This document shows, piece by piece, positions 1 to 64,000 of a stretch of 64,000 nt of DNA (position 1 is its first letter; the number at the start of each line of letters is the position of its first letter). The translations under genes were made by a program, and so were the position numbers. The DNA comes from Prevotella sp. P5-108 (lineage in GTDB: Bacteria; Bacteroidota; Bacteroidia; Bacteroidales; Bacteroidaceae). Under the pieces are notes generated by a model. That model saw nothing but the letters and a program-made list of their open reading frames with translations, made no database searches and was not told where the DNA came from. The stretch is from positions 3,664 to 67,663 of the forward strand of contig CAVDHB010000048.1 in assembly GCA_963608705.1 (NCBI GenBank), read 5' to 3'.

Positions 1-2
1 AT

Positions 3-2252
3 ATGGATTTGAAATGGGGCAGACCGGACGCACTGAAATTGACGAACGGACGTATTTCTGTGACATTGCCTCCCAAGGAAATTGCCTTGAATCGTGCTTT
101 CCGTCTTAATCTGACAGACGGAAACGGCAATCGTTTTTCCCGTTATCTTCCCTTGTCAGGTGACAAGGTGGATTTCTCCGTCTCGTTCTTTCCCGAAGGG
201 GGCTATCTCGTGGCAGGACAACCCTCCCGTATGGCGTTCGAGGCGTTGGACAGGTCTGGCAATGTGTCGGAGGTGACAGTCAGCGTGTTAGATCAGAATG
301 GAGATACGGTGGCCACTGACTCCACTTTTTACAAAGGGATGGGACTGCTTTTCTTCACACCCCAAAAGGGAGTGAAATACAAGGCGTATGCCACGGCTCC
401 CGATGGGCTTACCAAGTCTTTTGAGGTGCCGGAGGCGGTGTCGGCTCCCGGACTTCAGGTGGATACGGACGCAAAACGCATCAAGGTGCGTCTGTTGAGG
501 GATGAGTCTCAAAAGAGTGATGAGTTGTATTTTGCGGCTCAGGTAAGAGGGGCGGTTTGTTTTGCAGATAAATGGGATAATAATTCGGAGGAACTTGTAT
601 TCTATAAGCAGTTGTTTCCGGCTGGGGTGGTGCGTCTTACGTTGATGGACAAGAACCGACAGGTGATAGCTGAACGTTTGGTATGGAACAATCTTCCTTC
701 GGGTTTGAAAACCGAGGTGCGGACCGTGCGACAGAAGTATGCGCCGAGAAGCCTCGTGAAGATGTCGGTGGGCGTGACGGACAGACAAGGGAAACCTGTG
801 AAAGCCTCTTTGTCTATGGCCGTGACGGATGCGTCGGATACCTCCGTTGACTCGTGTTTCCAAATCCGAACCTCGTTGTGGCTCACTCCTGAATTGAAAG
901 GCTATGTGGAGAACCCCTCTTATTATTTAGGCCAGGGATGGCGGGCGATACGGGCTGCGGACTTGTTGATGATGACACAGGGATGGAGACGTTATGACCT
1001 TGGAAAGATTTGGCTGGGACAATACGACAAGCCGCAGAGAGAACCCGAGACGAGCTTTGCGGTGTCGGGAACCGTGAAGAAGTTCAGCCCTTTGGAGGGG
1101 AGAAAGAAATACATGGTCTTTATCCAGGGCACCAATAATTCGTTCTCTTCGTTTGCGGAGACTGATGAGAAAAAGCACTTCTCGTTCAAAAACATAGAAT
1201 ATCCGGAAGGTATGGGATTCACTCTCAGAGCTGCGGCCACGAAAAACAATAAGGGTAATCAAGAGATTATACTGGACAAGGAGGACACGCCTACTCTCAA
1301 TGCTTGTGTGCCGCAATACAAGGTAGACGGATTTGGACAGACTGTTGCCCGGTACATTCCCGGAAAGAGCCTGATGAGACAGTACGAGTTGCCGCCTTTG
1401 GTGGTGAAGGCGAAGATGTGGGGTACTTCCGACTATGACCGTTATTCCAACGAGGAGATTAACTCGGGAAAACAGAAAACGGTGAAGGACTTCCTGGAGG
1501 AGATGGGAATCAAGGTGACGGAGAAGCAGAATCCTGACGCATCGGCGAGAAGTGATTATATGACAAGCCTGACTGATACAAAACCTAAGAATGGGAGAAC
1601 CTATGACAATTTGCCGGATATTTACCGCCGTTTCCTTTACCAGTATTTCTATTATAAAGGTACGAAGGTGGTAGTCTTCATCAACAACCAGACCACCAAC
1701 GATGATCCGGGAAAACTGCTTGTCTATGGTACGGCTTTGAATGATATAAAAGAAATCACGCTTCTGAAAGACGTAAAGAGGGATATTGTGAACGATTTTG
1801 CGAGAGAGTCCGAGGATTTGCCAAAATCTTCTCATCTGCCAGACAATATCCTTTACTCCATGTACGACATTCCTTTGGGAAAGAAGACCGTGCCGGTGTT
1901 GGATGTACGTCTGAAAGTGGATAACAATCTGCGATACTCAGGCTTCCGCACTTTGCAAGGGAATCTGTACGAGTCGTCCATGGACCGTCGCACGGTTTAT
2001 CCGTTAGGATATCAGAAGCCGGTGGAATTTTATGCTCCCCAGTATGACACGGAGGCGAAACTGAAAAGCGACAAGCCGGATACCCGAAAGACAATTTATT
2101 GGAAACCAGTGATAAACATAGATGGGAAGACTCTCTCTGAAATCTCTTTCTACACTTCAGACCGTCCGTCCACTTCTTATAATGTGGTCATAGAGGGCGT
2201 TTCGGAACGTGGAGAATTGATACATGAGGTTCGGAAAATAGTGGTGGAATAA
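3..2252 (+). CDS. Large secreted/cell-surface protein, C-terminal 749 aa (5' end outside window); possibly MG2/alpha-2-macroglobulin-like fold
   Basis: Uninterrupted frame from window edge to TAA 2250-2252. All overlapping ORFs are short antisense shadows. The family guess is from memory of similar Bacteroidetes proteins, not a search. Confidence 0.6.
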   Translation: MDLKWGRPDALKLTNGRISVTLPPKEIALNRAFRLNLTDGNGNRFSRYLPLSGDKVDFSVSFFPEGGYLVAGQPSRMAFEALDRSGNVSEVTVSVLDQNGDTVATDSTFYKGMGLLFFTPQKGVKYKAYATAPDGLTKSFEVPEAVSAPGLQVDTDAKRIKVRLLRDESQKSDELYFAAQVRGAVCFADKWDNNSEELVFYKQLFPAGVVRLTLMDKNRQVIAERLVWNNLPSGLKTEVRTVRQKYAPRSLVKMSVGVTDRQGKPVKASLSMAVTDASDTSVDSCFQIRTSLWLTPELKGYVENPSYYLGQGWRAIRAADLLMMTQGWRRYDLGKIWLGQYDKPQREPETSFAVSGTVKKFSPLEGRKKYMVFIQGTNNSFSSFAETDEKKHFSFKNIEYPEGMGFTLRAAATKNNKGNQEIILDKEDTPTLNACVPQYKVDGFGQTVARYIPGKSLMRQYELPPLVVKAKMWGTSDYDRYSNEEINSGKQKTVKDFLEEMGIKVTEKQNPDASARSDYMTSLTDTKPKNGRTYDNLPDIYRRFLYQYFYYKGTKVVVFINNQTTNDDPGKLLVYGTALNDIKEITLLKDVKRDIVNDFARESEDLPKSSHLPDNILYSMYDIPLGKKTVPVLDVRLKVDNNLRYSGFRTLQGNLYESSMDRRTVYPLGYQKPVEFYAPQYDTEAKLKSDKPDTRKTIYWKPVINIDGKTLSEISFYTSDRPSTSYNVVIEGVSERGELIHEVRKIVVE

Positions 2253-2322
2253 TTTGGTAAGTCTTGTGTAAAGTGTTATCTTTGTAGCTCAGAATAGTAT
2301 TAATCTTTAAAAGACAAGCATT

Positions 2323-2766
2323 ATGAGAAACCCTTTTCGCAATTCGTTAATGGCCGTTGTTTGCCTTTTCGCTTTTTCCGCGACGGCTTCAGCGGACAAT
2401 GACAAGCCCATCCAGACGCATCAGCTTCCCGCGGCCGCACAGGCTTCTTTGAAATATTTCAAGACCAAGAAAGTGGCGTTGGCCACGGTGGACAGGTCTG
2501 TGGTTTCCCGAAGTTACGATGTGGTGTTCAATGACGGCACGAAGATAGAATTCAATCGTAACGGCCAGTGGACAGACATTGAATGTGAACGTTCTGGGGT
2601 GCCTTCTAATTTTGTGCCTTCCGTTATTCGCAACTACGTGAACAGTAATTACAGTGGCTCACGCATCGTGAAAATAGAGAGGGACGGAAAAGAGACGGAG
2701 GTGAAACTCTCCAATGGACTGGAGATAAAGTTCAACAAGAAATACCAGGTAGTGGAGATTGATTAG
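2323..2766 (+). CDS. PepSY-like (DUF2874-type) secreted protein
   Basis: Signal peptide MAVVCLFAFSATASA. Two internal repeats (YDVVFNDGTKIEFNRNGQWTDIE / KIERDGKETEVKLSNGLEIKFNKKYQ) typical of Bacteroides PepSY-like proteins. Confidence 0.75.
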   Translation: MRNPFRNSLMAVVCLFAFSATASADNDKPIQTHQLPAAAQASLKYFKTKKVALATVDRSVVSRSYDVVFNDGTKIEFNRNGQWTDIECERSGVPSNFVPSVIRNYVNSNYSGSRIVKIERDGKETEVKLSNGLEIKFNKKYQVVEID

Positions 2767-2869
2767 TTTTTCCCTGCCAACCATTATTCATAACGGTTGC
2801 CATCATTGTGTTGGGCAACCGTTATGCGTTTTTAGAATGGTAATCTTTTACTACGTCAGTGTAAGTTGT

Positions 2870-3829
2870 TCATCTTATATACTTTCTTGTAAATTCTTTC
2901 ACTCTTCGGGTGTATTCCACCCTGTGTGTCTTGTAAGACAGGGCGTGTTCAACTCCGGGGACTATCCACAACTCTTTGGGAGAGGGCTTGGCCTGGTAGA
3001 GCGGGTAGACCATGCGGGTTGGGACATAGGTGTCGTTTCCGCCATGAATGAAGAGCATGGGCTTGTGGCATTTGGCCACTTGTTTCAATGCGGAGGCTTC
3101 GCCGAAGCTCCAGCCGTAGCGTAGCTTGCACAAGGCACTGGCCGTGTAAAGCAGTGGGAATTTTGGTAATCCGAACATGGACTGTAGCTCATATCCGAAC
3201 TCGTCCCATGCGGAGGTATAGCCGCAATCCTCTACAAAACACCGGGCGTACGATTCTTTTTCGCCAGAAACCATCATGGTCGTGGCAGCTCCCATTGAGA
3301 TTCCATGTACGACTTGATGGGTGTGTCCTCCGAATAGGGTGTCAGCCACGGCCATCCACCGCAGTACGTCGAGCCTGTCTTTCCATCCCATCTGTATGGC
3401 CTGTCCACCGCTTTTTCCGTGATATTGCAAGTCGGGAAGGAGGATGTTGTAGCCTAAGTCGTGGTGGTAGAGATAGCCTATCATCAGCATTCTCCTTGCG
3501 GAGTCGGTATAGCCGTGGATGATGACGGCTGTGTGGGAGGTGTGTCTGGGTGCTTGGGCATAGAGTGCGTGCAGTCGGACACCTTCAGTGTTCGTGATGA
3601 AAGTGTCTTTCAGCGCTTTATGTAGCCTTAGGCTGTCTACCCATGGCTTGATAAAGGGATAGGCTGTGTACATCTCTTTGTCTGTCCGCAGGTCTTTGGC
3701 CGTTTTCTTCTCCGAGGGGGTGAGGGCAAACTGAATGAGATAGAGGCTGCCGCCCGTCACAATGCCAAGTAAAAGGACGAGGCATAGGAGTATGATTCCC
3801 GTGAGTTTGTTTCTTCTTTTCCGTGTCAT
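2870..3829 (-). CDS. Membrane-anchored alpha/beta-fold hydrolase
   Basis: N-terminal TM helix (LTGIILLCLVLLLGIVTGG), HGYTDS box, nucleophile elbow GISMGA (GxSxG), C-terminal IHGGNDTYVP. Confidence 0.85.
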   Translation of the reverse strand: MTRKRRNKLTGIILLCLVLLLGIVTGGSLYLIQFALTPSEKKTAKDLRTDKEMYTAYPFIKPWVDSLRLHKALKDTFITNTEGVRLHALYAQAPRHTSHTAVIIHGYTDSARRMLMIGYLYHHDLGYNILLPDLQYHGKSGGQAIQMGWKDRLDVLRWMAVADTLFGGHTHQVVHGISMGAATTMMVSGEKESYARCFVEDCGYTSAWDEFGYELQSMFGLPKFPLLYTASALCKLRYGWSFGEASALKQVAKCHKPMLFIHGGNDTYVPTRMVYPLYQAKPSPKELWIVPGVEHALSYKTHRVEYTRRVKEFTRKYIR

Positions 3830-4143
3830 GTTTTGTCAATGCTTTTTTATACATAAAAAATGGAGGTACGCTCACGCGCAGCTCCATTCGATATGAAATG
3901 AAATATAAAATAGAAAGGTTGTTATTTATTAATGACTCAACTTTTATTTGAGGACAAAGGTACGAACTCTTCTTTTGAAATCCAAATATATTAACAGAAA
4001 AAGGGCTGTGGAAAGAATATTATTAGTGTGGGTGTGCTTCCAAGAGAATGCAGTACGTAATTAATCAGTCTTTCATTTTATTTTCTACAGGATTGTTATT
4101 ATCTTTGCAACCAGAGTTATACACCTTATTATATTTACACCTT

Positions 4144-6720
4144 ATGAGACTGACAACTTTCACAGCGATTGCAATGATGATTCCCTTTTGTGTGGCGGCT
4201 GAGGCGCAGCCTGTGCGGCAACGTCTTGACACGGGGTGGACGTTCAGACAGGGACGTTTGAATAATTGGTATCCGGCCGTGGTGCCTGGCACAGTGCATA
4301 CGGACTTGATGAGGAACAAGAAAATAGACGATCCTTATTTTCGCCTGAACGAACGGGGCGCACAATGGATAGACAAAGAGGATTGGATTTACCGTACTTC
4401 GTTCACGCTTCCTGCCGATATGAAAGACAAGGAGCGAATAGACCTTGTGTTCGAGGGGTTGGACACGTATGCGGATGTGTCGCTAAACGGACACAAGATT
4501 CTGTCTGCGGACAATATGTTCAGAGGCTGGAGGGAGTCTGTCAAACCTTACTTGAAAGACGGGGCGAATAGCCTTGAAGTGTATTTCCATTCTCCTATCA
4601 AACGGGATATTCCCAAATGGGATTCCATTCCGTTCCATTATGAGGCGGGCAATGACCAGTCTGAGAACGGAGGAGTGTTCGACAAGAAAGTCTCCGTGTT
4701 CGCCCGTAAGGCGGGGTATCATTATGGATGGGACTGGGGTCCCCGTTTGGTTACGTCTGGAATATGGCGGCCTGTATTTGTGGAGGCTTGGAGTGAGGCG
4801 AGGCTTTCGGACGTGTTCATGCGTCAGTTGTCCGTGTCTTCCCGGTTGGCGAAACTCGCTGGGGAGGTGGAAGTGACGGTGGACAAGGCGATGGCTGGAG
4901 CGGAGATTGTGATTGCGGACAAAGTGTCTGGCAAGAAATATGCCGTGAGAAAGGTGGATTTGCGGAAAGGTGTGAATAAGTTCTCTTTGCCGTTTTCTAT
5001 CAAGAACCCGAAACTCTGGTGGTGTAACGGATTGGGAGAACCTCATTTATATCAGTTTGTAACTACGGTGAGACACGGACAGAAAACCATAGACCGCAAA
5101 GAGGAGACCACGGGTATCCGTTCCATCCGTGTGGTACGCAAGCCCGACCAGTATGGCAAGACGTTCTATTTTGAGTTGAACGGAGTGCCAGTCTTTATGA
5201 AGGGGGCGAACTATATTCCGCAAGACGTTTTCTTGCCTCGTGTGACGCAGGCAGACTACGAGAAAACCATCAAGGATGCGGTGGATGTACACATGAACAT
5301 GCTGAGAGTATGGGGCGGGGGGATTTATGAGAACGATTTGTTCTACGACCTCTGCGACCGGAACGGTTTGTTGGTATGGCAAGACTTCATGTTCGCCTGT
5401 AGCTTGTATCCGGCGGAAGGAGAATGGCTGGAGAATGTGCGTCAAGAAGCCATTGACAATGTGCGCCGCCTGCGGAACCATCCTTGTATCGCCCTTTGGT
5501 GTGGAAACAATGAATGTCAGGACGCTTGGTTCAACTGGGGATACCGCAAGAACTACACGAAACAGAACCCGGAATGGGCTGCTAAAATATGGAAGCAATA
5601 CAATGACCAGTATTTTGACGTGCTTCCGAAGGTCGTGAAGGAATACGCCCCTGAGACGTTCTATACTTCTTCATCTCCTTTCGGACTGCCGAATCAGGGC
5701 AGTGATGACCACAACGGTGATTATCATTATTGGGAAGTATGGCAGGGGTTCAAGCCTGTATCGGCTTTCAACACACAGAAAAGCCGTTTCTTCAGCGAAT
5801 ACGGCTTCCAGTCGTTCCCCGACATTGAGTCCGTGAAGCGTTATGCGCCTGAAGCGGAGGATTGGAGCATTACTTCCGATGTGATGATGTCGCATCAAAG
5901 GGGAGGAGCGTTGGCCAATTCCCGTATGGAGAAAATCATGAATGAGGAATACCGCAAGCCGAAAGATTTTCCTTCTTTCCTTTACATGAGCCAAGTGTTG
6001 CAGGCGGACGCTATTAAAGTGGCGATGGAGGCGCATCGTCGCCAGAAACCTTACAACATGGGGTCTTTGGTATGGCAGCATAACGATTGCTGGCCGGTGG
6101 CCAGTTGGTCTTCAAGAGATTATTACGGACGTTGGAAAGCGCAACACTATTTCACGCGCAAGTCTTTTGCGGACATACTGGTTTCTCCTGTATGGGACGG
6201 ACAGAACAAGACGGTGGAAATCTACCTGGTTTCCGACCGCATGAAAAGTTGCAAGGGCGTATTGAGCTGGGAAGTACGGAAGTTCGACGGCACCTTGATT
6301 GGACAGTCGAAGAAAGAAGTGAGCATAGAGGCTAATGGCGGCAAGTGTGTGGCGCAGGTAGATGTGCGTAGTTTGCCCGGTTGGAATCCGAAGGAAACGT
6401 ATTTGAGGGCGGTTTACACTGCGGGAAAACACACATACGACAACAATTTCTTCTTCCTGCGTCAGAAAGAAGTGGATTTTCCCAAGCCGTCGGTCTCCAC
6501 TTCCTTGCGAAAAGTGGAAGACGGCTATGAGCTAAGTTTGAAAAGTAAGCAATTCGCCCGGGCGGCATGGATCAGTACTGGTGATGGGGATGCCTCATTC
6601 AGTGATAATTACATGGACTTGCTGCCTGGTAAGGAGGTAAAGGTGAAGATACACACGAAACTTCCGATGGAAACATTGAAAAAACAACTGAAAGTCACTA
6701 CGGTGGCTGATACTTATTGA
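4144..6720 (+). CDS. Glycoside hydrolase family 2 beta-mannosidase
   Basis: GYHYGWDWGPRLVTSGIWRPV and ALWCGNNEC (acid/base Glu region) motifs of GH2 beta-mannosidases. ATG 4144 gives a signal peptide (MRLTTFTAIAMMIPFCVAAEA); the ORF-track start 4048 adds 32 non-signal residues. Confidence 0.85.
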   Translation: MRLTTFTAIAMMIPFCVAAEAQPVRQRLDTGWTFRQGRLNNWYPAVVPGTVHTDLMRNKKIDDPYFRLNERGAQWIDKEDWIYRTSFTLPADMKDKERIDLVFEGLDTYADVSLNGHKILSADNMFRGWRESVKPYLKDGANSLEVYFHSPIKRDIPKWDSIPFHYEAGNDQSENGGVFDKKVSVFARKAGYHYGWDWGPRLVTSGIWRPVFVEAWSEARLSDVFMRQLSVSSRLAKLAGEVEVTVDKAMAGAEIVIADKVSGKKYAVRKVDLRKGVNKFSLPFSIKNPKLWWCNGLGEPHLYQFVTTVRHGQKTIDRKEETTGIRSIRVVRKPDQYGKTFYFELNGVPVFMKGANYIPQDVFLPRVTQADYEKTIKDAVDVHMNMLRVWGGGIYENDLFYDLCDRNGLLVWQDFMFACSLYPAEGEWLENVRQEAIDNVRRLRNHPCIALWCGNNECQDAWFNWGYRKNYTKQNPEWAAKIWKQYNDQYFDVLPKVVKEYAPETFYTSSSPFGLPNQGSDDHNGDYHYWEVWQGFKPVSAFNTQKSRFFSEYGFQSFPDIESVKRYAPEAEDWSITSDVMMSHQRGGALANSRMEKIMNEEYRKPKDFPSFLYMSQVLQADAIKVAMEAHRRQKPYNMGSLVWQHNDCWPVASWSSRDYYGRWKAQHYFTRKSFADILVSPVWDGQNKTVEIYLVSDRMKSCKGVLSWEVRKFDGTLIGQSKKEVSIEANGGKCVAQVDVRSLPGWNPKETYLRAVYTAGKHTYDNNFFFLRQKEVDFPKPSVSTSLRKVEDGYELSLKSKQFARAAWISTGDGDASFSDNYMDLLPGKEVKVKIHTKLPMETLKKQLKVTTVADTY

Positions 6721-6722
6721 CT

Positions 6723-7460
6723 ATGAGTTATACATTTGAGATTTGCGCCAACTCCGTGGATAGTTGTGTGGCGGCACAGAAAGGCGGTGCACAGCGTGTG
6801 GAACTATGCGCCGGTATGCCGGAAGGAGGGACGACTCCTTCTTATGGAACGATAAAATGGGCGAGGAAAAGCATTGACATCCGTCTGCATGTGATTATCC
6901 GTCCTCGGGGTGGTGACTTTCTTTACACGCCTCTTGAGCTGGATATGATGGAAGAAGACATTCGCATCGCAAAGGATTTGGGTGCGGACGGAGTGGTGTT
7001 CGGCTGTTTGCTTCCCGACGGACAACTGGACTTGCCGGCTATGAGTCGGTTGAAAAAGGCGGCAGGAAACTTGTCTGTCACCTGCCACCGGGCGTTTGAT
7101 TATGTGAAGAATCCGTCAGAGGCATTGGAGCAATTGATAGATCTGGGTGTGGACAGAGTGCTCACCTCTGGCCAGCAACCTACGGCTTTGCAAGGTGCCT
7201 CTCTCTTGGGGGAGTTGGTGAGACAAGCGAAAAAACGTATTATTATTATGCCTGGATGCGGAGTGAATGCAGGCAATATCAGAGAATTGGCCGACATTAC
7301 ACACGCCGAGGAGTTCCATTTCTCCGCAAGAGAGATACAGAAAAGCCGGATGAGACTTCGCAATCCGGCACTTTCCATGGGAAATCCAGACATGGATGAG
7401 TATGCGCATCCCGTTACCACGGCAGAAAAAGTGAAGGCTACGATTGCCGCTTTGAGGTGA
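6723..7460 (+). CDS. cutC: Copper homeostasis protein CutC family
   Basis: MSYTFEICANSVDSCVAAQKGGAQRVELCAGMPEGGTTPSYG is the conserved CutC N-terminus. The ATG lies 2 nt after the mannosidase stop. Confidence 0.9.
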   Translation: MSYTFEICANSVDSCVAAQKGGAQRVELCAGMPEGGTTPSYGTIKWARKSIDIRLHVIIRPRGGDFLYTPLELDMMEEDIRIAKDLGADGVVFGCLLPDGQLDLPAMSRLKKAAGNLSVTCHRAFDYVKNPSEALEQLIDLGVDRVLTSGQQPTALQGASLLGELVRQAKKRIIIMPGCGVNAGNIRELADITHAEEFHFSAREIQKSRMRLRNPALSMGNPDMDEYAHPVTTAEKVKATIAALR

Positions 7461-7500
7461 AAGGCTGACTAACTAGTGGATTGGATTTATTATATTATAG

Positions 7501-7536
7501 GTAGTGGCAGACATAGTGGTCTGCCACTACTTTTAT
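7501..7536 (+). terminator. Rho-independent terminator after cutC
   Basis: Perfect 12-bp stem GTAGTGGCAGAC / GTCTGCCACTAC with 6-nt loop, followed by TTTTAT. Confidence 0.8.
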
Positions 7537-7693
7537 AACAAAACTCGCCGCATGACGAGGCACTTCCTACTGATTGGTGGTACGATTATTGCAAATCCAT
7601 CTGCATGTATTCTAAAATGTTATGGTATAAGACTATACAAGAAGCTATCTTCCGACCACTCATGATTCCAAACCCCGACAGCACACACAATCA

Positions 7694-7719
7694 GTAGAGA
7701 CTCGATTCATCGAGTCTCC
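7694..7719. repeat. Palindromic repeat GTAGAGACTCG-ATTCAT-CGAGTCTCC, related to the 55.3 kb fold-back element
   Basis: Differs from 55271-55296 (GTAGAGACGCG-ATTCAT-CGCGTCTCC) only at two mutually compensating positions that keep the dyad. Confidence 0.7.
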
Positions 7720-7793
7720 ACCCAGCAGTGGAGATTGCATCATTGTGAGCAGAGAATTGGGAGGAAGCGCATTTGAACCAATATGAACCAATT

Positions 7794-8000
7794 TTCTGTA
7801 TCTCTACATAAGAGATACAGAAATCGGCTGCAAATATATTAAAAATATTGCACATACAGTGAGTTGGGACGAAAAAAATAACTCACATTATCTTCCAAAA
7901 TTTATCGCTGTTTACTTTCTTTTACAGTTCGTGAGTCCCTTACTCGTACATTATCAATGAATTACATGGCATTCTGTATCTCTTATGTAGAGACGCGGAA
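7794..8000. promoter_or_regulatory. Putative invertible CPS promoter segment flanked by inverted recombination sites; -7 box TATATTTG on minus strand (7838-7831), OFF orientation
   Basis: Left site is 7794-7822, TTCTGTATCTCT-ACATA-AGAGATACAGAA. Right site is 7972-8000, TTCTGTATCTCT-TATGT-AGAGACGCGGAA. The spacers are reverse complements. The only TAnnTTTG match inside the segment is on the minus strand. Confidence 0.65.
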
Positions 8001-8256
8001 GAAACCGGGAAACATAACCCGATATGGCTTTCAAAAAGCAGAGCGTATGACACACAATTTGCTACTCACGGGCTTGTCCGCATCATGCATGCGGAAAGCT
8101 GAAAGACATAAAAGTATTGAAGATTAGTGGAAGTCAGTCTATTGGTTTTTCAATGCTGTGACACATCTCACACCCATGTAACTTGGAAAAGACGCTCTTT
8201 TCCGGGGAAGCCGGGATGTATTCTTCGCACAGCGCATTTTTCAAGTCGTTAACTTT

Positions 8257-10320
8257 ATGTGGTTCGTCGTCAAGACCGAAGTTTTCACCGAGCGGCGTTC
8301 GATAGACACCCTGCGTGAGAAATTCAAGGACACAATAGCCGACATCTATTTTCCCTTAAGAAAGAGGGTCTATAAAGATGACCAAGGGGAAGAGAAAGCG
8401 CGTTTCGTGCCTGTCCTGCGGGGACTGTTCTTCATCAGGGTCCAGGATGAAAGGCGTTTGAGCTGGATTCTTTCCCCGTACGGGTATTTCATGTACAAAG
8501 GCGTTGACTACACGGGAGGTGCGGAGACAGAACGCTTCTTCCTCACCCAGGCGCATCTTCTTTGCGCCGACCGCAAGTCATTGACATTGGGGGAAATCAT
8601 CAGACAGGCGAGAATCCCCGACGAGGAAATGGACCGCTTCATCTATTATACCGATAAACTCGGTGAGGGCATTGAGGGCCTGAGTATCGTGGACCAAAGA
8701 TACGGCGACCTCGTACGGGTGAATGACACCATACGCATTCTCAGCGGACCTTTGACGGGTTGGGTCGGCGTAATCAGGCAAATCAAACACAAGGGCAGGA
8801 AGGACCGTCATCTTCTGGTACGTTTCGGAAACAACCACTGTCTTAACATCTCCAATATCCGCCAGTACGACATGCGGATAGAGCACGAGGCGACGAAGGG
8901 CGCAAAGTCCGAGGAGGTGGGCGTATGGCGCGCCATAGACCAGATGACAGGCTATCTGCAGGCCAAGAATCCCGCCGGCAACGCGGCGGACACATTACGG
9001 AATATTTTCAAAGACTATCAAAAGAAAACCGCGGTCTACCGCAACCGCCGTATGTCAGACATCGCATACAGCGACAAGACAGCCGAAATGAAAGTCGCCC
9101 GGCGGAAAGAGGTTCTTGGGCATATTGACGAATCCATGCGGAACAATTTCCTTATACTCGCCAATTATTTCAAGGCGGACGGTGAGACCGTCGACCGGGG
9201 ATTAAAAGAACTCATCCCCGATGTGGTACTCCGTCCCTTCCTCACCCCCACTTCAGGCGTATCCATTCCACAAGGACAAGAGTATGCGGTTTTGTGCCAT
9301 AACGAAATCACAGAGCTCATCCTTCGCCGCAACCTCCGTGCTTTTTTCCGGGGCGAAGAATACGACTCCGGGAAGTACGCCCCCGTCTTTGAGGAAGACT
9401 ACGAGTATTACGCCCACTTCGCACTTTTGAAAACAGAGGAGGGCAAACTTAAGATTATCTGCTCATGGGGAGGTTTCTATGATTATTACGCCTCACAGAA
9501 CAAGGAAGAGCGGACGAAATTCATCGATGACTTAGAAGCGAAAAAATACCCCCGTCTGCATTACCTGCTGACGGAAAGCCCTTACAAGTTCGAGAGTACG
9601 AACGGCATAGGCGGCTTTTCCCTGGAAACAGACATGAATTACACAACCGATCCAGAGGAATTAGGCCGAGAGGCGAGCGAATACCTCACTCATAATCCCT
9701 CACTCCTCACCCAACTCACAGCCGCTGCCGTGGAAGTGTGGCAAGGAGCGCGCCTACTGGTTTGGCGGAAGTTGCTCCAACGTTACGTCCTGCTCCATAA
9801 GGTGCCGGTCACAGACCAACCTTCCGTCATCACTCACGACACCAAACTGGAAGAGGCGTTTGTGAAGGCGGACGGCAAGCTCGACATGACGAAGGTGGCC
9901 GAAACTTTGACAGCAAGTAAAGGAGTCATTGAGGAACATTTGGAAAACAAAGAGGTGGCGGAAGCCGTTTTCAAGTTTCTTTCCACCTCCTTGGTGTATG
10001 CCACCCATTTCGCCCAAGACGAGCTGTACAACTATGTCTGTGACACGTTCAACCCCGACAGAACCTTGTCCGGGTTGTTCAATCGCATTGTCGAACAATG
10101 CGGGGAGGCATCCAATAGTCGTTCCATCGTCAGGCATCTGCACAAAGGCATGGCCGAGTTGCAAGAGCTGGACTCTTGGAGATATTTCAAGTTCCCTTCA
10201 TTTCTCAAGCAAACGAGAAAGACAGACAAGGTAATTTCTTCCTTTCGTCCATCCACAACGCCTGGCCGGCTTGCAAAAAGGCGATCCGTCAAAGTAAGCA
10301 CTCCTGAAAAAGTATCCTAA
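8257..10320 (+). CDS. UpxY-like NusG-family transcription antiterminator with ~470-aa uncharacterised C-terminal extension
   Basis: The N-terminal ~215 aa shows an NGN-like region (WFVVKTEVFTERRSIDTLREK...FVPVLRGLFFIRV), the UpxY-typical IPDEEMDRFIYY, and a KOW (GDLVRVNDTIRILSGPLTGWVGVIRQIKHKGRKDRHLLVRF). The remaining sequence has no motif I recognise. Confidence 0.8.
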   Translation: MWFVVKTEVFTERRSIDTLREKFKDTIADIYFPLRKRVYKDDQGEEKARFVPVLRGLFFIRVQDERRLSWILSPYGYFMYKGVDYTGGAETERFFLTQAHLLCADRKSLTLGEIIRQARIPDEEMDRFIYYTDKLGEGIEGLSIVDQRYGDLVRVNDTIRILSGPLTGWVGVIRQIKHKGRKDRHLLVRFGNNHCLNISNIRQYDMRIEHEATKGAKSEEVGVWRAIDQMTGYLQAKNPAGNAADTLRNIFKDYQKKTAVYRNRRMSDIAYSDKTAEMKVARRKEVLGHIDESMRNNFLILANYFKADGETVDRGLKELIPDVVLRPFLTPTSGVSIPQGQEYAVLCHNEITELILRRNLRAFFRGEEYDSGKYAPVFEEDYEYYAHFALLKTEEGKLKIICSWGGFYDYYASQNKEERTKFIDDLEAKKYPRLHYLLTESPYKFESTNGIGGFSLETDMNYTTDPEELGREASEYLTHNPSLLTQLTAAAVEVWQGARLLVWRKLLQRYVLLHKVPVTDQPSVITHDTKLEEAFVKADGKLDMTKVAETLTASKGVIEEHLENKEVAEAVFKFLSTSLVYATHFAQDELYNYVCDTFNPDRTLSGLFNRIVEQCGEASNSRSIVRHLHKGMAELQELDSWRYFKFPSFLKQTRKTDKVISSFRPSTTPGRLAKRRSVKVSTPEKVS

Positions 10321-10370
10321 GATACATGGCCAAGTATCTTAAGATACATCGCCAAGTATCCTAAGATACT
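10311..10370. repeat. Three tandem 22-bp units each containing the palindrome GTATC-N4-GATAC
   Basis: AGTATCCTAAGATACA (10311), AGTATCTTAAGATACA (10333), AGTATCCTAAGATACT (10355), with exact 22-bp phasing. The first copy overlaps the stop codon of the upxY-like gene. Confidence 0.85.
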
Positions 10371-10463
10371 TTGAAAAGTGACCCTAGACATAGAAAACAT
10401 GGAGGGGATTATTTGCAGATATGGGGATAAGTCCTTATCTTCGCAAAAAACAATCTTGACGGT

Positions 10464-12035
10464 ATGATGGAACGACGCAGAAAACTTTACCCCATAGGAA
10501 TACAGACTTTCTCGAACATACGGGAAGGCGACTATCTGTATATAGACAAGACGGAGTATGTGTACTGTATGGCCACATCTGACGCCAAGTACATATTCCT
10601 CAGTCGTCCACGCAGGTTTGGGAAATCTCTGCTCACCTCCACTCTGGAAAGTTATTTCTCCGGGAAAAAGGAATTGTTCAAAGGCTTGGCCATTGAGAAG
10701 CTGGAGAAGGAATGGACGGAATACCCAGTGCTTCACTTTGACATGAGCTTGGGTAAGTACATGGACAAGGAACAGCTGGAAGAATACTTGTGCTATCAGC
10801 TTCTTGACAAAGAATCTGCTTTTGGCATAACAAATCCTGTTAAAGGAACAAACAACCGTCTGACAAACCTTATCAAGACGGCATATAATAAGATCGGCAA
10901 GAAAGTCGTCATTCTCATAGATGAATATGACGCCCCTTTGCTCGATGTGGTGCATGAGGAGAAGAATCTCCCTGTCCTACGTGACGTGATGCGCAACTTC
11001 TACAGTCCGTTGAAAGGTTGCGACCCCTATTTGCGCTTCGTCTTCCTGACTGGAATAACGAAGTTCTCACAGCTCAGCATCTTCAGCGAGCTGAACAACA
11101 TCGACAACATCAGTATGGATGAGCGTTACGCTGCCGTATGTGGCATAACCGAAGAGGAGATGCTCACTCAAATGGACAACGACCTGAACCTGTTGGCGGA
11201 TAATTTGAAAATGACCAAGGAGGATGCTCTGTCAAAATTGAAGGAAAACTACGACGGCTATCACTTCACGTGGCCTTCCCCTGACATCTACAATCCTTTC
11301 AGTTTGCTCACGGCGTTGTCTAAAGGTAAGATCGGATCTTACTGGTTCGGTAGCGGAACTCCCACCTACCTGATAGAGATGCTGGCAAAATATCATGTCA
11401 CACCTCAGAGAATAGGCGGAATGAGTATTCCCGCCGATGCTTTTGATGCCCCGACAGAACGGCTGATAGATATATCACCACTGCTTTACCAAAGTGGATA
11501 TATCACCATCAAAGGCTATTCCTACATTACGGAGCTGTACACATTGGACATACCTAACAAGGAGGTGAGGGTAGGCTTGATGAAAAGCCTGCTTCCGAAT
11601 TATGTCAGCGTCCATACGAACATGGGGCTTTCCACAATAGGACAGATGTACGGGCGCATATATGAGGATGACATGGACGGAGCGTTAGAACTCTTGCAAA
11701 CATTTCTCTCCACCGTTCCCTATTGCGACCATACCGACTACGAGGGGCATTATCAGCAGATGCTCTACGTGATTTTCAGCATCTTGGGAATGTATACCGA
11801 TGTAGAGGTACGCACTCCTCGTGGAAGAGTAGACATAGTAATGCGTTCACCTCATACCTTATATATTATGGAGTTGAAACTCGACAAGGGTGCAGACGTG
11901 GCGATGAACCAGATAGACTTGAAGCAGTATCCTGAGCGTTTCCGCCTGTACAGACTGCCTATCGTTAAGGTGGGTATCAGTTTCGACAGCGGAACACACA
12001 CACTTGGGGAATGGAAGATTACGCAAGACGCTTAA
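10464..12035 (+). CDS. AAA-ATPase-like domain protein with C-terminal PD-(D/E)XK nuclease-like domain (PF09820/PF08011-type)
   Basis: YPIGIQTFSNIREGDYLYIDKTEY...SRPRRFGKSL N-terminus. C-terminal GRVDIVMRSPHTLYIMELKLDK (D..E.K). This family is very common in Bacteroides. Confidence 0.8.
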   Translation: MMERRRKLYPIGIQTFSNIREGDYLYIDKTEYVYCMATSDAKYIFLSRPRRFGKSLLTSTLESYFSGKKELFKGLAIEKLEKEWTEYPVLHFDMSLGKYMDKEQLEEYLCYQLLDKESAFGITNPVKGTNNRLTNLIKTAYNKIGKKVVILIDEYDAPLLDVVHEEKNLPVLRDVMRNFYSPLKGCDPYLRFVFLTGITKFSQLSIFSELNNIDNISMDERYAAVCGITEEEMLTQMDNDLNLLADNLKMTKEDALSKLKENYDGYHFTWPSPDIYNPFSLLTALSKGKIGSYWFGSGTPTYLIEMLAKYHVTPQRIGGMSIPADAFDAPTERLIDISPLLYQSGYITIKGYSYITELYTLDIPNKEVRVGLMKSLLPNYVSVHTNMGLSTIGQMYGRIYEDDMDGALELLQTFLSTVPYCDHTDYEGHYQQMLYVIFSILGMYTDVEVRTPRGRVDIVMRSPHTLYIMELKLDKGADVAMNQIDLKQYPERFRLYRLPIVKVGISFDSGTHTLGEWKITQDA

Positions 12036-12101
12036 ACTCTATGGAGCAGCCTTGAAAGCATGGAACAACTGTGGAAAAAAGCACGTTGAATCCTCTCATG
12101 T

Positions 12102-12551
12102 ATGTCCGAGATAATTTTCAATATATACGGAGGCAATAACCAAATCCTCCCCAATGCCGCTCATGCCGAGCAGCACTTCTACGGCGACGCTTTCGCGGAG
12201 GAACGACTCGTAAGAGAGAGCGTCGCGCCCCTTACGGCAGAGGAGAAGGCACTGTCCATCTATATAAACAAGGTGGAAAAGTTGCGTGGTTACATAGCCC
12301 TCCTTCGTTCCTGCAAGACCGCAGGGGATTTTGGCGAGGTGGTCGCCACGATGCGTCAGCAAGAGCCATCGCTCACCGACGAGCTGATAGTGAAGCGGCG
12401 TTTCCTCTCCCTTCTCCTTCCTTTTCTTCCCAAATGGGAAAAAGGGCGGAGCATAGACAACCTGCGGGTGGCTGTCAACAACGCATGGTCGGCTCGGAAG
12501 AAAACGCTTCATCCGACTGGTCGAACTGCCATTCAAAAGTCATGTAAGTGA
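12102..12551 (+). CDS. Hypothetical protein (149 aa)
   Basis: ATG-initiated ORF co-directional with neighbours, with plausible helical composition. An equal-length antisense ORF exists, so the strand choice is not certain. Confidence 0.5.
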   Translation: MSEIIFNIYGGNNQILPNAAHAEQHFYGDAFAEERLVRESVAPLTAEEKALSIYINKVEKLRGYIALLRSCKTAGDFGEVVATMRQQEPSLTDELIVKRRFLSLLLPFLPKWEKGRSIDNLRVAVNNAWSARKKTLHPTGRTAIQKSCK

Positions 12552-12658
12552 CTTTGCAAAGTTACGAAAGCGTTGATAGAATGAAATAATTATCTGAATG
12601 TTTGATTGTCTCAAATACAATTGTATATCTGTGTCAGATTTTAAAGATAAGACGTATT

Positions 12659-12883
12659 ATGGCAACTCAAGTGTTACGATTCAATCTCACTCAGCAAGCC
12701 GTGCTCAATGTGGTAGCTTGCTTACAATCTGAGCAAGATTTGGCAGATTTGAGACGGACTCTCGTTAAGTTCATGAACGAACGTATGCAGCGAGAAATGG
12801 ACAAATTGTGGGAATCCGGCTCTTGGTCTGAGGAAAGACTGGAATCCATGCGCTCTGAGCACCTACGAACCCTTTACAAATAA
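12659..12883 (+). CDS. Putative antitoxin partner of the PIN toxin (74 aa)
   Basis: Small helical ORF from ATG 12659 ending 7 nt before the PIN gene. The assignment is positional only. Confidence 0.5.
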   Translation: MATQVLRFNLTQQAVLNVVACLQSEQDLADLRRTLVKFMNERMQREMDKLWESGSWSEERLESMRSEHLRTLYK

Positions 12884-12890
12884 TTTACGT

Positions 12891-13304
12891 ATGAAAAGGC
12901 GTATTGTCTTGGATACAAATTGTTTGTTGCAGATAATTTCTCGCAAAAGCAAGAACTATTTCCTGTGGAATGGATTCTTGAATGGTGACTATTGGCTTTG
13001 TTATACGACAGAAGGAGTACGAAGAATTATAGGAACGAAAGCCAATCCAGTCATTGCTTCAATGGTGTTGAACATTATATGCGAAGCACCTAACACGTTA
13101 AGGGTTGACGCCCGTTATCATTGGAATCTGATTACGGAGGATTCGAATGACAATAAGTTTGTTGACTGTGCCATATTCTGTAATGCGGATTATATTGTTT
13201 CTGAAGATAAACATTTTAAGGTCTTGAAAAAAGTTAAATTTCTAAAAGTTTTCGTCATTCGATTAGAAGAATTTGCAAGACTGTTTAGAACACAAGAACA
13301 ATGA
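12891..13304 (+). CDS. PIN-domain toxin (TIGR00305-like)
   Basis: IVLDTNCLL N-terminal acidic motif and DNKFVDCAIFCNADYIVSEDKHF C-terminal motif. Confidence 0.75.
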   Translation: MKRRIVLDTNCLLQIISRKSKNYFLWNGFLNGDYWLCYTTEGVRRIIGTKANPVIASMVLNIICEAPNTLRVDARYHWNLITEDSNDNKFVDCAIFCNADYIVSEDKHFKVLKKVKFLKVFVIRLEEFARLFRTQEQ

Positions 13305-13747
13305 GGTTCTTTAAGCCATAGTTTAAAGGCAAAATCTGTACTGAACATATTATGTACGTTCGGGCTTTTGGCAAGTTGTAAATGTAAAGTAGTTGAAACA
13401 AATGCTCCGTCATGATTATAAGAAATGTACAGGCGAAGAACCCAAGTTCGTAAATGTATGGTAATATGAAAGAGCTATCAAGCGTTGAGAAATCGCTTAT
13501 TCAAATCATGGTTCGCATACGCTAATGAAAAAGACCAATACATGATAATGATGGCCAACGTGCGTGATTTGGAAGAAATGGACATTTATGCTGCTATGAT
13601 TCTGAGAAAAGACAACCCGCATTTTGTCGATTATATATCTGAATTCAGCAAGAATGTCAATATGTTTATGATAAAGTCAGAGTAAGAATCATATAAAACG
13701 AAGGCAACCCGATAGACTGTAATATTGTAGAGTACGCTGTCCAGCTA

Positions 13748-14034
13748 TTGACTACACTGCGCAATTCCATGCTCCACTTTGTCAGCGACGAAAGAGCGAA
13801 GATGGCTGCCACTTACCACAACATTATCAGTACGGTGAAGCTGCAAGGAAGGTCGGCATGGGATTATCTTGTAAAGTTTTTCGTTAATGTCTTTAACGGT
13901 TGCAGGGATTTTATCAGCCTACGGACAGACAATATCGGATTGGCAGTATGCTAATAGTTAATAAACACATTGAATTTTAACCACTCAATATATAGGCACC
14001 TATACAAGGGGTATGCCCTAATTTGAGTGCTTAC
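13748..14034 (+). mobile_element. IS66-family remnant: 3' end of transposase plus terminal inverted repeat
   Basis: LRNSMLHFVSDERAKMAATYHNIISTVKLQGRSAWDYLVKFF matches the conserved IS66 TnpC C-terminus (..NxLFxGSxxGA..YSLIxTCKLNG..YL..). The downstream sequence ends ..GAGTGCTTAC, the reverse complement of a GTAAGC-type IS66 end. No upstream transposase body is present. Confidence 0.65.
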
Positions 14035-14243
14035 TTTATGGGCGAGGAGGTGGATATCTCATTCTTGCCATGTGACTATGTTCGCCATTTTGAAGACGGC
14101 AAGGATGCAGAGGTCACTAAGCCATCCCAAGCTGTCGCTTGATTGTTAAATAATAAAAATCGAAACTTTATTCAAAAATACTGGTATAACTAACCCACTG
14201 ATAAATAGTGTGAACGCTGTATTGGTGGCTTACATTTTAAAAT

Positions 14244-14600
14244 ATGAAAATCATCTTAAATACAGAAAATACATTCCAAGCTGTAAAGTTGAGGGAACTG
14301 GTAATTAAAGGTATCAAGGGGGAAATAGAAAATATAAATATCAATACTTGGAGTTATACTAAGTCTGTTGAAAAATATGATATTGTTTTCCATAACCCAG
14401 AGCAATACTTAAACGATCCAGAAAAAAATGTACTTTTCAAATTAGATGTAGATGGTTCTTTTATCGTACTATCAATTGTATGGTGGAAGAAGAATCCTGA
14501 ACCTTCTGATGAAATGAAATGCTACCATGTAGGTAAGTTGGTAGAAATGCTGTTATGCCATTTTCGAAACAACTATATAAAACTTAGTATTGTTGACTAA
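14244..14600 (+). CDS. Hypothetical protein (118 aa), upstream partner of the HEPN-like gene
   Basis: AT-rich ATG ORF ending 11 nt before the next gene. No recognisable motif. Confidence 0.6.
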   Translation: MKIILNTENTFQAVKLRELVIKGIKGEIENININTWSYTKSVEKYDIVFHNPEQYLNDPEKNVLFKLDVDGSFIVLSIVWWKKNPEPSDEMKCYHVGKLVEMLLCHFRNNYIKLSIVD

Positions 14601-14611
14601 ATATAACGATT

Positions 14612-15922
14612 ATGGGTGCAAATATAGGAAACGAAGATATGAATCCCATCTTAGAAGAGGTTGTAAGTAATTTGAATAACTTTATAGAAAATATTAATTG
14701 CTTACGTGAAACATACGATTTCAGCAAAGGTATGCTTAATCAGCAATTACAATCTGCTACCAAAAGCTATGAGATTTTTATTGCTCCATTTCGTTCATTT
14801 GATGAAAAGGGTAATTTTCAGTTGGATGTTCCTATAGAAAAAATAAAAGAGTACAAGAAGTTATGCAAGAGAAAATGCCGTGCAGAAAAGGCTTTCCAAC
14901 TGATACCGCCTTCATATATTGTAACTTTGGTATCTTTATATGATACTTTTTTGGCTGGTTTTGTTAGGTGTATATATAGCTTGAAGGAAAGTTTGATTCT
15001 TGAAAGTAATATAAGCTTTAGTTTTCGGGATATAGCTGAATATGGCTCTATAAAAGAAGTAAAGAAGAACGTAATAGATAATACCATTGACAGACTATTT
15101 CGCGACTCGCATACGGAACAAATCGACTGGATAGAAAAAGCTATAGATGTTAAGACGTTGAAGCAATTTTCTGGATGGGCTTCTTTTGTTGAATTGACTG
15201 AGAGACGTAATCTTTTTGTTCATTCCGATGGAATGGTATCGTCTCAATATTTGAAAGAATGCAAAAAGTGCAATTATGACACTGATGGTATTGAGGTTGG
15301 AAGTAAACTCTTTGCTGATGATAGTTACTTCGAAAACTCATACAAATTACTTTATGAAATGTCTGTAATGATGACACAGATATTACTTAACAAGCTTTAT
15401 ATTGGTGTCTATACAAACGATACTGGGGTGCGAGATAAAATATTGATAGGTAATATCTATGAATTAATTAGCGAAAAACTTTACGATGTAGCTATTAATG
15501 TTTCGATGTTTGCTCGTGATGGAAAAAGTTTTAAGCGTAATAATAAAGATAGAACTTATATTGAGTTAAATTTGGCTCAAGCTTATAAATGGTCAGGGCA
15601 TAATGACAAATGCCTTGCAGTATTGAGGGATTTGGATACTAGCGCAATGAATCTTGACTTACAGATACCTAAGAAAGTGTTAGAAGAAAAATATGATGAG
15701 GTATATACTATGATGAAATCTTTAGGTTCAGGCAGTGATATACTTACCAAAGAGGCTTATCGTGAATGGCCAATATTCAAAGAAATAAGAAAGCAAGAGA
15801 AGTTCAAGAATGTATTTGAAATGATATTTGCAGAAAAATTATTATTACAGAATGTTCCAACCTCAGTGGAATCTTCTATAAAATGCAAGGATGAAATATC
15901 CTCAAGAGAAGTCGAATTATAA
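14612..15922 (+). CDS. HEPN-like (RNxxxH motif) protein with helical-repeat C-terminal region
   Basis: ELTERRNLFVHSDG contains R199-N-x3-H204 (nt 15206-15223), the canonical HEPN RNase motif in a helical context. The C-terminal ~170 aa looks TPR/helical-repeat-like. Confidence 0.6.
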   Translation: MGANIGNEDMNPILEEVVSNLNNFIENINCLRETYDFSKGMLNQQLQSATKSYEIFIAPFRSFDEKGNFQLDVPIEKIKEYKKLCKRKCRAEKAFQLIPPSYIVTLVSLYDTFLAGFVRCIYSLKESLILESNISFSFRDIAEYGSIKEVKKNVIDNTIDRLFRDSHTEQIDWIEKAIDVKTLKQFSGWASFVELTERRNLFVHSDGMVSSQYLKECKKCNYDTDGIEVGSKLFADDSYFENSYKLLYEMSVMMTQILLNKLYIGVYTNDTGVRDKILIGNIYELISEKLYDVAINVSMFARDGKSFKRNNKDRTYIELNLAQAYKWSGHNDKCLAVLRDLDTSAMNLDLQIPKKVLEEKYDEVYTMMKSLGSGSDILTKEAYREWPIFKEIRKQEKFKNVFEMIFAEKLLLQNVPTSVESSIKCKDEISSREVEL

Positions 15923-15934
15923 TTCCTAGAAAAA

Positions 15935-17473
15935 GTGTCAACTCAAACATCAGATAACAACAAACGAATAGCAAAGAACACGCTGCTGCTGTATGTGCGG
16001 ATGCTGTTCATGATGGCAGTGTTGCTGTACACAAGCCGTGTCATATTGAATACGCTGGGTGTGCAGGACTTCGGACTGTACAATGTCGTTGCCGGGTTCG
16101 TGACCATGTTCACGTTCATCAATACCGCCATGGCATCCGCCACACAACGGTATCTGAACTTTGAGCTTGGAAAGAATAATGATGAACGGCTGAGAAAAGT
16201 GTTCTCAACGAGCGTGAATATCCATGCGGTGATATCTTTGGTCATATTGCTACTTGCGGAAACCGTCGGGCTGTGGTTCGTATACACTCAACTGACAATT
16301 CCGAACGGGCGTATGGATGCCGTGCTTTGGGTCTATCAGTGTGCCATACTTTCCACTATCGTGTTGGTGATGAGCGTTCCGTACAATGCCGCAATCATCG
16401 CCCATGAAAAGATGGGGGCATTCGCCTACATATCCGTTGCGGAGGTTACTCTGAAACTGCTCATTGTCTACATGCTGACGATAGGCGATTTTGACAAACT
16501 GAAACTGTATGCCATACTGATGCTGGCTGTGCAGGTGTTTGTAAGAATCATATATGGCTGGTACAGCGGAAAGCATTTCAAGGAGACTAAGTATCATTGG
16601 ATATGGGACAAGGCGTTGTTCAAGGAAATGACAGGTTTTGCAGGGTGGAGCTTGTTCGGCAATCTTGCGGCTGTCGCTTTTACTCAAGGCGTGAACGTCC
16701 TGTTGAACATATTTTTTGGTCCAGTTGTCAATGCAGCCCGTGGTGTTACTGTGCAGGTACAGAATGCGATAATGAACTTCTGCCGCAATTTCCAGATGGC
16801 ATTGAACCCTCAAATTGTAAAACTCTATGCTTCTGATGAATTGGGAAGTATGCACAGACTGATATACCGCAGCACAAAGTTCTCGTTTTTCCTGTTGCTG
16901 TTACTCTCCCTTCCTGTCATGATAGAAGCGGACTATATATTAAAATTGTGGCTGAAAATTGTTCCCGAGCATACAGTCTCATTTGTCAGGATAATCCTTT
17001 GCATATCACTTGTTGATGCGATAGGCAATCCGCTGATAACAGCGGCACAGGCAAATGGCCATATCCGTAAATACCAGGCTGTGGTGGGCGGAATTCTTTT
17101 GGGCATAGTTCCAGTATCATACATCGTGTTGAAACTTGGCGCACCGCCAGTAGGCGTATTCATTGTACACTTCACAATGATCGTGTTGGCTCATGTCTCA
17201 CGTGTTTGGATGATACGCCCGATGATTTCGATGCGCATAAGGGAATATATCGTGAAAGCCATTCTTCCTTTGCTCTATGTGAGCGTTCCGTCAGTGCTTG
17301 TGTCAGTCATGGCGTTCATGCTGATGCCTGAAGGCTTCCTTGGCTTCATTGCCGTATGCCTCGTGTGCGCCTTGTCAGTATCTATGTTGACATACGTTCT
17401 TGGTTTTGACGCACATGAGCGTGAGTTCGTGAAAAGTAAAGTTGTCGGAATGCTTCAAAAGATACGCAAATGA
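15935..17473 (+). CDS. wzx: Wzx-type polysaccharide flippase (MOP superfamily)
   Basis: Multi-TM protein with conserved IAKNTLLLYVRMLFMMAVLLYTSRVILNTLGVQDFGLYNVVAG N-terminus. That region precedes the first in-frame ATG, so the GTG start at 15935 is implied. Confidence 0.85.
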   Translation: MSTQTSDNNKRIAKNTLLLYVRMLFMMAVLLYTSRVILNTLGVQDFGLYNVVAGFVTMFTFINTAMASATQRYLNFELGKNNDERLRKVFSTSVNIHAVISLVILLLAETVGLWFVYTQLTIPNGRMDAVLWVYQCAILSTIVLVMSVPYNAAIIAHEKMGAFAYISVAEVTLKLLIVYMLTIGDFDKLKLYAILMLAVQVFVRIIYGWYSGKHFKETKYHWIWDKALFKEMTGFAGWSLFGNLAAVAFTQGVNVLLNIFFGPVVNAARGVTVQVQNAIMNFCRNFQMALNPQIVKLYASDELGSMHRLIYRSTKFSFFLLLLLSLPVMIEADYILKLWLKIVPEHTVSFVRIILCISLVDAIGNPLITAAQANGHIRKYQAVVGGILLGIVPVSYIVLKLGAPPVGVFIVHFTMIVLAHVSRVWMIRPMISMRIREYIVKAILPLLYVSVPSVLVSVMAFMLMPEGFLGFIAVCLVCALSVSMLTYVLGFDAHEREFVKSKVVGMLQKIRK

Positions 17474-18717
17474 TTGACATAAAAGATAAGAAGGACTGCT
17501 GCGGCTGCTCTGCCTGTATGCAGCGTTGTCCTAAGCATTGCATTTCAATGCAGGAAGATGATGAGGGCTTTCTTTACGCAAAGGCGGATGCCTCACTTTG
17601 TATCCAATGTGGTTTGTGCGAGAAAGTATGCCCGTTGCTGAACCCTAAGGATAAGATTAGTCCGAAAGAAGTGCTTGCCGTGAAGAGCCGCAATGAGGAA
17701 GAGCGGTTGAAAAGCTCCTCCGGCGGTGTGTTCATCGCCTTGGCACGTGAAGTTATCGGCAATGGCGGCGTGGTATTCGGGGCTGTCTTTGATGAGAGCT
17801 GGGAAGTCCATCATGTCTATGCCGAACGTATTGAGGATGTCTATCCGATGATGGGCAGCAAGTATGTACAGAGCCGGATAGAAAACACGTTCAAGGAAGC
17901 TGAAGGATTCTTGAAGAAAGGACGCTTGGTTCTGTTCACTGGCAGTCCTTGTCAGATAGCCGGGCTTCGCTCATTCCTCCGCATCAAAGACTATCCCAAC
18001 CTGCTTGCCATCGATTTCCTATGCCATGGTGTACCGAGTCCCGGTGTTTGGAGGCGGTATCTTGCCGAGACATACAGTAGTTGGAGACCAGACAAAGATA
18101 ATAAAAGCCGCCTTCAGGCGGCCGCTGGAAAAAATACCGTTTTACTTTCTCTAAACACGATGTCCCCGATAGGGGGCGTCTCGTTTAGAGACAAATCGAC
18201 TGGCTGGAAAAAATACCGTTTTGTCGTCCGTGGAAAGTCCGCCTCCAAGGCGGACCAAAATTCCGTTTTGTCGTCCGATATACACTATGATAACGCTTAT
18301 ATGCGTGGATTCCTTAACGATGTCTACCTCCGTCCATCATGTTACGAATGCCGTTGTAAGAACGGTGCGAACCACAGCGACCTGACCATAGCCGACTATT
18401 GGGGCGCACGAGTGACTGATCAGGACTTCGATGACGACAAAGGATTGGGACTTGTGCTTGTCAACACTGACAAAGGTAAGGCTTATTTCGACTGCCTTGA
18501 TATGGATTTCCGCAAGATAACCATGGAAAAGGCACACCTCTGCAACGGTGGCTTCAACGAGCATACCAAACCGCATCCGAAGCGAGAGAAGTTCTTTGCA
18601 ATGATTGAGGATGGGGAAACAATACACTCAGCCGTTGATGGATGTCTGCATGTTAGTTTCAGTAAAATGTTGCTGGCTAAGGTGAAAGGTATAATGAAAC
18701 GATTGAGAGGCATATAG
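17470..18717 (+). CDS. 4Fe-4S / coenzyme F420 hydrogenase beta-subunit-like (FrhB-like) protein, copy 1
   Basis: Two ferredoxin motifs (CCGCSACMQRCP, CIQCGLCEKVCP) followed by an FrhB/FdhB-type domain. The start overlaps the wzx stop (ATGA). Confidence 0.85.
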   Translation: MIDIKDKKDCCGCSACMQRCPKHCISMQEDDEGFLYAKADASLCIQCGLCEKVCPLLNPKDKISPKEVLAVKSRNEEERLKSSSGGVFIALAREVIGNGGVVFGAVFDESWEVHHVYAERIEDVYPMMGSKYVQSRIENTFKEAEGFLKKGRLVLFTGSPCQIAGLRSFLRIKDYPNLLAIDFLCHGVPSPGVWRRYLAETYSSWRPDKDNKSRLQAAAGKNTVLLSLNTMSPIGGVSFRDKSTGWKKYRFVVRGKSASKADQNSVLSSDIHYDNAYMRGFLNDVYLRPSCYECRCKNGANHSDLTIADYWGARVTDQDFDDDKGLGLVLVNTDKGKAYFDCLDMDFRKITMEKAHLCNGGFNEHTKPHPKREKFFAMIEDGETIHSAVDGCLHVSFSKMLLAKVKGIMKRLRGI

Positions 18718-18739
18718 AAATATATTTAGAATGCATCAA

Positions 18740-18774
18740 TTTGGGTGCTTAATATTGGTATTGCCCTAAGTTTG
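18740..18774 (+). promoter_or_regulatory. Candidate internal promoter for the DUF262/DUF1524 gene
   Basis: TAAGTTTG (18767-18774) fits the TAnnTTTG -7 box, 28 nt before ATG 18802. A TTTG at 18740-18743 gives a 23-nt spacer, longer than the 19-21 optimum. Confidence 0.4.
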
Positions 18775-18801
18775 TAATTTGTTTATTCAAATTATATTGT
18801 T

Positions 18802-20535
18802 ATGAATATCAAGCCTGCTGATAAAACAATAAAAGCTCTTCTAAAATCAGGCCGTAAATTTATGATACCACGATTTCAGAGAGATTACTCTTGGGAAAAG
18901 AAAAATTGTGAAGAGTTCCTTGAAGATATAATTAAGGGATTAATTTATAAAAACGGTAAGTTAGGAACTTCTTCATATTTTTTGGGAACAATGCTTTTCA
19001 TTGGTAACTTTGATGAGAAAAGTGATAAAGAAATTCAAATTGTAGACGGACAACAACGCATTACAACAATAACAATATTGTTTTCGGTTATTTCCGATAT
19101 TTTTAGAGAAAAGGGTGAAGAGAAATTAAGTGAATTGATTTTCAGCTATATAATGACAAGTGATGATGATGGGAATTCTGTCAGAATTATAAAAAGTGAA
19201 AGTAGTTACCCATATTTTGCTTTTTATATCCAAGATAGAGAAAAAACGCAAATGCCTGAACCATCGTCTGAAGAAGAATTATGTATTCAAAGTACGTATA
19301 AGTTGTTTAAAAACCGTTTGGATGAGAAAAACCTAAAATCCTTTTTGGAAAAGAACTGTGAGAACTTTGATGTTGGTGTTGGACTTATTGAAATACTAAA
19401 GGCTATAAGAGACCAAATTTTGAATTGTATATTTATTTCAATATCTACAGATGACAAATTACAGGCTTATAGAATTTTTGAGATTCTTAATGCAAAAGGT
19501 AAAAAACTCGCAGCAATAGATTTGATTAAAAATAGATTGTTTGAGAAACTTCCCCAAACAGAACCTGCCGATTTTGCGAAATGCAAATGGGATGAACTAA
19601 AAAGAATAATAAACGAGTGTGATGTGGCTTCCGTTGGGATAGGGACTTTTTACCGACATTTTTGGAATTCTTGTTACAAACAAACTGGGACAAATCAATT
19701 GTATGACAAATTCTTGTCAATGATTAATAAAAGTGATTATGAATCGTTCCTTAATTCTTTGGTTGTTAATGCAAAATATTATGTACAAATAATAAAGCCT
19801 TTAAGAGAAAATTACGAAAATAGGAAAGAGTATTTTTGGCTAGTACAAAGTTTTAAAGTCCTTTCTGATTACTTCGGAATTGCACAAGTTCGTGTCGTAT
19901 TGATGGCATTGTTATGGGCGAAAGACAACAACCGCATATTCACTGCAGATTTTAAGCAATCAATCTTGTTTTTAGAACATTTCCATTTCGCTTATACTGC
20001 TTTATTATCTGGCAAGGCAAATAAACTTGATGGTATTTATTCAAAATTCGCAATAGCTTTAAGGAAAAGTAACAGTAAAAATCAAAGTAAGCAGATAATA
20101 AAGACGAATCTTTATGACTGCTTGAAAGTATTGCTTCCAACTGAAGAACAGTTTACAGAAAAATTTTTATCTCTTAGTTATAGTAAAAAGTCTGCGCCAT
20201 CTAATATGAAGTGCAAATATGCACTTCTTAAATTGAACTGCTATTATCAAGGAAAGGAAATTTTTGAAGATGACTCTTCAATAGAGCACATCATCCCTGA
20301 GTGTGAAGAAAGTGATGCCAATAACATTGGCAATTTAATTATATTAGAACAAAAATTGAATACAGAAGCCGATAAAAAGGATTATTCTGAAAAACAGCTG
20401 ATATATAAAAAATCTAATTACAAATGGATTAGAAAATTTTCAGAAACGCATCCATCATGGATACAAGATATGATAAATGATAGGGCTAAAGAAATGGCGA
20501 CTTTATTTTACAATAAGATTATCGTCTTCAATTAA
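18802..20535 (+). CDS. DUF262/DUF1524 (GmrSD-like) putative type IV restriction/nuclease protein
   Basis: N-terminal FMIPRFQRDYSWEKKN and VDGQQRITT (DUF262/ParB-like). C-terminal SIEHIIPE...NIGNLIILEQKLNTEA (DUF1524 His-Me finger). Confidence 0.85.
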   Translation: MNIKPADKTIKALLKSGRKFMIPRFQRDYSWEKKNCEEFLEDIIKGLIYKNGKLGTSSYFLGTMLFIGNFDEKSDKEIQIVDGQQRITTITILFSVISDIFREKGEEKLSELIFSYIMTSDDDGNSVRIIKSESSYPYFAFYIQDREKTQMPEPSSEEELCIQSTYKLFKNRLDEKNLKSFLEKNCENFDVGVGLIEILKAIRDQILNCIFISISTDDKLQAYRIFEILNAKGKKLAAIDLIKNRLFEKLPQTEPADFAKCKWDELKRIINECDVASVGIGTFYRHFWNSCYKQTGTNQLYDKFLSMINKSDYESFLNSLVVNAKYYVQIIKPLRENYENRKEYFWLVQSFKVLSDYFGIAQVRVVLMALLWAKDNNRIFTADFKQSILFLEHFHFAYTALLSGKANKLDGIYSKFAIALRKSNSKNQSKQIIKTNLYDCLKVLLPTEEQFTEKFLSLSYSKKSAPSNMKCKYALLKLNCYYQGKEIFEDDSSIEHIIPECEESDANNIGNLIILEQKLNTEADKKDYSEKQLIYKKSNYKWIRKFSETHPSWIQDMINDRAKEMATLFYNKIIVFN

Positions 20536-20559
20536 TAAACAAATGAGTTCAATAAACAA

Positions 20560-21672
20560 ATGAAAATTGGAATACTCACCCTGCCGTTGCATACCAACTA
20601 CGGCGGGATACTTCAGGCGTATGCCCTTCAGACCGTACTTGAACGCATGGGCCATGAGGTGGTTGTGTTTGACACTCCAAAGGAATGGTGGCATCTGCCT
20701 TTGTGGAAAGCTCCGTTGGTTTATGGTAAACGCTTCCTGAAAAAATGCTTAATAGATAAAAGCACTGAGATATTTGTTGAACGAAAACAGACCAAGGAAT
20801 ATCCTATAGTCAGCCAATACACATCAGAATTTATAAAGAAGTACATTCATATCAAGGCTATAGTGGATTTCTCTGAACTGAAGGAAAATGATTATGATTG
20901 TATTGTGGTTGGCAGTGACCAAGTTTGGCGGCCCAAATATTTCCCTTCTGACATATCTGAGGCGTATCTGAAGTTCGCTGAAGATTGGAATATAAAGAGG
21001 ATAGCATATGCAGCCTCATTCGGGACGAATGAATGGGAATACACATCGGAACAGACGGCGGAATGCACAAAGTTAATAAAAATGTTCGATGGTGTATCCG
21101 TTCGAGAGGATTCTGCCGTTGGCTTGTGCCGTAAGTACTTCGGAATGGAGGTTAAACACGTATTAGACCCTACTATGCTATTGCGTAAAGAGGATTATGT
21201 AAGACTCTTTGAAAACGCCAACACACCGAAGAGCAAAGGAACACTGTTGTGCTATGTATTGGATGAAACTTCTGAAAAGATAGCATTGATTCAGAAAATT
21301 GCCGAAGAGCGAAACCTCATCCCTTTCCGTGTGAACTCAAAAGTGGAAGACCCTTCAGCCCCCTTAAATGAGCGGATACAGCCTCCCGTTGAGCAGTGGC
21401 TGAGGGGATTTTATGATGCGGAGTTCGTTGTGACCGACTCATTCCATGCCTGCGTGTTCTCGATTCTGTTTGGAAAACAGTTCTTGGTTATCGGCAACAA
21501 AGAAAGGGGACTTTCACGGTTTGGGTCTCTGTTGGAGATGTTGGGGTTGGAGGATAGAATGGTTACAAGAGAACATGAAAATCTGGAAGACATAGATTAT
21601 ACGAAAGTCTACGAACTGCTATCGAACAAAAGAAGATATTCTACAGACTTGTTGAATGAATTCAACAAGTAG
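20560..21672 (+). CDS. Polysaccharide pyruvyl transferase, copy 1
   Basis: KIGILTLPLHTNYGGILQAYALQ N-terminus and VVTDSFHACVFSILFGKQF motif. Confidence 0.85.
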   Translation: MKIGILTLPLHTNYGGILQAYALQTVLERMGHEVVVFDTPKEWWHLPLWKAPLVYGKRFLKKCLIDKSTEIFVERKQTKEYPIVSQYTSEFIKKYIHIKAIVDFSELKENDYDCIVVGSDQVWRPKYFPSDISEAYLKFAEDWNIKRIAYAASFGTNEWEYTSEQTAECTKLIKMFDGVSVREDSAVGLCRKYFGMEVKHVLDPTMLLRKEDYVRLFENANTPKSKGTLLCYVLDETSEKIALIQKIAEERNLIPFRVNSKVEDPSAPLNERIQPPVEQWLRGFYDAEFVVTDSFHACVFSILFGKQFLVIGNKERGLSRFGSLLEMLGLEDRMVTREHENLEDIDYTKVYELLSNKRRYSTDLLNEFNK

Positions 21673-22114
21673 TAAATCCTTAGGGCGTGAATTGAAAAAC
21701 TCCAAGTTGAGAATGGTATAAAGGTACTTTCAATTTGTAATACACTCTCGTTGACATTACTCGTAAATGGGCGTTATTCATACATACTTTCTATATTTTT
21801 CACGGTTTACAAGGCTCAAGCACACTTTCGTAAAGATGGTATTTACGAACCGTAACCACCATCTTGGAGCGTCAAAAATATGCGGTTTCATTGATACAAA
21901 CACCGCCTTTATTATATTGTTGTCATCCTGTGAATAATGGCATTCAGATGGTGAACCTTTCAATTCATAACTGAAAAGGCATGAACAGCGACCAGTGAAC
22001 CGTGTGAATGATTAAAAACGCAAAATATTTGTATAGCGTTTATACCTTCCAAGACACGTTACAACACCATAAAAGTGTGGCAAAATTTCAAGAATATAAT
22101 ATAGATATGACATT

Positions 22115-23086
22115 ATGGAAACAAATACAAAGATAAGCGTAATAGTCCCCATTTACAACGTGGAGAAATACCTCCATCGCTGTGTGGACAGTATACTTGC
22201 ACAAACATTCACCGACTTTGAAGTGCTTCTGATTGATGATGGCAGCGCAGATAGTTCCGGAAATATTTGTGATGAATATGCGGACAGAAACTATAGAATT
22301 AAAACAATTCATCAGAAAAACCAGGGAGTGACAGCAGCACGGTGGAATGGGGTAATAAACTCAAAAGGCCATTATATATGCTTTGTAGATGCAGATGATA
22401 CCTTGCCAGAAGATTCCTTAGGCACGCTATACAATATGGCAATATCTAAGAATATAGATATTCTTATCACCTCTGAATTATATGATAATAATGGTAATAT
22501 ACATGAGAACAAAATAGATTCTGATGGTTTCATGGGCAGTTATACATTTATTAAATGCCAACTAACGGGAAGCTTCATTTGGCTTGCACCCCATGGCAGG
22601 ATTTTCAAACGAGAGGTTCTTGTTCGTTCGCAGTTTAACAGAATCTCTCGTGATATAGTTCAGAATGAGGATATGATAATGAATATATTAGCATCAATGG
22701 AGAGTAAGCATATTTATGTATTGAGTAATTACTATTCTTATGTTTATCATTATACAGAATCAGGAGCGGGACATATCAATACAGAATGTCAATATTGGTG
22801 TATGCTTTATGATGTATTAACGTCCCTAATTGGGCAAAAGGATAATCGTATTTTGCACGGAATACAAAAAGAGCTACATTTATTTTTATTAGATCGAACA
22901 TATAAGAAGAAATGGTCAGGAAAAGGTATAAAATACAAAAGAGAATTGATAAATTATTTCTCTAAAATAACAGATCTGAAATTAGAAGATCGAAAAAGAG
23001 TTCTGATTTTAAGGTATCCATATATCTCATTTCCCTTGAAGTGCTTATTTTTTATTATGAAAAAATTTGAGTTATGTTTGAGATAA
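22115..23086 (+). CDS. Glycosyltransferase family 2
   Basis: ISVIVPIYNVEKYLHRCVDSILAQTFTDFEVLLIDDGSADSS and FVDADD. Confidence 0.9.
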   Translation: METNTKISVIVPIYNVEKYLHRCVDSILAQTFTDFEVLLIDDGSADSSGNICDEYADRNYRIKTIHQKNQGVTAARWNGVINSKGHYICFVDADDTLPEDSLGTLYNMAISKNIDILITSELYDNNGNIHENKIDSDGFMGSYTFIKCQLTGSFIWLAPHGRIFKREVLVRSQFNRISRDIVQNEDMIMNILASMESKHIYVLSNYYSYVYHYTESGAGHINTECQYWCMLYDVLTSLIGQKDNRILHGIQKELHLFLLDRTYKKKWSGKGIKYKRELINYFSKITDLKLEDRKRVLILRYPYISFPLKCLFFIMKKFELCLR

Positions 23087-24258
23087 AAATTGTATTCATA
23101 TCATTAAAACTTTTAGAGTTTCTTGCTTTTTGCATATCAGGCTTTTTATTGTCAAGAACAAAGAGAAAAGTCTCATATTGGAAAATTGCTTGTATTCCTA
23201 TTATCGCATTTACTGTAGTTGAAGGATTGAGATTTGGGAGATTCATAGATTGGAATTTATATTATTTTCGATACATAGAAATGGGAACTAATCCTTCAAA
23301 AGCTGATTATGAGCCATTCTTTGTTTTTATAAACTATATTATATATAAAGTAGGATTACCATATTGGTCTTTTATCTCAATTCAATGTTTTCTCCTTATA
23401 TTCTCGATATTGAAATTATGTGAGAACTTTAAACCTTATTTGAAATATATTCTGCCAATGACATTAGTTACTGTCTATTCAAATGAAATGTTTATTAGAT
23501 GGTATATGGGGTTTAGTTTTATTTTATTGTCACTATGTGCTATATTGAATAAGAAAATATTACAGTCATATATATATGCTTGTTTAGCTTGCCTTTGCCA
23601 TGTCGGTTTTGTTATATATATCCCCATTATTGTCTTATATAAATATATCAATGTTCATAGTTTAAACTCTAAAATATCTACAATTCTATTTCTGGTTGTA
23701 ACTTTTGCCATGGGATTGTCAGATTTACAATTTATTGTTTCAATCACTGATATGTTTTTGTCTTTTGGATTGGGATCTTTAGGAGGTGGAAAAGTTGGTA
23801 ACTACTTAAATGATACAGAAGCTTTAGTTTCTGGAGATTGGGGGACTGCAGGTGTTATGGGAAGAGACTTAAGTACAAATATAAAAATGGCTATTGCTTA
23901 CGTACCTGCAATATTATATGGTTCAAGGGTATTGGAACAATATAAATACGGGAAACTTCTTTATAATTTATTTGTTATTGGTGCAATTATTGGTCCGTTG
24001 TTCCTTCAAATAGAAATATTCAATAGAATAGCAGACAGCTTTATTTTCTTTTCGTCAATAATTTGTGGGGTAACATATTATTATTTCCTTAACTCCAAGG
24101 TTAAGAACAAGTTGTTACGCTATCTATTAATAACACTTTGTTTGGCATGCTTCATATATCCATATTTATATGATATTTTTAATCGGGCTAATGATAATTA
24201 CATGCTATTCATATGGGATGCAAACGGCAGAACTTATTTGCCATATTTAATGGAATAA
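23074..24258 (+). CDS. EpsG/Wzy-like polysaccharide polymerase (polytopic membrane protein)
   Basis: About 10 hydrophobic segments and aromatic-rich loops, in the position typical of a CPS polymerase. Confidence 0.7.
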   Translation: MFEIKIVFISLKLLEFLAFCISGFLLSRTKRKVSYWKIACIPIIAFTVVEGLRFGRFIDWNLYYFRYIEMGTNPSKADYEPFFVFINYIIYKVGLPYWSFISIQCFLLIFSILKLCENFKPYLKYILPMTLVTVYSNEMFIRWYMGFSFILLSLCAILNKKILQSYIYACLACLCHVGFVIYIPIIVLYKYINVHSLNSKISTILFLVVTFAMGLSDLQFIVSITDMFLSFGLGSLGGGKVGNYLNDTEALVSGDWGTAGVMGRDLSTNIKMAIAYVPAILYGSRVLEQYKYGKLLYNLFVIGAIIGPLFLQIEIFNRIADSFIFFSSIICGVTYYYFLNSKVKNKLLRYLLITLCLACFIYPYLYDIFNRANDNYMLFIWDANGRTYLPYLME

Positions 24259-24277
24259 TCTGATTTATATATCGAAT

Positions 24278-25252
24278 ATGAAAATTTCAGTCATAATGCC
24301 TGTTTATAATGCCGAAAGATTTTTAGCAGAGGCTATAGACAGCATTTTAAACCAAACTTACAAAGACTTTGAGTTTATCATCATCAATGATGGTAGTACG
24401 GACAGAAGTGAAGAAATTATTAAATCTTATCATGATGACCGTATAGTATATGTCAAGAATGGAAAGAACTTAAAGCTGATAAAAACTCTAAATAAGGGTA
24501 TTGACCTTGCAAGGGGAAAATTCATAGCTCGAATGGATGCCGATGACGTTTCTTTGCCAGACCGCTTTGAAAGACAGATGAAAGTCTTTGAAGAGCATCC
24601 TGAAATTGATTTTATCAATGGAAGGGCGTATAACATCAACGAAGCTGGTGAATCTATCGGTCAGGAATGGTATGGTCCAGTCCAGCCAGATACCATTAGG
24701 TACATAAATGTCTTTTGCTGTATTATTTGCCATCCAAGCGTAATGATTAAGGCATCTCTATTAAAAGCTTATAAATACAGCGACAATAAAATGGCTTTAC
24801 ATACGGAGGACTATGACTTATGGGCAAGACTTCTTATAGATAAACATTCATGCTATTCAATGAAAATTCCTGTTCTCAAATATAGAATTGTCAGTAATAG
24901 TATAGTTCACAAGTATACAAATGATATCATAGAACATTTGTATGTGAGTGTTCCTATGTATGTGGGAAAATATGGTGGATTCATATCCCCAAAAGACATA
25001 GAAACTCTAAATGGTATAAATAATACATTTAGCGGATTGAAGTCGTTACATAAGATGTTCAATGATTTTACATTTAATGTCTTGCAAAATGAAGACAACA
25101 AAATCATACATGAATTTACAAAATGGAGACTTCGGCGCGAATTACGAGTAATTAAAGCCATGCTACTACAGCGTGACTACAAAGAGTTTTACACTACGAT
25201 TTTTAAAATCGTAATACCGAATATCATTTCTTATGCAAGAGCACTAATTTAA
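24278..25252 (+). CDS. Glycosyltransferase family 2
   Basis: ISVIMPVYNAERFLAEAIDSILNQTYKDFEFIIINDGSTD and ARMDADD. Confidence 0.9.
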   Translation: MKISVIMPVYNAERFLAEAIDSILNQTYKDFEFIIINDGSTDRSEEIIKSYHDDRIVYVKNGKNLKLIKTLNKGIDLARGKFIARMDADDVSLPDRFERQMKVFEEHPEIDFINGRAYNINEAGESIGQEWYGPVQPDTIRYINVFCCIICHPSVMIKASLLKAYKYSDNKMALHTEDYDLWARLLIDKHSCYSMKIPVLKYRIVSNSIVHKYTNDIIEHLYVSVPMYVGKYGGFISPKDIETLNGINNTFSGLKSLHKMFNDFTFNVLQNEDNKIIHEFTKWRLRRELRVIKAMLLQRDYKEFYTTIFKIVIPNIISYARALI

Positions 25253-25260
25253 TAAAGAAC

Positions 25261-26367
25261 ATGAAAATACTAGAAATCAATCAGTGGCTTGCTTCTGGAG
25301 GGGGAGAACGTTTTATTGTAGATTTGAGCAACGAATTGGCGACAAGAAAGGGCTTTGAAGTCTACGTTTGTACATATATGGATGATAAAGACCATAACAA
25401 TGGTTTTTATAAATCACAGCTAAAAAAGAATGTACACTACATAAATTTAAAAGGCAAACAGAATCTGTTGTCAAAGATAAAGATGGTCTTTTCAGTCTTC
25501 TTCTTGATATGCAAAATAAGACCTGATGTCGTACATTGCCATTTAAGCGCATTCTATTTTGTCTTGATACCATCTATACTTTTCAGAAATATAAAATTTG
25601 TAAACACAATACATAATCTTGCATCTAAGGATATAAAGCCTGGAGTTGAGAAAATACTCAAGAAAATCGCATATAGATATTTGATATGCCCTGTCACCAT
25701 ATCTCCTATGTGTTATGACTCTTTCTCAGAATATATGGGATTCAATACCTCCACATTGATTGACAATGGTTGTCGTGAAATAAAAGTAACCTCTCGATTT
25801 GATGAAGTTCATAGGGAGGTTGAATCTTATAAAAAAACTGATAAAACAAAAGTATTGATAAATGTGGCACGTGTCCATCCTCAAAAGAATCAGAAATTAT
25901 TGATTGAAAGCTTTAATAAATTGATTGATAAAGGATATGATGCCATTCTGCTAATTTTGGGTTCTTTGAATGATTATCCTATGATCGTTAATGAACTGAG
26001 AACTATAAATCGTACCGACAGGGTTCATTTCTTAGGTGCAAGGGATAATGTATCAGATTACCTGTTTAACAGTGATGCTTTTTGTCTATCCTCATCGTAT
26101 GAAGGTGCTCCAATCTCATTACTCGAAGCTGGATTTGCTGGATGTTATCCCTTGTGCACACCTGTGGGAGGATGTAAAGATACTATAGTGGATAAAAACT
26201 GGGGATTACTTTCAAATGATTTGGGCACAGATTCTTACACTAAGATATTAATAGATTATATGAATAATCCACATCCCTCACGAGAAGATATTTCGAACCT
26301 TTATCACGGTAAGTATACAATGAGAGAGTGTGCAAATAAATATATTAATCTTTTTATACATAAATGA
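25261..26367 (+). CDS. Glycosyltransferase family 4 (GT1-fold)
   Basis: C-terminal SSSYEGAPISLLEAGFAGCYPLCTPVGG (E-x7-E region). Confidence 0.85.
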   Translation: MKILEINQWLASGGGERFIVDLSNELATRKGFEVYVCTYMDDKDHNNGFYKSQLKKNVHYINLKGKQNLLSKIKMVFSVFFLICKIRPDVVHCHLSAFYFVLIPSILFRNIKFVNTIHNLASKDIKPGVEKILKKIAYRYLICPVTISPMCYDSFSEYMGFNTSTLIDNGCREIKVTSRFDEVHREVESYKKTDKTKVLINVARVHPQKNQKLLIESFNKLIDKGYDAILLILGSLNDYPMIVNELRTINRTDRVHFLGARDNVSDYLFNSDAFCLSSSYEGAPISLLEAGFAGCYPLCTPVGGCKDTIVDKNWGLLSNDLGTDSYTKILIDYMNNPHPSREDISNLYHGKYTMRECANKYINLFIHK

Positions 26368-26915
26368 TAACAACCAAAAAAGAACTGGGAGAATACATCA
26401 GATGCGACCGTTATGCACAGGGTATGCAGCATCCGTTAATGGCTAAATTCACTTATGGTGAGAACGCCATGATAAGACGTTATATGACTAATCTTCGCAA
26501 GACAGAATACTGGAGCACTAAACATTGTCTTTGGGGACGATTGATGTATGGCTTCCACTTCTTAAAGCATAGACGTATGTCACTTAAATATGGCATGTAC
26601 ATAGGCTTGAACGCAGTTGACAAGGGGTTCTTCATCGTCCATCCAGGTTTTATACGAATAGATTCATGGGTTCATATAGGCAAGAACTGTACCGTGTTGC
26701 CTATGGTTCTCTTTGGCAGGGCGCATCCGATAAACGGAACAGAAATATTCGTTGGTGACAATTGTTATGTGGGAACAGGTGCCACAGTCCTCGGGCCTGT
26801 AAAGATAGGAAACAATGTGACTATAGCCGCAGGTGCAGTAGTGACAAAAGATGTGCCAGACAACGTGGTAGTTGCTGGTGTGCCTGCTAAGATAGTGAAA
26901 TATAAAGAAGAGTAA
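26364..26915 (+). CDS. Hexapeptide-repeat O-acetyltransferase (serine acetyltransferase-like)
   Basis: Left-handed beta-helix repeats VGDNCYVGTGATVLGPVKIGNNVTIAAGAVVTKDVPDNVVVAGVPAKIV. ATGA overlap with the upstream GT. Confidence 0.85.
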   Translation: MITTKKELGEYIRCDRYAQGMQHPLMAKFTYGENAMIRRYMTNLRKTEYWSTKHCLWGRLMYGFHFLKHRRMSLKYGMYIGLNAVDKGFFIVHPGFIRIDSWVHIGKNCTVLPMVLFGRAHPINGTEIFVGDNCYVGTGATVLGPVKIGNNVTIAAGAVVTKDVPDNVVVAGVPAKIVKYKEE

Positions 26916-26959
26916 TAATAGATTGGAAAATCATTATTCAAAATGATAACAAAACAAAT

Positions 26960-27796
26960 ATGGCAAAAGAGAAGATAAAAAGGAAAAACGTTGAGATGGC
27001 ATTTATTAATGTCGTTCTTTATCCAACAGAAAAGCAAAAACCTGAAGAGTATGTAAAATTGCTCTATTCCATTATGGCTGGTCGTGTGATGATAAATAGT
27101 CGAAATTCATACCGTTCAACATTGCTACGAGCTTTTGATTTTGAGGGTGATTATTATCACGGTTACTTTTGTAATGCCATATTTCTAAAGGATGATTTCT
27201 GGGCGTTAAATATTAGAGATAATCTGCTTGAAGAGGCAGTTATTGATCCTAATAAGGTATTAGATCCCAAGTATATGGAATTTTGGTTTTATCCTAAATA
27301 TCATAGGTTTGCTGTTCGTAAATCGGACGTTACGAAAATTGTAAAATTCTTGATTGGCAGTTTTAAATTCAAGTTGGGAGATGAAGATAGTTTTGCTGTC
27401 AATATAGAAAAGGATAAGAATATAATTGAAAGAATAATCAATTCAGAAGGCATAGTAAAGATAAAGATTTCCATTAGATATTCCAATAATGACAATTGTG
27501 AGGACTGGGAAGATTTGGATTCAGTATTACGTAATTCGGATACGAATAAGGCAGAATTATCTTTGCAATCAAGCAATGCTAAGCCAATACAGGCTAAAAA
27601 GAATTGGTTGTTGAGAGCCTTTTTGGTTCTAAGTAAATCTTATGGTACAGCTACAGCCAAAATTATCAACGAAAATGGATACATAGAAGATGTAGATACG
27701 AAAAGGTATCCAAATACACGTACAGTAGATTTCAATCAAAACCCAGAAAAAGACATAAGAGATTGCATTGAGGGTATCGCGCAAAATAAAGTATAG
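26960..27796 (+). CDS. DUF4747-like cytoplasmic protein (no glycan-enzyme motif)
   Basis: AFINVVLYPTEKQKPEEYVKLLYSI N-terminus, L-PKYMEFWFYPKYHRFAV, and IKISIRYSNNDNCEDWED. These resemble my recollection of the DUF4747 layout, but this is unverified. No TM or signal peptide. Confidence 0.5.
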   Translation: MAKEKIKRKNVEMAFINVVLYPTEKQKPEEYVKLLYSIMAGRVMINSRNSYRSTLLRAFDFEGDYYHGYFCNAIFLKDDFWALNIRDNLLEEAVIDPNKVLDPKYMEFWFYPKYHRFAVRKSDVTKIVKFLIGSFKFKLGDEDSFAVNIEKDKNIIERIINSEGIVKIKISIRYSNNDNCEDWEDLDSVLRNSDTNKAELSLQSSNAKPIQAKKNWLLRAFLVLSKSYGTATAKIINENGYIEDVDTKRYPNTRTVDFNQNPEKDIRDCIEGIAQNKV

Positions 27797-27798
27797 TT

Positions 27799-28380
27799 AT
27801 GGGGATAAGGAAACCACCTACATTGCAATCAAAAGGATGGAGTGGCTTTAATTTTGTCTACTTTAAGTTTTGCGGAAAACAGTTTAGGCATTCACTTCGG
27901 TGGGCAAGTTGTGCTGTTGTTCTTGCTTTTATTGTATCTGTGCTGTCTCCAAAACCGTATTATGATTTATTAGTTGTTTTGACTAGTATCGGTCTGAAGG
28001 TTGCACCCCCACTTTTAGGCTTTACTCTTTCCGGGTATGCATTGGTTATAGGCGTAAACGATGCCAATGTTTCAGAACGATTGAAGAGATACAAAACAAA
28101 AACAGGTATTACAATGTATCAGCAGCTTTATACTACCTTCATAGCCATGCTTGGATCAATATTTCTACTGCTGGTAGAAAGTGTCATATTGCACTACGCT
28201 TTGGAATCAGGTATCATGTTGTCCAATTCTATTGTAGTTGGTATTGTTAATATTAGTATCTTTTTAATATATTCGTTCACTATGTTTTATGCCTTGTTTG
28301 CAGTCAAAGATTTACTGTCAAATTTATTTAGTCTAGGACAGACAATTAATAACATTCATCAAGAGACACATAAACAATAA
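27799..28380 (+). CDS. Small 4-TM membrane protein (193 aa), translationally coupled to the upstream gene
   Basis: The start is 2 nt after the upstream stop. There are four hydrophobic helices (AVVLAFIVSVL; LLVVLTSIGLKVAPPLLGFTLSGYALVIGV; FIAMLGSIFLLLVESVILHYAL; VVGIVNISIFLIYSFTMFYALFAV). Confidence 0.7.
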   Translation: MGIRKPPTLQSKGWSGFNFVYFKFCGKQFRHSLRWASCAVVLAFIVSVLSPKPYYDLLVVLTSIGLKVAPPLLGFTLSGYALVIGVNDANVSERLKRYKTKTGITMYQQLYTTFIAMLGSIFLLLVESVILHYALESGIMLSNSIVVGIVNISIFLIYSFTMFYALFAVKDLLSNLFSLGQTINNIHQETHKQ

Positions 28381-28385
28381 GAAAA

Positions 28386-28559
28386 ATGAATATACTTTTC
28401 TTGATAAAAGGTTGGGGCGTTGGAGGACTGGAGGTCGTAATGTTCTTGTTAGCAAATAAGTTTATTTTTTTGCTTATGTCACAAACTCAAATATGCCATT
28501 TACGTGTAATAACAAGCATGTTTATGAAATATAAATATGACATTTACGAGGTTCAGTGA
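28386..28559 (+). pseudogene. Truncated N-terminal stub of a GT4 glycosyltransferase
   Basis: MNILFLIKGWGVGGLEVVMFLLANKF is a typical GT4 N-terminus. Homology is lost after a T7 run (28450s) and the frame stops at 57 codons. Confidence 0.6.
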
Positions 28560-28621
28560 TATGTTTATTAAATTCAATGACTATAGCAAACAAGCTAAAA
28601 CATTAGATAAATATTGATTTT

Positions 28622-29614
28622 ATGAAAAGAGTTTTTTCTTTTAATTCCGAACTTTATAAAGTCACAGGGGTGCAAAAGGTACTTCTGGATGTTCATCATG
28701 CGGTCATGGAAAATTACGATGCCAAGATTGTTGGTACTGTGTCGTATGACAAGCTGCATAAAGACCAAGGCATAAAACGAGAGGAATATATAAAGTTTAG
28801 GAATCCGTTTATGTTCCGTAATTCCATAGTCATCTTACATGAAAGAAAATTTCTGGCTCTATTCTGGTTGTTGAATCATTTATTTTTCCAAAATATCAAA
28901 TTGGTGTATATTCACCATAATGTGTTCAATAACCATCGCAGAATGTCGATAATGCCCAAAAATGTGGTGGCAATTTCTGATGAAGGTGTAAGAAATCTTC
29001 ATGAGTTCTTTGGCGTACCAATGAAGAATATCCATAAAATATATAATTGCGTGAAAGACATTCACCCACATTCACATAAAATATATGATGGCGGTGTTGT
29101 GAAAATTCTTTATCCAGCGCGAATTAATGAACAGAAAAGACAACTTGAAATAGTAAAGTTCTTGAAGGGGAAATTGAACGATAAAATAAAGATACTTTTT
29201 GCTGGTACAGGGCCGTATTTTGAATCTTTGAAAGAGTCTGTGCAAGGTGATGAGCATTTTGATTGCCTTGGCTATCGTTCAGATATATACAATTTACTTT
29301 CGGAGTGCGATTATATGTTGCTGTTTTCAGGCCATGAGGGATTGTCAATTTCCCTGATAGAAGCGACTATGATGTGTACACCCATTGTTTGTAATAATGT
29401 GGGAGGAAACTCTGAGATTGTAAAAAATGGCGTAAATGGGACAGTGCTTGATGTGAATGATTGGAAGGGTCTCATAGAGACGATGAACAATTTAGCAAAT
29501 ATTCCGGGGACTAAGTATAATGAAATGTCAATGAATAGTAGGAGAATATATGAAAGCAACTTCACTTTTGAAAAATTCAAAGCAAACTATCTCAATTTAT
29601 TAAGTAAGCTATGA
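28622..29614 (+). CDS. Glycosyltransferase family 4
   Basis: GHEGLSISLIEATMMCTPIVCNNVGGNSEIV. Confidence 0.85.
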   Translation: MKRVFSFNSELYKVTGVQKVLLDVHHAVMENYDAKIVGTVSYDKLHKDQGIKREEYIKFRNPFMFRNSIVILHERKFLALFWLLNHLFFQNIKLVYIHHNVFNNHRRMSIMPKNVVAISDEGVRNLHEFFGVPMKNIHKIYNCVKDIHPHSHKIYDGGVVKILYPARINEQKRQLEIVKFLKGKLNDKIKILFAGTGPYFESLKESVQGDEHFDCLGYRSDIYNLLSECDYMLLFSGHEGLSISLIEATMMCTPIVCNNVGGNSEIVKNGVNGTVLDVNDWKGLIETMNNLANIPGTKYNEMSMNSRRIYESNFTFEKFKANYLNLLSKL

Positions 29615-30417
29615 TGAAAAGAATTATACCATTCTTCGTCTTTTTGTTCTCACTAAGCGTTAGTGGATTTGGACAGGATATTTTTGAAGAAAAGCCAGCT
29701 TTTGAGGAACATTTCACAAGCAAGGAAATCAATAAGAGCATTTGGGGATTCAGCAAAGAGCAGTCTGGTTCTCTTCCATTCTATAATGGGGATAATAAGC
29801 GTAATGTCAAAGTAAAAAAAGGAAAACTTTATCTAACCCTAAGGAAGAATAGTCCTGATGAAGGGGAAAAATCGTATACTTCTGGAAGACTTTATACGAA
29901 GAAGTTCTATCGATATGGAAAGTTCGAGATACGAGCGAAAATGCCAAGTATAAACGGTATATGGGCGGCTATTTGGTTCAGAGCTAATTGGTCCAGAACC
30001 AAGGATGGTCCTGCTTGTCGTGGAGAAGTAGACTTGATGGAATGTTTTGTAAAGAACGGAAACTACAAGAAATGGAATGTGAACGTTCATTTATGGGGAA
30101 ATATAGAAGGAAAAACTAATAGTCATAGTCAGTATCCTTATTCGGTAATGTGCGATATTTCCAAGTATCATGTTTATACACTGGAAATCGCACCAAATAA
30201 AGTCGTCTTTAAAATTGAAGGGAATATTGTACGTACTGTGAGGAGAGGTGATATACCAGAATGGCCATTCGGAAATAATGAGTATCAGCTACTATTGGCT
30301 TTGTCCTATGGTGGTTGGGATAAAAATAAAATAACAAATGATGCACGGCTTCCTCAGACAATGAAGGTTGACTATGTGAAATATTACAAGTTGAAAGGAG
30401 AATACGAAAATGATTGA
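29611..30417 (+). CDS. Secreted glycoside hydrolase family 16
   Basis: Signal peptide MMKRIIPFFVFLFSLSVSGFG. GRLYTKKFYRYGKFEIRAKMP..GIWAAIWF, and GEVDLMEC matching the GH16 ExDxxE catalytic motif. Confidence 0.8.
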   Translation: MMKRIIPFFVFLFSLSVSGFGQDIFEEKPAFEEHFTSKEINKSIWGFSKEQSGSLPFYNGDNKRNVKVKKGKLYLTLRKNSPDEGEKSYTSGRLYTKKFYRYGKFEIRAKMPSINGIWAAIWFRANWSRTKDGPACRGEVDLMECFVKNGNYKKWNVNVHLWGNIEGKTNSHSQYPYSVMCDISKYHVYTLEIAPNKVVFKIEGNIVRTVRRGDIPEWPFGNNEYQLLLALSYGGWDKNKITNDARLPQTMKVDYVKYYKLKGEYEND

Positions 30418-31594
30418 ACTTGCCTCGCATGAAACTTGTACAGGATGTACAGCCTGTATGAACAGTTGTAAGCATGGCGCAATAGAAATGAAGCCAGACA
30501 ATGAAGGTTTCCTTTTTCCCAGTATAGATACAGCGAAATGTATCGAATGTGGGTTGTGCCAAAAGCGTTGTCCGGTTCTTCAGTCCTCAGAAAGTGGGAA
30601 TTTTGACAAGCCTAAGGCTTTTGCTTTATACAGTGAGGAATACAGGAGAGTAAGTAGTTCTGGCGGAGCGTTCTCTGTATTTGCCAGATGGACTTTTGCC
30701 AAGAATGGTGTGGTATATGGAGCAGCTTTCGATGAGAATCTGTTTTGTCGACACATAAAGGCGAATACGATGGATGAACTCTCCCCAATAAGAGGTAGTA
30801 AGTATGTGCAAAGTAATATTGGAAATGTATTTGGAGAAATAAGAGATGCACTTAGGCAAGGAACACAAGTCCTGTTTACAGGCACTCCCTGTCAAGTGGC
30901 AGGTTTAAAAGAGTTCCTGCATAAATCTTACGACAATCTCTTAACATTGGATCTTACTTGTCATGGTGTTCCGTCTAACTCAGTCTTTCAGTCTTATATT
31001 GAAAGATTATCGACCCGATTCACTGGAAAAATATCATTTTTTGAATTTCGTCGGAGAGATGGATGGGGATTTGCCCCGTCTATATCTTTTGGGGGTAAAT
31101 TGCAACCAATATATGATGTGGACAATCTGTATATGTGTGCTTTTGACCGTGCCGCTTTGTTTAGAAAATCATGTTATGCTTGTCCTTATGCAAAATTACC
31201 ACGAGTTGGGGATTGCACTATTGCTGATTTTTGGGGTATCGGTCGGTATGGAAAACCATTTAAGCATAATCTTCTCAAAGGCGTTTCGCTTGTTCTTGCT
31301 AATAACGAAAAAGGTTTAGCAGCGGTGAATGCTTTGCAAGACTCTTTTATTGAAGAAAGAGATTTGCATGAAGCTTTAATAGAAAATTATAATATAACCC
31401 ATCCTTCTGCTATTTACAAGGATAGGGATGCCATTATATCTGCTTTTCTTGATAAGAGATTAAGTCTAAATGACATTGATGAGAAGTTTCATTTAGTAGA
31501 TAAAAGTCTAAAAGGCAGAATTAAGAAATATGCGACAAAGTACCATGTGTTTGATTTCGTAAAAGCCATATACAATAAATACAAAACATTATGA
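30410..31594 (+). CDS. 4Fe-4S / FrhB-like protein, copy 2
   Basis: CTGCTACMNSCKHGA and CIECGLCQKRCP, followed by an FrhB-type domain colinear with copy 1. Confidence 0.85.
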   Translation: MIELASHETCTGCTACMNSCKHGAIEMKPDNEGFLFPSIDTAKCIECGLCQKRCPVLQSSESGNFDKPKAFALYSEEYRRVSSSGGAFSVFARWTFAKNGVVYGAAFDENLFCRHIKANTMDELSPIRGSKYVQSNIGNVFGEIRDALRQGTQVLFTGTPCQVAGLKEFLHKSYDNLLTLDLTCHGVPSNSVFQSYIERLSTRFTGKISFFEFRRRDGWGFAPSISFGGKLQPIYDVDNLYMCAFDRAALFRKSCYACPYAKLPRVGDCTIADFWGIGRYGKPFKHNLLKGVSLVLANNEKGLAAVNALQDSFIEERDLHEALIENYNITHPSAIYKDRDAIISAFLDKRLSLNDIDEKFHLVDKSLKGRIKKYATKYHVFDFVKAIYNKYKTL

Positions 31595-32667
31595 GAATAG
31601 GAATACTATCCATGCAGGAAGTGAAGAATTATGGATCATTTCTTCAGGCATACTCATTGAAAAGGAATATTGAAGCACTGGGACACAAATGCGAATTTAT
31701 TAATATTATTCCTGGAGAACAGCTCGGAGATTACAAGATTAGCAAGTTCCATAAACTGCGTTTGTTGATTGAAAGGTTGTGGGGATGGGATTTTGCGAAA
31801 CGTTTCAAGTACATCTATCAGTTTCAAAGTAGGTTCTCGAAAGAGTTCTTGCCTGAATTGGGAGTAAGGCCTGGTGCTACTATTGGACATTTCGATACCG
31901 TTGTCATAGGCAGTGACGAGGTTTTCAATTGTGCCCAAAAGACATGGTTCGGATTCTCAAAACAATTGTTTGGTGAGGGGCTGGATGCCAATAAAGTAAT
32001 TACTTACGCTGCATCCTTTGGGGCGACGACTGTTTCAAAGTTGGAAAAATTGGGCATCAAGGACACGGTGGCTCAATTATTAAAGAAGCTGGATGTTATT
32101 TCCGTAAGAGATAAAAATAGTGCGGAAGTCGTTGAAATGTTGACAGGTGGCGTTCCAAGTAGAAACGTTGACCCTGTCTTTATTTATGACTATACCAAGC
32201 ACATGCCGACTTCGGTAGACTTGAAAGACTATATGATAGTTTACACTTATCCTGGACGTATTACAGACAAGAATGAAATTAAAGCCATTCGTGCATACGC
32301 TAAAAGCAAAGGTTTGCTATTGGTAAGTATTGGTCATTACTTTTCTTGGTGTGACAAGACGATTGTCCCTCATCCGTTTGAAGTACTCGCTTATTTTAAA
32401 AATGCTGAATGTATCGTAACAGATACATTCCATGGTTCTGTATTCTCTATCAAGTTCAATAAGCAATTCTGCACGATTGTGCGTGGCATGAACAGTAATA
32501 AACTTACTTATCTGTTGGAGCAGTTCGGCTTGTCTGGACGCATAATTAATGATGTTAACGAATTGCCTTCAATTATGGAAAGAGATATAGACTATTCTCT
32601 CGTGAATACGAAAATAGCTCATGAGAAAGAGCGTTCCATCGCTTACCTGAAAGAAAACCTATCATAA
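31591..32667 (+). CDS. Polysaccharide pyruvyl transferase, copy 2
   Basis: RIGILSMQEVKNYGSFLQAYSL and IVTDTFHGSVFSIKFNKQF. ATGA overlap with FrhB-like copy 2. Confidence 0.85.
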   Translation: MRIGILSMQEVKNYGSFLQAYSLKRNIEALGHKCEFINIIPGEQLGDYKISKFHKLRLLIERLWGWDFAKRFKYIYQFQSRFSKEFLPELGVRPGATIGHFDTVVIGSDEVFNCAQKTWFGFSKQLFGEGLDANKVITYAASFGATTVSKLEKLGIKDTVAQLLKKLDVISVRDKNSAEVVEMLTGGVPSRNVDPVFIYDYTKHMPTSVDLKDYMIVYTYPGRITDKNEIKAIRAYAKSKGLLLVSIGHYFSWCDKTIVPHPFEVLAYFKNAECIVTDTFHGSVFSIKFNKQFCTIVRGMNSNKLTYLLEQFGLSGRIINDVNELPSIMERDIDYSLVNTKIAHEKERSIAYLKENLS

Positions 32668-32675
32668 AAGTTAAT

Positions 32676-33389
32676 ATGAAATCCGTTTTAATAGATAAAA
32701 TAGTAATAACGGAAAAATTCTCCATAAATCAAATATTTAAATACCCGGAGAAAGTATATACATTCCTAAACCCTGTCTCTTATCTTACAGCACTCGAACA
32801 CAAAGATTTGTTTGGATTGTTTGACGGTATTTTCGCAGATGGTTCTATTCTTGTCAAAGCCATAAAGTTGCTTTATGGTGAGGACGTGACGAGACGGAGC
32901 TTTGACATGACTTCGCTTGCTCCTGAACTGCTGTCGTATGCAGAGAAGGGCGGAAAGACTATTTACATAGTGGCTTCCAAACAAGAGCAGGTGGAAAAAG
33001 CCGTGGAGATATTCAAGGAACGTTATCCCCACTTGAAGTTTGCTGGTTATAGAAATGGCTATTTCTCTTCTGAAGCAGAAAAAGACGAGGAAACACGTCA
33101 TATTGTCGCAGTTAATCCCGACTTTCTTATAGTAGGTATGGGTGCGTTGGTACAGGAGCAGTTTCTGCTGAAAGTGAAGGAAGCAGGCTACAAGGGCATA
33201 GGCTTCACATGTGGCGGATTCATCCATCAGACTGCCAAGAACGAGATAGACTATTATCCGGTATGGGTGGATAAAACTAATCTTCGTTTTGCTTATCGTA
33301 TATGGAAGGAACCACATACACGCAAGCGTTATATGCAAGCGGCTCTTCTCTTTCCAGCACGTTTTATTTGGGAAAGATTTTTCGGATAG
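32676..33389 (+). CDS. WecB/TagA/CpsF-family glycosyltransferase (GT26)
   Basis: FLNPVSYL, FADGS, IVGMGALVQEQF, GFTCGGFIHQ. Last gene of the CPS operon. Confidence 0.8.
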   Translation: MKSVLIDKIVITEKFSINQIFKYPEKVYTFLNPVSYLTALEHKDLFGLFDGIFADGSILVKAIKLLYGEDVTRRSFDMTSLAPELLSYAEKGGKTIYIVASKQEQVEKAVEIFKERYPHLKFAGYRNGYFSSEAEKDEETRHIVAVNPDFLIVGMGALVQEQFLLKVKEAGYKGIGFTCGGFIHQTAKNEIDYYPVWVDKTNLRFAYRIWKEPHTRKRYMQAALLFPARFIWERFFG

Positions 33390-34073
33390 TCTTGTATAAC
33401 CAATGGATTGGCGCAAAGACTACCGATATGGGCGTGAGGATGATAAGCAGGAGCGTAGGGATTATATTGCCCAATGCTCGCAATATGCGTTCTTTCATGT
33501 GTGCAAAATTACTACAGCTATTTTACAATAACGAATCTTTTTGCAACTATTCGAATTAGGGCTTAAAAATGTATACCTTCACGGCTGAATCTTATGTGCA
33601 GCAGCGAAGATTTGGAAAGAATCTATTATTCCTAATTGGGTTATCATGCCAGTGGTAAGAATAGCTATGCTGATGGAGTCGCCTATGGGTATCTGTCCTG
33701 CAAGGGTGAAGAAACTCCAGATTTCCACGAACATCTGTGGCGAGAAGCTGAAGAACTGTGGCTATCAGTTTAAATGGAGTTTGAGGAGGCTTTGGAGGAA
33801 TGGTTTGAGGATAATGACAGAAAGTGGTTGAAATGAAGTCCTTTAGCGTTAAAATAATCCAATAAGTTTGGTGGCGTAAGAGGAAAAATATATCTTCGCA
33901 GTGCGAAATAGAAGAGAATTTGTTATGTTAGGAATTAATGCACCCAAGGTTATAGCCAAAGGTGAATATGCGCAAGCTGTTCGCAAGGCTGCTCTTGCGT
34001 CTGTCGGTTTAAAAGTAAAGAAGACAGAAGTGAGAAAAACGTCAAAATATCCATATAAGTTCGAATGGGTTTT

Positions 34074-34182
34074 ATGATGGATCTGAAAGAATATAAGATA
34101 GAACATCTTATCAATTTTGAAGAGCTGTCAGAATTCTATACAGGAAAGGAGGAGATGGATGTGTTTCTTCACAATCATTTTA
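34074..34182 (+). pseudogene. N-terminal stub of a GNAT-type (TacT-like) toxin, truncated at a repeat-element end
   Basis: MMDLKEYKIEHLINFEELSEFYTGKEEMDVFLHNH resembles the F-x-C/T-G-x3-L/M-D-x-F-L N-terminal signature of GNAT toxins. Homology ends where the 62-bp repeat copy (34181-34242) starts. Confidence 0.35.
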
Positions 34183-34242
34183 CTAGTTTAGTCGTTATAT
34201 TGCAATGTGCAAGCCAGGAGAGTGGTATGTTTGCGGATAATC
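34181..34242. repeat. Partial (right-end) copy of the fold-back element at 55.3 kb
   Basis: Hand alignment with 55395-55456 gives 53/62 identical positions, including the terminus GCGGATAATC. Confidence 0.75.
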
Positions 34243-34445
34243 ATAATAGCATCTTTACCTAATAATGTGGATTAGAAGTTGAATTGAAAGCAACAGAGTG
34301 TCTTGTCGTACGGGAGTGCAAACTTGTATTTATTGCAGATACATGAACTCGAAAAATTTGCAGTAAAGAATGGGTATCTCATTAAGAAAATGGAGGTAAT
34401 CTGATTACTAGAGAAAATGAAATAACATAATGAAGTGATTTGAAC

Positions 34446-34850
34446 CTAAACCTTTTCTATGATTTCTATCATCTGGGCAGCAGTGACAACCTTTGGGGTA
34501 TGTGGAAAATGCTTTAGATTCCCTGTTACCAAGAAACTGTCTTCTTTGCTTAAGGTCACTTCATAGAACACTCGGTCATCCTCATCTGGCATATCACCAT
34601 TGTAAGGATAACGAGAAGAGTCTATGCCATTTTGTCTGATGAAATCTATCAACTCACTAATTTGCTCCTCTGAAAGTTTGAATTTCTTCCTATGCAAAAC
34701 ATTTTTGTATTCTGCAACGATTTCATCACTATATAGAGGTGTGATTCTATGCATGAAAAGACATTCCAAGACTTTTACTGTGGATGCATCAGAATTGTGA
34801 GTGATGAGAGCTGAGACGAGTACGTTTGTGTCAATAACAGCGTATACCAT
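34446..34850 (-). CDS. PIN-domain toxin (TIGR00305-like)
   Basis: VYAVIDTNVLVSALI, DEIVAEYKNVL, DEDDRVFYEV, FLVTGNLKHF. Confidence 0.85.
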   Translation of the reverse strand: MVYAVIDTNVLVSALITHNSDASTVKVLECLFMHRITPLYSDEIVAEYKNVLHRKKFKLSEEQISELIDFIRQNGIDSSRYPYNGDMPDEDDRVFYEVTLSKEDSFLVTGNLKHFPHTPKVVTAAQMIEIIEKV

Positions 34851-34856
34851 TATATA

Positions 34857-35150
34857 CTATTTCTTTAATTGTCTAACTTCTCTTATCTCTCTATTTATTT
34901 CGTCTAAAGACAACTCTGGGGTAATTCCACTTTCTGCGGCAGCCCGAATACGATTGAACGCTGCCCGTGCTTTCGCTGTCACGCCGTCTTCACTTGCCTT
35001 GATGGAAAATGGAATGCTCTTGCTGCGGATGACAGCCTTCACAAAGATATTGATGGCTGTATTCGCACTCATGCCAAACTGTTCGCAAAGTTTGTCGAAC
35101 TGGGCTTTCTGTTGGTTGTCCATACGGACGGTCATCGCTGTTGTTGCCAT
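34857..35150 (-). CDS. RelB/DinJ-family antitoxin
   Basis: VRMDNQQKAQFDKLCEQFGMSANTAINIFVKAVIRSKSIPF (ribbon-helix-helix DinJ type). It lies 6 nt upstream of the PIN gene. Confidence 0.85.
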   Translation of the reverse strand: MATTAMTVRMDNQQKAQFDKLCEQFGMSANTAINIFVKAVIRSKSIPFSIKASEDGVTAKARAAFNRIRAAAESGITPELSLDEINREIREVRQLKK

Positions 35151-35445
35151 AATTGTTCTATTAAAAACTCAATGATAGCAATATGCCATCTATTTGATGG
35201 CAAATATACTAATTCCAGTGTGAATTCATTCGGTGTTCTCTTAATGTTTTATGTAATTTAACTAATATGAGGATAAGAAGTATGGTTTATCTACTTATGG
35301 AACGATTGTTGGCTCCATATACGGATAAAGCATATTTCTTTTCATAATCCATCAGTGTTGAACTGGGAATACATTTATTTGCACGAATATATGAGCATTA
35401 TCCGCATTTATTCGCGCATATATCATACTGACACATTTTGTTTTG

Positions 35446-37653
35446 ATGAAAAATATCCAGCTCTTTGATTACCAGCTGGACATGAAATCACGAATTGAGA
35501 AGGAGTTCATGTCTCATCAGTCCGTGATGGCGCAGATGCCTACAGGTACGGGTAAGACACACCTGCTGGCCGCTGTGGTGAAGAGTGGGGGACAGAGAGT
35601 CTGGATTGTCGCCCACCGAAGGGAGCTTGTTGGGCAGATTGAGGAAACGTTGTCTCGTTATGGCATTTCTTCTTCGGATAAGCGTGTCAAGGCTCTGTCC
35701 GTGCAATGGCTGTCGAGACATTATGATGAGATTGAGGATGAGCCGGGACTGATAGTGATTGACGAGGCACATCATGCATTGGCTAAGACCTATAAGGAGA
35801 TGTGGGAGCGATTTCCGAAAGCGAAGTTCTTAGGATTGACAGCCACGCCTTGTCGACTGAGCGGGAAAGGGTTTACGGACTTGTTTGACGTGTTGGTGCA
35901 ATCATGGGATATTCCTGAGTTTATCCGCAAGGGGCGATTGTCGGCCTACGACTTCGTTAGTATCAAAACAGATTCTGTGACACAACAACTGATTGACTCG
36001 TTGGAGAAACGTGGAGCTGACGGTGATTATCAAGCCAAGGAAATGGATGCGGTGCTGAACAAGCGGCCTTCTATCGAGAGGCTTTACAGGAGTTTCCGTG
36101 AGTTTGCTAAGGACAAGAAGGGCATCGTGTACGCTATTAATATTAGCCATGCACGGAGTATCGCCCAATATTATCAAGCGCAAGGTGTTAATGCCGTAGC
36201 TATTGACTCGAAGACTCCCGCCGAGGAGCGTAGACGGTTGATAGAGAGATTCAAGAAGACTTCCGCAAATGATATTCAGGTGTTGGTGAACGTGGACATT
36301 TTCTCGGAAGGGTTTGACTGCCCGGACGTGGAGTTCGTGCAGTTGGCAAGACCGACACTGTCGCTTGCCAAGTATTTGCAGATGGTGGGAAGAGGATTGC
36401 GTGTCGCCAAAGGGAAGAAGAGTTGCGTGATGATTGACAATGTGGGGTTGTACCGTGTGTTTGGACTGCCCTCACAAGTCTGGGACTGGAAGGCGATGTT
36501 TGAGGGTCGTTGGAAGAAGGGAAGGAATAAGGATATCAAGAGAGAGAACGAGTTCTTCCTGATGAATGTGAAAGAGGATATACAGCCAGTCGAGCTGGAC
36601 ACGGAGATGAGGCTGGTGGTGAGTCATGAGGAATTGCTGCAATCATTGAACTACAGCAAGTTCGTGGACAGTAAAGGCGATTTCGCCATTGTCAAGCTGA
36701 CGGACGGGAAAATGACCGTGGTGGACAGAACGGGGGCGCAAATCATCAAGCCGTGTCACTATAACGACATGAGACTGCTGGAGGGCGGTATCCTGTTCCA
36801 CAGGCCGAAGAGAAAGGCCGTGTGCTACGTTGACCTGTTGTCAAAAACGAAAATATATGAAGGTGGGAACACTGCGGACGTTCCCATGGTCGTGACGTTG
36901 AGAGGCTGGGAATTCATTAAATGCGGTGGCGTTTATATGTCCCGCACGAAAGAGGAGTTCTCCCTTTCATATCGTCCGTCCGAATACGATTTATTCAATT
37001 ACGGTTATTGCCTCGTTTATAATATGCACCGTACAACGCACAGCCATTGCCAGGTTTGGATTTATAAAGAAGGGGATGCGGGTATGTCTTTCGGAAATTA
37101 TAACAGTGAGGAGGTCTGCTTTCTGCGGAATGACCATGAGCATGTGTATTGGGTGTGCGCCACCCTGAATAGTGATAACATTGTGGTCATGGACAGCAAG
37201 GAGGACTATTATCTGGTGGACTCAAGTTTGAGGAAGACCTATATCGGCTGCAATTCTCCCAAAGACGAAAAGGAGGACATGGCTTTCGTGATGCCCAGGC
37301 TCGGCAGGAAATACCACAAGGTGTCTGTGTCGCAGAAAAAGGCTGCTGGAAAGAAGGACTTGATGATGTCGAGGGGGAAGTCAGAGCCTTGCCATGTGGA
37401 ACTGTATCAGGTCGGAAGGAAATGGGGGGTGAAGGTGAATGGCCGGGTGGTCGTGCCGCCCATCTATCGGAAGATAGACAAGCCGGTGGGTGCCTATTGT
37501 ACCTTTGAGAAAATTCCGAAGCATTGGGGCGTGATGACCTTGAAAGGCAAGGTACTTGTGGACCCTAAATATGAAAAGGTGGAAATTAAGGCGAATCATA
37601 CGGCCTTGGTTACCACGGTTACAGGAAAGACACAAGAGATACGGTTGAGGTGA
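35446..37653 (+). CDS. SF2 (DEAH) helicase fused to C-terminal WG-repeat region
   Basis: Motif I MPTGTGKTH, II VIDEAHH, III GLTATP, VI QMVGRGLR. The C-terminal half has KWGVKVNGRVVVPPIYRKID and HWGVMTLKGKVLVDPKYEKVE (WG-containing repeats). Confidence 0.85.
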   Translation: MKNIQLFDYQLDMKSRIEKEFMSHQSVMAQMPTGTGKTHLLAAVVKSGGQRVWIVAHRRELVGQIEETLSRYGISSSDKRVKALSVQWLSRHYDEIEDEPGLIVIDEAHHALAKTYKEMWERFPKAKFLGLTATPCRLSGKGFTDLFDVLVQSWDIPEFIRKGRLSAYDFVSIKTDSVTQQLIDSLEKRGADGDYQAKEMDAVLNKRPSIERLYRSFREFAKDKKGIVYAINISHARSIAQYYQAQGVNAVAIDSKTPAEERRRLIERFKKTSANDIQVLVNVDIFSEGFDCPDVEFVQLARPTLSLAKYLQMVGRGLRVAKGKKSCVMIDNVGLYRVFGLPSQVWDWKAMFEGRWKKGRNKDIKRENEFFLMNVKEDIQPVELDTEMRLVVSHEELLQSLNYSKFVDSKGDFAIVKLTDGKMTVVDRTGAQIIKPCHYNDMRLLEGGILFHRPKRKAVCYVDLLSKTKIYEGGNTADVPMVVTLRGWEFIKCGGVYMSRTKEEFSLSYRPSEYDLFNYGYCLVYNMHRTTHSHCQVWIYKEGDAGMSFGNYNSEEVCFLRNDHEHVYWVCATLNSDNIVVMDSKEDYYLVDSSLRKTYIGCNSPKDEKEDMAFVMPRLGRKYHKVSVSQKKAAGKKDLMMSRGKSEPCHVELYQVGRKWGVKVNGRVVVPPIYRKIDKPVGAYCTFEKIPKHWGVMTLKGKVLVDPKYEKVEIKANHTALVTTVTGKTQEIRLR

Positions 37654-37699
37654 TTTTTACTCCTCCCGAAACAAGGAGTTTTATGACATTAATTATTTT

Positions 37700-37735
37700 A
37701 GGCAGTAACGGAATCTTCGGAGAACGTTACTGCCT
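37700..37735. terminator. Bidirectional terminator between convergent helicase and GYF-domain genes
   Basis: Perfect 11-bp stem AGGCAGTAACG / CGTTACTGCCT flanked by TTTT and AAAA runs. Confidence 0.75.
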
Positions 37736-37838
37736 AAAATTGTTTTGCGGACTTTGTTTGATGCAAGCACTCGGTGTCGCAATTCAAATTCCTCTAACTA
37801 TCAGACTGATGTCTCAAATCCAGCACGTAAATATATAT

Positions 37839-38354
37839 TTAGAAATGAGTGCCTTCACTTAGTACAAGGCGGTAAACCAGCCACACGAGCCAGCTCATGA
37901 TGGTCAGTATTCCTCCGATAAGTCCGATGCTGATGCTCCATACCACCCACTTGCGGGCTAAGACGGCCTTTTGTACAGCCTTTTCCCACTGGTTCTCTCG
38001 TATGGACTTTTCCGCATGTACTGCCTTGATGAGTCCTGTGATGGCAAGGGGAGTGGCTATCAGGCAGAAGGGGAATATGAAAGGAAGCGTGGAGGCCAAG
38101 GCTCCGTTAATAATCGTGGAGAATACAGCCTCTTTCTGCCAGGAACGCAGGGATGAGGCTGACTTGAATCTGTGAATGTTCGGCGGTAGCGCATTGACCA
38201 CACTTTCTAATTCGGGTACTTCCTCTGCTCGTTTCCAGTCGTTGTATTCTTTTGTCCAGACTAACTCTGTCCTGGAGGATAGTTCCGTCTTTAGTTCTTC
38301 CAAAGAGAAAGGACCTTTTCGTTCCTCTTTTGCGTTCAATAAGAAGTATTCCAT
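37839..38354 (-). CDS. GYF_2 (DUF4339) domain membrane protein
   Basis: MEYFLLNAKEERKGPFSLEELKTELSSRTELVWTKEYNDWKRAEEVPEL followed by hydrophobic helices. Confidence 0.75.
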   Translation of the reverse strand: MEYFLLNAKEERKGPFSLEELKTELSSRTELVWTKEYNDWKRAEEVPELESVVNALPPNIHRFKSASSLRSWQKEAVFSTIINGALASTLPFIFPFCLIATPLAITGLIKAVHAEKSIRENQWEKAVQKAVLARKWVVWSISIGLIGGILTIMSWLVWLVYRLVLSEGTHF

Positions 38355-38367
38355 CTTTCGTAAAAGT

Positions 38368-39585
38368 TTAGAGCCAGCCTAACCGGTCTTTTTTCCATTC
38401 TTTAGCCAGTCCGCCTTGGCTTGTCTCTTTGTAGAGAGAGGGCAAATCGTGTCCCGTTTCTTTCATGACTTCCACCACATGGTCGAAAGATACCCGGTGT
38501 TGTCCGTCGGAATAGGCGGCGTAGATATTGGCGTCCAATGCTCTGGCGGCAGCATAGGCGTTGCGCTCGATACAAGGAATCTGTACCAGTCCGCACACAG
38601 GGTCACAGGTTAGTCCAAGGTGGTGTTCCAGTCCCATCTCCGCTGCATATTCGTTTTGTACGGGACTTCCTCCGAAAAGTTGGTTGGAGGCGGCAGCCGC
38701 CATGGCGCAGGCTACTCCCACTTCCGCTTGACATCCGGCTTCTGCGCCAGAGATAGAGGCGTTTTGCTTGACGATATTGCCAATCAGTCCCGCTGTGGCC
38801 AATGCGCGGCAGATACGCAAGTCGGAGAATTGGCGGCTCTGCTGGAGATAATACAAAACACCTGGTACCACTCCACACGCTCCGCAAGTGGGGGCTGTGA
38901 CAATGGTGCCACCAGAGGCGTTTTCTTCACTGACAGCCAGGGCGTAGGCAAAGACCAGTCCACGGCTTTGCAAGTTGGGCTTGTAGCCCATCGCCTTGAT
39001 ATAGTAGACGGCTGCTTTTCGTCTGAGGTGAAGCGGCCCTTCCAGTACGCCTTCGTTGTCGATGCCTCGTTTCACAGCCTCTTTCATGACTTGCCAGACT
39101 TGGTTGAGATAATCCCAGATGGAGGAGTCTTCGCATTCTTCCACATATTCCCACAGGGATTTCCCTGTGTCATCACACCATTTCAGAATTTCGGTCATAG
39201 AGTTCAGACCGTACACTTCAGCGGACTGGAGATGATCTCCTTGCTCTTCTTCCAAGGCACCCCCTCCCACGCTGTATACCGTCCAGTTTTCCATGCTGTG
39301 TCCGTCTTTGTCCAACGCCCTCAGAAGCATACCGTTGGGGTGGTAGGAGAGGGTGACTTCCGGATTCCATATAATGGTAGTCTTGTCTGCGCCTAATACT
39401 TCAAGGATGGCTTTGTCTGTCATGTGTCCTTTTCCGGTAGCCGCGAGACTTCCGTAGAGTGTCACTTCAAAGTGTGCGGCTTCTGGATGGCGTGCCAAGA
39501 ACAGTTTGGCGGCCCGGTTCGGTCCCATGGTGTGACTACTGGACGGCCCTTTGCCAATCCTGTATAGTTCCTTGATTGATTTCAT
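38368..39585 (-). CDS. sdaA: L-serine ammonia-lyase (Fe-S dependent, single chain)
   Basis: IGKGPSSSHTMGP N-terminus, TAPTCGACGVVPG, GAEAGCQAEVGVACAMAAA. Confidence 0.9.
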   Translation of the reverse strand: MKSIKELYRIGKGPSSSHTMGPNRAAKLFLARHPEAAHFEVTLYGSLAATGKGHMTDKAILEVLGADKTTIIWNPEVTLSYHPNGMLLRALDKDGHSMENWTVYSVGGGALEEEQGDHLQSAEVYGLNSMTEILKWCDDTGKSLWEYVEECEDSSIWDYLNQVWQVMKEAVKRGIDNEGVLEGPLHLRRKAAVYYIKAMGYKPNLQSRGLVFAYALAVSEENASGGTIVTAPTCGACGVVPGVLYYLQQSRQFSDLRICRALATAGLIGNIVKQNASISGAEAGCQAEVGVACAMAAAASNQLFGGSPVQNEYAAEMGLEHHLGLTCDPVCGLVQIPCIERNAYAAARALDANIYAAYSDGQHRVSFDHVVEVMKETGHDLPSLYKETSQGGLAKEWKKDRLGWL

Positions 39586-39661
39586 GTTGCGTTATCTTAA
39601 AACAGATGAGGATAACCCTCCCTCATTTCTGATGCAAACGTACGGAATTTTTCTGTAATAA

Positions 39662-40600
39662 TTACGCTTCTTTCTGTCTTTTTTTATAGGCATCTATTTG
39701 TGCCTTGCTTTTGCTTTGTGTCACACAGGCCACTCCGGCGAAGACTAATACCACGGCGATACCTTTTAAGGTATTGAACGTGCCGACTCCCAAGAGAATG
39801 GCAATGAGGGTGGCGACAAGGGGTTGTACGTAGTTGTAGATGGCTGTCACGGTGGGACGGAGGTTATGCTGTCCGATAGGAAGCAAGAGATAACTTACAA
39901 AGGTGCCGCCTAACACGATAAGAGCCGCATTGCCCCAGTCTGCAGAGGTGAAAGTCGGCAAATAACTGAATAATGCGGAAAGCGAGTGATAGGAGAAGGG
40001 CAGGATGCAGAGGGAGGCGTAAGTGAACATCCATTTCATAAGCGTGTAGGCGGAGTAACGCTTTATCAGGTCCTTGAACAGGACAAGGTAAAAGGCGAAA
40101 GAGGTTTGTGCCAAGAGGACACAGACATCCCCCAAGAGGCTGTTCTGGTTTCCTCCGCTTTCCTGTTGCCCGCTTTCTATCAGTAAGACAGCACCTGTAG
40201 CACCAACAATAATGCCCATGACCTTCAGACGGGTGATGGGTTCTTTCAGAATGATGGCCGCTATAATCATGGTGATGAGTGGCATACTCGTGGTGCAGAT
40301 GGAGGCGTCGATGGGAGAGGTGAGACTGAGGCTCAACGAATACATTCCTTGGTTGAAAATGATGCTGAGCAGAGAGGCGAAAAACAGCTTCAACATGTCT
40401 CCGTGTGGGACGTGTTCTTGCTTCACAAACGGGCTGAACAGCCAGAACAGCAGTGCGGCTCCGATGAACCGCATATCCATCAGCATGAGCGGAGTGACTA
40501 ATCCTCCGGCAAATAGCATTTTAGTGGCGGGACTCATGGCACCCCATAGAATCTCGGCAGAGCAAATGGCAAGATGACCTTGCGCTTCTTTTCGTTTCAT
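39662..40600 (-). CDS. EamA/DMT-family transporter
   Basis: Ten hydrophobic helices in two EamA-like halves. Confidence 0.8.
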   Translation of the reverse strand: MKRKEAQGHLAICSAEILWGAMSPATKMLFAGGLVTPLMLMDMRFIGAALLFWLFSPFVKQEHVPHGDMLKLFFASLLSIIFNQGMYSLSLSLTSPIDASICTTSMPLITMIIAAIILKEPITRLKVMGIIVGATGAVLLIESGQQESGGNQNSLLGDVCVLLAQTSFAFYLVLFKDLIKRYSAYTLMKWMFTYASLCILPFSYHSLSALFSYLPTFTSADWGNAALIVLGGTFVSYLLLPIGQHNLRPTVTAIYNYVQPLVATLIAILLGVGTFNTLKGIAVVLVFAGVACVTQSKSKAQIDAYKKRQKEA

Positions 40601-40616
40601 ATCTGTATATAAGCAT

Positions 40617-40650
40617 AAAAAAGGAGCAGTTGTTCAGACTGCACCTTTTT
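40617..40650 (-). terminator. Terminator hairpin after the GH57 gene
   Basis: AAAAGGAGCAGT / ACTGCACCTTTT, a 12-bp stem with one mismatch, flanked by A/T runs. Confidence 0.55.
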
Positions 40651-40674
40651 CATTCGTTGTATTATGTGATTAAT

Positions 40675-42105
40675 TCAGGCTTTCTTCTTGGCCGTGTTAC
40701 TTCCTTTTTCCTCTTTTCTCTCTTTACGTAAAGAGGTGAGTTGAGCGCGTGTTTCCGCTTTTTCTTTCTTCAGCTTGTCCACTTTCTCTTCAGTCTGTTT
40801 CAGTCTTTCGTCCGTCAGTGAGAGCTTTTCTTGCAGTTTGGTAATTTCCTGTTCTTTCACTTCCAGTTCCTCCCCTTGATTCTTGATGGTAGTGAGCAGT
40901 GAATTTAACTCCTCATTGTCTATGTCGCTGGGGTAGAGTGAATTTACACGTGTAATGAAATCATCGAGGATGTTCATGTAATTCGTGAACGCATCGTAAG
41001 GCGAGTCGTATATTCCTCTGTCGAGGGCGATGCCTGAGTTCTTGGTAGTCATGAACCGGAAGTTGTTGCTGGCCTGCAGGTAGTCCCAGTCCTGTTTGAT
41101 ACGGCGGTCTCCGCAAATACGGATTCTGTCTGCCACACTGTATAACTTCTGGAATGCCTCACGTTGCATACAGTTGCCCAGCCAGCAGCTCACGTCTCTT
41201 TCCTCGTCCGTCCACGACATAGGATAGTTTACATCCATGCCTCCCACAGGTTTCAGCTTCGAACAGATTTCCGAAGGAGTGGAGAAAGTGATACCCTTTT
41301 GTCTGGCACATTCAGGCAGAGCTTTCAAGAACTCCAGGATATTGGAAGAGAGTGGCTGGTAATAGCCCAGGGCCATCAGTTCCATGAAGATATTGATGAC
41401 TTGTTCTTCTTGTGGAAGCTCGTCTATCCAGCGGACATAGGTGTCAGCGAAGAGGGGATATTCACTCCAGTCGGAGTTGGAGAACCGCAGTCCGATATCA
41501 TCGGATAATTTATAGTCTCTAAGGAGCAGTTTCAAGTTCTTGTTCATGGCGCAGTGGTACAGGTAATGGGGGCTTTTCCAGCCTAATACCGCTTTCGCAC
41601 CTTCCGTCAGCATTCCCTTGAAACCCATATCGGCCACGATACTGCCGATTTCATCGGAGTAAATAAGAGAGGAGTTACGGAACACTTTTGGGGTCTGTCC
41701 GAACACTTCTTGTATCTTGCGTTTCATGCGGAGAGTCTCTTCCCGGAACGAGTCTTCGTTTATGAGGGAGGAGAGTCCGTGCGAGTAAGGTTCGCAGAGG
41801 AACTCCACACAGCCTGTGTCGTTCAGCTCTTTCAGCAGTGAAATGACTTGCGGGGCGTGCAGCTCCAGTTGTTCCAGTCCTACACCGGAAAGCGAGAGGG
41901 CTACTTTGAAATATCCCTTGCTGTCCTTCGCCATTTGTATCATGGTCTGCAAAGCGGGGACATAGGAACGTTCCGCTATGTCATTGATGAAACGTTCGTT
42001 TTCGTAGTCATCGTAATAATAATGGTCTTTGCCAATGTCAAAGAAGCGGTAGCGTCTCAGATGGATGGCTTGGTGTATCTCGAAATATAAACAGATAGTC
42101 TTCAT
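40675..42105 (-). CDS. Glycoside hydrolase family 57 alpha-amylase-like enzyme with Lys/Glu-rich coiled-coil tail
   Basis: MKTICLYFEIHQAIHLRRYRFFDIG GH57 N-terminus, in the conserved Bacteroides GH57-GT4-debrancher cluster. Confidence 0.85.
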   Translation of the reverse strand: MKTICLYFEIHQAIHLRRYRFFDIGKDHYYYDDYENERFINDIAERSYVPALQTMIQMAKDSKGYFKVALSLSGVGLEQLELHAPQVISLLKELNDTGCVEFLCEPYSHGLSSLINEDSFREETLRMKRKIQEVFGQTPKVFRNSSLIYSDEIGSIVADMGFKGMLTEGAKAVLGWKSPHYLYHCAMNKNLKLLLRDYKLSDDIGLRFSNSDWSEYPLFADTYVRWIDELPQEEQVINIFMELMALGYYQPLSSNILEFLKALPECARQKGITFSTPSEICSKLKPVGGMDVNYPMSWTDEERDVSCWLGNCMQREAFQKLYSVADRIRICGDRRIKQDWDYLQASNNFRFMTTKNSGIALDRGIYDSPYDAFTNYMNILDDFITRVNSLYPSDIDNEELNSLLTTIKNQGEELEVKEQEITKLQEKLSLTDERLKQTEEKVDKLKKEKAETRAQLTSLRKERKEEKGSNTAKKKA

Positions 42106-42131
42106 ATTATAGTGTGTTTAGTGGTGTGACT

Positions 42132-43397
42132 TTAATATCTATGGAGGGTTCGTTGGTATAACTCATATATCCAGGCTCCCACCTTTTCCCAGGTAATCTG
42201 GTCTACCTCGGCTTTTCCTTCTTTGCTCAGATATTCATGCAGTGCCGGGTTGGTGCAAATGGAGAACATGGCGTCGGCCATGGCGTAAGTGTCCCAGTAG
42301 TCGGTCTTGATACATTTTGTCAGAATCTCCGCACAGCCCGACTGTTTAGAAATGATAGACGGCACACCGCACTGCATAGCCTCCAATGGGGAGATGCCGA
42401 AAGGCTCGGACACAGACGGCATGACATACACGTCGCTCATCTTCAGGCAACGGTACACATCCATGCCTCGCATGAATCCTGGAAAGTGGAAACGGTCGGC
42501 TATGCCGTGGTTAGCCACGAGGTTAATCATATCCACCATCATGTCTCCGCTTCCAGCCATGCAGAAACGGATGTTTTTGGTTCTTCTGAGTACCATGGCG
42601 GCAGATTCCACGAAGCATTCGGGACCTTTCTGCATGGTGATACGTCCCAAGAAGGTGACAACCTTCATCTTCGGGTCTTTCTTTATTTCCAAGTCTTGTA
42701 TCTCTTTCCGTAATGGCATCACGGCGTTATGCACGGTGAAGACCTTTTCCGGGTTTTGTCCGTATTTCTCTATCACAGTGCGGCGTGTCATGTCGCTCAC
42801 ACACATGATGCAGTCGGCGTGGTCCATGCCGTCTCTTTCGATTCCGTAGACAGTGGGGTTCGGATTACCACGGCTACGGTCGAATTCCGTGGCGTGTACA
42901 TGGATGCAAAGAGGTTTTCCTGACACTTGCTTTGCGTGGATGCCTGCGGGATAGGTAAGCCAGTCGTGTGCGTGGATGATGTCGAAAGTCTGTTGACGAG
43001 CTACGACACCGGCTACGATGGAGTAATTGTTTATCTCCTCGTAAAGGTTGGAAGGATAACGTCCGGAGAACTCTATACAACCCAAGTCGTCCGTGTTCAT
43101 ATAACTGAAATCCGCGTAAATCTTGTTGCGGAGGTCATAATAGAGCTGTGCGTCCATCTGTCCGCCAAGACGGCTGTCCACATAGTCTTTGTTCACGTCC
43201 CTCCACACCACCGGCACACGGTTCATGGGGATTATTTTAAGGAAGCTCTGATCCTCGTCACCCCAAGGCTTCGGCAGACAGAATGTGATTTCCATGCCGG
43301 GTTGTTTGGACAACCCTTCTGTCAGTCCGTAGCTTGCGGTACCCAGACCTCCTAAGATATGAGGTGGAAACTCCCACCCGAACATCAATACTTTCAT
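42132..43397 (-). CDS. GT4 glycosyltransferase (glycogen synthase-like)
   Basis: MKVLMFGWEFPPHILGGLGTA and PSVSEPFGISPLEAMQCGVPSI. Confidence 0.85.
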   Translation of the reverse strand: MKVLMFGWEFPPHILGGLGTASYGLTEGLSKQPGMEITFCLPKPWGDEDQSFLKIIPMNRVPVVWRDVNKDYVDSRLGGQMDAQLYYDLRNKIYADFSYMNTDDLGCIEFSGRYPSNLYEEINNYSIVAGVVARQQTFDIIHAHDWLTYPAGIHAKQVSGKPLCIHVHATEFDRSRGNPNPTVYGIERDGMDHADCIMCVSDMTRRTVIEKYGQNPEKVFTVHNAVMPLRKEIQDLEIKKDPKMKVVTFLGRITMQKGPECFVESAAMVLRRTKNIRFCMAGSGDMMVDMINLVANHGIADRFHFPGFMRGMDVYRCLKMSDVYVMPSVSEPFGISPLEAMQCGVPSIISKQSGCAEILTKCIKTDYWDTYAMADAMFSICTNPALHEYLSKEGKAEVDQITWEKVGAWIYELYQRTLHRY

Positions 43398-43404
43398 AGG
43401 TTGG

Positions 43405-45345
43405 TTACATATTATATTTGGTCAACAATTGTATGATTCGTAATATCTCGGCTACGCTCATGGCATAGGAGATGGCACCCTTGCCGTTGTAAGGCGGGTT
43501 TCCGTCGCACATTTCCGGTAAGGTGGAAAGACAGCGGGTGAACATCTCGTCTTCCAGTCCGATGAGTTGGCGTTCCACGAAGCTCACACCACTTCTCTTG
43601 TAAATGCGCAGGTACGCTTCCAGATAGAAGCCTTCCAGCCAGGGCCATGCGGTGCCGTTGTGGTATTCGAAAAGACGGTCTCTTTCCGAGCCTTCATACA
43701 TGGGACGGTAGCCGCCGCTTTTAGGACTAAGTGAACGGATGCCCTTGGGGGTCAGCAATTCCTTTGTGCAGATGTCAAGCACTCCCTTTCTTTCTGCTTG
43801 CTCTAACGGGGAATGGTCGAAAGCGATGGCGAACAACTGGTTGGGGCGCACGCTCCAGTCCATCATTGTGCCGTCTACATAGTCGAAGAGATAGCCGTAT
43901 TCATTAAGGAATGTCTTTCTGAAGGAGTCTTTGCACAACTCGGCTTGTTGCTGGATGGCTTTCGCCTTGTCTTCTTCCCCTTTCTCTGCCAAAATCTCGG
44001 CGCAAAATACCAGGGCATTGTACCATAAGGCGTTGAACTCAACTAAATAGCCTGTTCGTGGAATGACCGGATGACCATCCACCATGGAGTCCATCCAGCT
44101 GACGGGGGTCTCTTTTCCGTTAGTGTACACCAGTCCGTTCTCCATGACTTTCAAGTTCGGGTGTTTCCCTTTTAGAATGTAGGAAATGATTTTCTCCACT
44201 TTCTTGCTATAGAGTTCCATGCATTGAGTGTGGGACATGAACTTGTTGTATTGCTGCACTGTCCAGATAGCCCACAATGGCACGTCAGGCTTCTCCATCT
44301 CGGTGATTTTCACGCTTAACGGACGTGATTCCATGAAGTCGTCCAAGCCTTTGAAGAATGTCTGGAACATTTTTTCATAGACTTCTGTATTGTAAACAGA
44401 GGTGCAAAGTCCTGGAAGGGAAATAAGCATATCCCTTGCGCGGCATTTGAACCAGGGGAAGCCTGCCAGTATGTAGTAGTTGTTGTCTTCTATGTCGAAA
44501 AACTGGTGTGAAGTGTTCACCAGGCAATGATAGAAGGAATCCCGAGGCTTTCTTTTCTCCACGAGTGTTTCCATCATTTTCTTCAGCGTTCGGGTGGATA
44601 TTTCCGTGGTGCCTGCGGAGAAGACAATACTTTCTCCTTTTTTTATTTCACATTCGAAGTATCCTGGCACATAAAGATCCTCTGCGTAGTCATATCCTCT
44701 TGCCTGTTCTTTGGGATATTCTATCCCTTTATACCAATGCGCATCAGAGACGAAGGTGTTTTTCTTGTTCAGCTGCATGAACAGGTCTGGATAACCAGGG
44801 TATAGGCACATGCTTATGCCGTTGTCCACCACTTCGAACTTACCGTTCACGGAGTTGTTTTCGTAAGTCAGCGACTCTACATTGCGGAAAGCAAGGAAGG
44901 GACGGAAGCGTAGTGTGGTCTTGGAATGTGCGTCCAACAGGGTGTAGCGTATCAGTATACGTCCTTCCTGATGGCTGAAAGATGTCTCTTTCTTCAGTAT
45001 CACTCCACCGATTCGGTAAATAGTTGTTGGAACTTTGTCCCATGTGAACTCACGGATGTACTTGTGTCCGTTGGGACTGAAGTGCCCTCCGGCATATTTG
45101 TGGAGCCCTAAGTTGAATTCCGCTCCATGTTGGATGACAGTCTCGTCCAACGACGAAAGAAGCACGTGGTTCTTGTCGTCGATTTCGGGTACTGGTACTA
45201 CGAGTAGGCCGTGGTATTTACGAGTATTACAATCTACAATGGTCGAACTGGAGTATCCCCCCGAACAATTGGAGCGTAATACTTCCTTTTGCAAGGACTC
45301 TTGTAGATTTGTCATGATCAGTCTATCAAATCTAATATATGTCAT
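43405..45345 (-). CDS. Glycogen debranching enzyme (GDE N-terminal + amylo-alpha-1,6-glucosidase domains)
   Basis: NTRKYHGLLV N-terminal motif and EYHNGTAWPWL C-terminal motif. Confidence 0.85.
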   Translation of the reverse strand: MTYIRFDRLIMTNLQESLQKEVLRSNCSGGYSSSTIVDCNTRKYHGLLVVPVPEIDDKNHVLLSSLDETVIQHGAEFNLGLHKYAGGHFSPNGHKYIREFTWDKVPTTIYRIGGVILKKETSFSHQEGRILIRYTLLDAHSKTTLRFRPFLAFRNVESLTYENNSVNGKFEVVDNGISMCLYPGYPDLFMQLNKKNTFVSDAHWYKGIEYPKEQARGYDYAEDLYVPGYFECEIKKGESIVFSAGTTEISTRTLKKMMETLVEKRKPRDSFYHCLVNTSHQFFDIEDNNYYILAGFPWFKCRARDMLISLPGLCTSVYNTEVYEKMFQTFFKGLDDFMESRPLSVKITEMEKPDVPLWAIWTVQQYNKFMSHTQCMELYSKKVEKIISYILKGKHPNLKVMENGLVYTNGKETPVSWMDSMVDGHPVIPRTGYLVEFNALWYNALVFCAEILAEKGEEDKAKAIQQQAELCKDSFRKTFLNEYGYLFDYVDGTMMDWSVRPNQLFAIAFDHSPLEQAERKGVLDICTKELLTPKGIRSLSPKSGGYRPMYEGSERDRLFEYHNGTAWPWLEGFYLEAYLRIYKRSGVSFVERQLIGLEDEMFTRCLSTLPEMCDGNPPYNGKGAISYAMSVAEILRIIQLLTKYNM

Positions 45346-45596
45346 AGAACTAACAGTTGTTAAGGTTAGATATTTTATGTCTGTCTAATCGTGCTTCAAA
45401 GGTACTGAATTTAAGGATATAAATGCGATATTCTATATTAAAACTGTTTAATTCTGAATGCTTGGCTGGTATTTTAACGAGCTTTATCAGTCAAATGTGC
45501 TTCTCATAAGGGTAGAGAGGGAAGAAAGAGAAGTTAAAGTGCAAAATAACAAAAATGTTTCGTATCTTTGCAGCCATAGATACAAAGGGGATAATT

Positions 45597-46298
45597 ATGG
45601 CAAAGGAAACATTTAAGGAAGATGAAATTATAGCATGTATCTCGGATCTCTGGCAGTTGCTTACTCCAGAGGAAAGGGACTTGGTTCGCACGAAGTTCAC
45701 CATCGTTCACTATAAGAAAAACGAGGTAATCTATTACGAGGGGGAGTCTCCAAGAGCCTTTTTGTGCCTGTTAAAAGGGAAGGTTAAAATATGCAAGGAA
45801 AGTCCGGGTGGAAAGAATCAAATCATGAGGGTCTTGAAGCAGGTGGATTATTTCGGGTACAGGGCTTATTTCGCCAATGAGGACTATCTGACTTCGGCGG
45901 CGGCGTTTGAACCTACGGTTATCTGCAAGATTCCCATGAATGTATTCGATAGGATTCTGACACAGAACCAGGCGGTGTGCTTGTATTTTTTCCGGGTGTT
46001 GGCCGTCAAGATGGGAGAGTCTGAGCAGCGTACCGTCAATTTGACGCAGAAACATCTGAGGGGAAGGCTGGCGGAGTCGCTTCTCTTCTTGAAAGACAGT
46101 TATGGGCTGGAAGATGACGAGGCCACACTGAGCGTCTATCTGTCGAGAGAAGACCTTGCGAATATGTCTAACATGACTACCGCCAACGCTATACGCACGC
46201 TTTCCAGTTTTTCCGCTGAACACTTGATAGCGACGGACGGCAAGAAAATTAAGATTATTAATGAGGAAGGACTGAAGAAAATCAGTCGATTAGGATAA
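45597..46298 (+). CDS. Crp/Fnr-family transcriptional regulator
   Basis: cNMP-binding beta-barrel (VIYYEGESPRAFLCLLKGKVKI) and a C-terminal HTH (SREDLANMSNMTTANAIRTLS). Start chosen at MAKETFK. Confidence 0.85.
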   Translation: MAKETFKEDEIIACISDLWQLLTPEERDLVRTKFTIVHYKKNEVIYYEGESPRAFLCLLKGKVKICKESPGGKNQIMRVLKQVDYFGYRAYFANEDYLTSAAAFEPTVICKIPMNVFDRILTQNQAVCLYFFRVLAVKMGESEQRTVNLTQKHLRGRLAESLLFLKDSYGLEDDEATLSVYLSREDLANMSNMTTANAIRTLSSFSAEHLIATDGKKIKIINEEGLKKISRLG

Positions 46299-47223
46299 AG
46301 TTCACCCACTCTTTTCGAATGGTCACTTCCAGCGGGTAGGAGATGTCTGACAATATATAGCCGTCTATGGCCACTGGCGCATGGGCGGCTTTTGTTACCT
46401 CAACTTGACGGGTGCGGTAGGGAAAAACGTTTTCATGATTCAAGTACTGGCCAGAGGACAGTAACCATAATCCTTTCGTTAGTTGCCATACGTCTGTGAA
46501 TCCTGTCACGGAAATGTCCAGCCATCCGTTGTAAGGCACGGCACTGGGAGTTTGCCCGTAGCCCAGACTGTTGCCTATGCACAACATCATCGCTTTCGTA
46601 TCCACTTCCTCTTCGTTCACTTTCATTTGCAGCGGGAAGGTCTTCCGTTGAAAGAGGAGCAGAAATACCGACCAGCAAAAGGCTATGAGTCGCACACCCC
46701 AGAAACGGCGTGCTGAATGGTAGATGTGGATAATCTGGGCTGTCAGCCCTATGTTCACACAGTTGACGAACGGGCGTTTCTTTTTTTCTCCTTTCTTGGA
46801 CTTGTAGAAGCAGAAACCGATGTCTATTCGCCGGATTCTGCGCTGGACAAGTGCGTGAATCAGGCTTCGGTACTCTTTTTCGGCTGGAAGCCAGAAGCGT
46901 GCGAAATCATTTCCCACACCGTAAGGGATGAGACTGATGGCTACATTTTTTTGCATGGCCATCGGACAGGAGAGCAGTCCTTTCAACAGGCAATTGAATG
47001 CGGAGTCGCCTCCTACCACTACCAAGGATGTGTAGCCCTCTTGTATGAGTCGGGCGGACAGCTGTTCCACTTCACCGTAGCCTACTGCTACAAACGGTGT
47101 GTATCGCAAGCCTTCTTGCTGAAGCAGCCGGCGTATAGTCTTCCATTTATGCGGGCATCTCCATGAGGCGGAGGTGTAAAAGATGACAGCCCACTCGGCT
47201 GTGGTATTATCATTTGTTTTCAT
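46282..47223 (-). CDS. Diacylglycerol/lipid kinase family protein (YegS/BmrU-like)
   Basis: VVVGGDSAFNCLLKGL and IPYGVGNDFAR motifs. Start uncertain (47223 or 47253). Confidence 0.8.
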   Translation of the reverse strand: MKTNDNTTAEWAVIFYTSASWRCPHKWKTIRRLLQQEGLRYTPFVAVGYGEVEQLSARLIQEGYTSLVVVGGDSAFNCLLKGLLSCPMAMQKNVAISLIPYGVGNDFARFWLPAEKEYRSLIHALVQRRIRRIDIGFCFYKSKKGEKKKRPFVNCVNIGLTAQIIHIYHSARRFWGVRLIAFCWSVFLLLFQRKTFPLQMKVNEEEVDTKAMMLCIGNSLGYGQTPSAVPYNGWLDISVTGFTDVWQLTKGLWLLSSGQYLNHENVFPYRTRQVEVTKAAHAPVAIDGYILSDISYPLEVTIRKEWVNFILID

Positions 47224-48148
47224 CCTCTTCTCCTTTCTTATAGAGTTGTGCAATCTCCTCGGCTTGTTTTTCGACAGGAAGGTTTCCGTCTATCCAGTGG
47301 ATAGGGATGCCGCGGCGTTCCATGCCCCTGAACCATGTCATCTGCCGCTTGGCGAACTGGTGGATGGCGATTTCCAGTTGGCGGAACATTTCTTCGTATG
47401 TCAGTTGTCCTGTCACATGAAGCGTTACGTATTTGTATTCCAGTCCGTAATAGATGAGGCTTTCGGGTTTGATTCCCTCTGCCAAGAGTCCTTTCACCTC
47501 TTCAATCAGTCCCTGTGCCAATCTTGCTTTCAGGCGTTGAGTGATACGTTCTCGGCGTATGTCTCTTTCCACCTTTATGCCAATGGTGAGACTTCGCAGA
47601 TGAGGGAAGGGGCGTTCGTCCACTTGATGATCAGCATAATATTTATGCACCTCAATAGCTCGTATGGCTCTTGCGGGGGAGTCAAGGTCTGTGGTGTTGT
47701 GCAGCTGTTTGTAATGCGAGAGAATCTGAGCGAGTTCCTCCATACTCTTCCCTTTCAGCGAGGAACGCAGTATGGGGTCTTCCGGCACAGGAGACATACG
47801 GTATCCTTTCAGTACGGATTCAAGGTAGAGACCTGTTCCTCCGCACAGTATGGGGCGTTTCCCCTGTCGGACTATCTGTTCGTATGCCTGCAAAAAGTCT
47901 CGTTGGTACTCAAACAGGTTGTAACGGTAGCCGGGTTCGGCAATGTCTATCAAGTGGTAAGGTACAGGAACACCCCCTGCGGAGTAATCCGCCAAGTCCT
48001 TTCCTGTACCGATGTCCATCTTACGGTATATTTGTCTGCTGTCTGCGCTGATAATCTCTCCGTCAAGAAGTCTTGCTGTTTTTACAGCGAGAGCTGTCTT
48101 GCCGCAAGCCGTGGGGCCGAGTATGGTGAGCAGGTCGAATGTGTGCAT
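47210..48148 (-). CDS. miaA: tRNA dimethylallyltransferase
   Basis: ILGPTACGKTALAV P-loop, SADSRQIYRKMDIGTGK, LHVTGQLTYEEM. Confidence 0.9.
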   Translation of the reverse strand: MHTFDLLTILGPTACGKTALAVKTARLLDGEIISADSRQIYRKMDIGTGKDLADYSAGGVPVPYHLIDIAEPGYRYNLFEYQRDFLQAYEQIVRQGKRPILCGGTGLYLESVLKGYRMSPVPEDPILRSSLKGKSMEELAQILSHYKQLHNTTDLDSPARAIRAIEVHKYYADHQVDERPFPHLRSLTIGIKVERDIRRERITQRLKARLAQGLIEEVKGLLAEGIKPESLIYYGLEYKYVTLHVTGQLTYEEMFRQLEIAIHQFAKRQMTWFRGMERRGIPIHWIDGNLPVEKQAEEIAQLYKKGEEDENK

Positions 48149-48162
48149 ATCGGGGTGTCAAC

Positions 48163-48363
48163 TTATAATAAACCAATCAAGAGCACGATGCCGACTATAA
48201 TGGCTATCACAAGGAAGGTAATCATGAGGCAACCTGCGCTGCAACCTCCGAACGCTCCTTTTAGCGCACCGCTGAAGATGCCGTCTCCATTTCCTTTCAT
48301 GGCTCCAAATACGCAACCTACGATACAGCCTATGATGACACAAATAAGTAAGAATTCAATCAT
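48163..48363 (-). CDS. Small Gly/Cys-rich two-TM membrane protein
   Basis: MIEFLLICVIIGCIVGCVFGAMKGNGDGIFSGALKGAFGGCSAGCLMITFLVIAIIVGIVLLIGLL. A minus-strand TAAGTTTG -7 box lies at 48416-48409. Confidence 0.6.
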   Translation of the reverse strand: MIEFLLICVIIGCIVGCVFGAMKGNGDGIFSGALKGAFGGCSAGCLMITFLVIAIIVGIVLLIGLL

Positions 48364-48503
48364 GTTGTTTATCTTTTGGGTTAAAGGGACTTGACAAAAT
48401 CCTTTTTGCAAACTTACGGAAAAATCGTGGGAAAAACGAATGGTAAGGGGTAAAATAATCTTTCAATCTGGAATAAGAATGACCACCTTCTACTTCATCT
48501 GAA

Positions 48504-48587
48504 ATCGAAGCCAGCTTCGTTGCCCATCGAAGCCTGTTTCGTTGCTCATCGAAGCCAGCTTCATTGCCCATCGAAGCTAACTTCATT
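48504..48587. repeat. Four tandem ~22-bp units CATCGAAGCCAGCTTCGTTGCC, each with an internal CGAAGC-N2-GCTTCG dyad
   Basis: Copies start at about 48504, 48525, 48547 and 48569 and become progressively degenerate. The array is intergenic between purL and the miaA operon. Confidence 0.85.
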
Positions 48588-48666
48588 TTTTATGAAATGT
48601 GTTTAATATCCTGTCCAAGTTTCATGCGGATTACACTTACCTTTAAAATACGATGACATATATAAA

Positions 48667-48701
48667 AGAGGAGTAAGACTTATCGCAAGTCTTGCTCCTC
48701 T
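48667..48701 (-). terminator. Terminator hairpin after purL
   Basis: AGAGGAGTAAGACT / AGTCTTGCTCCTCT, a 14-bp stem with one G-U-compatible mismatch and a T-rich tail on the minus strand. Confidence 0.6.
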
Positions 48702-48764
48702 TAAATAAGTTTCCTAAAGTCTTTTTTACCTAATAATATACCTATCGTGTTCTTCGGTAGTTTA

Positions 48765-51700
48765 TTATTTCTCGGTATGTTTCTTCACCCATTTGCGTGC
48801 GTTTACAAACGCTTCAAGCCACGGGGTGACTTCTTTCTTGCGGTATTCGTTCGGCAGCCAAGCGCATTGCCATGTGAAGCAAGCTCTTTCCGGGTGCGGC
48901 ATCATTGCCAAATGGCGTCCGTCTGCGCTGCACAGACCGGCTACGCTGTAGTCCGATCCGTTCGGATTACCGGGATAGGCGTCATAATTGTACTTCAAGA
49001 CAATGTTGTACTTGTCTTCAGGATAGGGGAGATGGAACTTTCCTTCTCCGTGTGCCACCCATATACCGAGCTTGTCTCCGCTCAACGAGCCGAGCATGAC
49101 ACTCTTGTTCTTCTGTACTTTCACGCCGACGAACGAAGACTCGAACTTGTGCGAGTCGTTGTGGAGCATCTTTCCTTTGTCCTCGAACTCTGGATTGATG
49201 AGGTTCAGCTCCATCATCAACTGACAGCCGTTGCATACTCCGAGAGACAATGTGTCTTCACGGGCGTAGAAGCGGTCGAGTGCGGCTTTCGCTTTCGGAT
49301 TGTAAAGGAAGGCGCCTGCCCATCCTTTTGCGGAGCCTAACACATCGGAGTTGGAGAATCCTCCGCAGAAGACAATCATGTGGATGTCGTCCAAGGTTTC
49401 CCGTCCGCTGATGAGGTCGGTCATCATCACGTCTTTCACGTCGAAGCCGGCCAGGTAGAGCATATAAGCCATTTCACGGTCGCCATTCGTACCTTTCTCA
49501 CGGATGATAGCCGCTTTGATGCCTGAAGGCGTTCTGCGGTCGGGGTCTGCTCCGAGGGATTTTAGCGTGCCTTTGAAGTCTTCACCAAATTGAATGTCAA
49601 GCGGCTGTTTCTTGTAGTTCTTGTAACGATCCTCGGCCAGATGTTTGGCTGTTTGTTTGCAGTCGAGCAGGTAAGAGGTCTTGTACCATTCATCACGAAG
49701 TTCGTCGATGTCTAACTTGTGCGTGTCTCCGTGGTGTGTGAGTACAAGTTTCCGTTTGTCGGAAGGCTTTCCGAGTTTCACGAATTCCACGTCAGAAGCG
49801 TTCATGATTTCCTTGAACTCGTCTACATTCTTGTCTGCTATTTGCAAAACGATTGCTGGATTCTCGGAGAAGAGGATGCGGTTGGTATCTTTCTCGTTGA
49901 ATTTGTCCAGGCTTATCTCCATTCCTCCTTTTTCGTTGGCGAATGTCATTTCAAGCAGCGTAGTGATAAGACCTCCGGCGGATACATCGTGTCCGGCCAA
50001 AACCAGTCCTTTTTCAATGAGTAACTGTACTGCGTTGAAGGTTCTGCGGAAATAGTCGGGATTCTTTACGGTCGGGATGTCCTCGCCCACTTTACCCAAC
50101 GTCTGGAAGAAAGCGGAACCGCCTAACCGAAGCTTGTCGCAAGAGAAGTCTATATGATAGAATGTGGACTTTTCTTTGTTCGCCATAACTGGTGACACCA
50201 CTTTCTTCACGTCGCTCACTTCACCGCCCGAAGTCACAATCACAGTTCCCGGGGCAATAATCTTCTCGCCAGAGGGATATTGTTGTGTCATGGAAAGGGA
50301 ATCCTTACCTGTGGGCACATTAATCTTCAACGCACAACAGAAGTCGCTCAAAGATTTCACCGCACGGTACAGCCGCGCATCTTCTCCTTTCTGGGAACGG
50401 CAAGGCCACATCCAGTTGGCGGAAAGAGACACACTATCCAGTTTCTCGGCCAACGGAGCGAAGACGATGTTCGTCAACGACTCTGCCACAGCCAATACGG
50501 AACCCTTTTCAGCTGAGGAAAGTGCGGCTGCCGGTGCGTGTCCCAATGCGGTAGCGATACCTTTCACTCCACGGTAGTCCAAAGCCACCACGCCACAGTC
50601 GCTCAAAGGCAACTGGATTTGACCTTGGCATTGCTGCCTTGCGACTTTTCCTGTGACGGAGCGGTCCACCTTATTAGTCAGCCAGTCTTTGCAGGCCACG
50701 GACTCCAGCTTCAGCACGTCTTTCAGATAGCTTGTCAGTTTGTCCGTATCGTAAGAAGCGTTTTCGTAAGGACGGTTGAATGTCTCGTCTCGCATATAGG
50801 TCACAGGAGAGTGGCCGAACATTTGCGCCACGTCCAAATCGAAGGGGCGTACACCGTCTCCCTGCTGGAAAGCGAAGTGTGCGTCGCCAGTCGTCTTGCC
50901 CACCACGTACATCGGAGCACGCTCACGTGCGGCGATTTTGCGCACTTTCTCCAACTTGTCGTCTTCGATGAGCAAGCCCATGCGCTCTTGAGACTCGTTG
51001 GCTATGATTTCTTTGGATGACAAGGTCTTGTCGCCAATAGGCAGTTTGGTCATGTCTATCAATCCTCCGCAGTCTTCCACTAATTCAGACAGGCAGTTCA
51101 CGTGTCCGGCTGAACCGTGGTCGTGGATGGAAGTGACAGGATTCTCCTTGTCCTCGCACAATGCGCGCACAAGGTTGTAGGCTCTTTTCTGCATTTCCGG
51201 GTTGGCGCGTTGTACGGCGTTCAACTCGATACCAGAGGAATAGCGGCCGGTGTCTACGGAAGACACGGAGCCTCCTCCCAGTCCGATGCGGTAGTTGTCG
51301 CCGCCTACCACTACGATGTCCTCGCCTTTCACCGGTTCTTTCTTCAGACAGTCACGCTTTGTTCCATAGCCCACACCACCAGCCAGCATAATTACCTTGT
51401 CATAGGCGTACACCTCGCTGTTCTCCTTGTGCTCGAATGTGAAGAGTGAACCGCAGATAAGCGGCTGTCCGAATTTGTTTCCGAAGTCGGACGCACCGTT
51501 GGAGGCTTTCACCAGAATCTGTTCTGGGGTTTGATAAAGCCAGGGGCGTTCTTTCAGTGCCTCTTCCCATTTGCGTCCTTTCTCCAGACGGGGGTAAGAG
51601 GTCATGTACACGGCGGTGCCGGCGATAGGCCAGCTTCCGATACCTCCGCCCATACGGTCTCTGATTTCTCCTCCCGTACCTGTGGCCGCTCCGTTGAAAG

Positions 51701-52472
51701 GCTCTACGGTGGTGGGGAAGTTGTGCGTCTCCGCCTTCAGAGAGATGACGGACTCAATATCTTTGATTTTAAAATAGTCAGAGGTGGTTTGGTCTTCGGG
51801 CGCGAATTGCTCGATGACAGGGCCTTGTGCGAAGGCTACGTTATCCTTGTAGGCGGAGATGATTTTATGCGGGTTCTCCTTCGTGGTCTTCTTTATCATC
51901 TGGAATAGAGAAGACTCCATCTCTTTTCCGTCTATCACGAAGACACCGCCAAAGATTTTGTGGCGGCAATGTTCGGAGTTGATTTGAGCGAAACCGAAAA
52001 TCTCGGAGTCCGTCAGTGGCCTGCCAAGCTGTTTCTCTATTTTGTGCAGGTATTCCATTTCCGCCTCTGAGAGAGCCAGTCCCTCTTCCTCGTTGTATTT
52101 CTCCAAGTCTTCCACGTGTTTGATAGGCTCCGGCTTTATGTCCACGGTGAAAAGAGATTGGTCAAGCCCCTTGTACATACGTTGCAGCATGGGGTCATGG
52201 GTGGCGTTCTCATTGTCCACAGGGAAGTATTCCTCGATACGGGAAATACCTTTGAGGTTCATGTTCTGTGTGATTTCCACGGCGTTAGTACTCCATGGGG
52301 TGATCATCTCACGGCGTGGGCCTACGAAGAATCCGTCTAACTTCTCAGTGTTTTCTTCATATTCCGCGCCGCCGTAAAGCCAACGCAGCTCGTCAATCTC
52401 CGCGGCGGCAGGCTTGTGGTCTGTCTCTGTGGCGATGACACTATTCTGTGGGGTCTTGAAGAATAAAATCAT
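48765..52472 (-). CDS. purL: Phosphoribosylformylglycinamidine synthase (single-chain)
   Basis: About 1235 aa with the C-terminal glutaminase motif GVCNGCQLM and AIR-synthase-like repeats. Start chosen at MILFFKTPQ. Confidence 0.95.
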   Translation of the reverse strand: MILFFKTPQNSVIATETDHKPAAAEIDELRWLYGGAEYEENTEKLDGFFVGPRREMITPWSTNAVEITQNMNLKGISRIEEYFPVDNENATHDPMLQRMYKGLDQSLFTVDIKPEPIKHVEDLEKYNEEEGLALSEAEMEYLHKIEKQLGRPLTDSEIFGFAQINSEHCRHKIFGGVFVIDGKEMESSLFQMIKKTTKENPHKIISAYKDNVAFAQGPVIEQFAPEDQTTSDYFKIKDIESVISLKAETHNFPTTVEPFNGAATGTGGEIRDRMGGGIGSWPIAGTAVYMTSYPRLEKGRKWEEALKERPWLYQTPEQILVKASNGASDFGNKFGQPLICGSLFTFEHKENSEVYAYDKVIMLAGGVGYGTKRDCLKKEPVKGEDIVVVGGDNYRIGLGGGSVSSVDTGRYSSGIELNAVQRANPEMQKRAYNLVRALCEDKENPVTSIHDHGSAGHVNCLSELVEDCGGLIDMTKLPIGDKTLSSKEIIANESQERMGLLIEDDKLEKVRKIAARERAPMYVVGKTTGDAHFAFQQGDGVRPFDLDVAQMFGHSPVTYMRDETFNRPYENASYDTDKLTSYLKDVLKLESVACKDWLTNKVDRSVTGKVARQQCQGQIQLPLSDCGVVALDYRGVKGIATALGHAPAAALSSAEKGSVLAVAESLTNIVFAPLAEKLDSVSLSANWMWPCRSQKGEDARLYRAVKSLSDFCCALKINVPTGKDSLSMTQQYPSGEKIIAPGTVIVTSGGEVSDVKKVVSPVMANKEKSTFYHIDFSCDKLRLGGSAFFQTLGKVGEDIPTVKNPDYFRRTFNAVQLLIEKGLVLAGHDVSAGGLITTLLEMTFANEKGGMEISLDKFNEKDTNRILFSENPAIVLQIADKNVDEFKEIMNASDVEFVKLGKPSDKRKLVLTHHGDTHKLDIDELRDEWYKTSYLLDCKQTAKHLAEDRYKNYKKQPLDIQFGEDFKGTLKSLGADPDRRTPSGIKAAIIREKGTNGDREMAYMLYLAGFDVKDVMMTDLISGRETLDDIHMIVFCGGFSNSDVLGSAKGWAGAFLYNPKAKAALDRFYAREDTLSLGVCNGCQLMMELNLINPEFEDKGKMLHNDSHKFESSFVGVKVQKNKSVMLGSLSGDKLGIWVAHGEGKFHLPYPEDKYNIVLKYNYDAYPGNPNGSDYSVAGLCSADGRHLAMMPHPERACFTWQCAWLPNEYRKKEVTPWLEAFVNARKWVKKHTEK

Positions 52473-52642
52473 TGTCTTTGTTAATGTGATGATGTTATAA
52501 TTATGTGGCAAAGATAGCGTTTTTTTTACTTATGACCAAATTAAACAAACGGGAAAAGCTACTTCATTAAGTGGTGTTTGGTGCGTGTCTTTCTTTTTTG
52601 TAGCTTTGCATCCCGAAACAAATCTCATAAATATTAAACCTT

Positions 52643-53068
52643 ATGAAAAGAATAATGACACACATGGGCGTATTTTGCGCGGCGGCTTTGTTGGCTACGG
52701 CTTGCGGCACGAGTGGCAAACTCTTCAACGCAGGCGTTGGCCCTGAGGGCAAATGGAAAATCCAGCAGATTGACAATGAGAAGATAACGGATGTCGAGAA
52801 AGAACCTTTTATCCAGTTTGACGCGGCTCAAAAACGGGTGAACGGCACGGCGGGATGCAATAACTTCTTTGGTGGCTATACCTATACGGATGGAGGAAAG
52901 CTGAAGTTTTCCGATAATATGGGGGCTACCCGGATGATGTGTCCTAATATGAAGTTTGAGGACAAGCTGTTCCAGACGCTTCCCAAGGTGGAGCGTGTGG
53001 CTTACCAGAAGGGAAAGCTCGTGCTGAAAGACGCACAGGGAAACGACTTGGTAGTATTAGTGAAATAA
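52643..53068 (+). CDS. META-domain (HslJ-like) lipoprotein
   Basis: Lipobox LLATAC, then GCNNFFGGYT and ATRMMCP. Confidence 0.8.
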   Translation: MKRIMTHMGVFCAAALLATACGTSGKLFNAGVGPEGKWKIQQIDNEKITDVEKEPFIQFDAAQKRVNGTAGCNNFFGGYTYTDGGKLKFSDNMGATRMMCPNMKFEDKLFQTLPKVERVAYQKGKLVLKDAQGNDLVVLVK

Positions 53069-53090
53069 ACTGCCTTTATACGATTCGTAC

Positions 53091-53134
53091 AACGCCAGTC
53101 TGCCTTGACTCGTCAAGGCGTCTGGCGTTTTTCA
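53091..53134. terminator. Terminator hairpin between convergent META and AraC genes
   Basis: AACGCCAG..GCCTTGAC / GTCAAGGC..CTGGCGTT, two 8-bp stems with an internal loop, followed by TTTTT. Confidence 0.6.
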
Positions 53135-53202
53135 ACAATGCCTTCTGGCCGGGATGGGAATGGATTTGGCAGACTGTATAGTGTAAATTAGTGTCATGCA
53201 GG

Positions 53203-54066
53203 CTAAAGTCTGAAGTCGCTGGGCTTCTTTCCCGTTTTCTTCTTGAACTGCGCCGAGAAATATTCTGGAGTCTCGAAGTTCAGCCTGTAGGCGATGTCTT
53301 TGATAGGCAGCTCGGTGGTGCAGAGCAGGTCTTTGGCCCGTTGCAGCTTGATGAACTGGAAATAGCGTGAGGGGGAAAGTCCTGTGTATTCCTTGAACTG
53401 CTTGCGGAAGGAGGAATATCCCATGTTCAGTTCGTCGGCTATTTCCTGTACAGTCACAGTGGTTTCCATTTCCTCATACATTCTTGCACGTGCCTGGTTG
53501 ATACGTTCTATCATGGGGCGGTCTTTATGGAATATATGGTTGCGCGCCATGCTGTACATAAGTCCCAACAGGTGAGTCACAATGCCGGCCAGCACTTGCT
53601 GGAAGCAAGCTTCCTCTCTTTCGGTCACATCCATAGCCTCGTCATAGAGGCGGATGATGGCTTCCTTGTAGGCCACTTTGAACATGGGATGCTCGGGAGT
53701 GAGGAATCCGTTTCCCACCATGCGCTCTGGGATACTTCCTTTGAAGCCTATCCAGCGTTGTTTCCATCCAATCTCCCGCAGGGGGTAGTAGGTGTGCCAT
53801 TCTCCGGGGAACAGCATACACATCATGCCTCGCTCGATGGGAATCTCCCCTGCAGACGCAGACCGGAAGATGCCTCTCCCTTCAGTGAAATACAATAGTT
53901 GATATTCGTTCAGCACCCTGCCTTTTTCCGGATGGAAGGAGTAGCCGTCCTTGTGTCCGGGAGTAGGGTAGTCCTCTCCGCTGCATATCGTCTCGTTGCC
54001 CACGGTGGTCACACACATACCCCATTCGAGGTCTCTTTCGTTCTCGACAATGTATTTCAGTCCCAT
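53203..54066 (-). CDS. AraC-family transcriptional regulator (cupin + HTH)
   Basis: The C-terminal VQEIADELNMGYSSFRKQFKEYTGLSPSRYF...IKDIAYRLNFETPEYFSAQFKK is a dual HTH_AraC. Confidence 0.85.
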   Translation of the reverse strand: MGLKYIVENERDLEWGMCVTTVGNETICSGEDYPTPGHKDGYSFHPEKGRVLNEYQLLYFTEGRGIFRSASAGEIPIERGMMCMLFPGEWHTYYPLREIGWKQRWIGFKGSIPERMVGNGFLTPEHPMFKVAYKEAIIRLYDEAMDVTEREEACFQQVLAGIVTHLLGLMYSMARNHIFHKDRPMIERINQARARMYEEMETTVTVQEIADELNMGYSSFRKQFKEYTGLSPSRYFQFIKLQRAKDLLCTTELPIKDIAYRLNFETPEYFSAQFKKKTGKKPSDFRL

Positions 54067-54069
54067 CTC

Positions 54070-55152
54070 TTATATGAACGCTTTTATGAAGTCGGCCATC
54101 TCTTGTTTGTGTGCGGTGGCTTCCTGGTAGAGCTTGTATTGCGCTTTTGTCCGTATAAGGTTATGTTCGGGATACCCAATCTTGTAATAAGTGTCTCCAT
54201 TCAAGTAGTCGGTGAAGAACCTCACGGCCTGCATATAGGGGAACAGCTGTGTGGCGAAAGGCAGGTACTTCTTCTCCGTGGAAGTGAGAAAGGTGGCCGA
54301 ACGCAGATAACCTTCCGTGAAAGCCTTGAATATCCGCATATTGAACTGTACCTTTGTCAGGTCTTTCTCGTCTTCCTTGGAGGTGTTGGCTGCCGAACGC
54401 AGGAAATCTCCAAAGTCGGAGAACACGAAGTTGGGCATTACGGTGTCAAGGTCGATGACGCACAGCACGTGTCCTTTGGTGTCGAAAAGCATGTTGCTGA
54501 CCTTTGTGTCGCAATGGCAGATTCGTTTGGGCAGTTTTCCTTCTCTGTAAAGCTTTTCTCCAAGGCACATCTCCTCCCCGTGTGCGAACAGTTCATCTGC
54601 GATGCCTCTTGTCTCATGCAGCCGTCCGGCCTTGTCCTGCTTGATGGCGGTCTTCAGTTCTTGTATTCGGAATTCCATATCATGAAAATGAGGAATTATC
54701 TCGCCTATCTTCTCCGGGAGGTCTGACAGTAAGTCCTCAAACTCTCCGAACTTGATTCCGACCAGTCCTGATGTATGGACGTTCACCGTGTCAAGAGAGA
54801 CAGAATCAGGGATACACACGCTCATGCGCCAGTAGTTTCCCTTTTCGTCTTTGTAATAACTCTTTCCATTGTCCGAGGTGATGAAGCGCAACACTTTCCG
54901 TTCAATGTTGTCTTCTCCGCGGGCTTCCAATTTTTTCCGTATATGCTGTGTCACCACCTCGATATTGTGTTGCAGCATCTCGACATCTTTGAAAATATGG
55001 TGGTTGATGCGTTGCAGTATGTAGTCCGCGCTACTTTCGGAGGCGGTAGTCACCTTGTAGGTCTCATTGATAAGCCCGGAACTGAGGGTGTCTATGTAGG
55101 CCACATCCTCCACTTCGGGAAAATGGGCTATGATATGGAGTAATTCTTTCAT
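54070..55152 (-). CDS. N-acetylhexosamine 1-kinase-like (NahK/APH-family) sugar kinase
   Basis: HFHDMEFRIQELK, CHCDTKVSNMLFD, IDLDTVMPNFVFSDFGDFLRS, EDEKDLTKVQFN and YPEHNLIRTKAQYKL are colinear with the Bifidobacterium NahK sequence as I recall it. Confidence 0.7.
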   Translation of the reverse strand: MKELLHIIAHFPEVEDVAYIDTLSSGLINETYKVTTASESSADYILQRINHHIFKDVEMLQHNIEVVTQHIRKKLEARGEDNIERKVLRFITSDNGKSYYKDEKGNYWRMSVCIPDSVSLDTVNVHTSGLVGIKFGEFEDLLSDLPEKIGEIIPHFHDMEFRIQELKTAIKQDKAGRLHETRGIADELFAHGEEMCLGEKLYREGKLPKRICHCDTKVSNMLFDTKGHVLCVIDLDTVMPNFVFSDFGDFLRSAANTSKEDEKDLTKVQFNMRIFKAFTEGYLRSATFLTSTEKKYLPFATQLFPYMQAVRFFTDYLNGDTYYKIGYPEHNLIRTKAQYKLYQEATAHKQEMADFIKAFI

Positions 55153-55183
55153 AAGCGAGTGTGTGATATGATTTAATGAAAGG

Positions 55184-55214
55184 CAAATATAGAGAAATTA
55201 TTTAGATAATCAAA
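55184..55214 (-). promoter_or_regulatory. Bacteroides-type promoter for the kinase/AraC operon
   Basis: Minus strand has TTTG (55214-55211), a 19-nt spacer, then TATATTTG (55191-55184), 32 nt upstream of ATG 55152. This fits the -33 TTTG / -7 TAnnTTTG consensus. Confidence 0.65.
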
Positions 55215-55232
55215 ATGTAAAGGGCGTATTCT

Positions 55233-55465
55233 TATAAAAAGATGATTATCCGCCATCGTACCACGTTTAGGTAGAGACGCGATTCATCGCGTCTCCGCTT
55301 TTCATAGTGTTTTAATATCTTGCCAATCACAGATACAATTCATCACTGATGAATATGGAGATGCGATGAATGGAGACGCGATGAATCGCGTCTCTACTAG
55401 TTTAGTCGTTATATAGCAACGTGCAAGATAGGATCGTGGTACGATGGCGGATAATCCTATAAAAA
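55233..55465. repeat. Fold-back (MITE-like) element with nested inverted repeats
   Basis: Outer perfect 22-bp IR GATTATCCGCCATCGTACCACG (55244-55265 / 55435-55456). Inner IR palindromes at 55271-55296 and 55372-55397. Central palindrome ATTCATCA-C-TGATGAAT (~55339-55355). TATAAAAA occurs on both flanks (55233-55240, 55458-55465). Confidence 0.8.
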
Positions 55466-55518
55466 CGTCTCCATCCCTTGTTTAGAATGGAGACGTTTAG
55501 AAGTATGTCACTATTTTC

Positions 55519-57147
55519 TTAATCCATGAACAGTCTTACCTTGTCCCAGGCTCCGTCCAGTGTGTCGGGTACGAGGTCGATGGCCTGTCCTTTTTTCAGG
55601 TCTGCCCACTGGGACTCGCTCCAGCGGAAAGGCTTTCCTTTTATATAAGGAGTGCCGAAGACCATCCAGAAAGAGGTCTTTCCTCCGTCCGGGTTCGGCT
55701 TGAATTTCAAGTTTTGCAGCAGGTGGCGCACTTTTTCGGCACTGTACACCTTGGCATCAATAGCTCCGTCGGGTATTGTCTTGAGTAATGGTGTGGTGCC
55801 ATAGCCCAAGTCCCATCTTCCGAAGAGGGAGAGAGGTTCGTCGGGGGCAGTGTAAGTGATGAGGTCTCTGGCGTCAGAAAGCGTCTCCACCTCATCAATG
55901 AGCGCATTGAACTGCACTTTGCGCAAAGGGCGGTTGTCCGTGGACTGGAGGTCTTTGGCTATGTCGTAAGAGGCGGGGTAGTTCACTCCGAAGATGTGCT
56001 CGGAGGTGATAAGCCCTGTGTCGTAGTCTTCAGAGGAGAGTGCGCCTTTCAAGGTGTCGGTCACTTCCAGATGGCCTTTCGCCTTGGAGTAATACCATAC
56101 AAACCGTTTGTAGCTCATCTCCAGCAGTCCCATCTCTCCTGTGTCGGCATCGGCCACGGCATATCCGTTGAGGAAAGTGCCTGTGTTGTCAAGCTGTAAA
56201 AGGTGGCTGAAATCTTCCACGCTCTCAGCGTAGAGTTCGGCCAAGGTTGCCCGCCAACTGGTCCACAGCCCCTTGGTCTTTGGCTCGCAGAGTCCGTAGC
56301 GGTGCGTGGTTTCATTAAAAAGAATGCCGTGTCCGTTGAATCCGTAGTCCGTGAGGCTGGCCAGTTCGCCTTGGCATCCGCAGTTCTCTGACACGAAGTC
56401 TTCGCCTACGACCACGTTCATCGTGTGCGTTTGTGAGAGGAATCCGAGCCAGGTGTTATGGGTGAAAAGGATATTGCCGTCTTCTGTCCGTTTCACGAAA
56501 GCGGAGCAGTGGTCTCGCTGACTTTCCTTGAATGCGTCAGTGTTTCCCAGCGTGTCGAACACATCGAAGGCGGTATTGATTAGGTAGAGGTCGTAGAATG
56601 TCAGTGCGTCCAGTCCGTATCCTGTGCTTGCGGTCAGTCTTTCTGGGTTCAGTTCGGAGAAGTCCGCCTCTGTGGAGGGAGCCGCTTTGCGGGTGGAGTC
56701 GAACACGCCCCAAAGGCGCATGAACACCCGTTGCAGCAGGGTGGCTTCTCTTTGTCCCTCATGCTTCTCTATCCAATGGTAAGTATAGGTGAAGTTCTCC
56801 TTCATGCAGCGTGCCGCTCTGTCCAGCTCTTCTTGGGAGGGGTCGAAATTCCGGGGGAAACGTTTGTCGGGTTCCGACACGTCGCAAAGATGGAAGTTGT
56901 TCCATGTATTGTTTCGGGAGGCTTTTAGTTGCAGTTCCCCTTGCAGTTTACCCTGCACGAACCCCGCCATGTACTCTTTCTGGAGGGTGGACAATGCGGG
57001 GGCACGGGAGATGATGGTGTAATTCCAGCAGTTGTTTCTGAGTTCCGCATAGCCGAGCGTATCCTTGTTGAGGGCGTATTCCGTGTATTGGTCGGGCAGT
57101 GCGTCGGGGGCGGCCTTGTGGAACGGTGTTTTGATGAGTTTTTCCAT
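55519..57147 (-). CDS. Phospholipase B-like (PLBD/LAMA family, Ntn-hydrolase) protein
   Basis: DHCSAFVKRTEDGNILFTHNTW resembles the autoprocessing Cys site (..CSALIK...HNTW) of phospholipase B-like proteins. About 540 aa, as in that family. Confidence 0.55.
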   Translation of the reverse strand: MEKLIKTPFHKAAPDALPDQYTEYALNKDTLGYAELRNNCWNYTIISRAPALSTLQKEYMAGFVQGKLQGELQLKASRNNTWNNFHLCDVSEPDKRFPRNFDPSQEELDRAARCMKENFTYTYHWIEKHEGQREATLLQRVFMRLWGVFDSTRKAAPSTEADFSELNPERLTASTGYGLDALTFYDLYLINTAFDVFDTLGNTDAFKESQRDHCSAFVKRTEDGNILFTHNTWLGFLSQTHTMNVVVGEDFVSENCGCQGELASLTDYGFNGHGILFNETTHRYGLCEPKTKGLWTSWRATLAELYAESVEDFSHLLQLDNTGTFLNGYAVADADTGEMGLLEMSYKRFVWYYSKAKGHLEVTDTLKGALSSEDYDTGLITSEHIFGVNYPASYDIAKDLQSTDNRPLRKVQFNALIDEVETLSDARDLITYTAPDEPLSLFGRWDLGYGTTPLLKTIPDGAIDAKVYSAEKVRHLLQNLKFKPNPDGGKTSFWMVFGTPYIKGKPFRWSESQWADLKKGQAIDLVPDTLDGAWDKVRLFMD

Positions 57148-57159
57148 GGCGTGTGGTGT

Positions 57160-57909
57160 TTATTGTTCTTCTCCGTTCCAGAAACGCCAGGAGGCAAAAG
57201 CCTGCAAAAGCAGCATTTCCAGCCCGTTCTTGGTCTTGGCGCCGTGTTCAGCTCCTTTTTGCAGGAAGAGTGGCGTGTCGGGGTTGTAAATCAAATCATA
57301 GAGAAGGTGTTTGGAGGTCAATGCCTCATAGGGGAGGTCAGGGCATTCATCCACGTGTGGATACATCCCTACCGGTGTGCAGTTCACTATGACAGTGTAT
57401 TCTTTCAGAAGCGCGGGAGTGATATCCTTGTAGGTAATCATGCCCGGATGTGCGGAACGGCTCACGTTCAGTGTCTCGATACCGAGCTTCTTCAGTCCAT
57501 ATATAATAGCTTTGGAGGCGCCGCCTGTACCCAGTACGAGTGCTTTCGTGTGTTGCGCCTCTAACAGGGGCTGGATGGAGTCCGTGAAACCGATGACATC
57601 CGAGTTGAATCCTTTGAGCAGAGTCTTGCTCCCTTGGTGTGTGACCCGTATCACATTGACAGCTCCGATGTTCTTGGCATCCTCGCTCAGGGAGTCAAGG
57701 TAAGGGATGACCGCTTCCTTGTAAGGGATAGTGACATTCAGCCCTCTCAGATTAGGATATTTCGCCACCGTGGCGGGAAAGTCCTTGATGGTGGGTATTT
57801 CAAAGTTGAGGTATTCCGCATGCACGTTCTCGTCATGGAACCGTTGGTTGAAATAGTTCTTCGAGAAGGAATGTCCGAGCGGGAAACCTATCAGTCCGTA
57901 GATGTCCAT
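57160..57909 (-). CDS. aroE: Shikimate dehydrogenase
   Basis: YGLIGFPLGHSFSKNYFN, GLNVTIPYKEAV, VLGTGGASKAI. Confidence 0.9.
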   Translation of the reverse strand: MDIYGLIGFPLGHSFSKNYFNQRFHDENVHAEYLNFEIPTIKDFPATVAKYPNLRGLNVTIPYKEAVIPYLDSLSEDAKNIGAVNVIRVTHQGSKTLLKGFNSDVIGFTDSIQPLLEAQHTKALVLGTGGASKAIIYGLKKLGIETLNVSRSAHPGMITYKDITPALLKEYTVIVNCTPVGMYPHVDECPDLPYEALTSKHLLYDLIYNPDTPLFLQKGAEHGAKTKNGLEMLLLQAFASWRFWNGEEQ

Positions 57910-57934
57910 AGTAGATTGGTTGTGTGTAAAAGTA

Positions 57935-58669
57935 TTATTTCACGGCGGTGTACAGGGTGCAGATGCCTCCTGTGAGCCGTTTGAAACGTGCGTCTGAGAA
58001 ACCGGCCTTCTTCAATATTCCCTGCATGACTTCGCCTTGGGGGAAAGCCGCCATCGTGGCGGGTAGATAAGAATAGGCTTTGGAGTCCTTGGAGATGATT
58101 TTGCCGACAAGTGGCATGACGACTTTGGCGTAGAGTGCGAACAGTTGTTTCATGGGGAAGCGTACAGGTGTGCACAGTTCGAGAATGACCAGTTTGCCTC
58201 CCGGTCGAAGCACCCTGCATAATTCGGAGAGTCCCCGGTCGAGGTCGGGGAAGTTCCGTGCGCCGAAAGCCACGGTTGCCGCGTCGAACGTGTGGTCTGC
58301 GAAAGTGAGCTTCATGCAGTCTTCCCTGCGGAAAGACACTTGTGCGTCCAGTCCCTCTTTTTCCACTTTCTGACGGGCGATACGCATCATCCCTTCCGAT
58401 ATGTCCGCGCCAATCACCTGTGCGGGATGTAGCTTGCGGCAGATATAGAGGGCGAAATCCCCTGTGCCGGTGGCCATGTCGAGGACGTGTGCCGGTTGAT
58501 AGGGCCTTAGCCAGTCTATCGCCTTCCTGCGCCAGCTCTTGTCAATGCCGAAGGAGAGCAGGTGGTTCAGCAAGTCGTATTTCGGAGCGATGTGGTCGAA
58601 CATCTTTTCCACTTGTTCCCCCTTGCTGCCATTTTCGGAGTAAGGCTTGATTTTCTCTTGGGCGTACAT
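57935..58669 (-). CDS. ubiE: Demethylmenaquinone methyltransferase
   Basis: [26 protein letters not shown] and the SAM motif [12 protein letters not shown]. Confidence 0.9.
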
Positions 58670-58681
58670 TGAATATGAGTT

Positions 58682-58743
58682 ATTAGTGTTTAGTGTTTAG
58701 CGTTTAATTGACTAATAATTAAACACTAAACACTAACAACTAA
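58682..58743. repeat. Long hairpin built from TAGTGTT heptamer repeats between purC and ubiE
   Basis: TTAGTGTTTAGTGTTTAGCGTTTAATT - loop - AATTAAACACTAAACACTAACAACTAA, a ~27-bp imperfect stem. Confidence 0.75.
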
Positions 58744-58758
58744 ACATTATATAAAGTC

Positions 58759-59709
58759 TTATTTGCGTGAGTTGAGGTATTCCGTCACGTTCTTTTCGAT
58801 ACGAGCGGCGATGTCGCCTTCTTCCGTGGCCTTGTTGAACTTCTCACCCACGATGTCCTCGTACAGTTCGACATAGCGGTTAGTGATGCTTTCGATGAAC
58901 TCTTCGGACATTTCCGGCACTTGCTGTCCTTTCTGTCCCATGAAGTCATGCTGGATAAGCCACTGGCGCACGAACTCCTTGGAGAGTTGTTTCTGCGGTT
59001 CGCCTTTCTCGAACTTCTCTTCGTATCCGTCTGCGATGAAGTAGCGGCTGGAGTCGGGAGTGTGGATCTCGTCGATGAGATACACCTTGCCGTCTCTCTT
59101 ACCGAACTCATACTTCGTGTCCACGAGGATAAGTCCTTTCTCAGCAGCCATTTTCTGTCCGCGCTCGAAGAGCTGTGCGGTGTATTTCTCCATGATTTCG
59201 TAGTCTTCCTTGTCTACGATGCCCTGTTTGATAATCTCTTCCTTGGAGATGTTCTCGTCGTGTCCGCTATCAGCCTTGGTGGTCGGAGTGATGATAGGAT
59301 GCGGGAAACGCTGGTTCTCCTTCATGCCGTCCGGCAGTTTCACGCCACACAGTTCGCGGCAGCCTTTCTGATATTCTCTCCATGCGGAGCCGGTCAGAAT
59401 GCCGCGGATAATCATCTCCACACGGAAGCCCTCGCATTTCAGACCTACAGTGACCATGGGGTCCGGAGTGGCGAGTTTCCAGTTCGGGCAGATGTCGGCG
59501 GTAGCGTCAAGGAACTTGGCCGCGATTTGGTTCAGCACCTGTCCCTTGAAAGGAATGCCTTTGGGCAGCACCACGTCAAATGCGGAGATACGGTCGGTGG
59601 CCACCATGACCATCAAATCGTCATTGATGTTGTACACGTCGCGCACTTTTCCGTGGTACACGCTTTTCTGACCCGGAAAATGGAAATCGGTTTTAGTTAA
59701 TGCCTTCAT
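58759..59709 (-). CDS. purC: Phosphoribosylaminoimidazole-succinocarboxamide synthase
   Basis: [25 protein letters not shown]. Confidence 0.9.
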
Positions 59710-60677
59710 TGTTCTTGTATTTTAGTGTTAGAATTTTTCGTTTGTTTCTCGGCTTTCTCGTAGGCTTCCACAATGCGGGTCACTAATTTGTGCCGCACGA
59801 TGTCTTTCTTGTTCATGGTGATGAACGAGATGCCCTTCACGTTCTTCAGGATACGGAGCGCTTCCACCAGCCCTGAGTGTTGGGAGGCGGGAAGGTCTAT
59901 CTGGGTCATGTCGCCTGTGATGATGAACTTGGCGTTGCGTCCCATGCGGGTGATGAACATCTTGAGTTGTGCCGTGGTGGTGTTCTGTGCCTCGTCAAGT
60001 ATGACGACGGCGTCGGAGAGCGTTCGTCCTCTCATGAATGCCAGAGGGGCGATCTGGATGGTTTTCGCGTCCATGTATTCTTGCAGCTTTCCGGAGGGAA
60101 TCATGTCCTCCAAAGCGTCATAAAGCGGCTGTAGATAAGGGTCGATTTTCTCTTTCATGTCTCCCGGAAGGAATCCCAGTTTCTCTCCGGCCTCTACAGC
60201 CGGACGGCTCAGGATGATTTTCCTTACCTGTTTGTCTTTCAGAGCTTTCACGGCCAATGCGATGGCGGTGTAGGTCTTTCCCGAACCGGCAGGTCCTGTG
60301 GCGAACATCATGTCGTTCTTGGCGAAGCTTTCCACCATCTTCTGCTGGTTTTCGCTGCGGGCCGTGATGGGTCTTCCCTGCACGCTGTACACGATGACGC
60401 TGCCTGGCTGTTCTTCGACCTTGCGGTGGCCCTTCACGATGTCGAGCACATCCTCTTCAGTCAGTTTGTTGAATTTCAAACATTGCTTCTCCAGTGTGCC
60501 GATAGTCTCCTCGAAGGCGCATATTTCCTCCTCGTCGCCCATCACCTTCAGTACGTTTCCTCTTCCGATAATCCGTAGTTTGGGATACAAGGCTGTGATT
60601 ATTTGGAAATTAGAATTGTTCACTCCGTAAAAGACCACGGGGTCTGCGTCCTCTAAAACAATATGCTTCTCTATCAT
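59706..60677 (-). CDS. phoH: PhoH-family ATPase
   Basis: [19 protein letters not shown]-loop, [19 protein letters not shown]. Start chosen at MIEKHIV. Confidence 0.9.
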
Positions 60678-60887
60678 GCACGTTTCTTTTTTGCAAAAGT
60701 ACGCTTTTTTGAGCATATATGACGACTTTGGCGGGAGTTTTTTCGCAAGCCTGTTTTTTCGCTTTTACAGAAAGCCGTCTTGTCGTGCGGTTATAAAAAG
60801 AATATCAGTGTCCAGTATCTGTCTCCTTATAATATTAGACAACCGAATACTGAACACTGACCATTTGAAAATACCTTTGTTCCTGTC

Positions 60888-61202
60888 TTAATCCATGTGG
60901 AACATTTCCGGCAGCGGGATGGTTACAGGCGAGTTGTCGGGATTCACCTCCATGATGTCAGCCATATAGTCCCACCATTTCTGTACCACGGGATTGTCGC
61001 CCATGTCTTGTGAGGACCCTTCTCCGTTCACTTTCTGCACGGCGAAGAGGATGTTGGTGTCTTTGTCCCAATAAATGGAATAGTCGTAGACACCTCCGTC
61101 TGAAATCATCTTCTTCAGTTCAGGCCATATTTCGGAATGCCGTTTCTGGTACTCTTTCTCGAAACCGGGTTTCAAGAACATCTTGAATGCTTCTCGTCTC
61201 AT
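60888..61202 (-). CDS. rhaM: L-rhamnose mutarotase
   Basis: 104 aa. KMFLKPGFEKEYQKRHSEIWPEL...YSIYWDKDTNILFAV. Confidence 0.85.
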   Translation of the reverse strand: MRREAFKMFLKPGFEKEYQKRHSEIWPELKKMISDGGVYDYSIYWDKDTNILFAVQKVNGEGSSQDMGDNPVVQKWWDYMADIMEVNPDNSPVTIPLPEMFHMD

Positions 61203-61406
61203 AGTTACTTCTTGTTTTTAGTGATTATAAGTTTTTACAATGGCAAATATACGCCATTTTTCTTACAAGGCGTATCTTGTAAGGTGTTCTTGTAATACAA
61301 TTGTCAAAAATCACAGGTGGAATGCCAAAAAACACAAGCCTCCCTCGCTTTTACCCGCTATCTTTGCAGCATAAAACAAAATTACCTCATTACCTAAAGA
61401 ACGAAA

Positions 61407-62891
61407 ATGAAACAAATACAATTCTTCGCCGTAGATTTGGGCGCCACCAGCGGACGTACAATTCTGGGCACTTTTAAAGACGGTAAAATCACCTATGAGG
61501 AACTTACTCGTTTCCCCAATCATATCATTCATGCCGCAGGACACTGCTTCTGGGATATTTTCTCCCTTTACCGTGAGATTGTGAAAGGTCTGAAAGTGGT
61601 GGCTGAGCGGAAGATTCAGATTGCTTCCATTGGTATTGATACCTGGGGTGTGGACTTCGTGTTCTGGGGAAAGGACGGAGGAATTCTCCGTCAGTCTTAT
61701 TGCTATCGCGATCAAATGACGGTGAACGCGCCTCAGGAATACTTCAAAGAGCATTCGAAAGAGGATTTATATAAGATTACGGGCATACAAGTGCTCAACT
61801 TCAATTCCCTCTATCAGCTTTACACGTTGCATAACAACGGCTGCTCCGCATTGGAGGCCGCTCACAAAATACTTTTCGTGCCGGATGCCTTGGCCTATTT
61901 GCTGACGGGCGAAAGTGTGACGGAATATACCATAGCGTCCACTTCGCAGATGTTGGATGCGATAACCCGTAAGTTTTCTCCTGAAATATTAGCGTCCGTG
62001 GGCGTGAAAGAAGAACAATTCGGACGCTATGTGCAGCCTGGAGAGCAAATCGGCGTGCTCAGCAAGGAAGTACAGGAGCTGACGCACCTCGGCCCTGTGC
62101 CGGTGATTGCCGTGGCGGAGCATGATACTGGATCTGCTGTGGCCGCCGTACCGGCCAAGGGTGAGCATTTCGCTTACCTGAGTTCTGGCACGTGGAGCTT
62201 GATGGGAATCGAGGTGAAAGAACCGATTATTACGGAAGAAAGCTATAAGCGCAACTTCACGAACGAGGGCGGTGTGGAAGGAACCATCCGCTTCTTGAAG
62301 AACATTTGCGGCATGTGGCTGCTGGAGAGCTGCCGCCGGGAATGGAGCGACCAGGGAAATGATTACGCATACCCTGAGCTGATTGACTCGGCGATGAAGG
62401 TGGAAGCTTTCCGCAGTTTGATTAACCCGGACGCGCCGTGTTTCGCAAACCCTTCTTCCATGATCAGGGCTATCCAGGACTACTGCAAGGTAACGGCACA
62501 GCCTGTGCCGGAAACCTACGGAGAGCTGACACGCTGTATCTTCGACAGCCTTGCGCTCCGCTACAAGCAGGTGTTCGGCTATTTGAAGGAAATGGCGCCG
62601 TTCCCCATCGAGACGTTGCACGTCATCGGAGGCGGCTCCCGCAACAAGTACTTGAACCAATTCACCAGCAATGCGGTTGGTGTGCCGGTAGTGGCAGGCC
62701 CGGACGAGGGTACAGCCTTCGGTAACATCCTGTTGCAGGCCAAGGCCGCAGGCTTGGTACAGAACTTGGAGGATATGCGGACCGTGGCTCGTAACTCTGT
62801 GAAAACAGACCGCTATGAGCCGAAGGACCAAGAAATCTGGAACAAGGCTTACGAAAAATACCTCTCTGTCTTCGACGAGGGTATCTTCTGA
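61407..62891 (+). CDS. rhaB: Rhamnulokinase (FGGY family)
   Basis: FFAVDLGATSGR, GIDTWGVDF, HVIGGGSRNKYLNQ. Confidence 0.9.
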   Translation: MKQIQFFAVDLGATSGRTILGTFKDGKITYEELTRFPNHIIHAAGHCFWDIFSLYREIVKGLKVVAERKIQIASIGIDTWGVDFVFWGKDGGILRQSYCYRDQMTVNAPQEYFKEHSKEDLYKITGIQVLNFNSLYQLYTLHNNGCSALEAAHKILFVPDALAYLLTGESVTEYTIASTSQMLDAITRKFSPEILASVGVKEEQFGRYVQPGEQIGVLSKEVQELTHLGPVPVIAVAEHDTGSAVAAVPAKGEHFAYLSSGTWSLMGIEVKEPIITEESYKRNFTNEGGVEGTIRFLKNICGMWLLESCRREWSDQGNDYAYPELIDSAMKVEAFRSLINPDAPCFANPSSMIRAIQDYCKVTAQPVPETYGELTRCIFDSLALRYKQVFGYLKEMAPFPIETLHVIGGGSRNKYLNQFTSNAVGVPVVAGPDEGTAFGNILLQAKAAGLVQNLEDMRTVARNSVKTDRYEPKDQEIWNKAYEKYLSVFDEGIF

Positions 62892-62936
62892 TGAGAATAA
62901 ATCAACTAACAAAATAACTTATAAAACTTCTAAGAA

Positions 62937-64000
62937 ATGAACGCATCATTGATTGAAAAGGCTTACGCTATCGCGAAAGAACGTTATGCTGCTATCGGTA
63001 TCGATACCGATGCCGCTATGGAGAAATTGCAGAACATCCCTTTGTCCCTGCACTGCTGGCAGGCAGACGACGTGACTGGTTTCGAGTCCAACGCCTCTCT
63101 GACGGGAGGTATCCAGGCGACTGGTAACTATCCTGGAAAGGCTCGCAACATCGACGAGTTGCGTCAGGATGTGTTGGAGGCCGCTTCTCTTATACCGGGT
63201 AAGCACCGTTTGAACCTCCACGCTACCTACGGCGACTTCGGCGGTAAGTTCGTGGACAGAGACCAGATAGAGCCTAAATATTTCCAGAGCTGGATGGAGT
63301 GGGGAAAAGAACACGACATCAAGTTGGACTTCAACTCTACTTCCTTCTCTCATCCCAAGAGTGGCACCTTGTCTTTGTCAAACCCGGACAAGAGCATCCG
63401 TGATTTCTGGATTGAGCATACAAAGCGTTGCCGTTGGATTGCCGACGAGATGGGCAAGTACCAGAATGACCCGTGTATCATGAACTTGTGGATTCATGAC
63501 GGAAGCAAAGACATCACGGTAAACCGCATGAAATACCGTGAGATATTGAAGAACTCCCTGGACGAAATCTTCGCCAAAGACTACACTCACATGAAAGACT
63601 GTGTGGAGGCTAAATTCTTTGGCATTGGACTGGAAAGCTATACCGTGGGTTCTCAGGACTTCTACGAGTCTTATGCTGTGTCTCGTCAGAAGATTTTCAC
63701 CTTGGACGCAGGTCACTATCATCCTTACGAGAGTGTGGCAGACAAGATTTCCTCCATGCTTCTCTTCACCCCGGAGGTGATGCTGCACGTGAGCCGTCCG
63801 GTATTCTGGGACAGCGACCATATCGTTATTATGGACGACGGTACGCTGGACATCGCCAAGGAAGTGGTACGTTGCAATGCGTTGGATCGTGTACACGTGG
63901 GACTGGACTTCTTCGACGCTTCAGTGAACCGTATCGGCGCCTACGTAGTGGGAAGCCGCGCCACACAGAAGAGCTTCTTGCAGGCATTGCTCGAACCGCT
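62937..64000 (+). CDS. rhaA: L-rhamnose isomerase (3' end outside window)
   Basis: Not in the ORF track because there is no stop in the window. ATG 62937 opens a frame reading MNASLIEKAYAIAKERYAAIGIDTDAAMEKLQNIPLSLHCWQADDVTGFE, which is the RhaA N-terminus. Confidence 0.85.
   Translation, partial: MNASLIEKAYAIAKERYAAIGIDTDAAMEKLQNIPLSLHCWQADDVTGFESNASLTGGIQATGNYPGKARNIDELRQDVLEAASLIPGKHRLNLHATYGDFGGKFVDRDQIEPKYFQSWMEWGKEHDIKLDFNSTSFSHPKSGTLSLSNPDKSIRDFWIEHTKRCRWIADEMGKYQNDPCIMNLWIHDGSKDITVNRMKYREILKNSLDEIFAKDYTHMKDCVEAKFFGIGLESYTVGSQDFYESYAVSRQKIFTLDAGHYHPYESVADKISSMLLFTPEVMLHVSRPVFWDSDHIVIMDDGTLDIAKEVVRCNALDRVHVGLDFFDASVNRIGAYVVGSRATQKSFLQALLEP

Follow-up and report, generated by a model that had tools for sequence, protein, structure and literature searches.

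A predicted HEPN ribonuclease gene and a small partner gene form a putative mobile cassette at the head of a capsule operon in Prevotella

The locus and its genes

In the window (i.e., the whole 64,000-nt stretch of Prevotella sp. P5-108 DNA that was analysed), two closely spaced genes stand directly in front of a flippase gene. The ORF list of the window places the first at 14244-14600 (+), with an ATG start and 118 aa, and the second at 14612-15922 (+), also with an ATG start and 436 aa, the two being separated by 11 nt, in agreement with the original prediction. Between the stop codon of the 436-aa ORF (15920-15922) and the GTG of wzx at 15935 there are 12 nt, which confirms the distance to wzx given earlier. 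The module had also been described as fused to the flippase gene at its front, which is not the case: there is no gene fusion, and the cassette is inserted immediately upstream. The features of the locus are the following.

14234-15973, + strand: putative mobile two-gene cassette, delimited by the DNA common to other Bacteroidales loci (blastn)
14244-14600, + strand: gene of the 118-aa partner, of no known family, a predicted modulator of the HEPN protein (ORF, co-inheritance)
14612-15922, + strand: gene of the 436-aa protein, with an N-terminal helical hairpin, a HEPN-like core and a TPR-like C-terminal solenoid (ORF, homologs, AlphaFold2)
14834-15406, + strand: HEPN-like core domain, residues ~75-265 (PF18735 and RTasHEPN matches, AlphaFold2 domain model)
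15101-15112, + strand: invariant R164-D-S-H167, an additional Arg/His pair conserved in the insert before the motif helix (translation RDSHTEQ)
15191-15223, + strand: predicted catalytic motif E194-L-T-E197-R-R199-N200-L-F-V-H204, Rx4H (translation, invariance)
15422-15829, + strand: C-terminal TPR-like helical repeats, residues ~271-406 (AlphaFold2 helices, weak TPR matches in homologs)
15935-17473, + strand: gene of the Wzx-type flippase, with which the capsule genes downstream begin, outside the cassette (43% identity to a PF01943 protein)

The 512-aa ORF downstream of the cassette has no Pfam match of its own, but shares 43% identity (E 6e-152) with a protein that carries PF01943 Polysacc_synt, which justifies its naming as a Wzx flippase. 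Genes for glycosyltransferases, an EpsG-type polymerase and pyruvyl transferases lie 3′ of it, and 25 genes with short gaps share one orientation from 8257 to 33389. Neither cassette protein carries a domain for capsule synthesis, export or regulation, whereas the flanking genes do, and the lack of any glycan-synthesis signature noticed earlier holds in Pfam, NCBIfam and PADLOC. A strict TAnnTTTG box (the Bacteroides −7 element) was found neither in the 289-nt gap upstream of the cassette nor before wzx, a scan for one strict consensus that is compatible with a promoter of the cassette's own. The 12-nt gap to wzx and the absence of a promoter-like element between them make a transcript shared with the capsular-polysaccharide (CPS) genes probable, i.e., the cassette is probably co-transcribed with the capsule operon on the UpxY-dependent CPS transcript.

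Several other genes were observed in such surroundings. The island also contains a PIN_3 pair, 1 kb upstream of the cassette, GmrSD is embedded between CPS genes of the same locus, and AAA-ATPase and GIY-YIG genes occur inside other CPS loci. A 68-aa ORF at 13748-13954 may be a transposase remnant; a plasmid tblastn search with it gave just unannotated Bacteroides and Parabacteroides matches.

Composition and boundaries of the cassette

The AT-richness relative to wzx that had been estimated by hand turned out to be more pronounced than that estimate: the GC content is 30.5% for the 118-aa ORF and 32.5% for the 436-aa ORF (GC3 30% and 29%, respectively), as opposed to 46.2% (GC3 56%) for the downstream wzx-type gene and 48–49% for the window backbone. 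The extent of the shared DNA was read from blastn comparisons, in which loci L082-85 (89% identical) match 14234-16110, loci L093-96 (80% identical) match 14241-15973, and loci L086-90 (66–69% identical) match from 14240/14243 to 15829/15849, with flanks that vary from locus to locus. The cassette is ~1.7 kb long and has sharp edges, the left one lying 1–10 nt 5′ of the ATG of the small gene. A search for terminal repeats around it gave just short repeats at chance level. The GC content of 30–33% against a backbone of 48%, the sharp edges and the occurrence in nine different Bacteroidales contexts suggest that the cassette is mobile, and the best reading, held with moderate confidence, is that of a horizontally acquired, self-contained pair of genes at the head of a CPS operon.

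Architecture of the 436-aa protein

The 436-aa protein, to which public sources give the single name 'hypothetical protein', has 332 homolog clusters, and species-representative genomes of many phyla contain relatives of it in 173 stretches. The AlphaFold2 model is all-alpha (pLDDT 87.7, pTM 0.83), and the core domain modelled alone (residues 72-268) reaches a pLDDT of 89.3. The long helical hairpin at the N-terminus is likely a dimerisation element. Within the HEPN-like core, S108 and D111 are invariant among 38 cross-phylum sequences and are located in the second helix (residues 100-124 in the AlphaFold2 model), and R164 and H167 are invariant in both the close and the cross-phylum alignments.

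The original prediction that a helical-repeat region follows the motif is borne out by the AlphaFold2 model, with helices at residues 271-287, 291-302, 311-327, 331-340, 348-357, 361-371, 380-385 and 396-406, and by weak TPR_6/TPR_14 matches in several homologs. The top Foldseek matches of the whole model are TPR proteins as well (E ~0.1–0.8). N320, D342 and W386-P387-x-F389 of this region are invariant in the 38 cross-phylum sequences, and the region is predicted to be a sensor or regulatory module.

Evidence for a HEPN domain

The HEPN superfamily is characterised by a conserved Rx4-6H motif with a polar residue (N, D or H) right after the R; the motif is located at the C-terminal end of helix-3, with a conserved acidic residue in helix-2 close to it, and the fold is a four-helix up-down bundle (PMC3710099). 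Positions 15191-15232 of the window translate to ELTERRNLFVHSDG, carrying R199, N200 and H204. Judged by residue frequencies, a few percent of proteins of this size would be expected to contain an R-N-x3-H string by chance. However, the motif is more than a chance occurrence, because it is invariant across homologs: E194, T196, R198, R199, N200, L201, F202, V203 and H204 do not vary among the 38 cross-phylum sequences (25–55% identity) and 35 closer ones, and the pattern E194-x2-E-R-R199-N200-LFV-H204 is kept in all 72 homologs, down to 25% identity and in many phyla. The RNxxxH motif from which the HEPN prediction started is thus conserved across phyla, with the Rx4H spacing (R199-x4-H204) and the polar residue (N200) of the superfamily. 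In the AlphaFold2 model, helix 189-205 ends in RNLFVH and is followed by a loop, a short helix and a long helix (237-263), which places the motif at a helix end in the predicted structure.

Significant profile matches were obtained with relatives of the protein. The PADLOC model RTasHEPN matches 20 of the 38 cross-phylum relatives (best 2e-6) and aligns with residues 164-212 of the window protein, i.e., from R164 through the motif, at E 0.046. Scanned directly, the 436-aa protein has no other usable match in Pfam, NCBIfam or PADLOC. The Pfam family HEPN_RiboL-PSP (PF18735) matches 9 of the 72 homologs scanned (7 of 35 close and 2 of 38 cross-phylum sequences), and the best match (E 3.5e-5) aligns residues 74-204 of homolog P0069 with profile positions 5-160 of 191, so that the alignment stops at the motif, ~30 positions short of the profile end. 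Every Pfam HEPN match lies under its gathering score (24.2 vs. 28.4 bits for the best PF18735 relative), the 436-aa protein of the window has no PF18735 match at E ≤1, and HEPN_Cthe2314 and HEPN_AbiV gave one weak match each among the homologs.

Foldseek searches of 350,542 PDB chains returned no HEPN structure and nothing significant for the whole model (best E 0.08, TM ≤0.28) or the isolated domain (best E 0.67, TM ≤0.26), which is a non-detection and not the finding of a different fold. Sequence and profile searches of PDB chains with the large protein (single sequence and alignments A1, A2 and A3) and with the small one (alignments A5 and A7) gave nothing meaningful; a D-ribose pyranase match at 0.039 and dynein-LC8 matches at 0.03–0.4 were judged to be noise. 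The PHROGs search gave nothing useful, and a Foldseek search of BFVD with the domain model gave one structural match, to an uncharacterised phage protein (TM 0.67). The HEPN assignment of the original prediction therefore stands at the level of sequence and profiles, i.e., the invariant motif, the RTasHEPN and PF18735 matches and the position at a helix end, but the Foldseek searches did not add fold-level proof. The predicted active site comprises R199, N200 and H204, probably with the help of D111, E194/E197 and, as we infer, R164/H167.

The 118-aa partner

The 118-aa ORF had been described as having no recognisable motif, and searches of Pfam, NCBIfam, PADLOC and the PDB with its product were indeed empty. 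The small protein has only 55 representatives in 1.84 billion proteins, and W36, H50, N62, W81, P87, H95 and G97 are invariant in its close homologs. In all Bacteroidales loci analysed by tblastn (L001-5, L081-90 and L093-99), the large gene has an intact small ORF directly 5′ of it, and small upstream ORFs were called in L114-L118 too, the one in L114 being partial. The gap between the two genes, measured in ten Bacteroidales loci, ranges from −17 to +31 nt, and the identity of the small protein (38–100%) follows that of the large one. The small partner always accompanies the large gene in Bacteroidales, whereas the large gene is solo in most other phyla. A census of 139 flanking genes at 75 non-Bacteroidales loci found mostly housekeeping genes and few integrases/transposases, with neither a conserved partner nor a clear defence enrichment, and the idea of a universal operon partner was rejected on these grounds.

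These observations bear on the earlier suggestion that the small protein is an antitoxin. In a type II-like toxin–antitoxin (TA) addiction module, a labile 118-aa antitoxin would neutralise the HEPN toxin, and the pair would stabilise the CPS locus or act through antitoxin decay. The tight operon with the small gene first and the strict co-inheritance and co-divergence of the pair in Bacteroidales are of the type II kind, a PIN_3 pair lies in the same island, and HEPN toxins of TA systems are known (PMC3710099, PMC11586414). In L095, a metagenomic variant, the large gene is split and the small ORF is intact, as would be expected if the large gene were costly. However, a toxin family is generally found with its antitoxin, and the large protein outside Bacteroidales stands alone among heterogeneous neighbours, so that it evidently needs no separate antitoxin. 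In the small protein, no HTH, RHH, MNT or other known antitoxin signature and no DNA-binding domain can be recognised, and a distant relative of it adjoins sbcCD with no HEPN gene present. An addiction module is thus unlikely: the strict pairing in Bacteroidales speaks weakly for an antitoxin, but the solo copies and the missing signatures speak against it. On the favoured reading, the 118-aa protein is a lineage-specific accessory confined to Bacteroidales, which could act as an inhibitor or an adaptor, and no universal antitoxin.

Genomic contexts

Six of the nine distinct Bacteroidales contexts are CPS loci (the window, L082, L086, L093, L115 and L117), and the cassette is co-oriented with the CPS genes in all six, at protein identities from 43% to 94%. 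Within these loci the cassette stands ahead of wzx, ahead of rmlA-type genes or in the middle of the locus, and outside them it is found in defence-type islands (L089, L113) and elsewhere (L097). A solo homolog on a Crinalium plasmid directly follows hsdS, a PIN-domain gene and hsdR; one pair adjoins SLFN_AlbA_2, a PHP-AAA protein and SIR2_2, another adjoins AbiJ_NTD3-AAA plus HNH, and the large gene, with a partial small ORF just 5′ of it in L114, adjoins AAA_21+RloB and an OLD-type TOPRIM protein. Relatives are carried by 12 IMG/VR viral contigs, and the PADLOC candidate PDC-S34 has one match, at 1.6e-14, among the distant relatives. Some copies of the HEPN protein thus have R-M systems as neighbours or are part of defence islands, plasmids or viral contigs; since the neighbours at the 75 loci of other phyla are mostly housekeeping genes, the association with defence islands is anecdotal and not statistical. 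The family has no match in GenBank phage records or in E. coli complete genomes, and the literature search found no work on the family, no experiment with any of its members and no study of defence genes within CPS loci. A PADLOC screen (PADLOC-DB v2.0.0), proposed earlier as a check for a defence system, matched no system-defining model, the window proteins giving just the weak RTasHEPN match.

The repeated co-orientation in CPS loci, over the whole identity range, could also point to a capsule regulatory RNase that is no immune module, which would cut competing CPS transcripts or tune the mRNA of its own operon, complementing UpxY/UpxZ. The closeness of wzx, which starts 12 nt past the cassette, and the identity of the first 17 residues of Wzx in the window and L082 would fit such a role. 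However, the position within CPS loci is not constant, the cassette also occurs in L089, L113 and L097, the solo homologs of other phyla, among them Acidobacteriota, Cyanobacteriota and Nitrospira, are not linked to CPS, the GC content is foreign, and GmrSD, which is clearly of defence type, is found in the same CPS locus, suggesting that CPS loci serve as landing pads. A dedicated capsule regulator is therefore quite improbable.

Comparison with known systems

The Ribo L-PSP-HEPN family (PF18735), reported by Anantharaman et al. (2013) to be distantly related to AbiD/AbiF (PMC3710099), gives the best Pfam match of the relatives (3.5e-5 over ~130 residues, ending at the motif) and likewise consists of bacterial, predicted RNases with Rx4H and a polar residue after the R. 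However, with the best relative under the gathering score and the window protein unmatched, the 436-aa protein is related to this family and not filed as a member. Members of the family are typically fused to L-PSP or found in an operon with ParB, neither of which occurs in the 436-aa protein or its neighbours, and the 436-aa protein adds the N-terminal helical hairpin and the C-terminal TPR-like solenoid. The RTasHEPN of DRT systems (PDLC03820) is the most consistent profile match, in the R164...H204 region, but in the neighbourhoods inspected neither the cassette nor any relative adjoins a reverse transcriptase gene, the match covers ~50 residues of the window protein, and the architecture is unlike.

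The HEPN-TPR families LA2681 and C6orf70/DUF4209 (PMC3710099, Table 1), which occur in bacterial conflict or R-M-related neighbourhoods (PMC3710099), also combine a HEPN Rx4-6H motif with TPR-type repeats; neither gave a sequence match in any scan, and the likeness is architectural only. AbiD/AbiF and the CBS-HEPN system DS-11 of DefensePredictor, in which mutation of the HEPN catalytic residues abolished defence (PMC13092281), resemble the 436-aa protein as stand-alone HEPN effectors with a regulatory domain, but the regulatory part here is TPR-like rather than CBS, E. coli complete genomes hold no homolog, and the Bacteroidales clade adds a small partner. The HEPN-MNT (HepT/MntA) type VII TA system is likewise a two-gene operon of a HEPN RNase (here predicted) and a small partner. 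However, the partner here has no MNT signature or known domain, and the HEPN protein is three times larger, has extra domains and is partnerless in most lineages.

It is very unlikely that the protein is instead a purely helical scaffold or adaptor with a new fold, with the ERRNxxxH block serving binding or structure and the profile matches reflecting motif convergence, as the unmatched solved HEPN domains, the missing PDB sequence relatives and the sub-gathering Pfam scores might suggest, since one HEPN model matches 20 of 38 divergent members down to 2e-6, a different HEPN model from an independent library matches well beyond the motif, no competing family except TPR repeats is matched repeatedly, and the motif position and its polar neighbour agree with the HEPN description. 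The explanation that fits the sequence data best, and that we consider on the whole probable, is that the 436-aa protein belongs to the HEPN superfamily as a previously uncharacterised member, nearest to the RiboL-PSP/AbiD-AbiF-like and RT-associated groups.

Proposed function

Since HEPN RNases are well established as effectors in bacterial immunity and in toxin systems, another HEPN gene is unsurprising. The favoured explanation, somewhat more probable than its opposite, is that the two genes form a mobile conflict cassette with a HEPN RNase, of the phage-defence, abortive-infection or toxin type, at the head of the CPS operon. The conflict or defence part of this explanation is based on the R-M neighbourhood in Crinalium, the other defence-type neighbours, the viral contigs, the fold shared with a phage protein and the PDC-S34 match.

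In a healthy cell, its own TPR-like module, the small partner or both would keep the HEPN protein inactive. A trigger, e.g., a phage protein that binds to the repeats or the loss of the partner, might then free two HEPN domains to form a composite site, which would cut RNA without metal ions and leave 2′,3′-cyclic phosphate ends. Such cleavage would arrest translation and thereby abort the infection, presumably making the active protein toxic to its host as well. Through the shared CPS transcript, expression of the cassette may be tied to the on/off state of the capsule locus.

Implications

Three aspects of the predicted HEPN cassette are new, namely a widespread, unannotated family in which a HEPN core stands between a helical hairpin and a TPR-like solenoid, a small partner restricted to Bacteroidales with no detectable relatives of known function, and the repeated insertion of the cassette into capsule operons, co-oriented and lacking an obvious promoter. 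The capsule loci of Bacteroides are phase-variable and set phage susceptibility (PMC13139388). A more tentative and so far doubtful extension is that CPS operons of gut Bacteroidales are preferred landing pads for immunity genes (the HEPN pair, GmrSD, AAA-ATPase and GIY-YIG genes), whose expression would switch with the capsule type, each subpopulation having its own combination of barrier and defence, and that the HEPN-TPR protein with its 118-aa partner is a new candidate defence system with a new partner fold. The switching is suggested by the position inside an UpxY-antiterminated transcript and the lack of clear promoters of the genes' own. If the cassette does follow the capsule switch, the same subpopulations would couple phage resistance at the surface to resistance inside the cell, and such capsule-linked expression would matter for phage therapy and for the dynamics of phages and hosts in the gut.

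Gene organization of the cassette

The cassette comprises two genes directly upstream of a wzx-type gene, which are arranged as follows:

14244-14600, + strand: small partner ORF, 118 aa
14612-15922, + strand: large ORF, 436 aa, stop codon TAA at 15920-15922
15935-17473, + strand: wzx-type ORF, 512 aa, GTG start

The ORF list bears out the two-gene arrangement of the original prediction, with 11 nt between the 118-aa and 436-aa ORFs and 12 nt from the stop of the large ORF to the GTG start of the 512-aa ORF, and translation of window positions 15191-15232 gives ELTERRNLFVHSDG, in agreement with the predicted numbering of R199, N200 and H204. The module is indeed AT-rich, the small and large genes having G+C contents of 30.5% and 32.5% (GC3 30% and 29%, respectively) versus 46% (GC3 56%) for the downstream 512-aa gene and 48-49% for the window backbone. 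The 512-aa ORF gave no match of its own in a Pfam scan; its label as a flippase is upheld by 43% identity (E = 6e-152) to a PF01943 Polysacc_synt protein of a related locus.

The small partner and its linkage to the large gene

Pfam, NCBIfam, PADLOC and PDB searches with the 118-aa protein were all without a match, and the protein has 15 close clusters and only 55 representatives among 1.84 billion proteins. A tblastn pair analysis of loci carrying relatives (L001-5, L081-90 and L093-99) found an intact small-gene ortholog directly upstream of the large gene in every Bacteroidales locus analysed, including loci where public gene calls had omitted it, and in the Bacteroidales loci L114-L118 small ORFs are present upstream in the public gene calls. 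The gaps measured between the two genes in Bacteroidales range from -17 to +31 nt, and the identities of the small and large proteins co-vary, from 38/39% up to 86/94%. The two genes are one inherited unit in Bacteroidales. In a metagenomic copy (L095, 7350-8679), the HEPN gene is broken into two ORFs, of 128 aa and 313 aa, next to an intact small ORF.

Outside Bacteroidales, the small gene is absent and the large gene is solo, its neighbours being mostly more than 100 nt away, with no recurrent partner among the 139 flanking genes scanned at these loci. P0168 (107 aa, locus L100, 5001-5324; E = 2.7e-6 to the profile), distantly related to the small protein, is encoded ahead of two small ORFs and sbcD/sbcC at a site where no HEPN gene is close by, which indicates that the small-protein fold also occurs outside the cassette. 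Since the small gene is confined to Bacteroidales and the large gene stands alone elsewhere, the small protein is a lineage-specific accessory rather than an obligatory antitoxin of the large-protein family. The proposed antitoxin role is weakly supported by the co-inheritance of the pair in Bacteroidales. The Bacteroidales pair could be a plain toxin-antitoxin addiction module, a reading that leaves the solo homologs unexplained; that most homologs are solo argues for built-in regulation of the large protein.

Conservation and HEPN affinity of the large protein

Direct Pfam and NCBIfam scans of the 436-aa protein were without a match, and its sole public name is "hypothetical protein". A homolog search with it returned 332 clusters, and a scan of one genome per species yielded 173 relatives, from Bacteroidota, Acidobacteriota, Nitrospirota, Cyanobacteriota, Proteobacteria, Firmicutes, Planctomycetota and other phyla. 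Relatives are also carried by 12 IMG/VR viral contigs and by a Crinalium plasmid, where a solo homolog lies directly 3' of hsdS, a PIN-domain gene and hsdR.

The segment E194-L-T-E-R-R-N-L-F-V-H204 is unchanged throughout 35 homologs (40-89% identity), and S108, D111, R164, H167, E194, T196, R198-H204, G207, Y213, C217, Y239, N320, D342, W386, P387 and F389 are invariant in 38 cross-phylum sequences (25-55% identity). No part of the family is more strongly conserved than the motif, and the invariance of R198-H204 in both sets clearly contradicts the possibility, raised beforehand, that homologs do not share the motif.

RTasHEPN, the PADLOC model of a HEPN protein that accompanies defence reverse transcriptases, gives a weak match to the window protein (residues 164-212, E = 0.046) and also matches 20 of the 38 cross-phylum relatives, at best with E = 2e-6. 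The Pfam model HEPN_RiboL-PSP (PF18735) matches 7/35 and 2/38 relatives; in the homolog P0069 (49% identity to the window protein), residues 74-204 align to profile positions 5-160 of 191 (E = 3.5e-5), with a score of 24.2 bits that lies below the gathering score of 28.4 bits. HEPN_Cthe2314 and HEPN_AbiV each gave one weak match among the relatives, and no non-HEPN family other than TPR repeats was matched repeatedly in the relatives scanned. An AlphaFold2 model of the large protein is all-alpha and confident (pLDDT 87.7, pTM 0.83), with the following elements:

Residues 12-60 and 75-124: long helical hairpin
Before helix 189-205: insert with short helices, bearing R164 and H167
Residues 189-205: helix ending in the RNLFVH motif
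After the motif helix: loop with a short helix, then long helix 237-263
Residues 271-406: eight shorter helices resembling TPRs

On every checkable point, the secondary structure of the model agrees with the HEPN description of Anantharaman et al. (PMC3710099), in which the motif lies at the C-terminal end of helix 3, the residue after R is mostly N, D or H, helix 2 bears a conserved acidic residue, and an insert often separates helices 2 and 3. With the whole model as query, Foldseek found weak TPR proteins only (E of 0.08 or worse), a separate model of residues 72-268 (pLDDT 89.3) had no significant match among 350,542 PDB chains, and sequence and profile searches against PDB chains were empty. 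The sole good structural match was an uncharacterised phage protein in BFVD (TM 0.67, rmsd 3.1 Å, E = 1.4e-3). HEPN homology is therefore unconfirmed at the fold level; the predicted assignment is well supported by the motif and its helix-end position and by the profile matches, and we regard it as likely. That the large protein is not HEPN at all, as the Foldseek result against PDB would allow, appears improbable.

The two nearest families are RT-associated HEPN and RiboL-PSP-HEPN, and the large protein, whose relatives score sub-threshold, is not a member of the latter as curated. HEPN-TPR fusions are known in the LA2681 and C6orf70 families (PMC3710099), and no sequence link of the large protein to either was found. 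The cassette matched none of the validated defence systems in PADLOC v2, and one of the 38 cross-phylum relatives matches the PADLOC defence candidate PDC-S34 (E = 1.6e-14).

The capsule operon and other genomic contexts

The locus around the cassette is a Bacteroidales capsular polysaccharide (CPS) operon, with 25 genes in one orientation and short gaps (8257-33389), a NusG/UpxY-type antiterminator gene upstream of the cassette and, downstream of wzx, FrhB-like genes, pyruvyl transferases, GT2 and GT1/4 glycosyltransferases and an EpsG-type polymerase. The nearby GmrSD gene is preceded by a strict Bacteroides -7 box (TAnnTTTG; TAAGTTTG at 18767), which the 289-nt gap upstream of the cassette lacks. 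Because the 12-nt gap leaves no promoter space for wzx and no strict -7 box lies upstream, the cassette is probably transcribed together with the capsule genes inside the CPS transcription unit.

The antiterminator (8257-10320, +) is unusually long (687 aa); matches to UpxY and LoaP models are limited to about residues 1-190, under the model cut-offs, leaving a C-terminal extension of about 500 residues. Two copies of a 29-nt palindromic sequence (TTCTGTATCTCT..AGAGATACAGAA), at 7794-7822 and 7972-8000, are spaced by 149 nt and precede this gene by about 260-460 nt, with a 14-nt partial copy at 7331-7344; the sequence may serve as an invertible-promoter site, or it may belong to a repeat element.

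Aligning the DNA to that of related loci showed sharp cassette borders, the left at 14234-14243, just ahead of the small-gene ATG, and the right between 15829 and 16110, near the stop codon (in one case 175 nt into wzx). Six of the nine distinct Bacteroidales contexts are CPS loci, in which the cassette is always co-oriented with the CPS genes:

Window: CPS
L082: CPS, with wzx, acyltransferase and GT1s
L086: CPS, after ugd and epimerase, before acetyltransferase, wzx, GT4 and wzy
L093: CPS, before wzx, nitroreductase and pyruvyl transferase
L115: CPS, between NusG/UpxY gene and rmlA-type genes
L117: CPS, mid-locus
L089: defence-type island with SLFN_AlbA_2, PHP-AAA protein and SIR2_2
L113: defence-type island with OLD-type TOPRIM protein and AAA_21+RloB
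L097: other context, adjoining a protein kinase

Although this predominance of CPS loci would suit a CPS-regulatory RNase, that reading is contradicted by the non-CPS contexts, the varying position of the cassette among CPS loci, its foreign GC and the other defence genes, e.g., GmrSD, in the same CPS locus.

About 3.8 kb of non-capsule cargo (10464-14243, +) separates the antiterminator from the cassette:

10464-12035, +: AAA-ATPase_like and PDDEXK_9 protein
Within 10464-14243, +: 149-aa ORF, function unassigned
12602-13304, +: 93-aa and PIN_3 pair
13485-13954, +: two short ORFs, the second of which may be a transposase remnant

Within the operon, a GmrSD-type (DUF262/DUF1524) type IV restriction enzyme (18802-20535, +; 577 aa, GC 30.7%; Pfam GmrSD_N 1.6e-37, PADLOC HEC-06 6e-74) is flanked by an FrhB-like gene and a pyruvyl transferase gene. 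Such a pair recurs uninterrupted at 30410-32667, there overlapping by 4 nt, so the GmrSD gene looks like an insertion between the two. Between an acetyltransferase and a glycosyltransferase, two genes 2 nt apart (26960-28380, +; about 33-36% GC) encode a 278-aa DUF4747 protein and a protein of 193 aa; these had no match in a PADLOC scan and may be a further non-glycan insertion. Just past the CPS locus lies the gene for a 736-aa ResIII/helicase protein (35443-37653, +), with matches to the PADLOC models of type IV methyl-directed restriction enzymes (1.3e-30) and of PbeA. In other cassette-bearing loci, an AAA_15/AAA_23 ATPase (L093, 12554-13777) and a GIY-YIG protein (L117, 10811-11119) lie among the CPS biosynthesis genes, which suggests that CPS loci are general collectors of defence-type cargo.

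Proposed function

Taken as a whole, a defence cassette with a HEPN RNase effector is the explanation towards which we lean, by a modest degree. The 436-aa protein would be the effector, probably dimerising via its N-terminal hairpin, and its TPR-like module, in Bacteroidales together with the small partner, would hold the RNase in check until an infection-associated cue frees it, leading to RNA cleavage and cell arrest. Overall, the cassette brings into capsule operons a member of an uncharacterised HEPN-TPR family together with a new small partner. The HEPN nature of the large protein alone is unsurprising, and the link to the capsule operon is the part that deserves testing.

Follow-up and report, generated by a model that had tools for sequence, protein, structure and literature searches.

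A stretch of 64,000 nucleotides from Prevotella sp. P5-108 (hereafter the window) carries a gene for a GmrSD-family nuclease within a locus for capsular polysaccharide (CPS) biosynthesis, where it separates the genes of an FrhB-like protein and a polysaccharide pyruvyltransferase (PvT; Table 1). Taken by itself, the gene simply adds one more, unremarkable member to the HEC-06/GmrSD family. From our point of view, its position is best explained by a defence nuclease that rides a cargo slot of a phase-variable CPS operon, a slot whose content would be exchanged by recombination and which is likely co-transcribed with the capsule genes. We consider this reading probable on the basis of the comparisons set out below.

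Table 1. Features of the CPS locus and of its cargo gene, in positions of the window
Feature	Position	Strand	Evidence or remarks
Candidate invertible CPS promoter	7794-8000	.	inverted repeats 7794-7822 and 7972-8000
First operon ORF, UpxY/NusG-like N-terminus (residues ~2-190) with uncharacterised 500-aa extension	8257-10320	+	weak profile matches
Wzx-like flippase	15935-17473	+	left part of 46-48% GC block
FrhB-like Fe-S protein (Fer4 and FrhB_FdhB_N/C), left flank of slot	17470-18717	+	Pfam
Leader of cargo gene, 84 nt	18718-18801	+	TAAGTTTG 18767-18774; TTTG 18740-18743
GmrSD-family/HEC-06-like defence nuclease gene (predicted)	18802-20535	+	Pfam, PADLOC, alignment, AlphaFold model
DGQQR motif, DUF262 (ParB-like NTPase) domain	19045-19059	+	residues 82-86; alignment
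His-Me finger nuclease core of DUF1524, EHIIPE...NIGNLIILEQKLN	20284-20361	+	alignment
Right cargo border, 13-nt direct repeat AATAAACAAATGA	20534-20563	+	copies 20534-20546 and 20551-20563
PvT, right flank of slot	20560-21672	+	Pfam
Distantly paralogous FrhB-like/PvT pair, no cargo	30410-32667	+	genes 30410-31594 and 31591-32667, 4-nt ATGA overlap

A full-length nuclease gene

A first-pass annotation of the DNA had recognised a DUF262/DUF1524 gene of 1.7 kb between the FrhB-like and PvT genes, and this is borne out by an intact open reading frame of 577 aa, by its Pfam matches and by both sequence motifs. The start of the gene, which had been placed at 18740, lies at 18802, as the N-terminus MNIKP... 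encoded from there is conserved in homologues; the database call at 18862 is not the start either. Pfam assigns residues 10-247 of the protein to GmrSD_N (DUF262, PF03235; 1.6e-37) and residues 446-567 to GmrSD_C (DUF1524, PF07510; 1.1e-13), and the AlphaFold model (pLDDT 83) has a helical region at about residues 219-483, i.e. both domains reside in one polypeptide and are joined by a helical linker. When homologues were checked for a loss of nuclease residues, the DGQQR motif proved invariant across the 23 sequences aligned, as did E495, H496, N511, E516 and N520 of the EHIIPE...NLIILEQKLN stretch of DUF1524. The gene is hence predicted to encode a full-length GmrSD-family nuclease with intact catalytic motifs.

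The GmrSD clade is under purifying selection, with dN/dS values of 0.04-0.16 in those of its pairs that are not saturated at synonymous sites. The window copy represents a lone lineage, and because comparison with any of its relatives shows saturation at synonymous sites (dN 0.13-0.18), purifying selection on this copy itself is suggested by its intact length and motifs. At 577 aa and free of frameshifts, it falls within the size range of its close relatives in the alignment (574-584 aa); the database call of P0037 starts 13 residues downstream. Look-ups of the exact protein sequence with either start (18802 or 18862) returned no match, and no NCBIfam model matched the gene or its uncharacterised neighbours. 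In SRR13434651, the sole other sample with the same organism, the assembly breaks inside the GmrSD gene.

Relation to known defence nucleases

The best match of the protein from end to end is the GmrSD-like HEC-06 (Hma-embedded candidate 06). The PADLOC profile PDLC04154 of this family scores 6.3e-74 (residues 3-567 of the protein aligned to positions 7-558 of the 569 in the profile), followed by the HEC-06 profiles PDLC04157 (9.1e-70) and PDLC04155 (2e-62), whereas the models for SspE (1e-22 or weaker) and mREase_IV (7e-13, N-terminal domain) match less well, PADLOC scoring HEC-06/Orf5 far better than mREase_IV. It has been demonstrated experimentally that HEC-06 is an anti-phage defence encoded by a single gene, and that mutation of DGQQR (second Q, R) or EHxxP (E, H) abolishes this defence (Payne et al., bioRxiv 10.1101/2024.01.29.577857). 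By motif correspondence, these essential residues are kept in the window protein as Q85, R86, E495 and H496, all of them invariant. The two proteins thus have in common the DGQQR motif and an EH(I/C)xP nuclease motif, the comparison being one of profile and motifs and not of pairwise identity to the tested protein. Both are also encoded by single genes nested co-directionally in a larger multi-gene locus; HEC-06, however, is defined by its nesting in Hma or other defence systems, whereas the window gene lies inside a capsule biosynthesis operon.

The order of DUF262, linker and DUF1524, together with DGQQR and the His-Me finger, is likewise found in the GmrSD/BrxU type IV enzymes (Eco94GmrSD, EcoCTGmrSD; PDB 7P9M), and BrxU (PDB 7P9M) matches the window model with an E of 9.6e-5, although sequence similarity is low (14% in the structural alignment). 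DndI, SspE and BrxU were the only significant PDB matches of the model (Foldseek), with TM about 0.4, as is expected for flexible multi-domain proteins. DndI (PDB 9JFL) and SspE (PDB 6JIV/7DRR), both phosphorothioate-sensing GmrSD-like nucleases, are the best matches among solved proteins in sequence (phmmer 4.3e-13, residues 1-539) as well as in structure (Foldseek 2.3e-14); what these nearest structural relatives recognise is phosphorothioate and not glucosyl-hmC. These nucleases, however, act with dndBCDE or sspABCD modification genes, and no Dnd or Ssp domains were detected in a scan of some 40 ORFs of the window (positions 3-37653); SspE, a protein of ~770 aa, matches by sequence in the DUF262 part only.

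By analogy with GmrSD, BrxU, SspE, DndI and HEC-06, we infer an anti-phage activity of the window copy, in which nucleotide binding and hydrolysis by the DUF262 NTPase domain (DGQQR) would license the HNH-like domain, i.e. the C-terminal DUF1524 His-Me finger nuclease beyond the helical linker, to cleave or nick the DNA, probably modified, of invading phages or mobile elements. An action on modified DNA, as already proposed by the first-pass annotation, may be expected of the window protein at the level of its family.

The host locus

The surrounding genes have the make-up of a phase-variable CPS operon of the Bacteroidales, with a candidate invertible promoter, a UpxY-like gene and co-directional genes, and are as such predicted to form one. 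The inverted repeats of the candidate promoter (29 nt, 90% match) are 149 nt apart; between them, at 7831-7838, the minus strand carries the -7 box TATATTTG, which in this assembly is oriented away from the operon (OFF). Matches of the first ORF to UpxY/NusG-like proteins are weak and below curated cut-offs. The flippase, EpsG, GT2, GT4, WecG and other genes of the locus are all encoded on the plus strand, while the ORFs at 14244-15922 and 27799-28380 yielded nothing useful from PADLOC, Pfam or PHROGs.

The low GC content of the cargo gene had been taken as the mark of a discrete insertion. The value itself is low indeed (30.7%), but the flanks reach 48.5% (FrhB) and 42.9% (PvT) rather than the ~55% initially estimated, and because the larger part of the CPS locus (28-36% GC at 14.0-15.9 kb and 22-30 kb) is as AT-rich as the gene, the contrast had to be rejected as an insertion marker. 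It is the flippase/FrhB/PvT block that forms the GC outlier of the locus, near the 47-52% of the genome backbone. Proteins of this backbone fell into singleton clusters, and the hits that bore the names Prevotella or Segatella shared 64% identity with them. Similarly, the ATGA overlap noted in the second FrhB-like/PvT pair was confirmed, yet this pair is too distant a paralogue of the first (37% identity for FrhB, 28.5% for PvT) to serve as the empty-site comparator for which it had been used.

An exchangeable junction between two capsule genes

That the gene is a discrete accessory insert between FrhB and PvT, as the first-pass annotation had claimed, is nevertheless supported, since in the closest orthologues of the flanking genes this junction is either empty or occupied by other cargo. 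In locus L100 (88, 85 and 71% identity for flippase, FrhB and PvT, respectively), a MNT/HepT toxin-antitoxin pair is found at the junction, in L101/L102 (83/79/68%) the junction is empty with 9 nt between the genes, and in L103-106 a gap of 345 nt is present. The DNA homology of the window to these closest orthologues (L100/L101) stops at ~18702 and resumes at 20552-20560. The gene is thus not universal in homologous loci.

At the same time, members of the GmrSD clade are found in many CPS loci, nearly always just 5' of a PvT gene. The cargo of L020 comprises two DarT genes, DarG, PDDEXK_2, GmrSD and a KAP NTPase (PDC-S49), that of L112-114 a 113-aa gene, AbiTii and GmrSD, and in L003/L021 a PtuA-like ATPase, GmrSD and KAP directly precede PvT. 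In L009-16, GmrSD overlaps PvT by 4 nt, and in L042, a deleted stub is left that consists of GmrSD residues 1-148 and a KAP 3' remnant. Across eight contexts, all cargo genes (20/20) are oriented with the operon. The window GmrSD is 74-79% identical to the GmrSD proteins of these loci, while identity of the flanks ranges from 44 to 88%; between L003 and L020, identity within the GmrSD-KAP pair is 90% and 86%, respectively, whereas the adjoining PvTs share only 42%. More distant homologues (~52% identity) adjoin a Dam MTase with an AlwI REase, a type III R-M system or an AbiEii-like ATPase; a scan of genome contigs returned three of that identity (from Treponema, Lachnospiraceae and Flavobacterium) and no orthologous genome. 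As side observations, a DndB-domain gene is located upstream in L009, and the clade members in L107 and L111 do not adjoin PvT.

Judged from these sequences, which amount to some twelve distinct metagenomic loci rather than a systematic census, the FrhB/PvT junction is a recurrent, small and swappable slot for defence or toxin-antitoxin cargo in related capsule operons. Among Bacteroidales (Prevotellaceae-like) operons it is empty in some loci and has alternative cargo or decayed remnants in others, and we regard the GmrSD gene as cargo and not as a part of glycan synthesis. The slot resembles defence islands, integration hotspots and 'embedded' defence genes, where one junction likewise occurs with alternative defence or toxin-antitoxin cargo as well as in empty and decayed states. 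It differs from these in being placed between the genes of two enzymes within an operon for biosynthesis, in lacking an integrase, a tRNA and the borders of mobile elements, and in that all of its cargo is co-oriented with the operon.

The cargo does not appear to be a mobile element or gene cassette (IS, MITE or integron cassette). No recombinase, integrase or transposase was found in the 1.85-kb cargo, and neither border repeats nor attachment sites are conserved in the 9 homologous loci. DNA homology between loci does not extend beyond the coding sequence and, within sublineages, at most 45 nt of leader. At the right border, the second AATAAACAAATGA copy contains the PvT ATG, and every PvT gene starts nearly as ATGA(G/A)AAT(A/T/C)GGAAT. 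As for the mechanism of exchange, recombination in the flanking CPS genes is the probable route.

Transcription and alternative explanations

The invertible CPS promoter most likely drives transcription of the cargo, in which case immunity would co-vary with capsule type. We infer this co-transcription because the cargo is co-oriented, the junctions are short or overlapping, and no convincing terminator flanks the gene (terminator-like matches are weak, with 5-7 bp stems and poor T tracts). Alternatively, the same nuclease could possess its own promoter of the Bacteroides type in the 84-nt leader and provide constitutive immunity while merely residing in the CPS locus, which we regard as unlikely. 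The -7 box TAAGTTTG that had been pointed out as a candidate for such a promoter does exist, 35 nt before the ATG and preceded by TTTG, so that CPS-independent transcription could result, and the leader is longer than the spacers in coupled homologues. The two elements are, however, separated by 23 nt, compared with 19-21 nt in the Bacteroides -33/-7 consensus, and the motif TAnnTTTG is common (73 occurrences in the window versus 46 expected), three of its other occurrences being inside the GmrSD gene. Moreover, none of the 10 homologous genes examined has a box at a comparable position, the one in L003, 14 nt before the ATG, being too close for promoter use; in L009-type, L024/25 and L112-type loci, GmrSD lies within 1-45 nt of its neighbours, and in the L009-type and L024/25 loci it overlaps PvT by 4 nt. 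A conserved internal promoter was consequently rejected. A sigma-70 promoter scan, which is inapplicable to Bacteroidetes, gave matches at shuffle level (17 versus 13.6) and was likewise discarded.

The remaining explanations concern the function of the gene rather than its expression. One could imagine a capsule-related role, for instance in nucleotide handling for pyruvylation, as all examined members of at least 58% identity reside in polysaccharide loci, most often just ahead of PvT and in some cases in translational coupling with it. Such a role is scarcely credible given that the closest FrhB/PvT orthologues lack GmrSD or carry a toxin-antitoxin pair in its place, that the second FrhB/PvT pair of the same locus does without it, that the nuclease motifs are invariant, that co-resident cargo is of the defence type (DarTG, AbiTii, the KAP NTPase matching PDC-S49, the PtuA-like ATPase), that the L107/L111 members are not next to PvT and that the ~52% homologues occur in restriction-modification contexts. 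The constant position relative to PvTs that are only 41-51% identical between lineages could also be the work of a selfish, homing-like HNH element that targets a sequence upstream of PvT and spreads without benefit to the host, and the window copy is indeed bracketed by an imperfect inverted repeat of 31 nt (24/31 matches, left arm 18777-18807, right arm 20531-20566). This repeat is confined to the window copy, though, with no border repeats in other loci, and because unrelated non-nuclease cargo (MNT/HepT, DarTG) uses the same junction, it is the site rather than the gene that defines the hotspot. Saturated synonymous sites between lineages argue against recent spread, purifying selection is strong over the entire gene, the NTPase domain included, and no member of the GmrSD family is known to be a homing enzyme, all of which makes homing very improbable. 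Slightly more room, if still little, has to be given to an inactive passenger gene that happens to be intact or was silenced only recently: cargo does decay, as the truncated copy at the same junction in L042 illustrates, and the window lineage has no close relative for a direct measure of selection. The full length of the window gene, the lack of frameshifts, the retention of all invariant family residues and its dN to relatives with saturated dS speak against this.

Implications

Capsule phase variation is the best-documented route of phage escape in gut Bacteroidales, and intracellular defence is usually treated as a layer separate from it. Our literature search found no description of defence genes inside Bacteroidales CPS operons, neither for DUF262 with 'capsular polysaccharide' and 'Bacteroidales' nor for DarTG with Bacteroides and capsule terms, which is no proof of novelty. 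Going beyond the defence nuclease in its recombination-exchanged slot, one could speculate that slots of this kind collect and exchange anti-phage and toxin-antitoxin genes under an invertible, UpxY-antiterminated promoter, such that each capsule phase state would turn on a set of intracellular defences of its own, and that they include, besides the FrhB/PvT junction, additional genes unrelated to glycans in the interval from UpxY to the flippase. We put this wider, joint reading forward tentatively, as a possibility with somewhat less than an even chance.

If it holds true, a single bet-hedging unit would link the variation of receptors to immunity, and the immune repertoire of a cell would depend on the capsule it displays. 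Recombination at CPS loci would further reshuffle the content of defence genes, which would move between species by hitch-hiking on it. Predictions of defence that ignore CPS loci, as well as deletions of whole CPS loci, would then confound effects of capsule and defence. The FrhB/PvT junction could also provide an anchor in searches for new defence genes, for instance among the unannotated cargo ORFs of these loci.

Results

The window has a backbone of ~47-52% GC and harbours a long, co-directional capsular polysaccharide (CPS) locus (~7.8 to 33.4 kb), at whose start lies what looks like an invertible promoter caught OFF. Since the sole TAnnTTTG (Bacteroides-type -7 box) between its inverted repeats is on the minus strand (7831-7838), the promoter appears to be invertible and in the OFF orientation in this assembly. 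The first ORF past it encodes a weak UpxY/NusG-like region (residues ~2-190) fused to a ~500-aa C-terminal part without family match; UpxY proteins usually measure ~170-230 aa. The nearest named relatives of a backbone protein, 64% identical, come from Prevotella and Segatella, which points to a poorly sampled member of the Bacteroidales, probably Prevotellaceae-like. Further 3', the CPS locus encodes a flippase, an EpsG-type polymerase, GT2/GT4 glycosyltransferases, an acetyltransferase, a GH16 protein, a WecG-type transferase, and two pairs of an FrhB-like Fe-S protein and a polysaccharide pyruvyltransferase (PvT).

The gene between the members of one such pair is a new member of the known GmrSD family, as the first-pass annotation had recognized. 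Its product matches Pfam GmrSD_N (1.6e-37, residues 10-247) and GmrSD_C (1.1e-13, residues 446-567), and the top PADLOC models are those of HEC-06 (6.3e-74, end to end), followed by 'Orf5' models and, far lower, SspE and mREase_IV. We place the start codon at 18802 because the N-terminus MNIKP is conserved in homologues; the database start at 18862 is too short. In an alignment of 23 homologues, down to 52% identity, D82-R86, E495, H496, N511, E516 and N520 do not vary. Protection by HEC-06, a GmrSD-like defence validated by experiment, is abolished by mutating either the second Q and R of DGQQR or the E and H of EHICP (bioRxiv 10.1101/2024.01.29.577857). The only PDB entries that an AlphaFold model (pLDDT 83) matched significantly were DndI (9JFL), SspE and BrxU, all of them GmrSD-like defence nucleases. 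The only other public assembly of the organism (Logan, SRR13434651) splits into two contigs inside this gene (end of L001/start of L002, window ~19111-19135); strain heterogeneity or low coverage at this point could be the cause.

The gene had also been regarded as an insertion on account of its low GC content. The insertion is borne out by locus comparison, whereas the GC argument fails: the gene has 30.7% GC, most of the CPS locus is equally AT-rich (28-36%; 14.0-15.9 kb, 22-30 kb), and it is the flanking flippase (46%), FrhB (48.5%) and PvT (43%) genes that are the backbone-like exceptions. In the homologous loci L003 and L009, the GC of GmrSD matches that of its neighbours (35.5% versus 33-35% and 30% versus 37-39%, respectively). 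The loci with the closest flanks lack GmrSD at the FrhB-PvT junction. In L100 (amino acid identity of flippase 88%, FrhB 85%, PvT 71%) the junction is occupied by an MNT (NTP_transf_2)/HepT toxin-antitoxin pair, in L101/L102 (83/79/68%) the spacing is 9 nt, and in L103-106 (60/66/67%) the two genes are separated by 345 nt in which no gene was called. As the window is homologous to L100 at the nucleotide level from 15944 up to 18702 and again from 20552, the borders of the cargo can be set accordingly (see table).

Positions of features in the window and gene content of comparison loci (L handles)
Sequence	Feature	Position	Strand	Remarks
Window	Candidate invertible CPS promoter	7794-8000		29-nt inverted repeats 7794-7822/7972-8000, 90% match, 149 nt apart
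Window	UpxY/NusG-like ORF, 687 aa	8257-10320	+	
Window	AAA-ATPase_like+PDDEXK_9 protein	10464-12035		within 10317-15922
Window	PIN_3 toxin-like gene	12891-13304		within 10317-15922; preceded by 93-aa ORF
Window	Low-GC pair, 118 and 436 aa	14244-15922		within 10317-15922
Window	Cargo	~18703-20551		one gene, 84-nt leader, 24-nt trailer
Window	Imperfect inverted repeat around GmrSD ORF	18777-18807 vs 20531-20566		24/31 matches, 11-nt perfect core
Window	GmrSD-family gene, 577 aa	18802-20535	+	GmrSD_N + GmrSD_C
Window	DGQQR motif	19045-19059	+	in GmrSD
Window	EHIIPE...NIGNLIILEQKLN	20284-20361	+	in GmrSD
Window	13-nt direct repeat AATAAACAAATGA, two copies	20534-20563		17 nt apart, at GmrSD stop and PvT start
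Window	Second PIN_3 gene	34446-34850	-	just 3' of CPS locus
Window	ResIII/Helicase_C protein	35443-37653	+	just 3' of CPS locus; C-terminal WG repeat
L009-L016	GmrSD alone			FrhB/PvT junction; overlaps PvT by ATGA
L112-L114	113-aa gene, AbiTii, GmrSD			FrhB/PvT junction
L020	DarT, DarT, DarG, PDDEXK_2, GmrSD, KAP NTPase	3846-11608		FrhB/PvT junction
L042	GmrSD stub (residues 1-148), KAP 3' end	8001-9170		FrhB/PvT junction; KAP 3' end directly upstream of PvT
L003-L008, L021	PtuA-like AAA_21 ATPase, GmrSD, KAP			between acyltransferase and PvT
L022/L023	PtuA-like AAA_21 ATPase, GmrSD			no PvT gene detected downstream
L024/L025	AbiTii, GmrSD			between dehydrogenase and PvT
L107-110	60-62% GmrSD homologue			directly 3' of UpxY-like gene
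L111	60-62% GmrSD homologue			with TIR-domain gene and several DUFs

All of the closest homologues (72-79% identity) belong to CPS loci and share the strand of the operon, nearly always directly 5' of a PvT gene, and those at 60-62% identity are also found in polysaccharide loci. The surroundings of ~52% homologues are ordinary defence neighbourhoods, namely a Dam methyltransferase and AlwI endonuclease (Lachnospiraceae genome), a type III restriction-modification system (metagenome contig) and an AbiEii-like ATPase (Treponema genome). The L020 junction forms a 7.8-kb mini defence island, with 6/6 genes co-oriented with the capsule genes, in which DarG is matched at 3.5e-108, PDDEXK_2 is Rpn-like and the KAP NTPase matches the PADLOC candidate PDC-S49. 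L042 holds decayed cargo, apparently a GmrSD-KAP pair that has lost its middle part by deletion. Over the first 148 residues, its 169-aa ORF is 90% identical to the window GmrSD N-terminus. Across eight tabulated Bacteroidales contexts, cargo genes were co-oriented with the operon in 20/20 cases.

Further non-glycan genes were noted around the locus. The ~5.6 kb (10317-15922) that separate the UpxY-like ORF from the flippase may represent a second cargo zone, in which Pfam, PADLOC, NCBIfam and PHROGs gave no match for the low-GC pair; at the equivalent place, L100 has a VapE-like/DUF3874 gene and L101 a PDDEXK_2 gene. In L009, the region 5' of the flippase comprises genes for a Dam methyltransferase and an AAA_23 ATPase, a DndB-domain gene, and a 433-aa gene whose function is not known. 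Inside the operon, a hexapeptide acetyltransferase gene and a GT1 gene enclose a DUF4747 gene (278 aa), matching a PHROG of unknown function, and a 193-aa gene of likewise unknown function; the two (26960-28380), neither with a PADLOC match, may be a third non-glycan insert. The CPS locus is also flanked by additional defence-like genes, the second PIN_3 gene and the helicase, the latter matching PADLOC mREase_IV (1.3e-30) and helicase regions of PbeA.

Discussion

The cargo and its flanks have separate histories, given that L003 and L020 share GmrSD and KAP genes of 90% and 86% identity, while the adjoining PvTs are only 42% identical. The window GmrSD likewise shows a flat 74-79% identity to the copies in other loci, versus 44% to 88% for the flanks. 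Within sublineages, dN/dS values of 0.04-0.16 indicate strong purifying selection. A recent transfer of the window gene can be ruled out, as synonymous sites are saturated against all others (pS 0.78-0.87), and it thus represents an old, separate lineage.

Homology between loci is limited to the coding sequence and a leader of up to ~45 nt, the latter within sublineages, and neither a recombinase nor a conserved border repeat was found for the cargo. The inverted repeat of the window scored higher than all 300 shuffles of the border windows in a post hoc test, and its right-hand core is doubled as the direct repeat, the second copy of which includes the PvT start codon; neither repeat is present at the borders of the homologous genes in other loci. 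The PvT genes all start with a near-identical ATGA(G/A)AAT(A/T/C)GGAAT. From our point of view, cargo exchange would likely proceed via recombination in conserved CPS flanks.

With regard to expression, the first-pass annotation had postulated an own promoter. The candidate -7 box TAAGTTTG is indeed present in the leader (18767-18774); however, the motif is common (73 in the window vs 46 expected, three further ones within the gene), the spacing to its TTTG partner is 23 nt, and none of the homologues examined has such a box at a comparable upstream position. The own-promoter idea is weak; an extra weak internal promoter in this particular copy is conceivable. Several homologues lie 1-45 nt from their neighbours, some overlap PvT by 4 nt, and the flanks of the window gene contain no convincing intrinsic terminator. 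Read-through from the CPS promoter would be the most economical reading of these arrangements.

The product would act as a single-protein GmrSD/HEC-06-type nuclease, in which the DUF1524 His-Me finger would cut foreign DNA once licensed by the DUF262 NTPase. It could be triggered by a modified phage base, like GmrSD and BrxU, or might be phosphorothioation-dependent, like SspE and DndI; none of the window genes scanned was a dnd or ssp gene.

In the searchable literature, we found no description of an operon-internal slot for defence cargo in Bacteroidales capsule loci. Judged by gene order, these loci contain such a slot, with interchangeable defence and toxin-antitoxin cargo, and it is this genomic context, rather than the GmrSD gene itself, that is of greater interest.

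Follow-up and report, generated by a model that had tools for sequence, protein, structure and literature searches.

The window analysed here is a stretch of 64,000 nucleotides from Prevotella sp. P5-108 and comprises a capsule gene cluster of the Prevotella/Segatella type. Within this cluster, an earlier note made from the sequence alone had pointed at two open reading frames for proteins of 278 and 193 amino acids, situated between an acetyltransferase and a GT4 gene. Both are present on the plus strand (genes A and B, Table 1) and the flanks are as described, with a hexapeptide acetyltransferase encoded at 26364-26915 and GT4 genes as the other neighbors. Gene A is separated from gene B by the 2-nt gap that had been noted. 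Gaps of 1-2 nt or overlaps are common to most relatives of the pair: the gap amounts to 1 nt in loci L002 and L029, to 2 nt in L006 and L012 and to 17 nt in L015, and the two genes overlap in L022 and L028.

Table 1. Features of the A/B gene pair and its surroundings (positions in the window)
Feature	Position	Strand	Basis
GmrSD-family (type IV restriction-like) gene, second defense-type gene in the same capsule locus, 30.7% GC	18802..20535	+	Pfam, PADLOC
Spacer between acetyltransferase stop and cassette, 44 nt; holds the left limit of inter-locus homology	26916..26959	+	blastn
Gene A, rexA-like, 278-aa soluble DUF4747 protein, putative cytoplasmic sensor/DNA-binding component	26960..27796	+	Pfam, PHROG, AF2/Foldseek
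Stop-start junction of genes A and B: TAG (27794-27796), tt, ATG (from 27799)	27794..27801	+	sequence; gap size in relatives
Gene B, rexB-like (analogous), 193-aa protein with four TM helices, putative membrane effector, unnamed family	27799..28380	+	hydropathy, AF2, family HMM
Orphan GT4 remnant; only about the first 28 codons GT4-like, followed by AT-rich filler with a duplication of about 44 nt	28386..28559	+	alignment, DNA homology

Protein A is free of hydrophobic segments according to hydropathy analysis. It matches Pfam family PF15931 (DUF4747) with 69.9 bits (E 3e-19) at a curated gathering threshold of 27 bits and covers profile positions 4-254 of 257, i.e. it scores above threshold and at near full length, as is required of a DUF4747 member. 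The resemblance to this family, proposed in the earlier note, is thereby substantiated. A precomputed PF15931 annotation is attached to 24 of 24 close homologs, and PHROG 10040 is matched as well (E 5.6e-13). The motifs AFINVVLYP, FWFYPKYHRF and SNNDNCEDWED, which had already been singled out, are present in the protein, and most of their residues fall into invariant or near-invariant columns when 20 homologs are aligned. Neither Pfam nor NCBIfam returned a glycosyltransferase or acyltransferase match, again as stated before. Searches elsewhere remained empty: phmmer found nothing among PDB sequences, and tblastn yielded no match at E<=1 in 50,697 GenBank phage records or in 72,556 PLSDB plasmids. 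Re-searching a set of 5.8 billion proteins with the family alignment, a search limited by its word index, added a single fragment.

The AlphaFold2 (AF2) model of protein A (pLDDT 81.5, pTM 0.81) points at a relationship with RexA of phage lambda. In a Foldseek search against the PDB, the only folds with E<=1e-3 are the two RexA chains of entry 8TWQ (chain B: E 5.9e-6, probability 1.0, 265 columns; chain A: E 3.6e-4), and the next distinct structure is RdgC (2owy) with E 0.19. RdgC is a published structural homolog of RexA. The predicted model thus resembles the RexA-type, RdgC-like two-domain fold, with a global TM-score to RexA of only 0.25 and an rmsd of 15 A, so that the match rests on a local 3Di alignment, probably with a different orientation of the domains. 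Among the viral models of BFVD, five uncharacterized tailed-phage proteins share the predicted fold (E 6e-17 to 9e-7). Together with the basic character of the protein (pI 8.5), the modeled RexA/RdgC fold hints at DNA binding.

For protein B, hydropathy analysis reveals four hydrophobic segments (about 32-50, 57-86, 113-131 and 139-157) that agree with the four long helices of the AF2 model (26-49, 54-84, 106-136 and 144-192; pLDDT 80). The four transmembrane (TM) helices given for the partner in the note are thus backed by both methods. Lysine and arginine residues are concentrated in the N-terminus and in the loop formed by residues 85-105, a distribution that suggests an N-in/C-in topology, and the helices and the cytoplasmic loop are strongly conserved across homologs. 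The protein belongs to no family of Pfam, NCBIfam or PADLOC, and its model gave no significant fold match, including none at E<=1e-3 with Foldseek against BFVD. Its own family comprises 133 representative clusters (E<=1e-3, full length, about 180-250 aa).

In each of the close loci, DUF4747 is followed by a gene for a homolog of protein B (E values from 1e-62 to 1e-78), and the family HMM detects a member beside every DUF4747 gene examined, even where the relatives are only 26-31% identical. The family is a constant companion of DUF4747 genes in every readable locus, always downstream on the same strand except in L026, where the genes are convergent. That the pair travels together, a point put forward for checking in the earlier note, therefore holds. 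With its adjacent small 4-TM partner, the A/B pair has the arrangement that marks RexAB-type systems.

When the pair was compared with 18 related loci by blastn, DNA homology began at 26953-26993 in all of them and ended at 28438 against L017/L018 and at 28362 against all others. Homology between loci spans the pair from the first ATG to the second stop, so that A and B form a discrete cassette of 1.4 kb. This cassette is mobile, and its two genes move jointly between capsule loci and phages. Intact homologs at 38-68% identity are numerous for either gene (about 24 and 25 clusters, respectively), which marks A and B as real genes rather than chance open reading frames. Since starts, motifs and spacing are kept in these intact reading frames across clusters, sustained purifying selection on both proteins is implied. 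In L023/L024 both genes have decayed together. An exact look-up of the flanking acetyltransferase and the 330-aa GT4, meant to locate a version of the locus that lacks the cassette, found neither protein outside the window's own contig, and a scan of reference genomes retrieved only four loci, none of them from the window's own genome.

Base composition does not set the pair apart. A contrast of about 37% versus 52% GC with the acetyltransferase gene had been estimated in the note, but the actual values are 33.1% and 35.6% for genes A and B and 42.9% for the acetyltransferase gene (45.8% over the final 216 nt). The neighboring glycosyltransferase genes have 33-35% GC, the locus as a whole (18800-33400) has 35.3% and its flanks have 48-49%. 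As the entire capsule locus is AT-rich and the pair is no different from it, the argument from composition for a foreign origin of the pair fails and was rejected.

The short GT4 reading frame of 57 codons that follows gene B had been taken for the N-terminal stub of a gene lost after a T7 run. Over its first 28 residues it shares 54% identity with the N-terminus of the GT4 that in L017/L018 comes after the partner gene and is fused to it. No frame continues the GT4 sequence after the T7 run (28465-28471), and the downstream 330-aa GT4 gene has its own GT4-type N-terminus. A simple frameshift of that downstream gene was consequently rejected, and the stub is not its N-terminus; the notion of a scar was nevertheless correct insofar as the stub is a truncated remnant of recombination. 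Direct repeats with a spacing of 43-44 nt lie within 28487-28573.

The GmrSD-family gene of the same locus (GmrSD_N 1.6e-37, GmrSD_C 1.1e-13 in Pfam; HEC-06 6e-74, also Orf5, SspE-like and mREase_IV in PADLOC) stands between an FrhB/Fer4 and a PS_pyruv_trans gene. A second FrhB/Fer4 and PS_pyruv_trans pair with a 4-nt overlap is located at 30410-31594/31591-32667. The Bacteroides-type promoter motif TAnnTTTG is absent from 26801-26960, and scans for sigma-70 promoters and terminators around the cassette gave sites at chance level. Given its co-orientation with the operon and the lack of promoter or terminator signals above chance at its edges, the cassette is probably transcribed together with the capsule genes. 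Inverted repeats at 7794-7822 and 7972-8000 suggest a possible invertible promoter for the capsule locus; no invertase site of the B. fragilis type (ARACGTWCGT) was found near it.

We found the partner together with DUF4747 in about ten different Bacteroidales capsule loci and on ten viral contigs from IMG/VR. Members of the close clade (at least 52% identity) occur only in capsule or polysaccharide loci, inside or at the edge of which they lie in co-orientation in all ten contexts. Their positions vary, and the neighbors are unrelated (acetyltransferase, DegT, TIR proteins, rml genes, pyruvyl transferase). Defense or candidate defense genes often adjoin the pair in these loci; those detected with PADLOC comprise GmrSD/HEC-06, bSEFIR, ThsB, DpdB-like, PDC-S06, PDC-M29A and HEC-04; GmrSD is the one in the window, and bSEFIR, ThsB and PDC-S06 belong to other capsule loci, some of which also contain inserted AAA_15/21 ATPases. 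Toxin-antitoxin genes (YafQ/ParE, Gp49/HTH_3, DUF2442/DUF4160) are situated nearby in several loci. In the Segatella copri-type loci L017/L018, the reading frame of the partner runs on into that of a GT4, and two independent assemblies agree exactly on this fusion; L021 has a similar arrangement with an in-frame TAG.

In contrast to the pairs of the window and the close clade, which lie in capsule operons and not in temperate phages or prophages, the more distant pairs are on the ten viral contigs from IMG/VR. Scanning viral contigs with a degenerate DNA motif for the partner protein yielded nine true partner genes, and a DUF4747 reading frame (93-213 bits in Pfam) lies directly upstream in all eight readable cases. 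Mu-like or temperate-phage genes are present on seven of seven contigs checked and encode Mu portal, Mu F, prohead protease, tape-measure protein, terminase, Mu Gam, anti-repressor and SSB. An integrase gene adjoins the pair on a viral contig. The phage contigs with bona fide pairs range from 36 to 65% GC and have no glycan genes nearby.

The note had announced the system as undescribed. It is not, for the RexAB/Sbash/CarolAnn architecture known from the literature consists of this very combination of DUF4747 with a 4-TM protein. Its discussion as Rex-like goes back to 2019, and a list of immune operons includes it under the name "DUF4747/CarolAnn prophage system"; what is unusual is the capsule context. 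According to the literature, DUF4747 matches RexA, Sbash gp30, CarolAnn gp44 and Butters gp30, each of which has a 4-TM partner and excludes phages. Lambda RexA and RexB resemble the window pair in that the gene of a small 4-TM protein comes shortly after that of a soluble one with roughly 279 aa and in that both pairs are accessory, non-essential cargo. They differ in the size of the membrane protein (144 versus 193 aa), in family and in location, downstream of the cI repressor in a prophage as opposed to a capsule operon. In our analysis RexA falls into PF15969 (1e-97) and RexB into PF15968 (8.5e-92), not into DUF4747, and neither window protein matches these two families at E<=1. Gordonia phage CarolAnn gp44/gp43 and mycobacteriophage Sbash gp30/gp31, from actinobacterial hosts, share the layout of a DUF4747-linked cytoplasmic protein and a 4-TM partner, and both components are required against heterotypic phages. 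Their soluble proteins are longer (370-372 aa) and match DUF4747 only weakly in HHpred, in contrast to the solid membership of protein A; for CarolAnn gp44 we obtained no Pfam match. Aligned with hhalign, the soluble family versus RexA and CarolAnn gp44 and the partner family (124 sequences) versus RexB and CarolAnn gp43 remained below 1% probability, weak negatives given the single-sequence templates. An experimental template is offered by RexABpp (PP_5643/PP_5644) of Pseudomonas putida prophage P1, in which over-expression of A causes B-dependent growth arrest and membrane permeability; by its description it is set apart from the window pair as a prophage-borne system near a CI-like repressor.

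Kiwa (KwaA, 4-TM, and KwaB, DUF4868) is likewise a two-gene defense system of a small multi-TM and a soluble DUF protein, but its genes stand in the opposite order and belong to other families. Models for KwaA and KwaB are presumably part of the PADLOC-DB v2 library, in which no protein model matches either window protein at E<=1; the PADLOC check advised in the note consequently had no model with which to detect the pair. A 2026 paper has only five Rex-like systems as described, all encoded on prophages and none from Bacteroidota, and none of the papers found contains an experimental test of a bona fide Pfam-DUF4747 pair. How RexA triggers RexB is a question some 70 years old.

On balance, we consider it probable that the pair is a RexAB-type phage-exclusion (abortive-infection) module, captured as an apparently promoter-less 1.4-kb cassette in the capsule operon of a Segatella-like member of the Prevotellaceae. 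The pairing of a sensor with a membrane effector, invoked in the earlier note, is the logic that the literature assigns to lambda RexAB, Sbash gp30/31, CarolAnn gp44/43 and RexABpp of P. putida, and by analogy with these systems it would apply here. The soluble protein would probably be a dimer that binds DNA; it would sense either a protein of the phage or a DNA-protein intermediate of phage origin and, once triggered, engage its membrane partner. The latter would then oligomerize, depolarize or permeabilize the membrane and arrest growth, thereby aborting the infection. Tight coupling of the genes may set the A:B stoichiometry, to which such systems are sensitive.

It is also conceivable that the pair serves the capsule itself, for instance as a membrane accessory with a cytoplasmic adaptor that act in modifying or flipping the glycan or in controlling its chain length, much like phage-borne modules of serotype conversion with their small 4-TM proteins such as GtrA. 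We regard such a role as quite improbable. The confinement of the close clade to polysaccharide loci speaks for it, as do the in-frame partner::GT4 arrangements, of whose GT4 the window retains a stub. Occurrence in capsule loci only, always with the same glycosyltransferases, had been named in the note as the sign of a glycan function; the former is true of the close clade, the latter is not, and fixed linkage to particular glycan genes is confined to the fusion in L017/L018. A dedicated glycan role is argued against by the varied positions and neighbors, with DNA homology ending at the cassette edges, and by the distant phage pairs, which lie beside integrase, Gam, anti-repressor and morphogenesis genes. 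Neither protein matches GT, acyltransferase, Wzx/Wzy/Wzz or GtrA families in Pfam even at E<=1, nor any in NCBIfam, the fold predicted for the soluble protein is of the RexA/RdgC type, and other insertions in the same loci are defense genes.

Insertion of cargo such as antibiotic-resistance genes is documented to concentrate in capsule or glycan loci of Bacteroidales (PMC8748976). As a recombination hotspot, such a locus might retain the pair as a selfish cassette or one of the addiction type, made up of a toxin-like membrane protein and its controller, or as a hitch-hiker in decay, with no adaptive anti-phage role in this host. The degraded copies in L023/L024, the in-frame TAG in L021, the GT4 stub in the window, the nearby toxin-antitoxin genes and the toxicity of RexB-type proteins when mis-activated would fit, yet both proteins are intact and conserved, implying sustained purifying selection, and addiction and defense are compatible in abortive-infection modules; we deem this explanation unlikely. 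Finally, the soluble protein could mainly be a RexA/RdgC-like DNA-binding regulator of recombination or of a prophage lysis-lysogeny switch, with a membrane protein that sequesters or tunes it and inflicts no membrane damage. RexA itself needs no RexB to bias the lambda switch, and its DNA binding is non-specific; in the Rex-like pair of phage Butters the roles are reversed, the cytosolic protein being the effector and the membrane protein restraining it. The basic pI and the rank of RdgC directly after the two RexA chains also agree with a regulator. The window cassette, however, has neither a prophage nor a repressor gene next to it in its capsule operon, and strict co-inheritance with a 4-TM partner whose helices and cytoplasmic loop are conserved suggests more than a tether, so that we give the regulator little credence.

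The locus connects a firm member of Pfam DUF4747 with lambda RexA through the predicted fold. Moreover, it defines the obligatory 4-TM partner family of DUF4747, unnamed and missing from PADLOC v2, from which annotation tools for defense could gain a further model and studies of co-variation and structure a wide range of diverse A/B pairs. That the cassette is embedded, like several recognized defense genes, in capsule operons of gut bacteria of the Prevotella/Segatella type may be of greater weight than the pair as such. A precedent exists in the antibiotic-resistance genes that reside co-oriented in Bacteroidales glycan loci under invertible promoters and are expressed from the operon promoter (PMC8748976), although that cargo consists of resistance genes on ICEs and the cargo here of defense cassettes. 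Our literature search returned no paper on defense genes in Bacteroidales capsule loci, which does not prove that none exists. Tentatively, and with considerable doubt, we propose that capsule operons of Prevotellaceae and other Bacteroidales act as defense islands, in which promoter-less cassettes are inserted in co-orientation between glycan genes and expressed only with that capsule. Any alternative capsule, possibly one subject to phase variation, would then come with an immune repertoire of its own, which may be tuned to the phages whose receptor this capsule is. A physical link between the membrane effector and the machinery of capsule assembly could even be indicated by the partner::GT4 fusions. 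If expression is coupled, capsule switching would be linked to intracellular immunity, with a bearing on phage-host dynamics in the gut and on phage therapy.

The two same-strand reading frames that the earlier note had placed 2 nt apart in the capsule (CPS) gene cluster are both present, and the junction can be read directly in the sequence, where the TAG stop codon of gene A is followed by two bases and the ATG of gene B. The acetyltransferase gene upstream of this pair is itself preceded by a GT4 gene, while a GH16 gene resides downstream beyond the 330-aa GT4. Intact homologues are numerous for gene A and gene B alike, and the three motifs quoted in the earlier note for the soluble protein encoded by gene A all occur, most of their residues being invariant or nearly so in 20 homologues. 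On the strength of these homologues and near-invariant motifs both are taken to be genuine genes. The GC contrast proposed as a mark of foreign origin did not hold, because AT-richness extends across the entire capsule locus: genes A and B have GC contents of 33.1% and 35.6%, the neighbouring glycosyltransferase genes of 33-35%, the acetyltransferase gene of 42.9% and the locus as a whole (18800-33400) of 35.3%, compared with 48-49% in the flanks of the window. The pair is thus compositionally indistinct within its locus.

Features of the capsule locus, and placement of the cassette (genes A and B or their relatives) in related loci (L numbers) and viral contigs
Feature	Position or locus	Strand	Basis or content
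Gene A, DUF4747 protein, 278 aa	26960-27796	+	ORF call
Gene B, 4-TM protein, 193 aa	27799-28380	+	ORF call
Hexapeptide-repeat acetyltransferase, upstream of pair	26364-26915		Family search
Stub, 57-codon ORF, downstream of pair	28386-28559		ORF and sequence comparison
GT4, 330 aa, downstream of pair	28622-29614		Family search
GmrSD-family (DUF262/DUF1524) type IV restriction-like gene, 30.7% GC	18802-20535	+	PADLOC HEC-06, 6e-74; Orf5, SspE-like
Partner::GT4 fused ORF	L017, 10843-12609; L018, 4244-6010		Reading frame
Cassette after acetyltransferase	Window, L012-14
Cassette after bSEFIR-type TIR gene	L002-5, L015
Cassette between DUF3990 and DegT	L006-9
Cassette after pyruvyl transferase	L017/18
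Cassette upstream of CPS genes	L028		With CAP12-type TIR and PDC-S06 ATPase
Cassette at 3' end, after rml-type genes	L029-32
Cassette beside putAbiC and Fic	L019/20
Pair on Mu-like phage	L025		Portal_Mu, Mu F, S78 protease, reverse transcriptase, D12 methylase
Pair on phage contig	L026		Integrase beside pair, primase, tape-measure protein
Pair on other phage contigs			Beside pair: Mu Gam, anti-repressor, late activator, SSB or terminase
Pair near tyrosine integrase (4.5 kb)	L022		No capsule genes

The soluble protein contains no hydrophobic segment according to hydropathy analysis. Its resemblance to DUF4747, pointed out in the earlier note, is borne out by a Pfam match to PF15931 (69.9 bits at a cutoff of 27, profile positions 4-254 of 257), and it also matches PHROG 10040 (function unknown), while NCBIfam and PADLOC-DB v2 returned nothing. 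An AlphaFold model built from an alignment of 20 homologues has reasonable confidence (pLDDT 81.5, pTM 0.81), and its only PDB fold matches at E<=1e-3 are the two chains of phage lambda RexA (8TWQ, 5.9e-6 and 3.6e-4), over some 265 aligned columns. RdgC, described as RexA's structural homologue in the RexA structure paper, follows as the next different structure (E 0.19). RexA is portrayed there as a protein of two hinged domains that undergoes conformational change, which plausibly accounts for the low global TM-score of 0.25 in spite of a full-length local alignment. A comparison with predicted viral structures gave five matches to the model, all of them uncharacterised proteins of tailed phages (E 6e-17 to 9e-7). 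As sequence and profile comparison detected no tie between the soluble family and RexA or CarolAnn gp44, and RexA belongs to another Pfam family (PF15969), the plausible kinship with RexA rests on the predicted fold together with published HHpred statements.

For the gene B protein, the four transmembrane helices named in the earlier note agree with four hydrophobic segments and with four long helices (26-49, 54-84, 106-136 and 144-192) in an AlphaFold model (pLDDT 80, pTM 0.72). Lysine and arginine residues are concentrated in the N-terminal tail and the loop 85-105, which by the positive-inside rule suggests that both termini and the conserved central loop are cytoplasmic. The protein has no family in Pfam, NCBIfam or PADLOC, so that the PADLOC search advised in the earlier note recovered neither member of the pair. 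When 1.84 billion representatives were searched exhaustively with phmmer, 133 clusters were obtained at E<=1e-3, all of about 180-250 aa and aligned over their full length. A near-invariant core (P70, G74-F75 within PPLLGF, G79-Y80, Q108, F114, N151 and N175/F177) persists down to about 20% identity. Judged by these alignments, the partner family is real and hitherto unnamed. Profile comparison detected no similarity to RexB or CarolAnn gp43; nor is RexB homology detectable in the partners published for P. putida and the actinophages. No significant fold match was found for the gene B model. A weak one (TM 0.54/0.60) points to the uncultured siphovirus ctylc9, which is also the source of one RexA-like match; the origin of both matches from one virus is suggestive.

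Neighbourhood analysis agrees with the idea that the two genes travel together in close, distant and viral loci. Every close gene A homologue is followed by a gene B homologue (E 1e-62 to 1e-78), and a partner-family HMM placed the partner also beside DUF4747 genes only 26-31% identical to gene A (L022, L025 and L026). In the reverse test, IMG/VR was scanned with a degenerate DNA motif derived from the partner protein. True partner genes were present on nine of the twelve contigs retrieved. In all eight with readable upstream DNA, the partner gene directly follows or overlaps a same-strand DUF4747-like ORF (93-213 bits against PF15931). The two genes are 1-2 nt apart or overlap in most loci, and in L023/L024 both have decayed together. 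Only in L026 is the pair convergent (tail-to-tail), with the DUF4747 gene at 7956-8822 (+) and the partner at 8822-9517 (-), directly followed by a tyrosine integrase gene (9782-10999).

The close clade comprises about 24 clusters of at least 52% identity, and a profile search added no intermediates beyond it. In all of the roughly ten arrangements found, the cassette is located within or bordering a polysaccharide locus and shares its orientation. Many cassette neighbours are, by PADLOC match, recognised or candidate defence proteins: bSEFIR (1e-50), ThsB (3e-49), PDC-S06 (1e-270), PDC-M29A (2e-49), HEC-04 (1e-34) and DpdB-like (3e-14). The loci L002-L009, L015, L019, L028 and L029-32 feature bSEFIR, ThsB-type and CAP12-type TIR, PDC-S06 (AAA_13), AAA_15/21 ATPases (PDC-M29A, HEC-04), DndB/DpdB-like, putAbiC, Fic, YafQ/ParE and Gp49/HTH_3 genes, co-oriented with the glycan genes except for a DUF2442/DUF4160 pair beside L029-32. 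Distant DUF4747-partner pairs are carried on phages, the viral contigs having GC contents of 36-65%. In viral contig L042 a Mu Gam-like gene (9867-10448) directly precedes the pair (10550-11943). The loci specific to a Salmonella Welikade strain include a Gam gene, an 894-bp DUF4747 gene and, adjacent to the latter, a hypothetical gene of 606 bp (PMC11181664). These cases suggest that Mu-like transposable phages commonly carry the pair.

When window positions 25000-31000 were compared with 18 related loci by blastn, homology started at 26953-26993 and ended at 28362, covering exactly the two genes and identifying the pair, on sequence grounds, as a mobile cassette. No integrase or transposase was found at the cassette in the window. 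Only in L017/L018, a Segatella copri-type clade whose protein cluster includes WP_233904168.1 ('DUF4747 family protein [Segatella copri]'), does homology reach further, entering the stub for about 50 nt (to 28438). There the partner gene lacks a stop and runs in frame into a full GT4. The resulting 588-aa ORF was recovered in identical form from two independent assemblies; separate initiation of the GT4 at an internal ATG (MNKNENRKKILFL) would also be possible. The partner of L021 (9933-11513) is interrupted by an in-frame TAG, and here too its C-terminal portion shares the frame of the gene that follows. The stub is 54% identical to the first 28 residues of the L017/L018 GT4 and, by this comparison, is a GT4 remnant. 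It does not represent a missing N-terminus of the 330-aa GT4, which has an N-terminal GT4 motif of its own (KRVFSFNS...TGVQKVLLD), and GT4 sequence is not continued in any frame after the T7 run at 28465-28471. In the simplest history, the window cassette derives from an L017-like locus with the right recombination junction inside that GT4. The view of the stub as a recombination scar is upheld in essence, but it probably came along with the cassette and is not a leftover of a displaced resident gene. A 16-nt AT-rich direct repeat (88% identical, 26896-26911/28525-28540, 1629 nt apart) brackets cassette and stub and could be a microhomology junction or chance; an AT-rich tandem duplication of about 44 nt follows the stub (28487-28575).

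The GmrSD-family gene looks like a second, co-oriented defence insertion in this capsule locus. It is located between an FrhB/Fer4 gene (17470-18717) and a pyruvyl-transferase gene (20560-21672); in the second copy of this FrhB-like/pyruvyl-transferase pair the genes overlap by 4 nt (30410-31594/31591-32667). Near the 5' end of the locus, upstream of most genes, an AAA-ATPase_like (PF09820) and PDDEXK_9 nuclease-superfamily protein is encoded (10464-12035, +), possibly another conflict-type gene. Two 29-nt inverted repeats (7794-7822/7972-8000; 90% complementary, 149 nt apart, each arm palindromic) precede the first gene (8257) by about 260 nt. Between the arms, a Bacteroides-type TAnnTTTG (-7) motif occurs only once, on the minus strand (7831-7838), and the B. 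fragilis-type site ARACGTWCGT is absent from this region. From these motifs, the repeats may constitute a capsule promoter that can invert and here faces the OFF direction. The 687-aa ORF at 8257-10320 (+, 51% GC) weakly matches NusG NGN with its N-terminal 65 residues (22.4 bits, cutoff 22.2); it far exceeds typical UpxY antiterminators in length, and its remainder has no Pfam match. In L015 a 216-aa NusG gene is followed by a 709-aa gene without family.

The earlier note considered the system undescribed. The combination of DUF4747 and 4-TM proteins has already been published as Rex-like exclusion, and the pair probably belongs with these systems. RexA, Sbash gp30, CarolAnn gp44 and Butters gp30 have reported HHpred matches to DUF4747, each has a 4-TM partner, and each pair protects lysogens from other phages. 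From its Pfam family, predicted fold, conserved partner, mobility, carriage by phages and proximity to defence genes, we consider it rather probable that the pair is a Rex-like exclusion (abortive-infection) module with a mode of action as proposed for RexAB and CarolAnn-type systems, even though it belongs to neither the RexA nor the RexB family of Pfam, its soluble protein being formally a DUF4747 member. By analogy, we infer that the DUF4747 protein would sense a phage protein or a replication/recombination intermediate and switch on the membrane partner, which would collapse membrane integrity or potential and so abort infection; the 2-nt coupling would fix A:B stoichiometry. This is the sensor-effector logic invoked in the earlier note, and the literature gives the same for Rex-like architecture. 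In P. putida, over-produced RexA arrests growth and renders the membrane permeable in a RexB-dependent manner, the ratio of A to B being important. The literature searched contained no direct test of a solid Pfam-DUF4747 pair.

Occurrence in capsule loci alone, beside the same glycosyltransferases, had been named as the sign of a glycan role. The close clade is indeed confined to capsule loci, and partner::GT4 fusions also speak for a capsule function, which is nevertheless disfavoured by variable neighbours and sharp cassette edges, the absence of a glycan-enzyme signature, the RexA-like predicted fold and the distant, phage-borne relatives. The degraded copies, and the published status of Bacteroidales glycan loci as cargo hotspots (PMC8748976), would also fit a hitch-hiker of selfish, addiction-type or decaying nature in a recombination hotspot, although long-term conservation of both ORFs points to selection. 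It is also possible that the soluble protein is a regulator that binds DNA like RexA/RdgC and is tethered by the membrane protein, in the manner of Butters; non-specific DNA binding is known for RexA and its homologues in actinophages, but a prophage or repressor context is absent at the window locus.

A 2026 paper counts only five Rex-like systems, all prophage-borne and none from Bacteroidota, and 'DUF4747/CarolAnn' operons have been located downstream of CapK/CapS immune regulators. No promoter signal above chance was detected at the cassette, and no description of defence cassettes inside capsule operons was found in the literature searched, the coverage of which was incomplete. A specialist in defence systems would recognise the pair at once; the original point is the co-oriented embedding of such putative defence cassettes in capsule operons, and it is this embedding, together with the unnamed partner family, that is worth following up.
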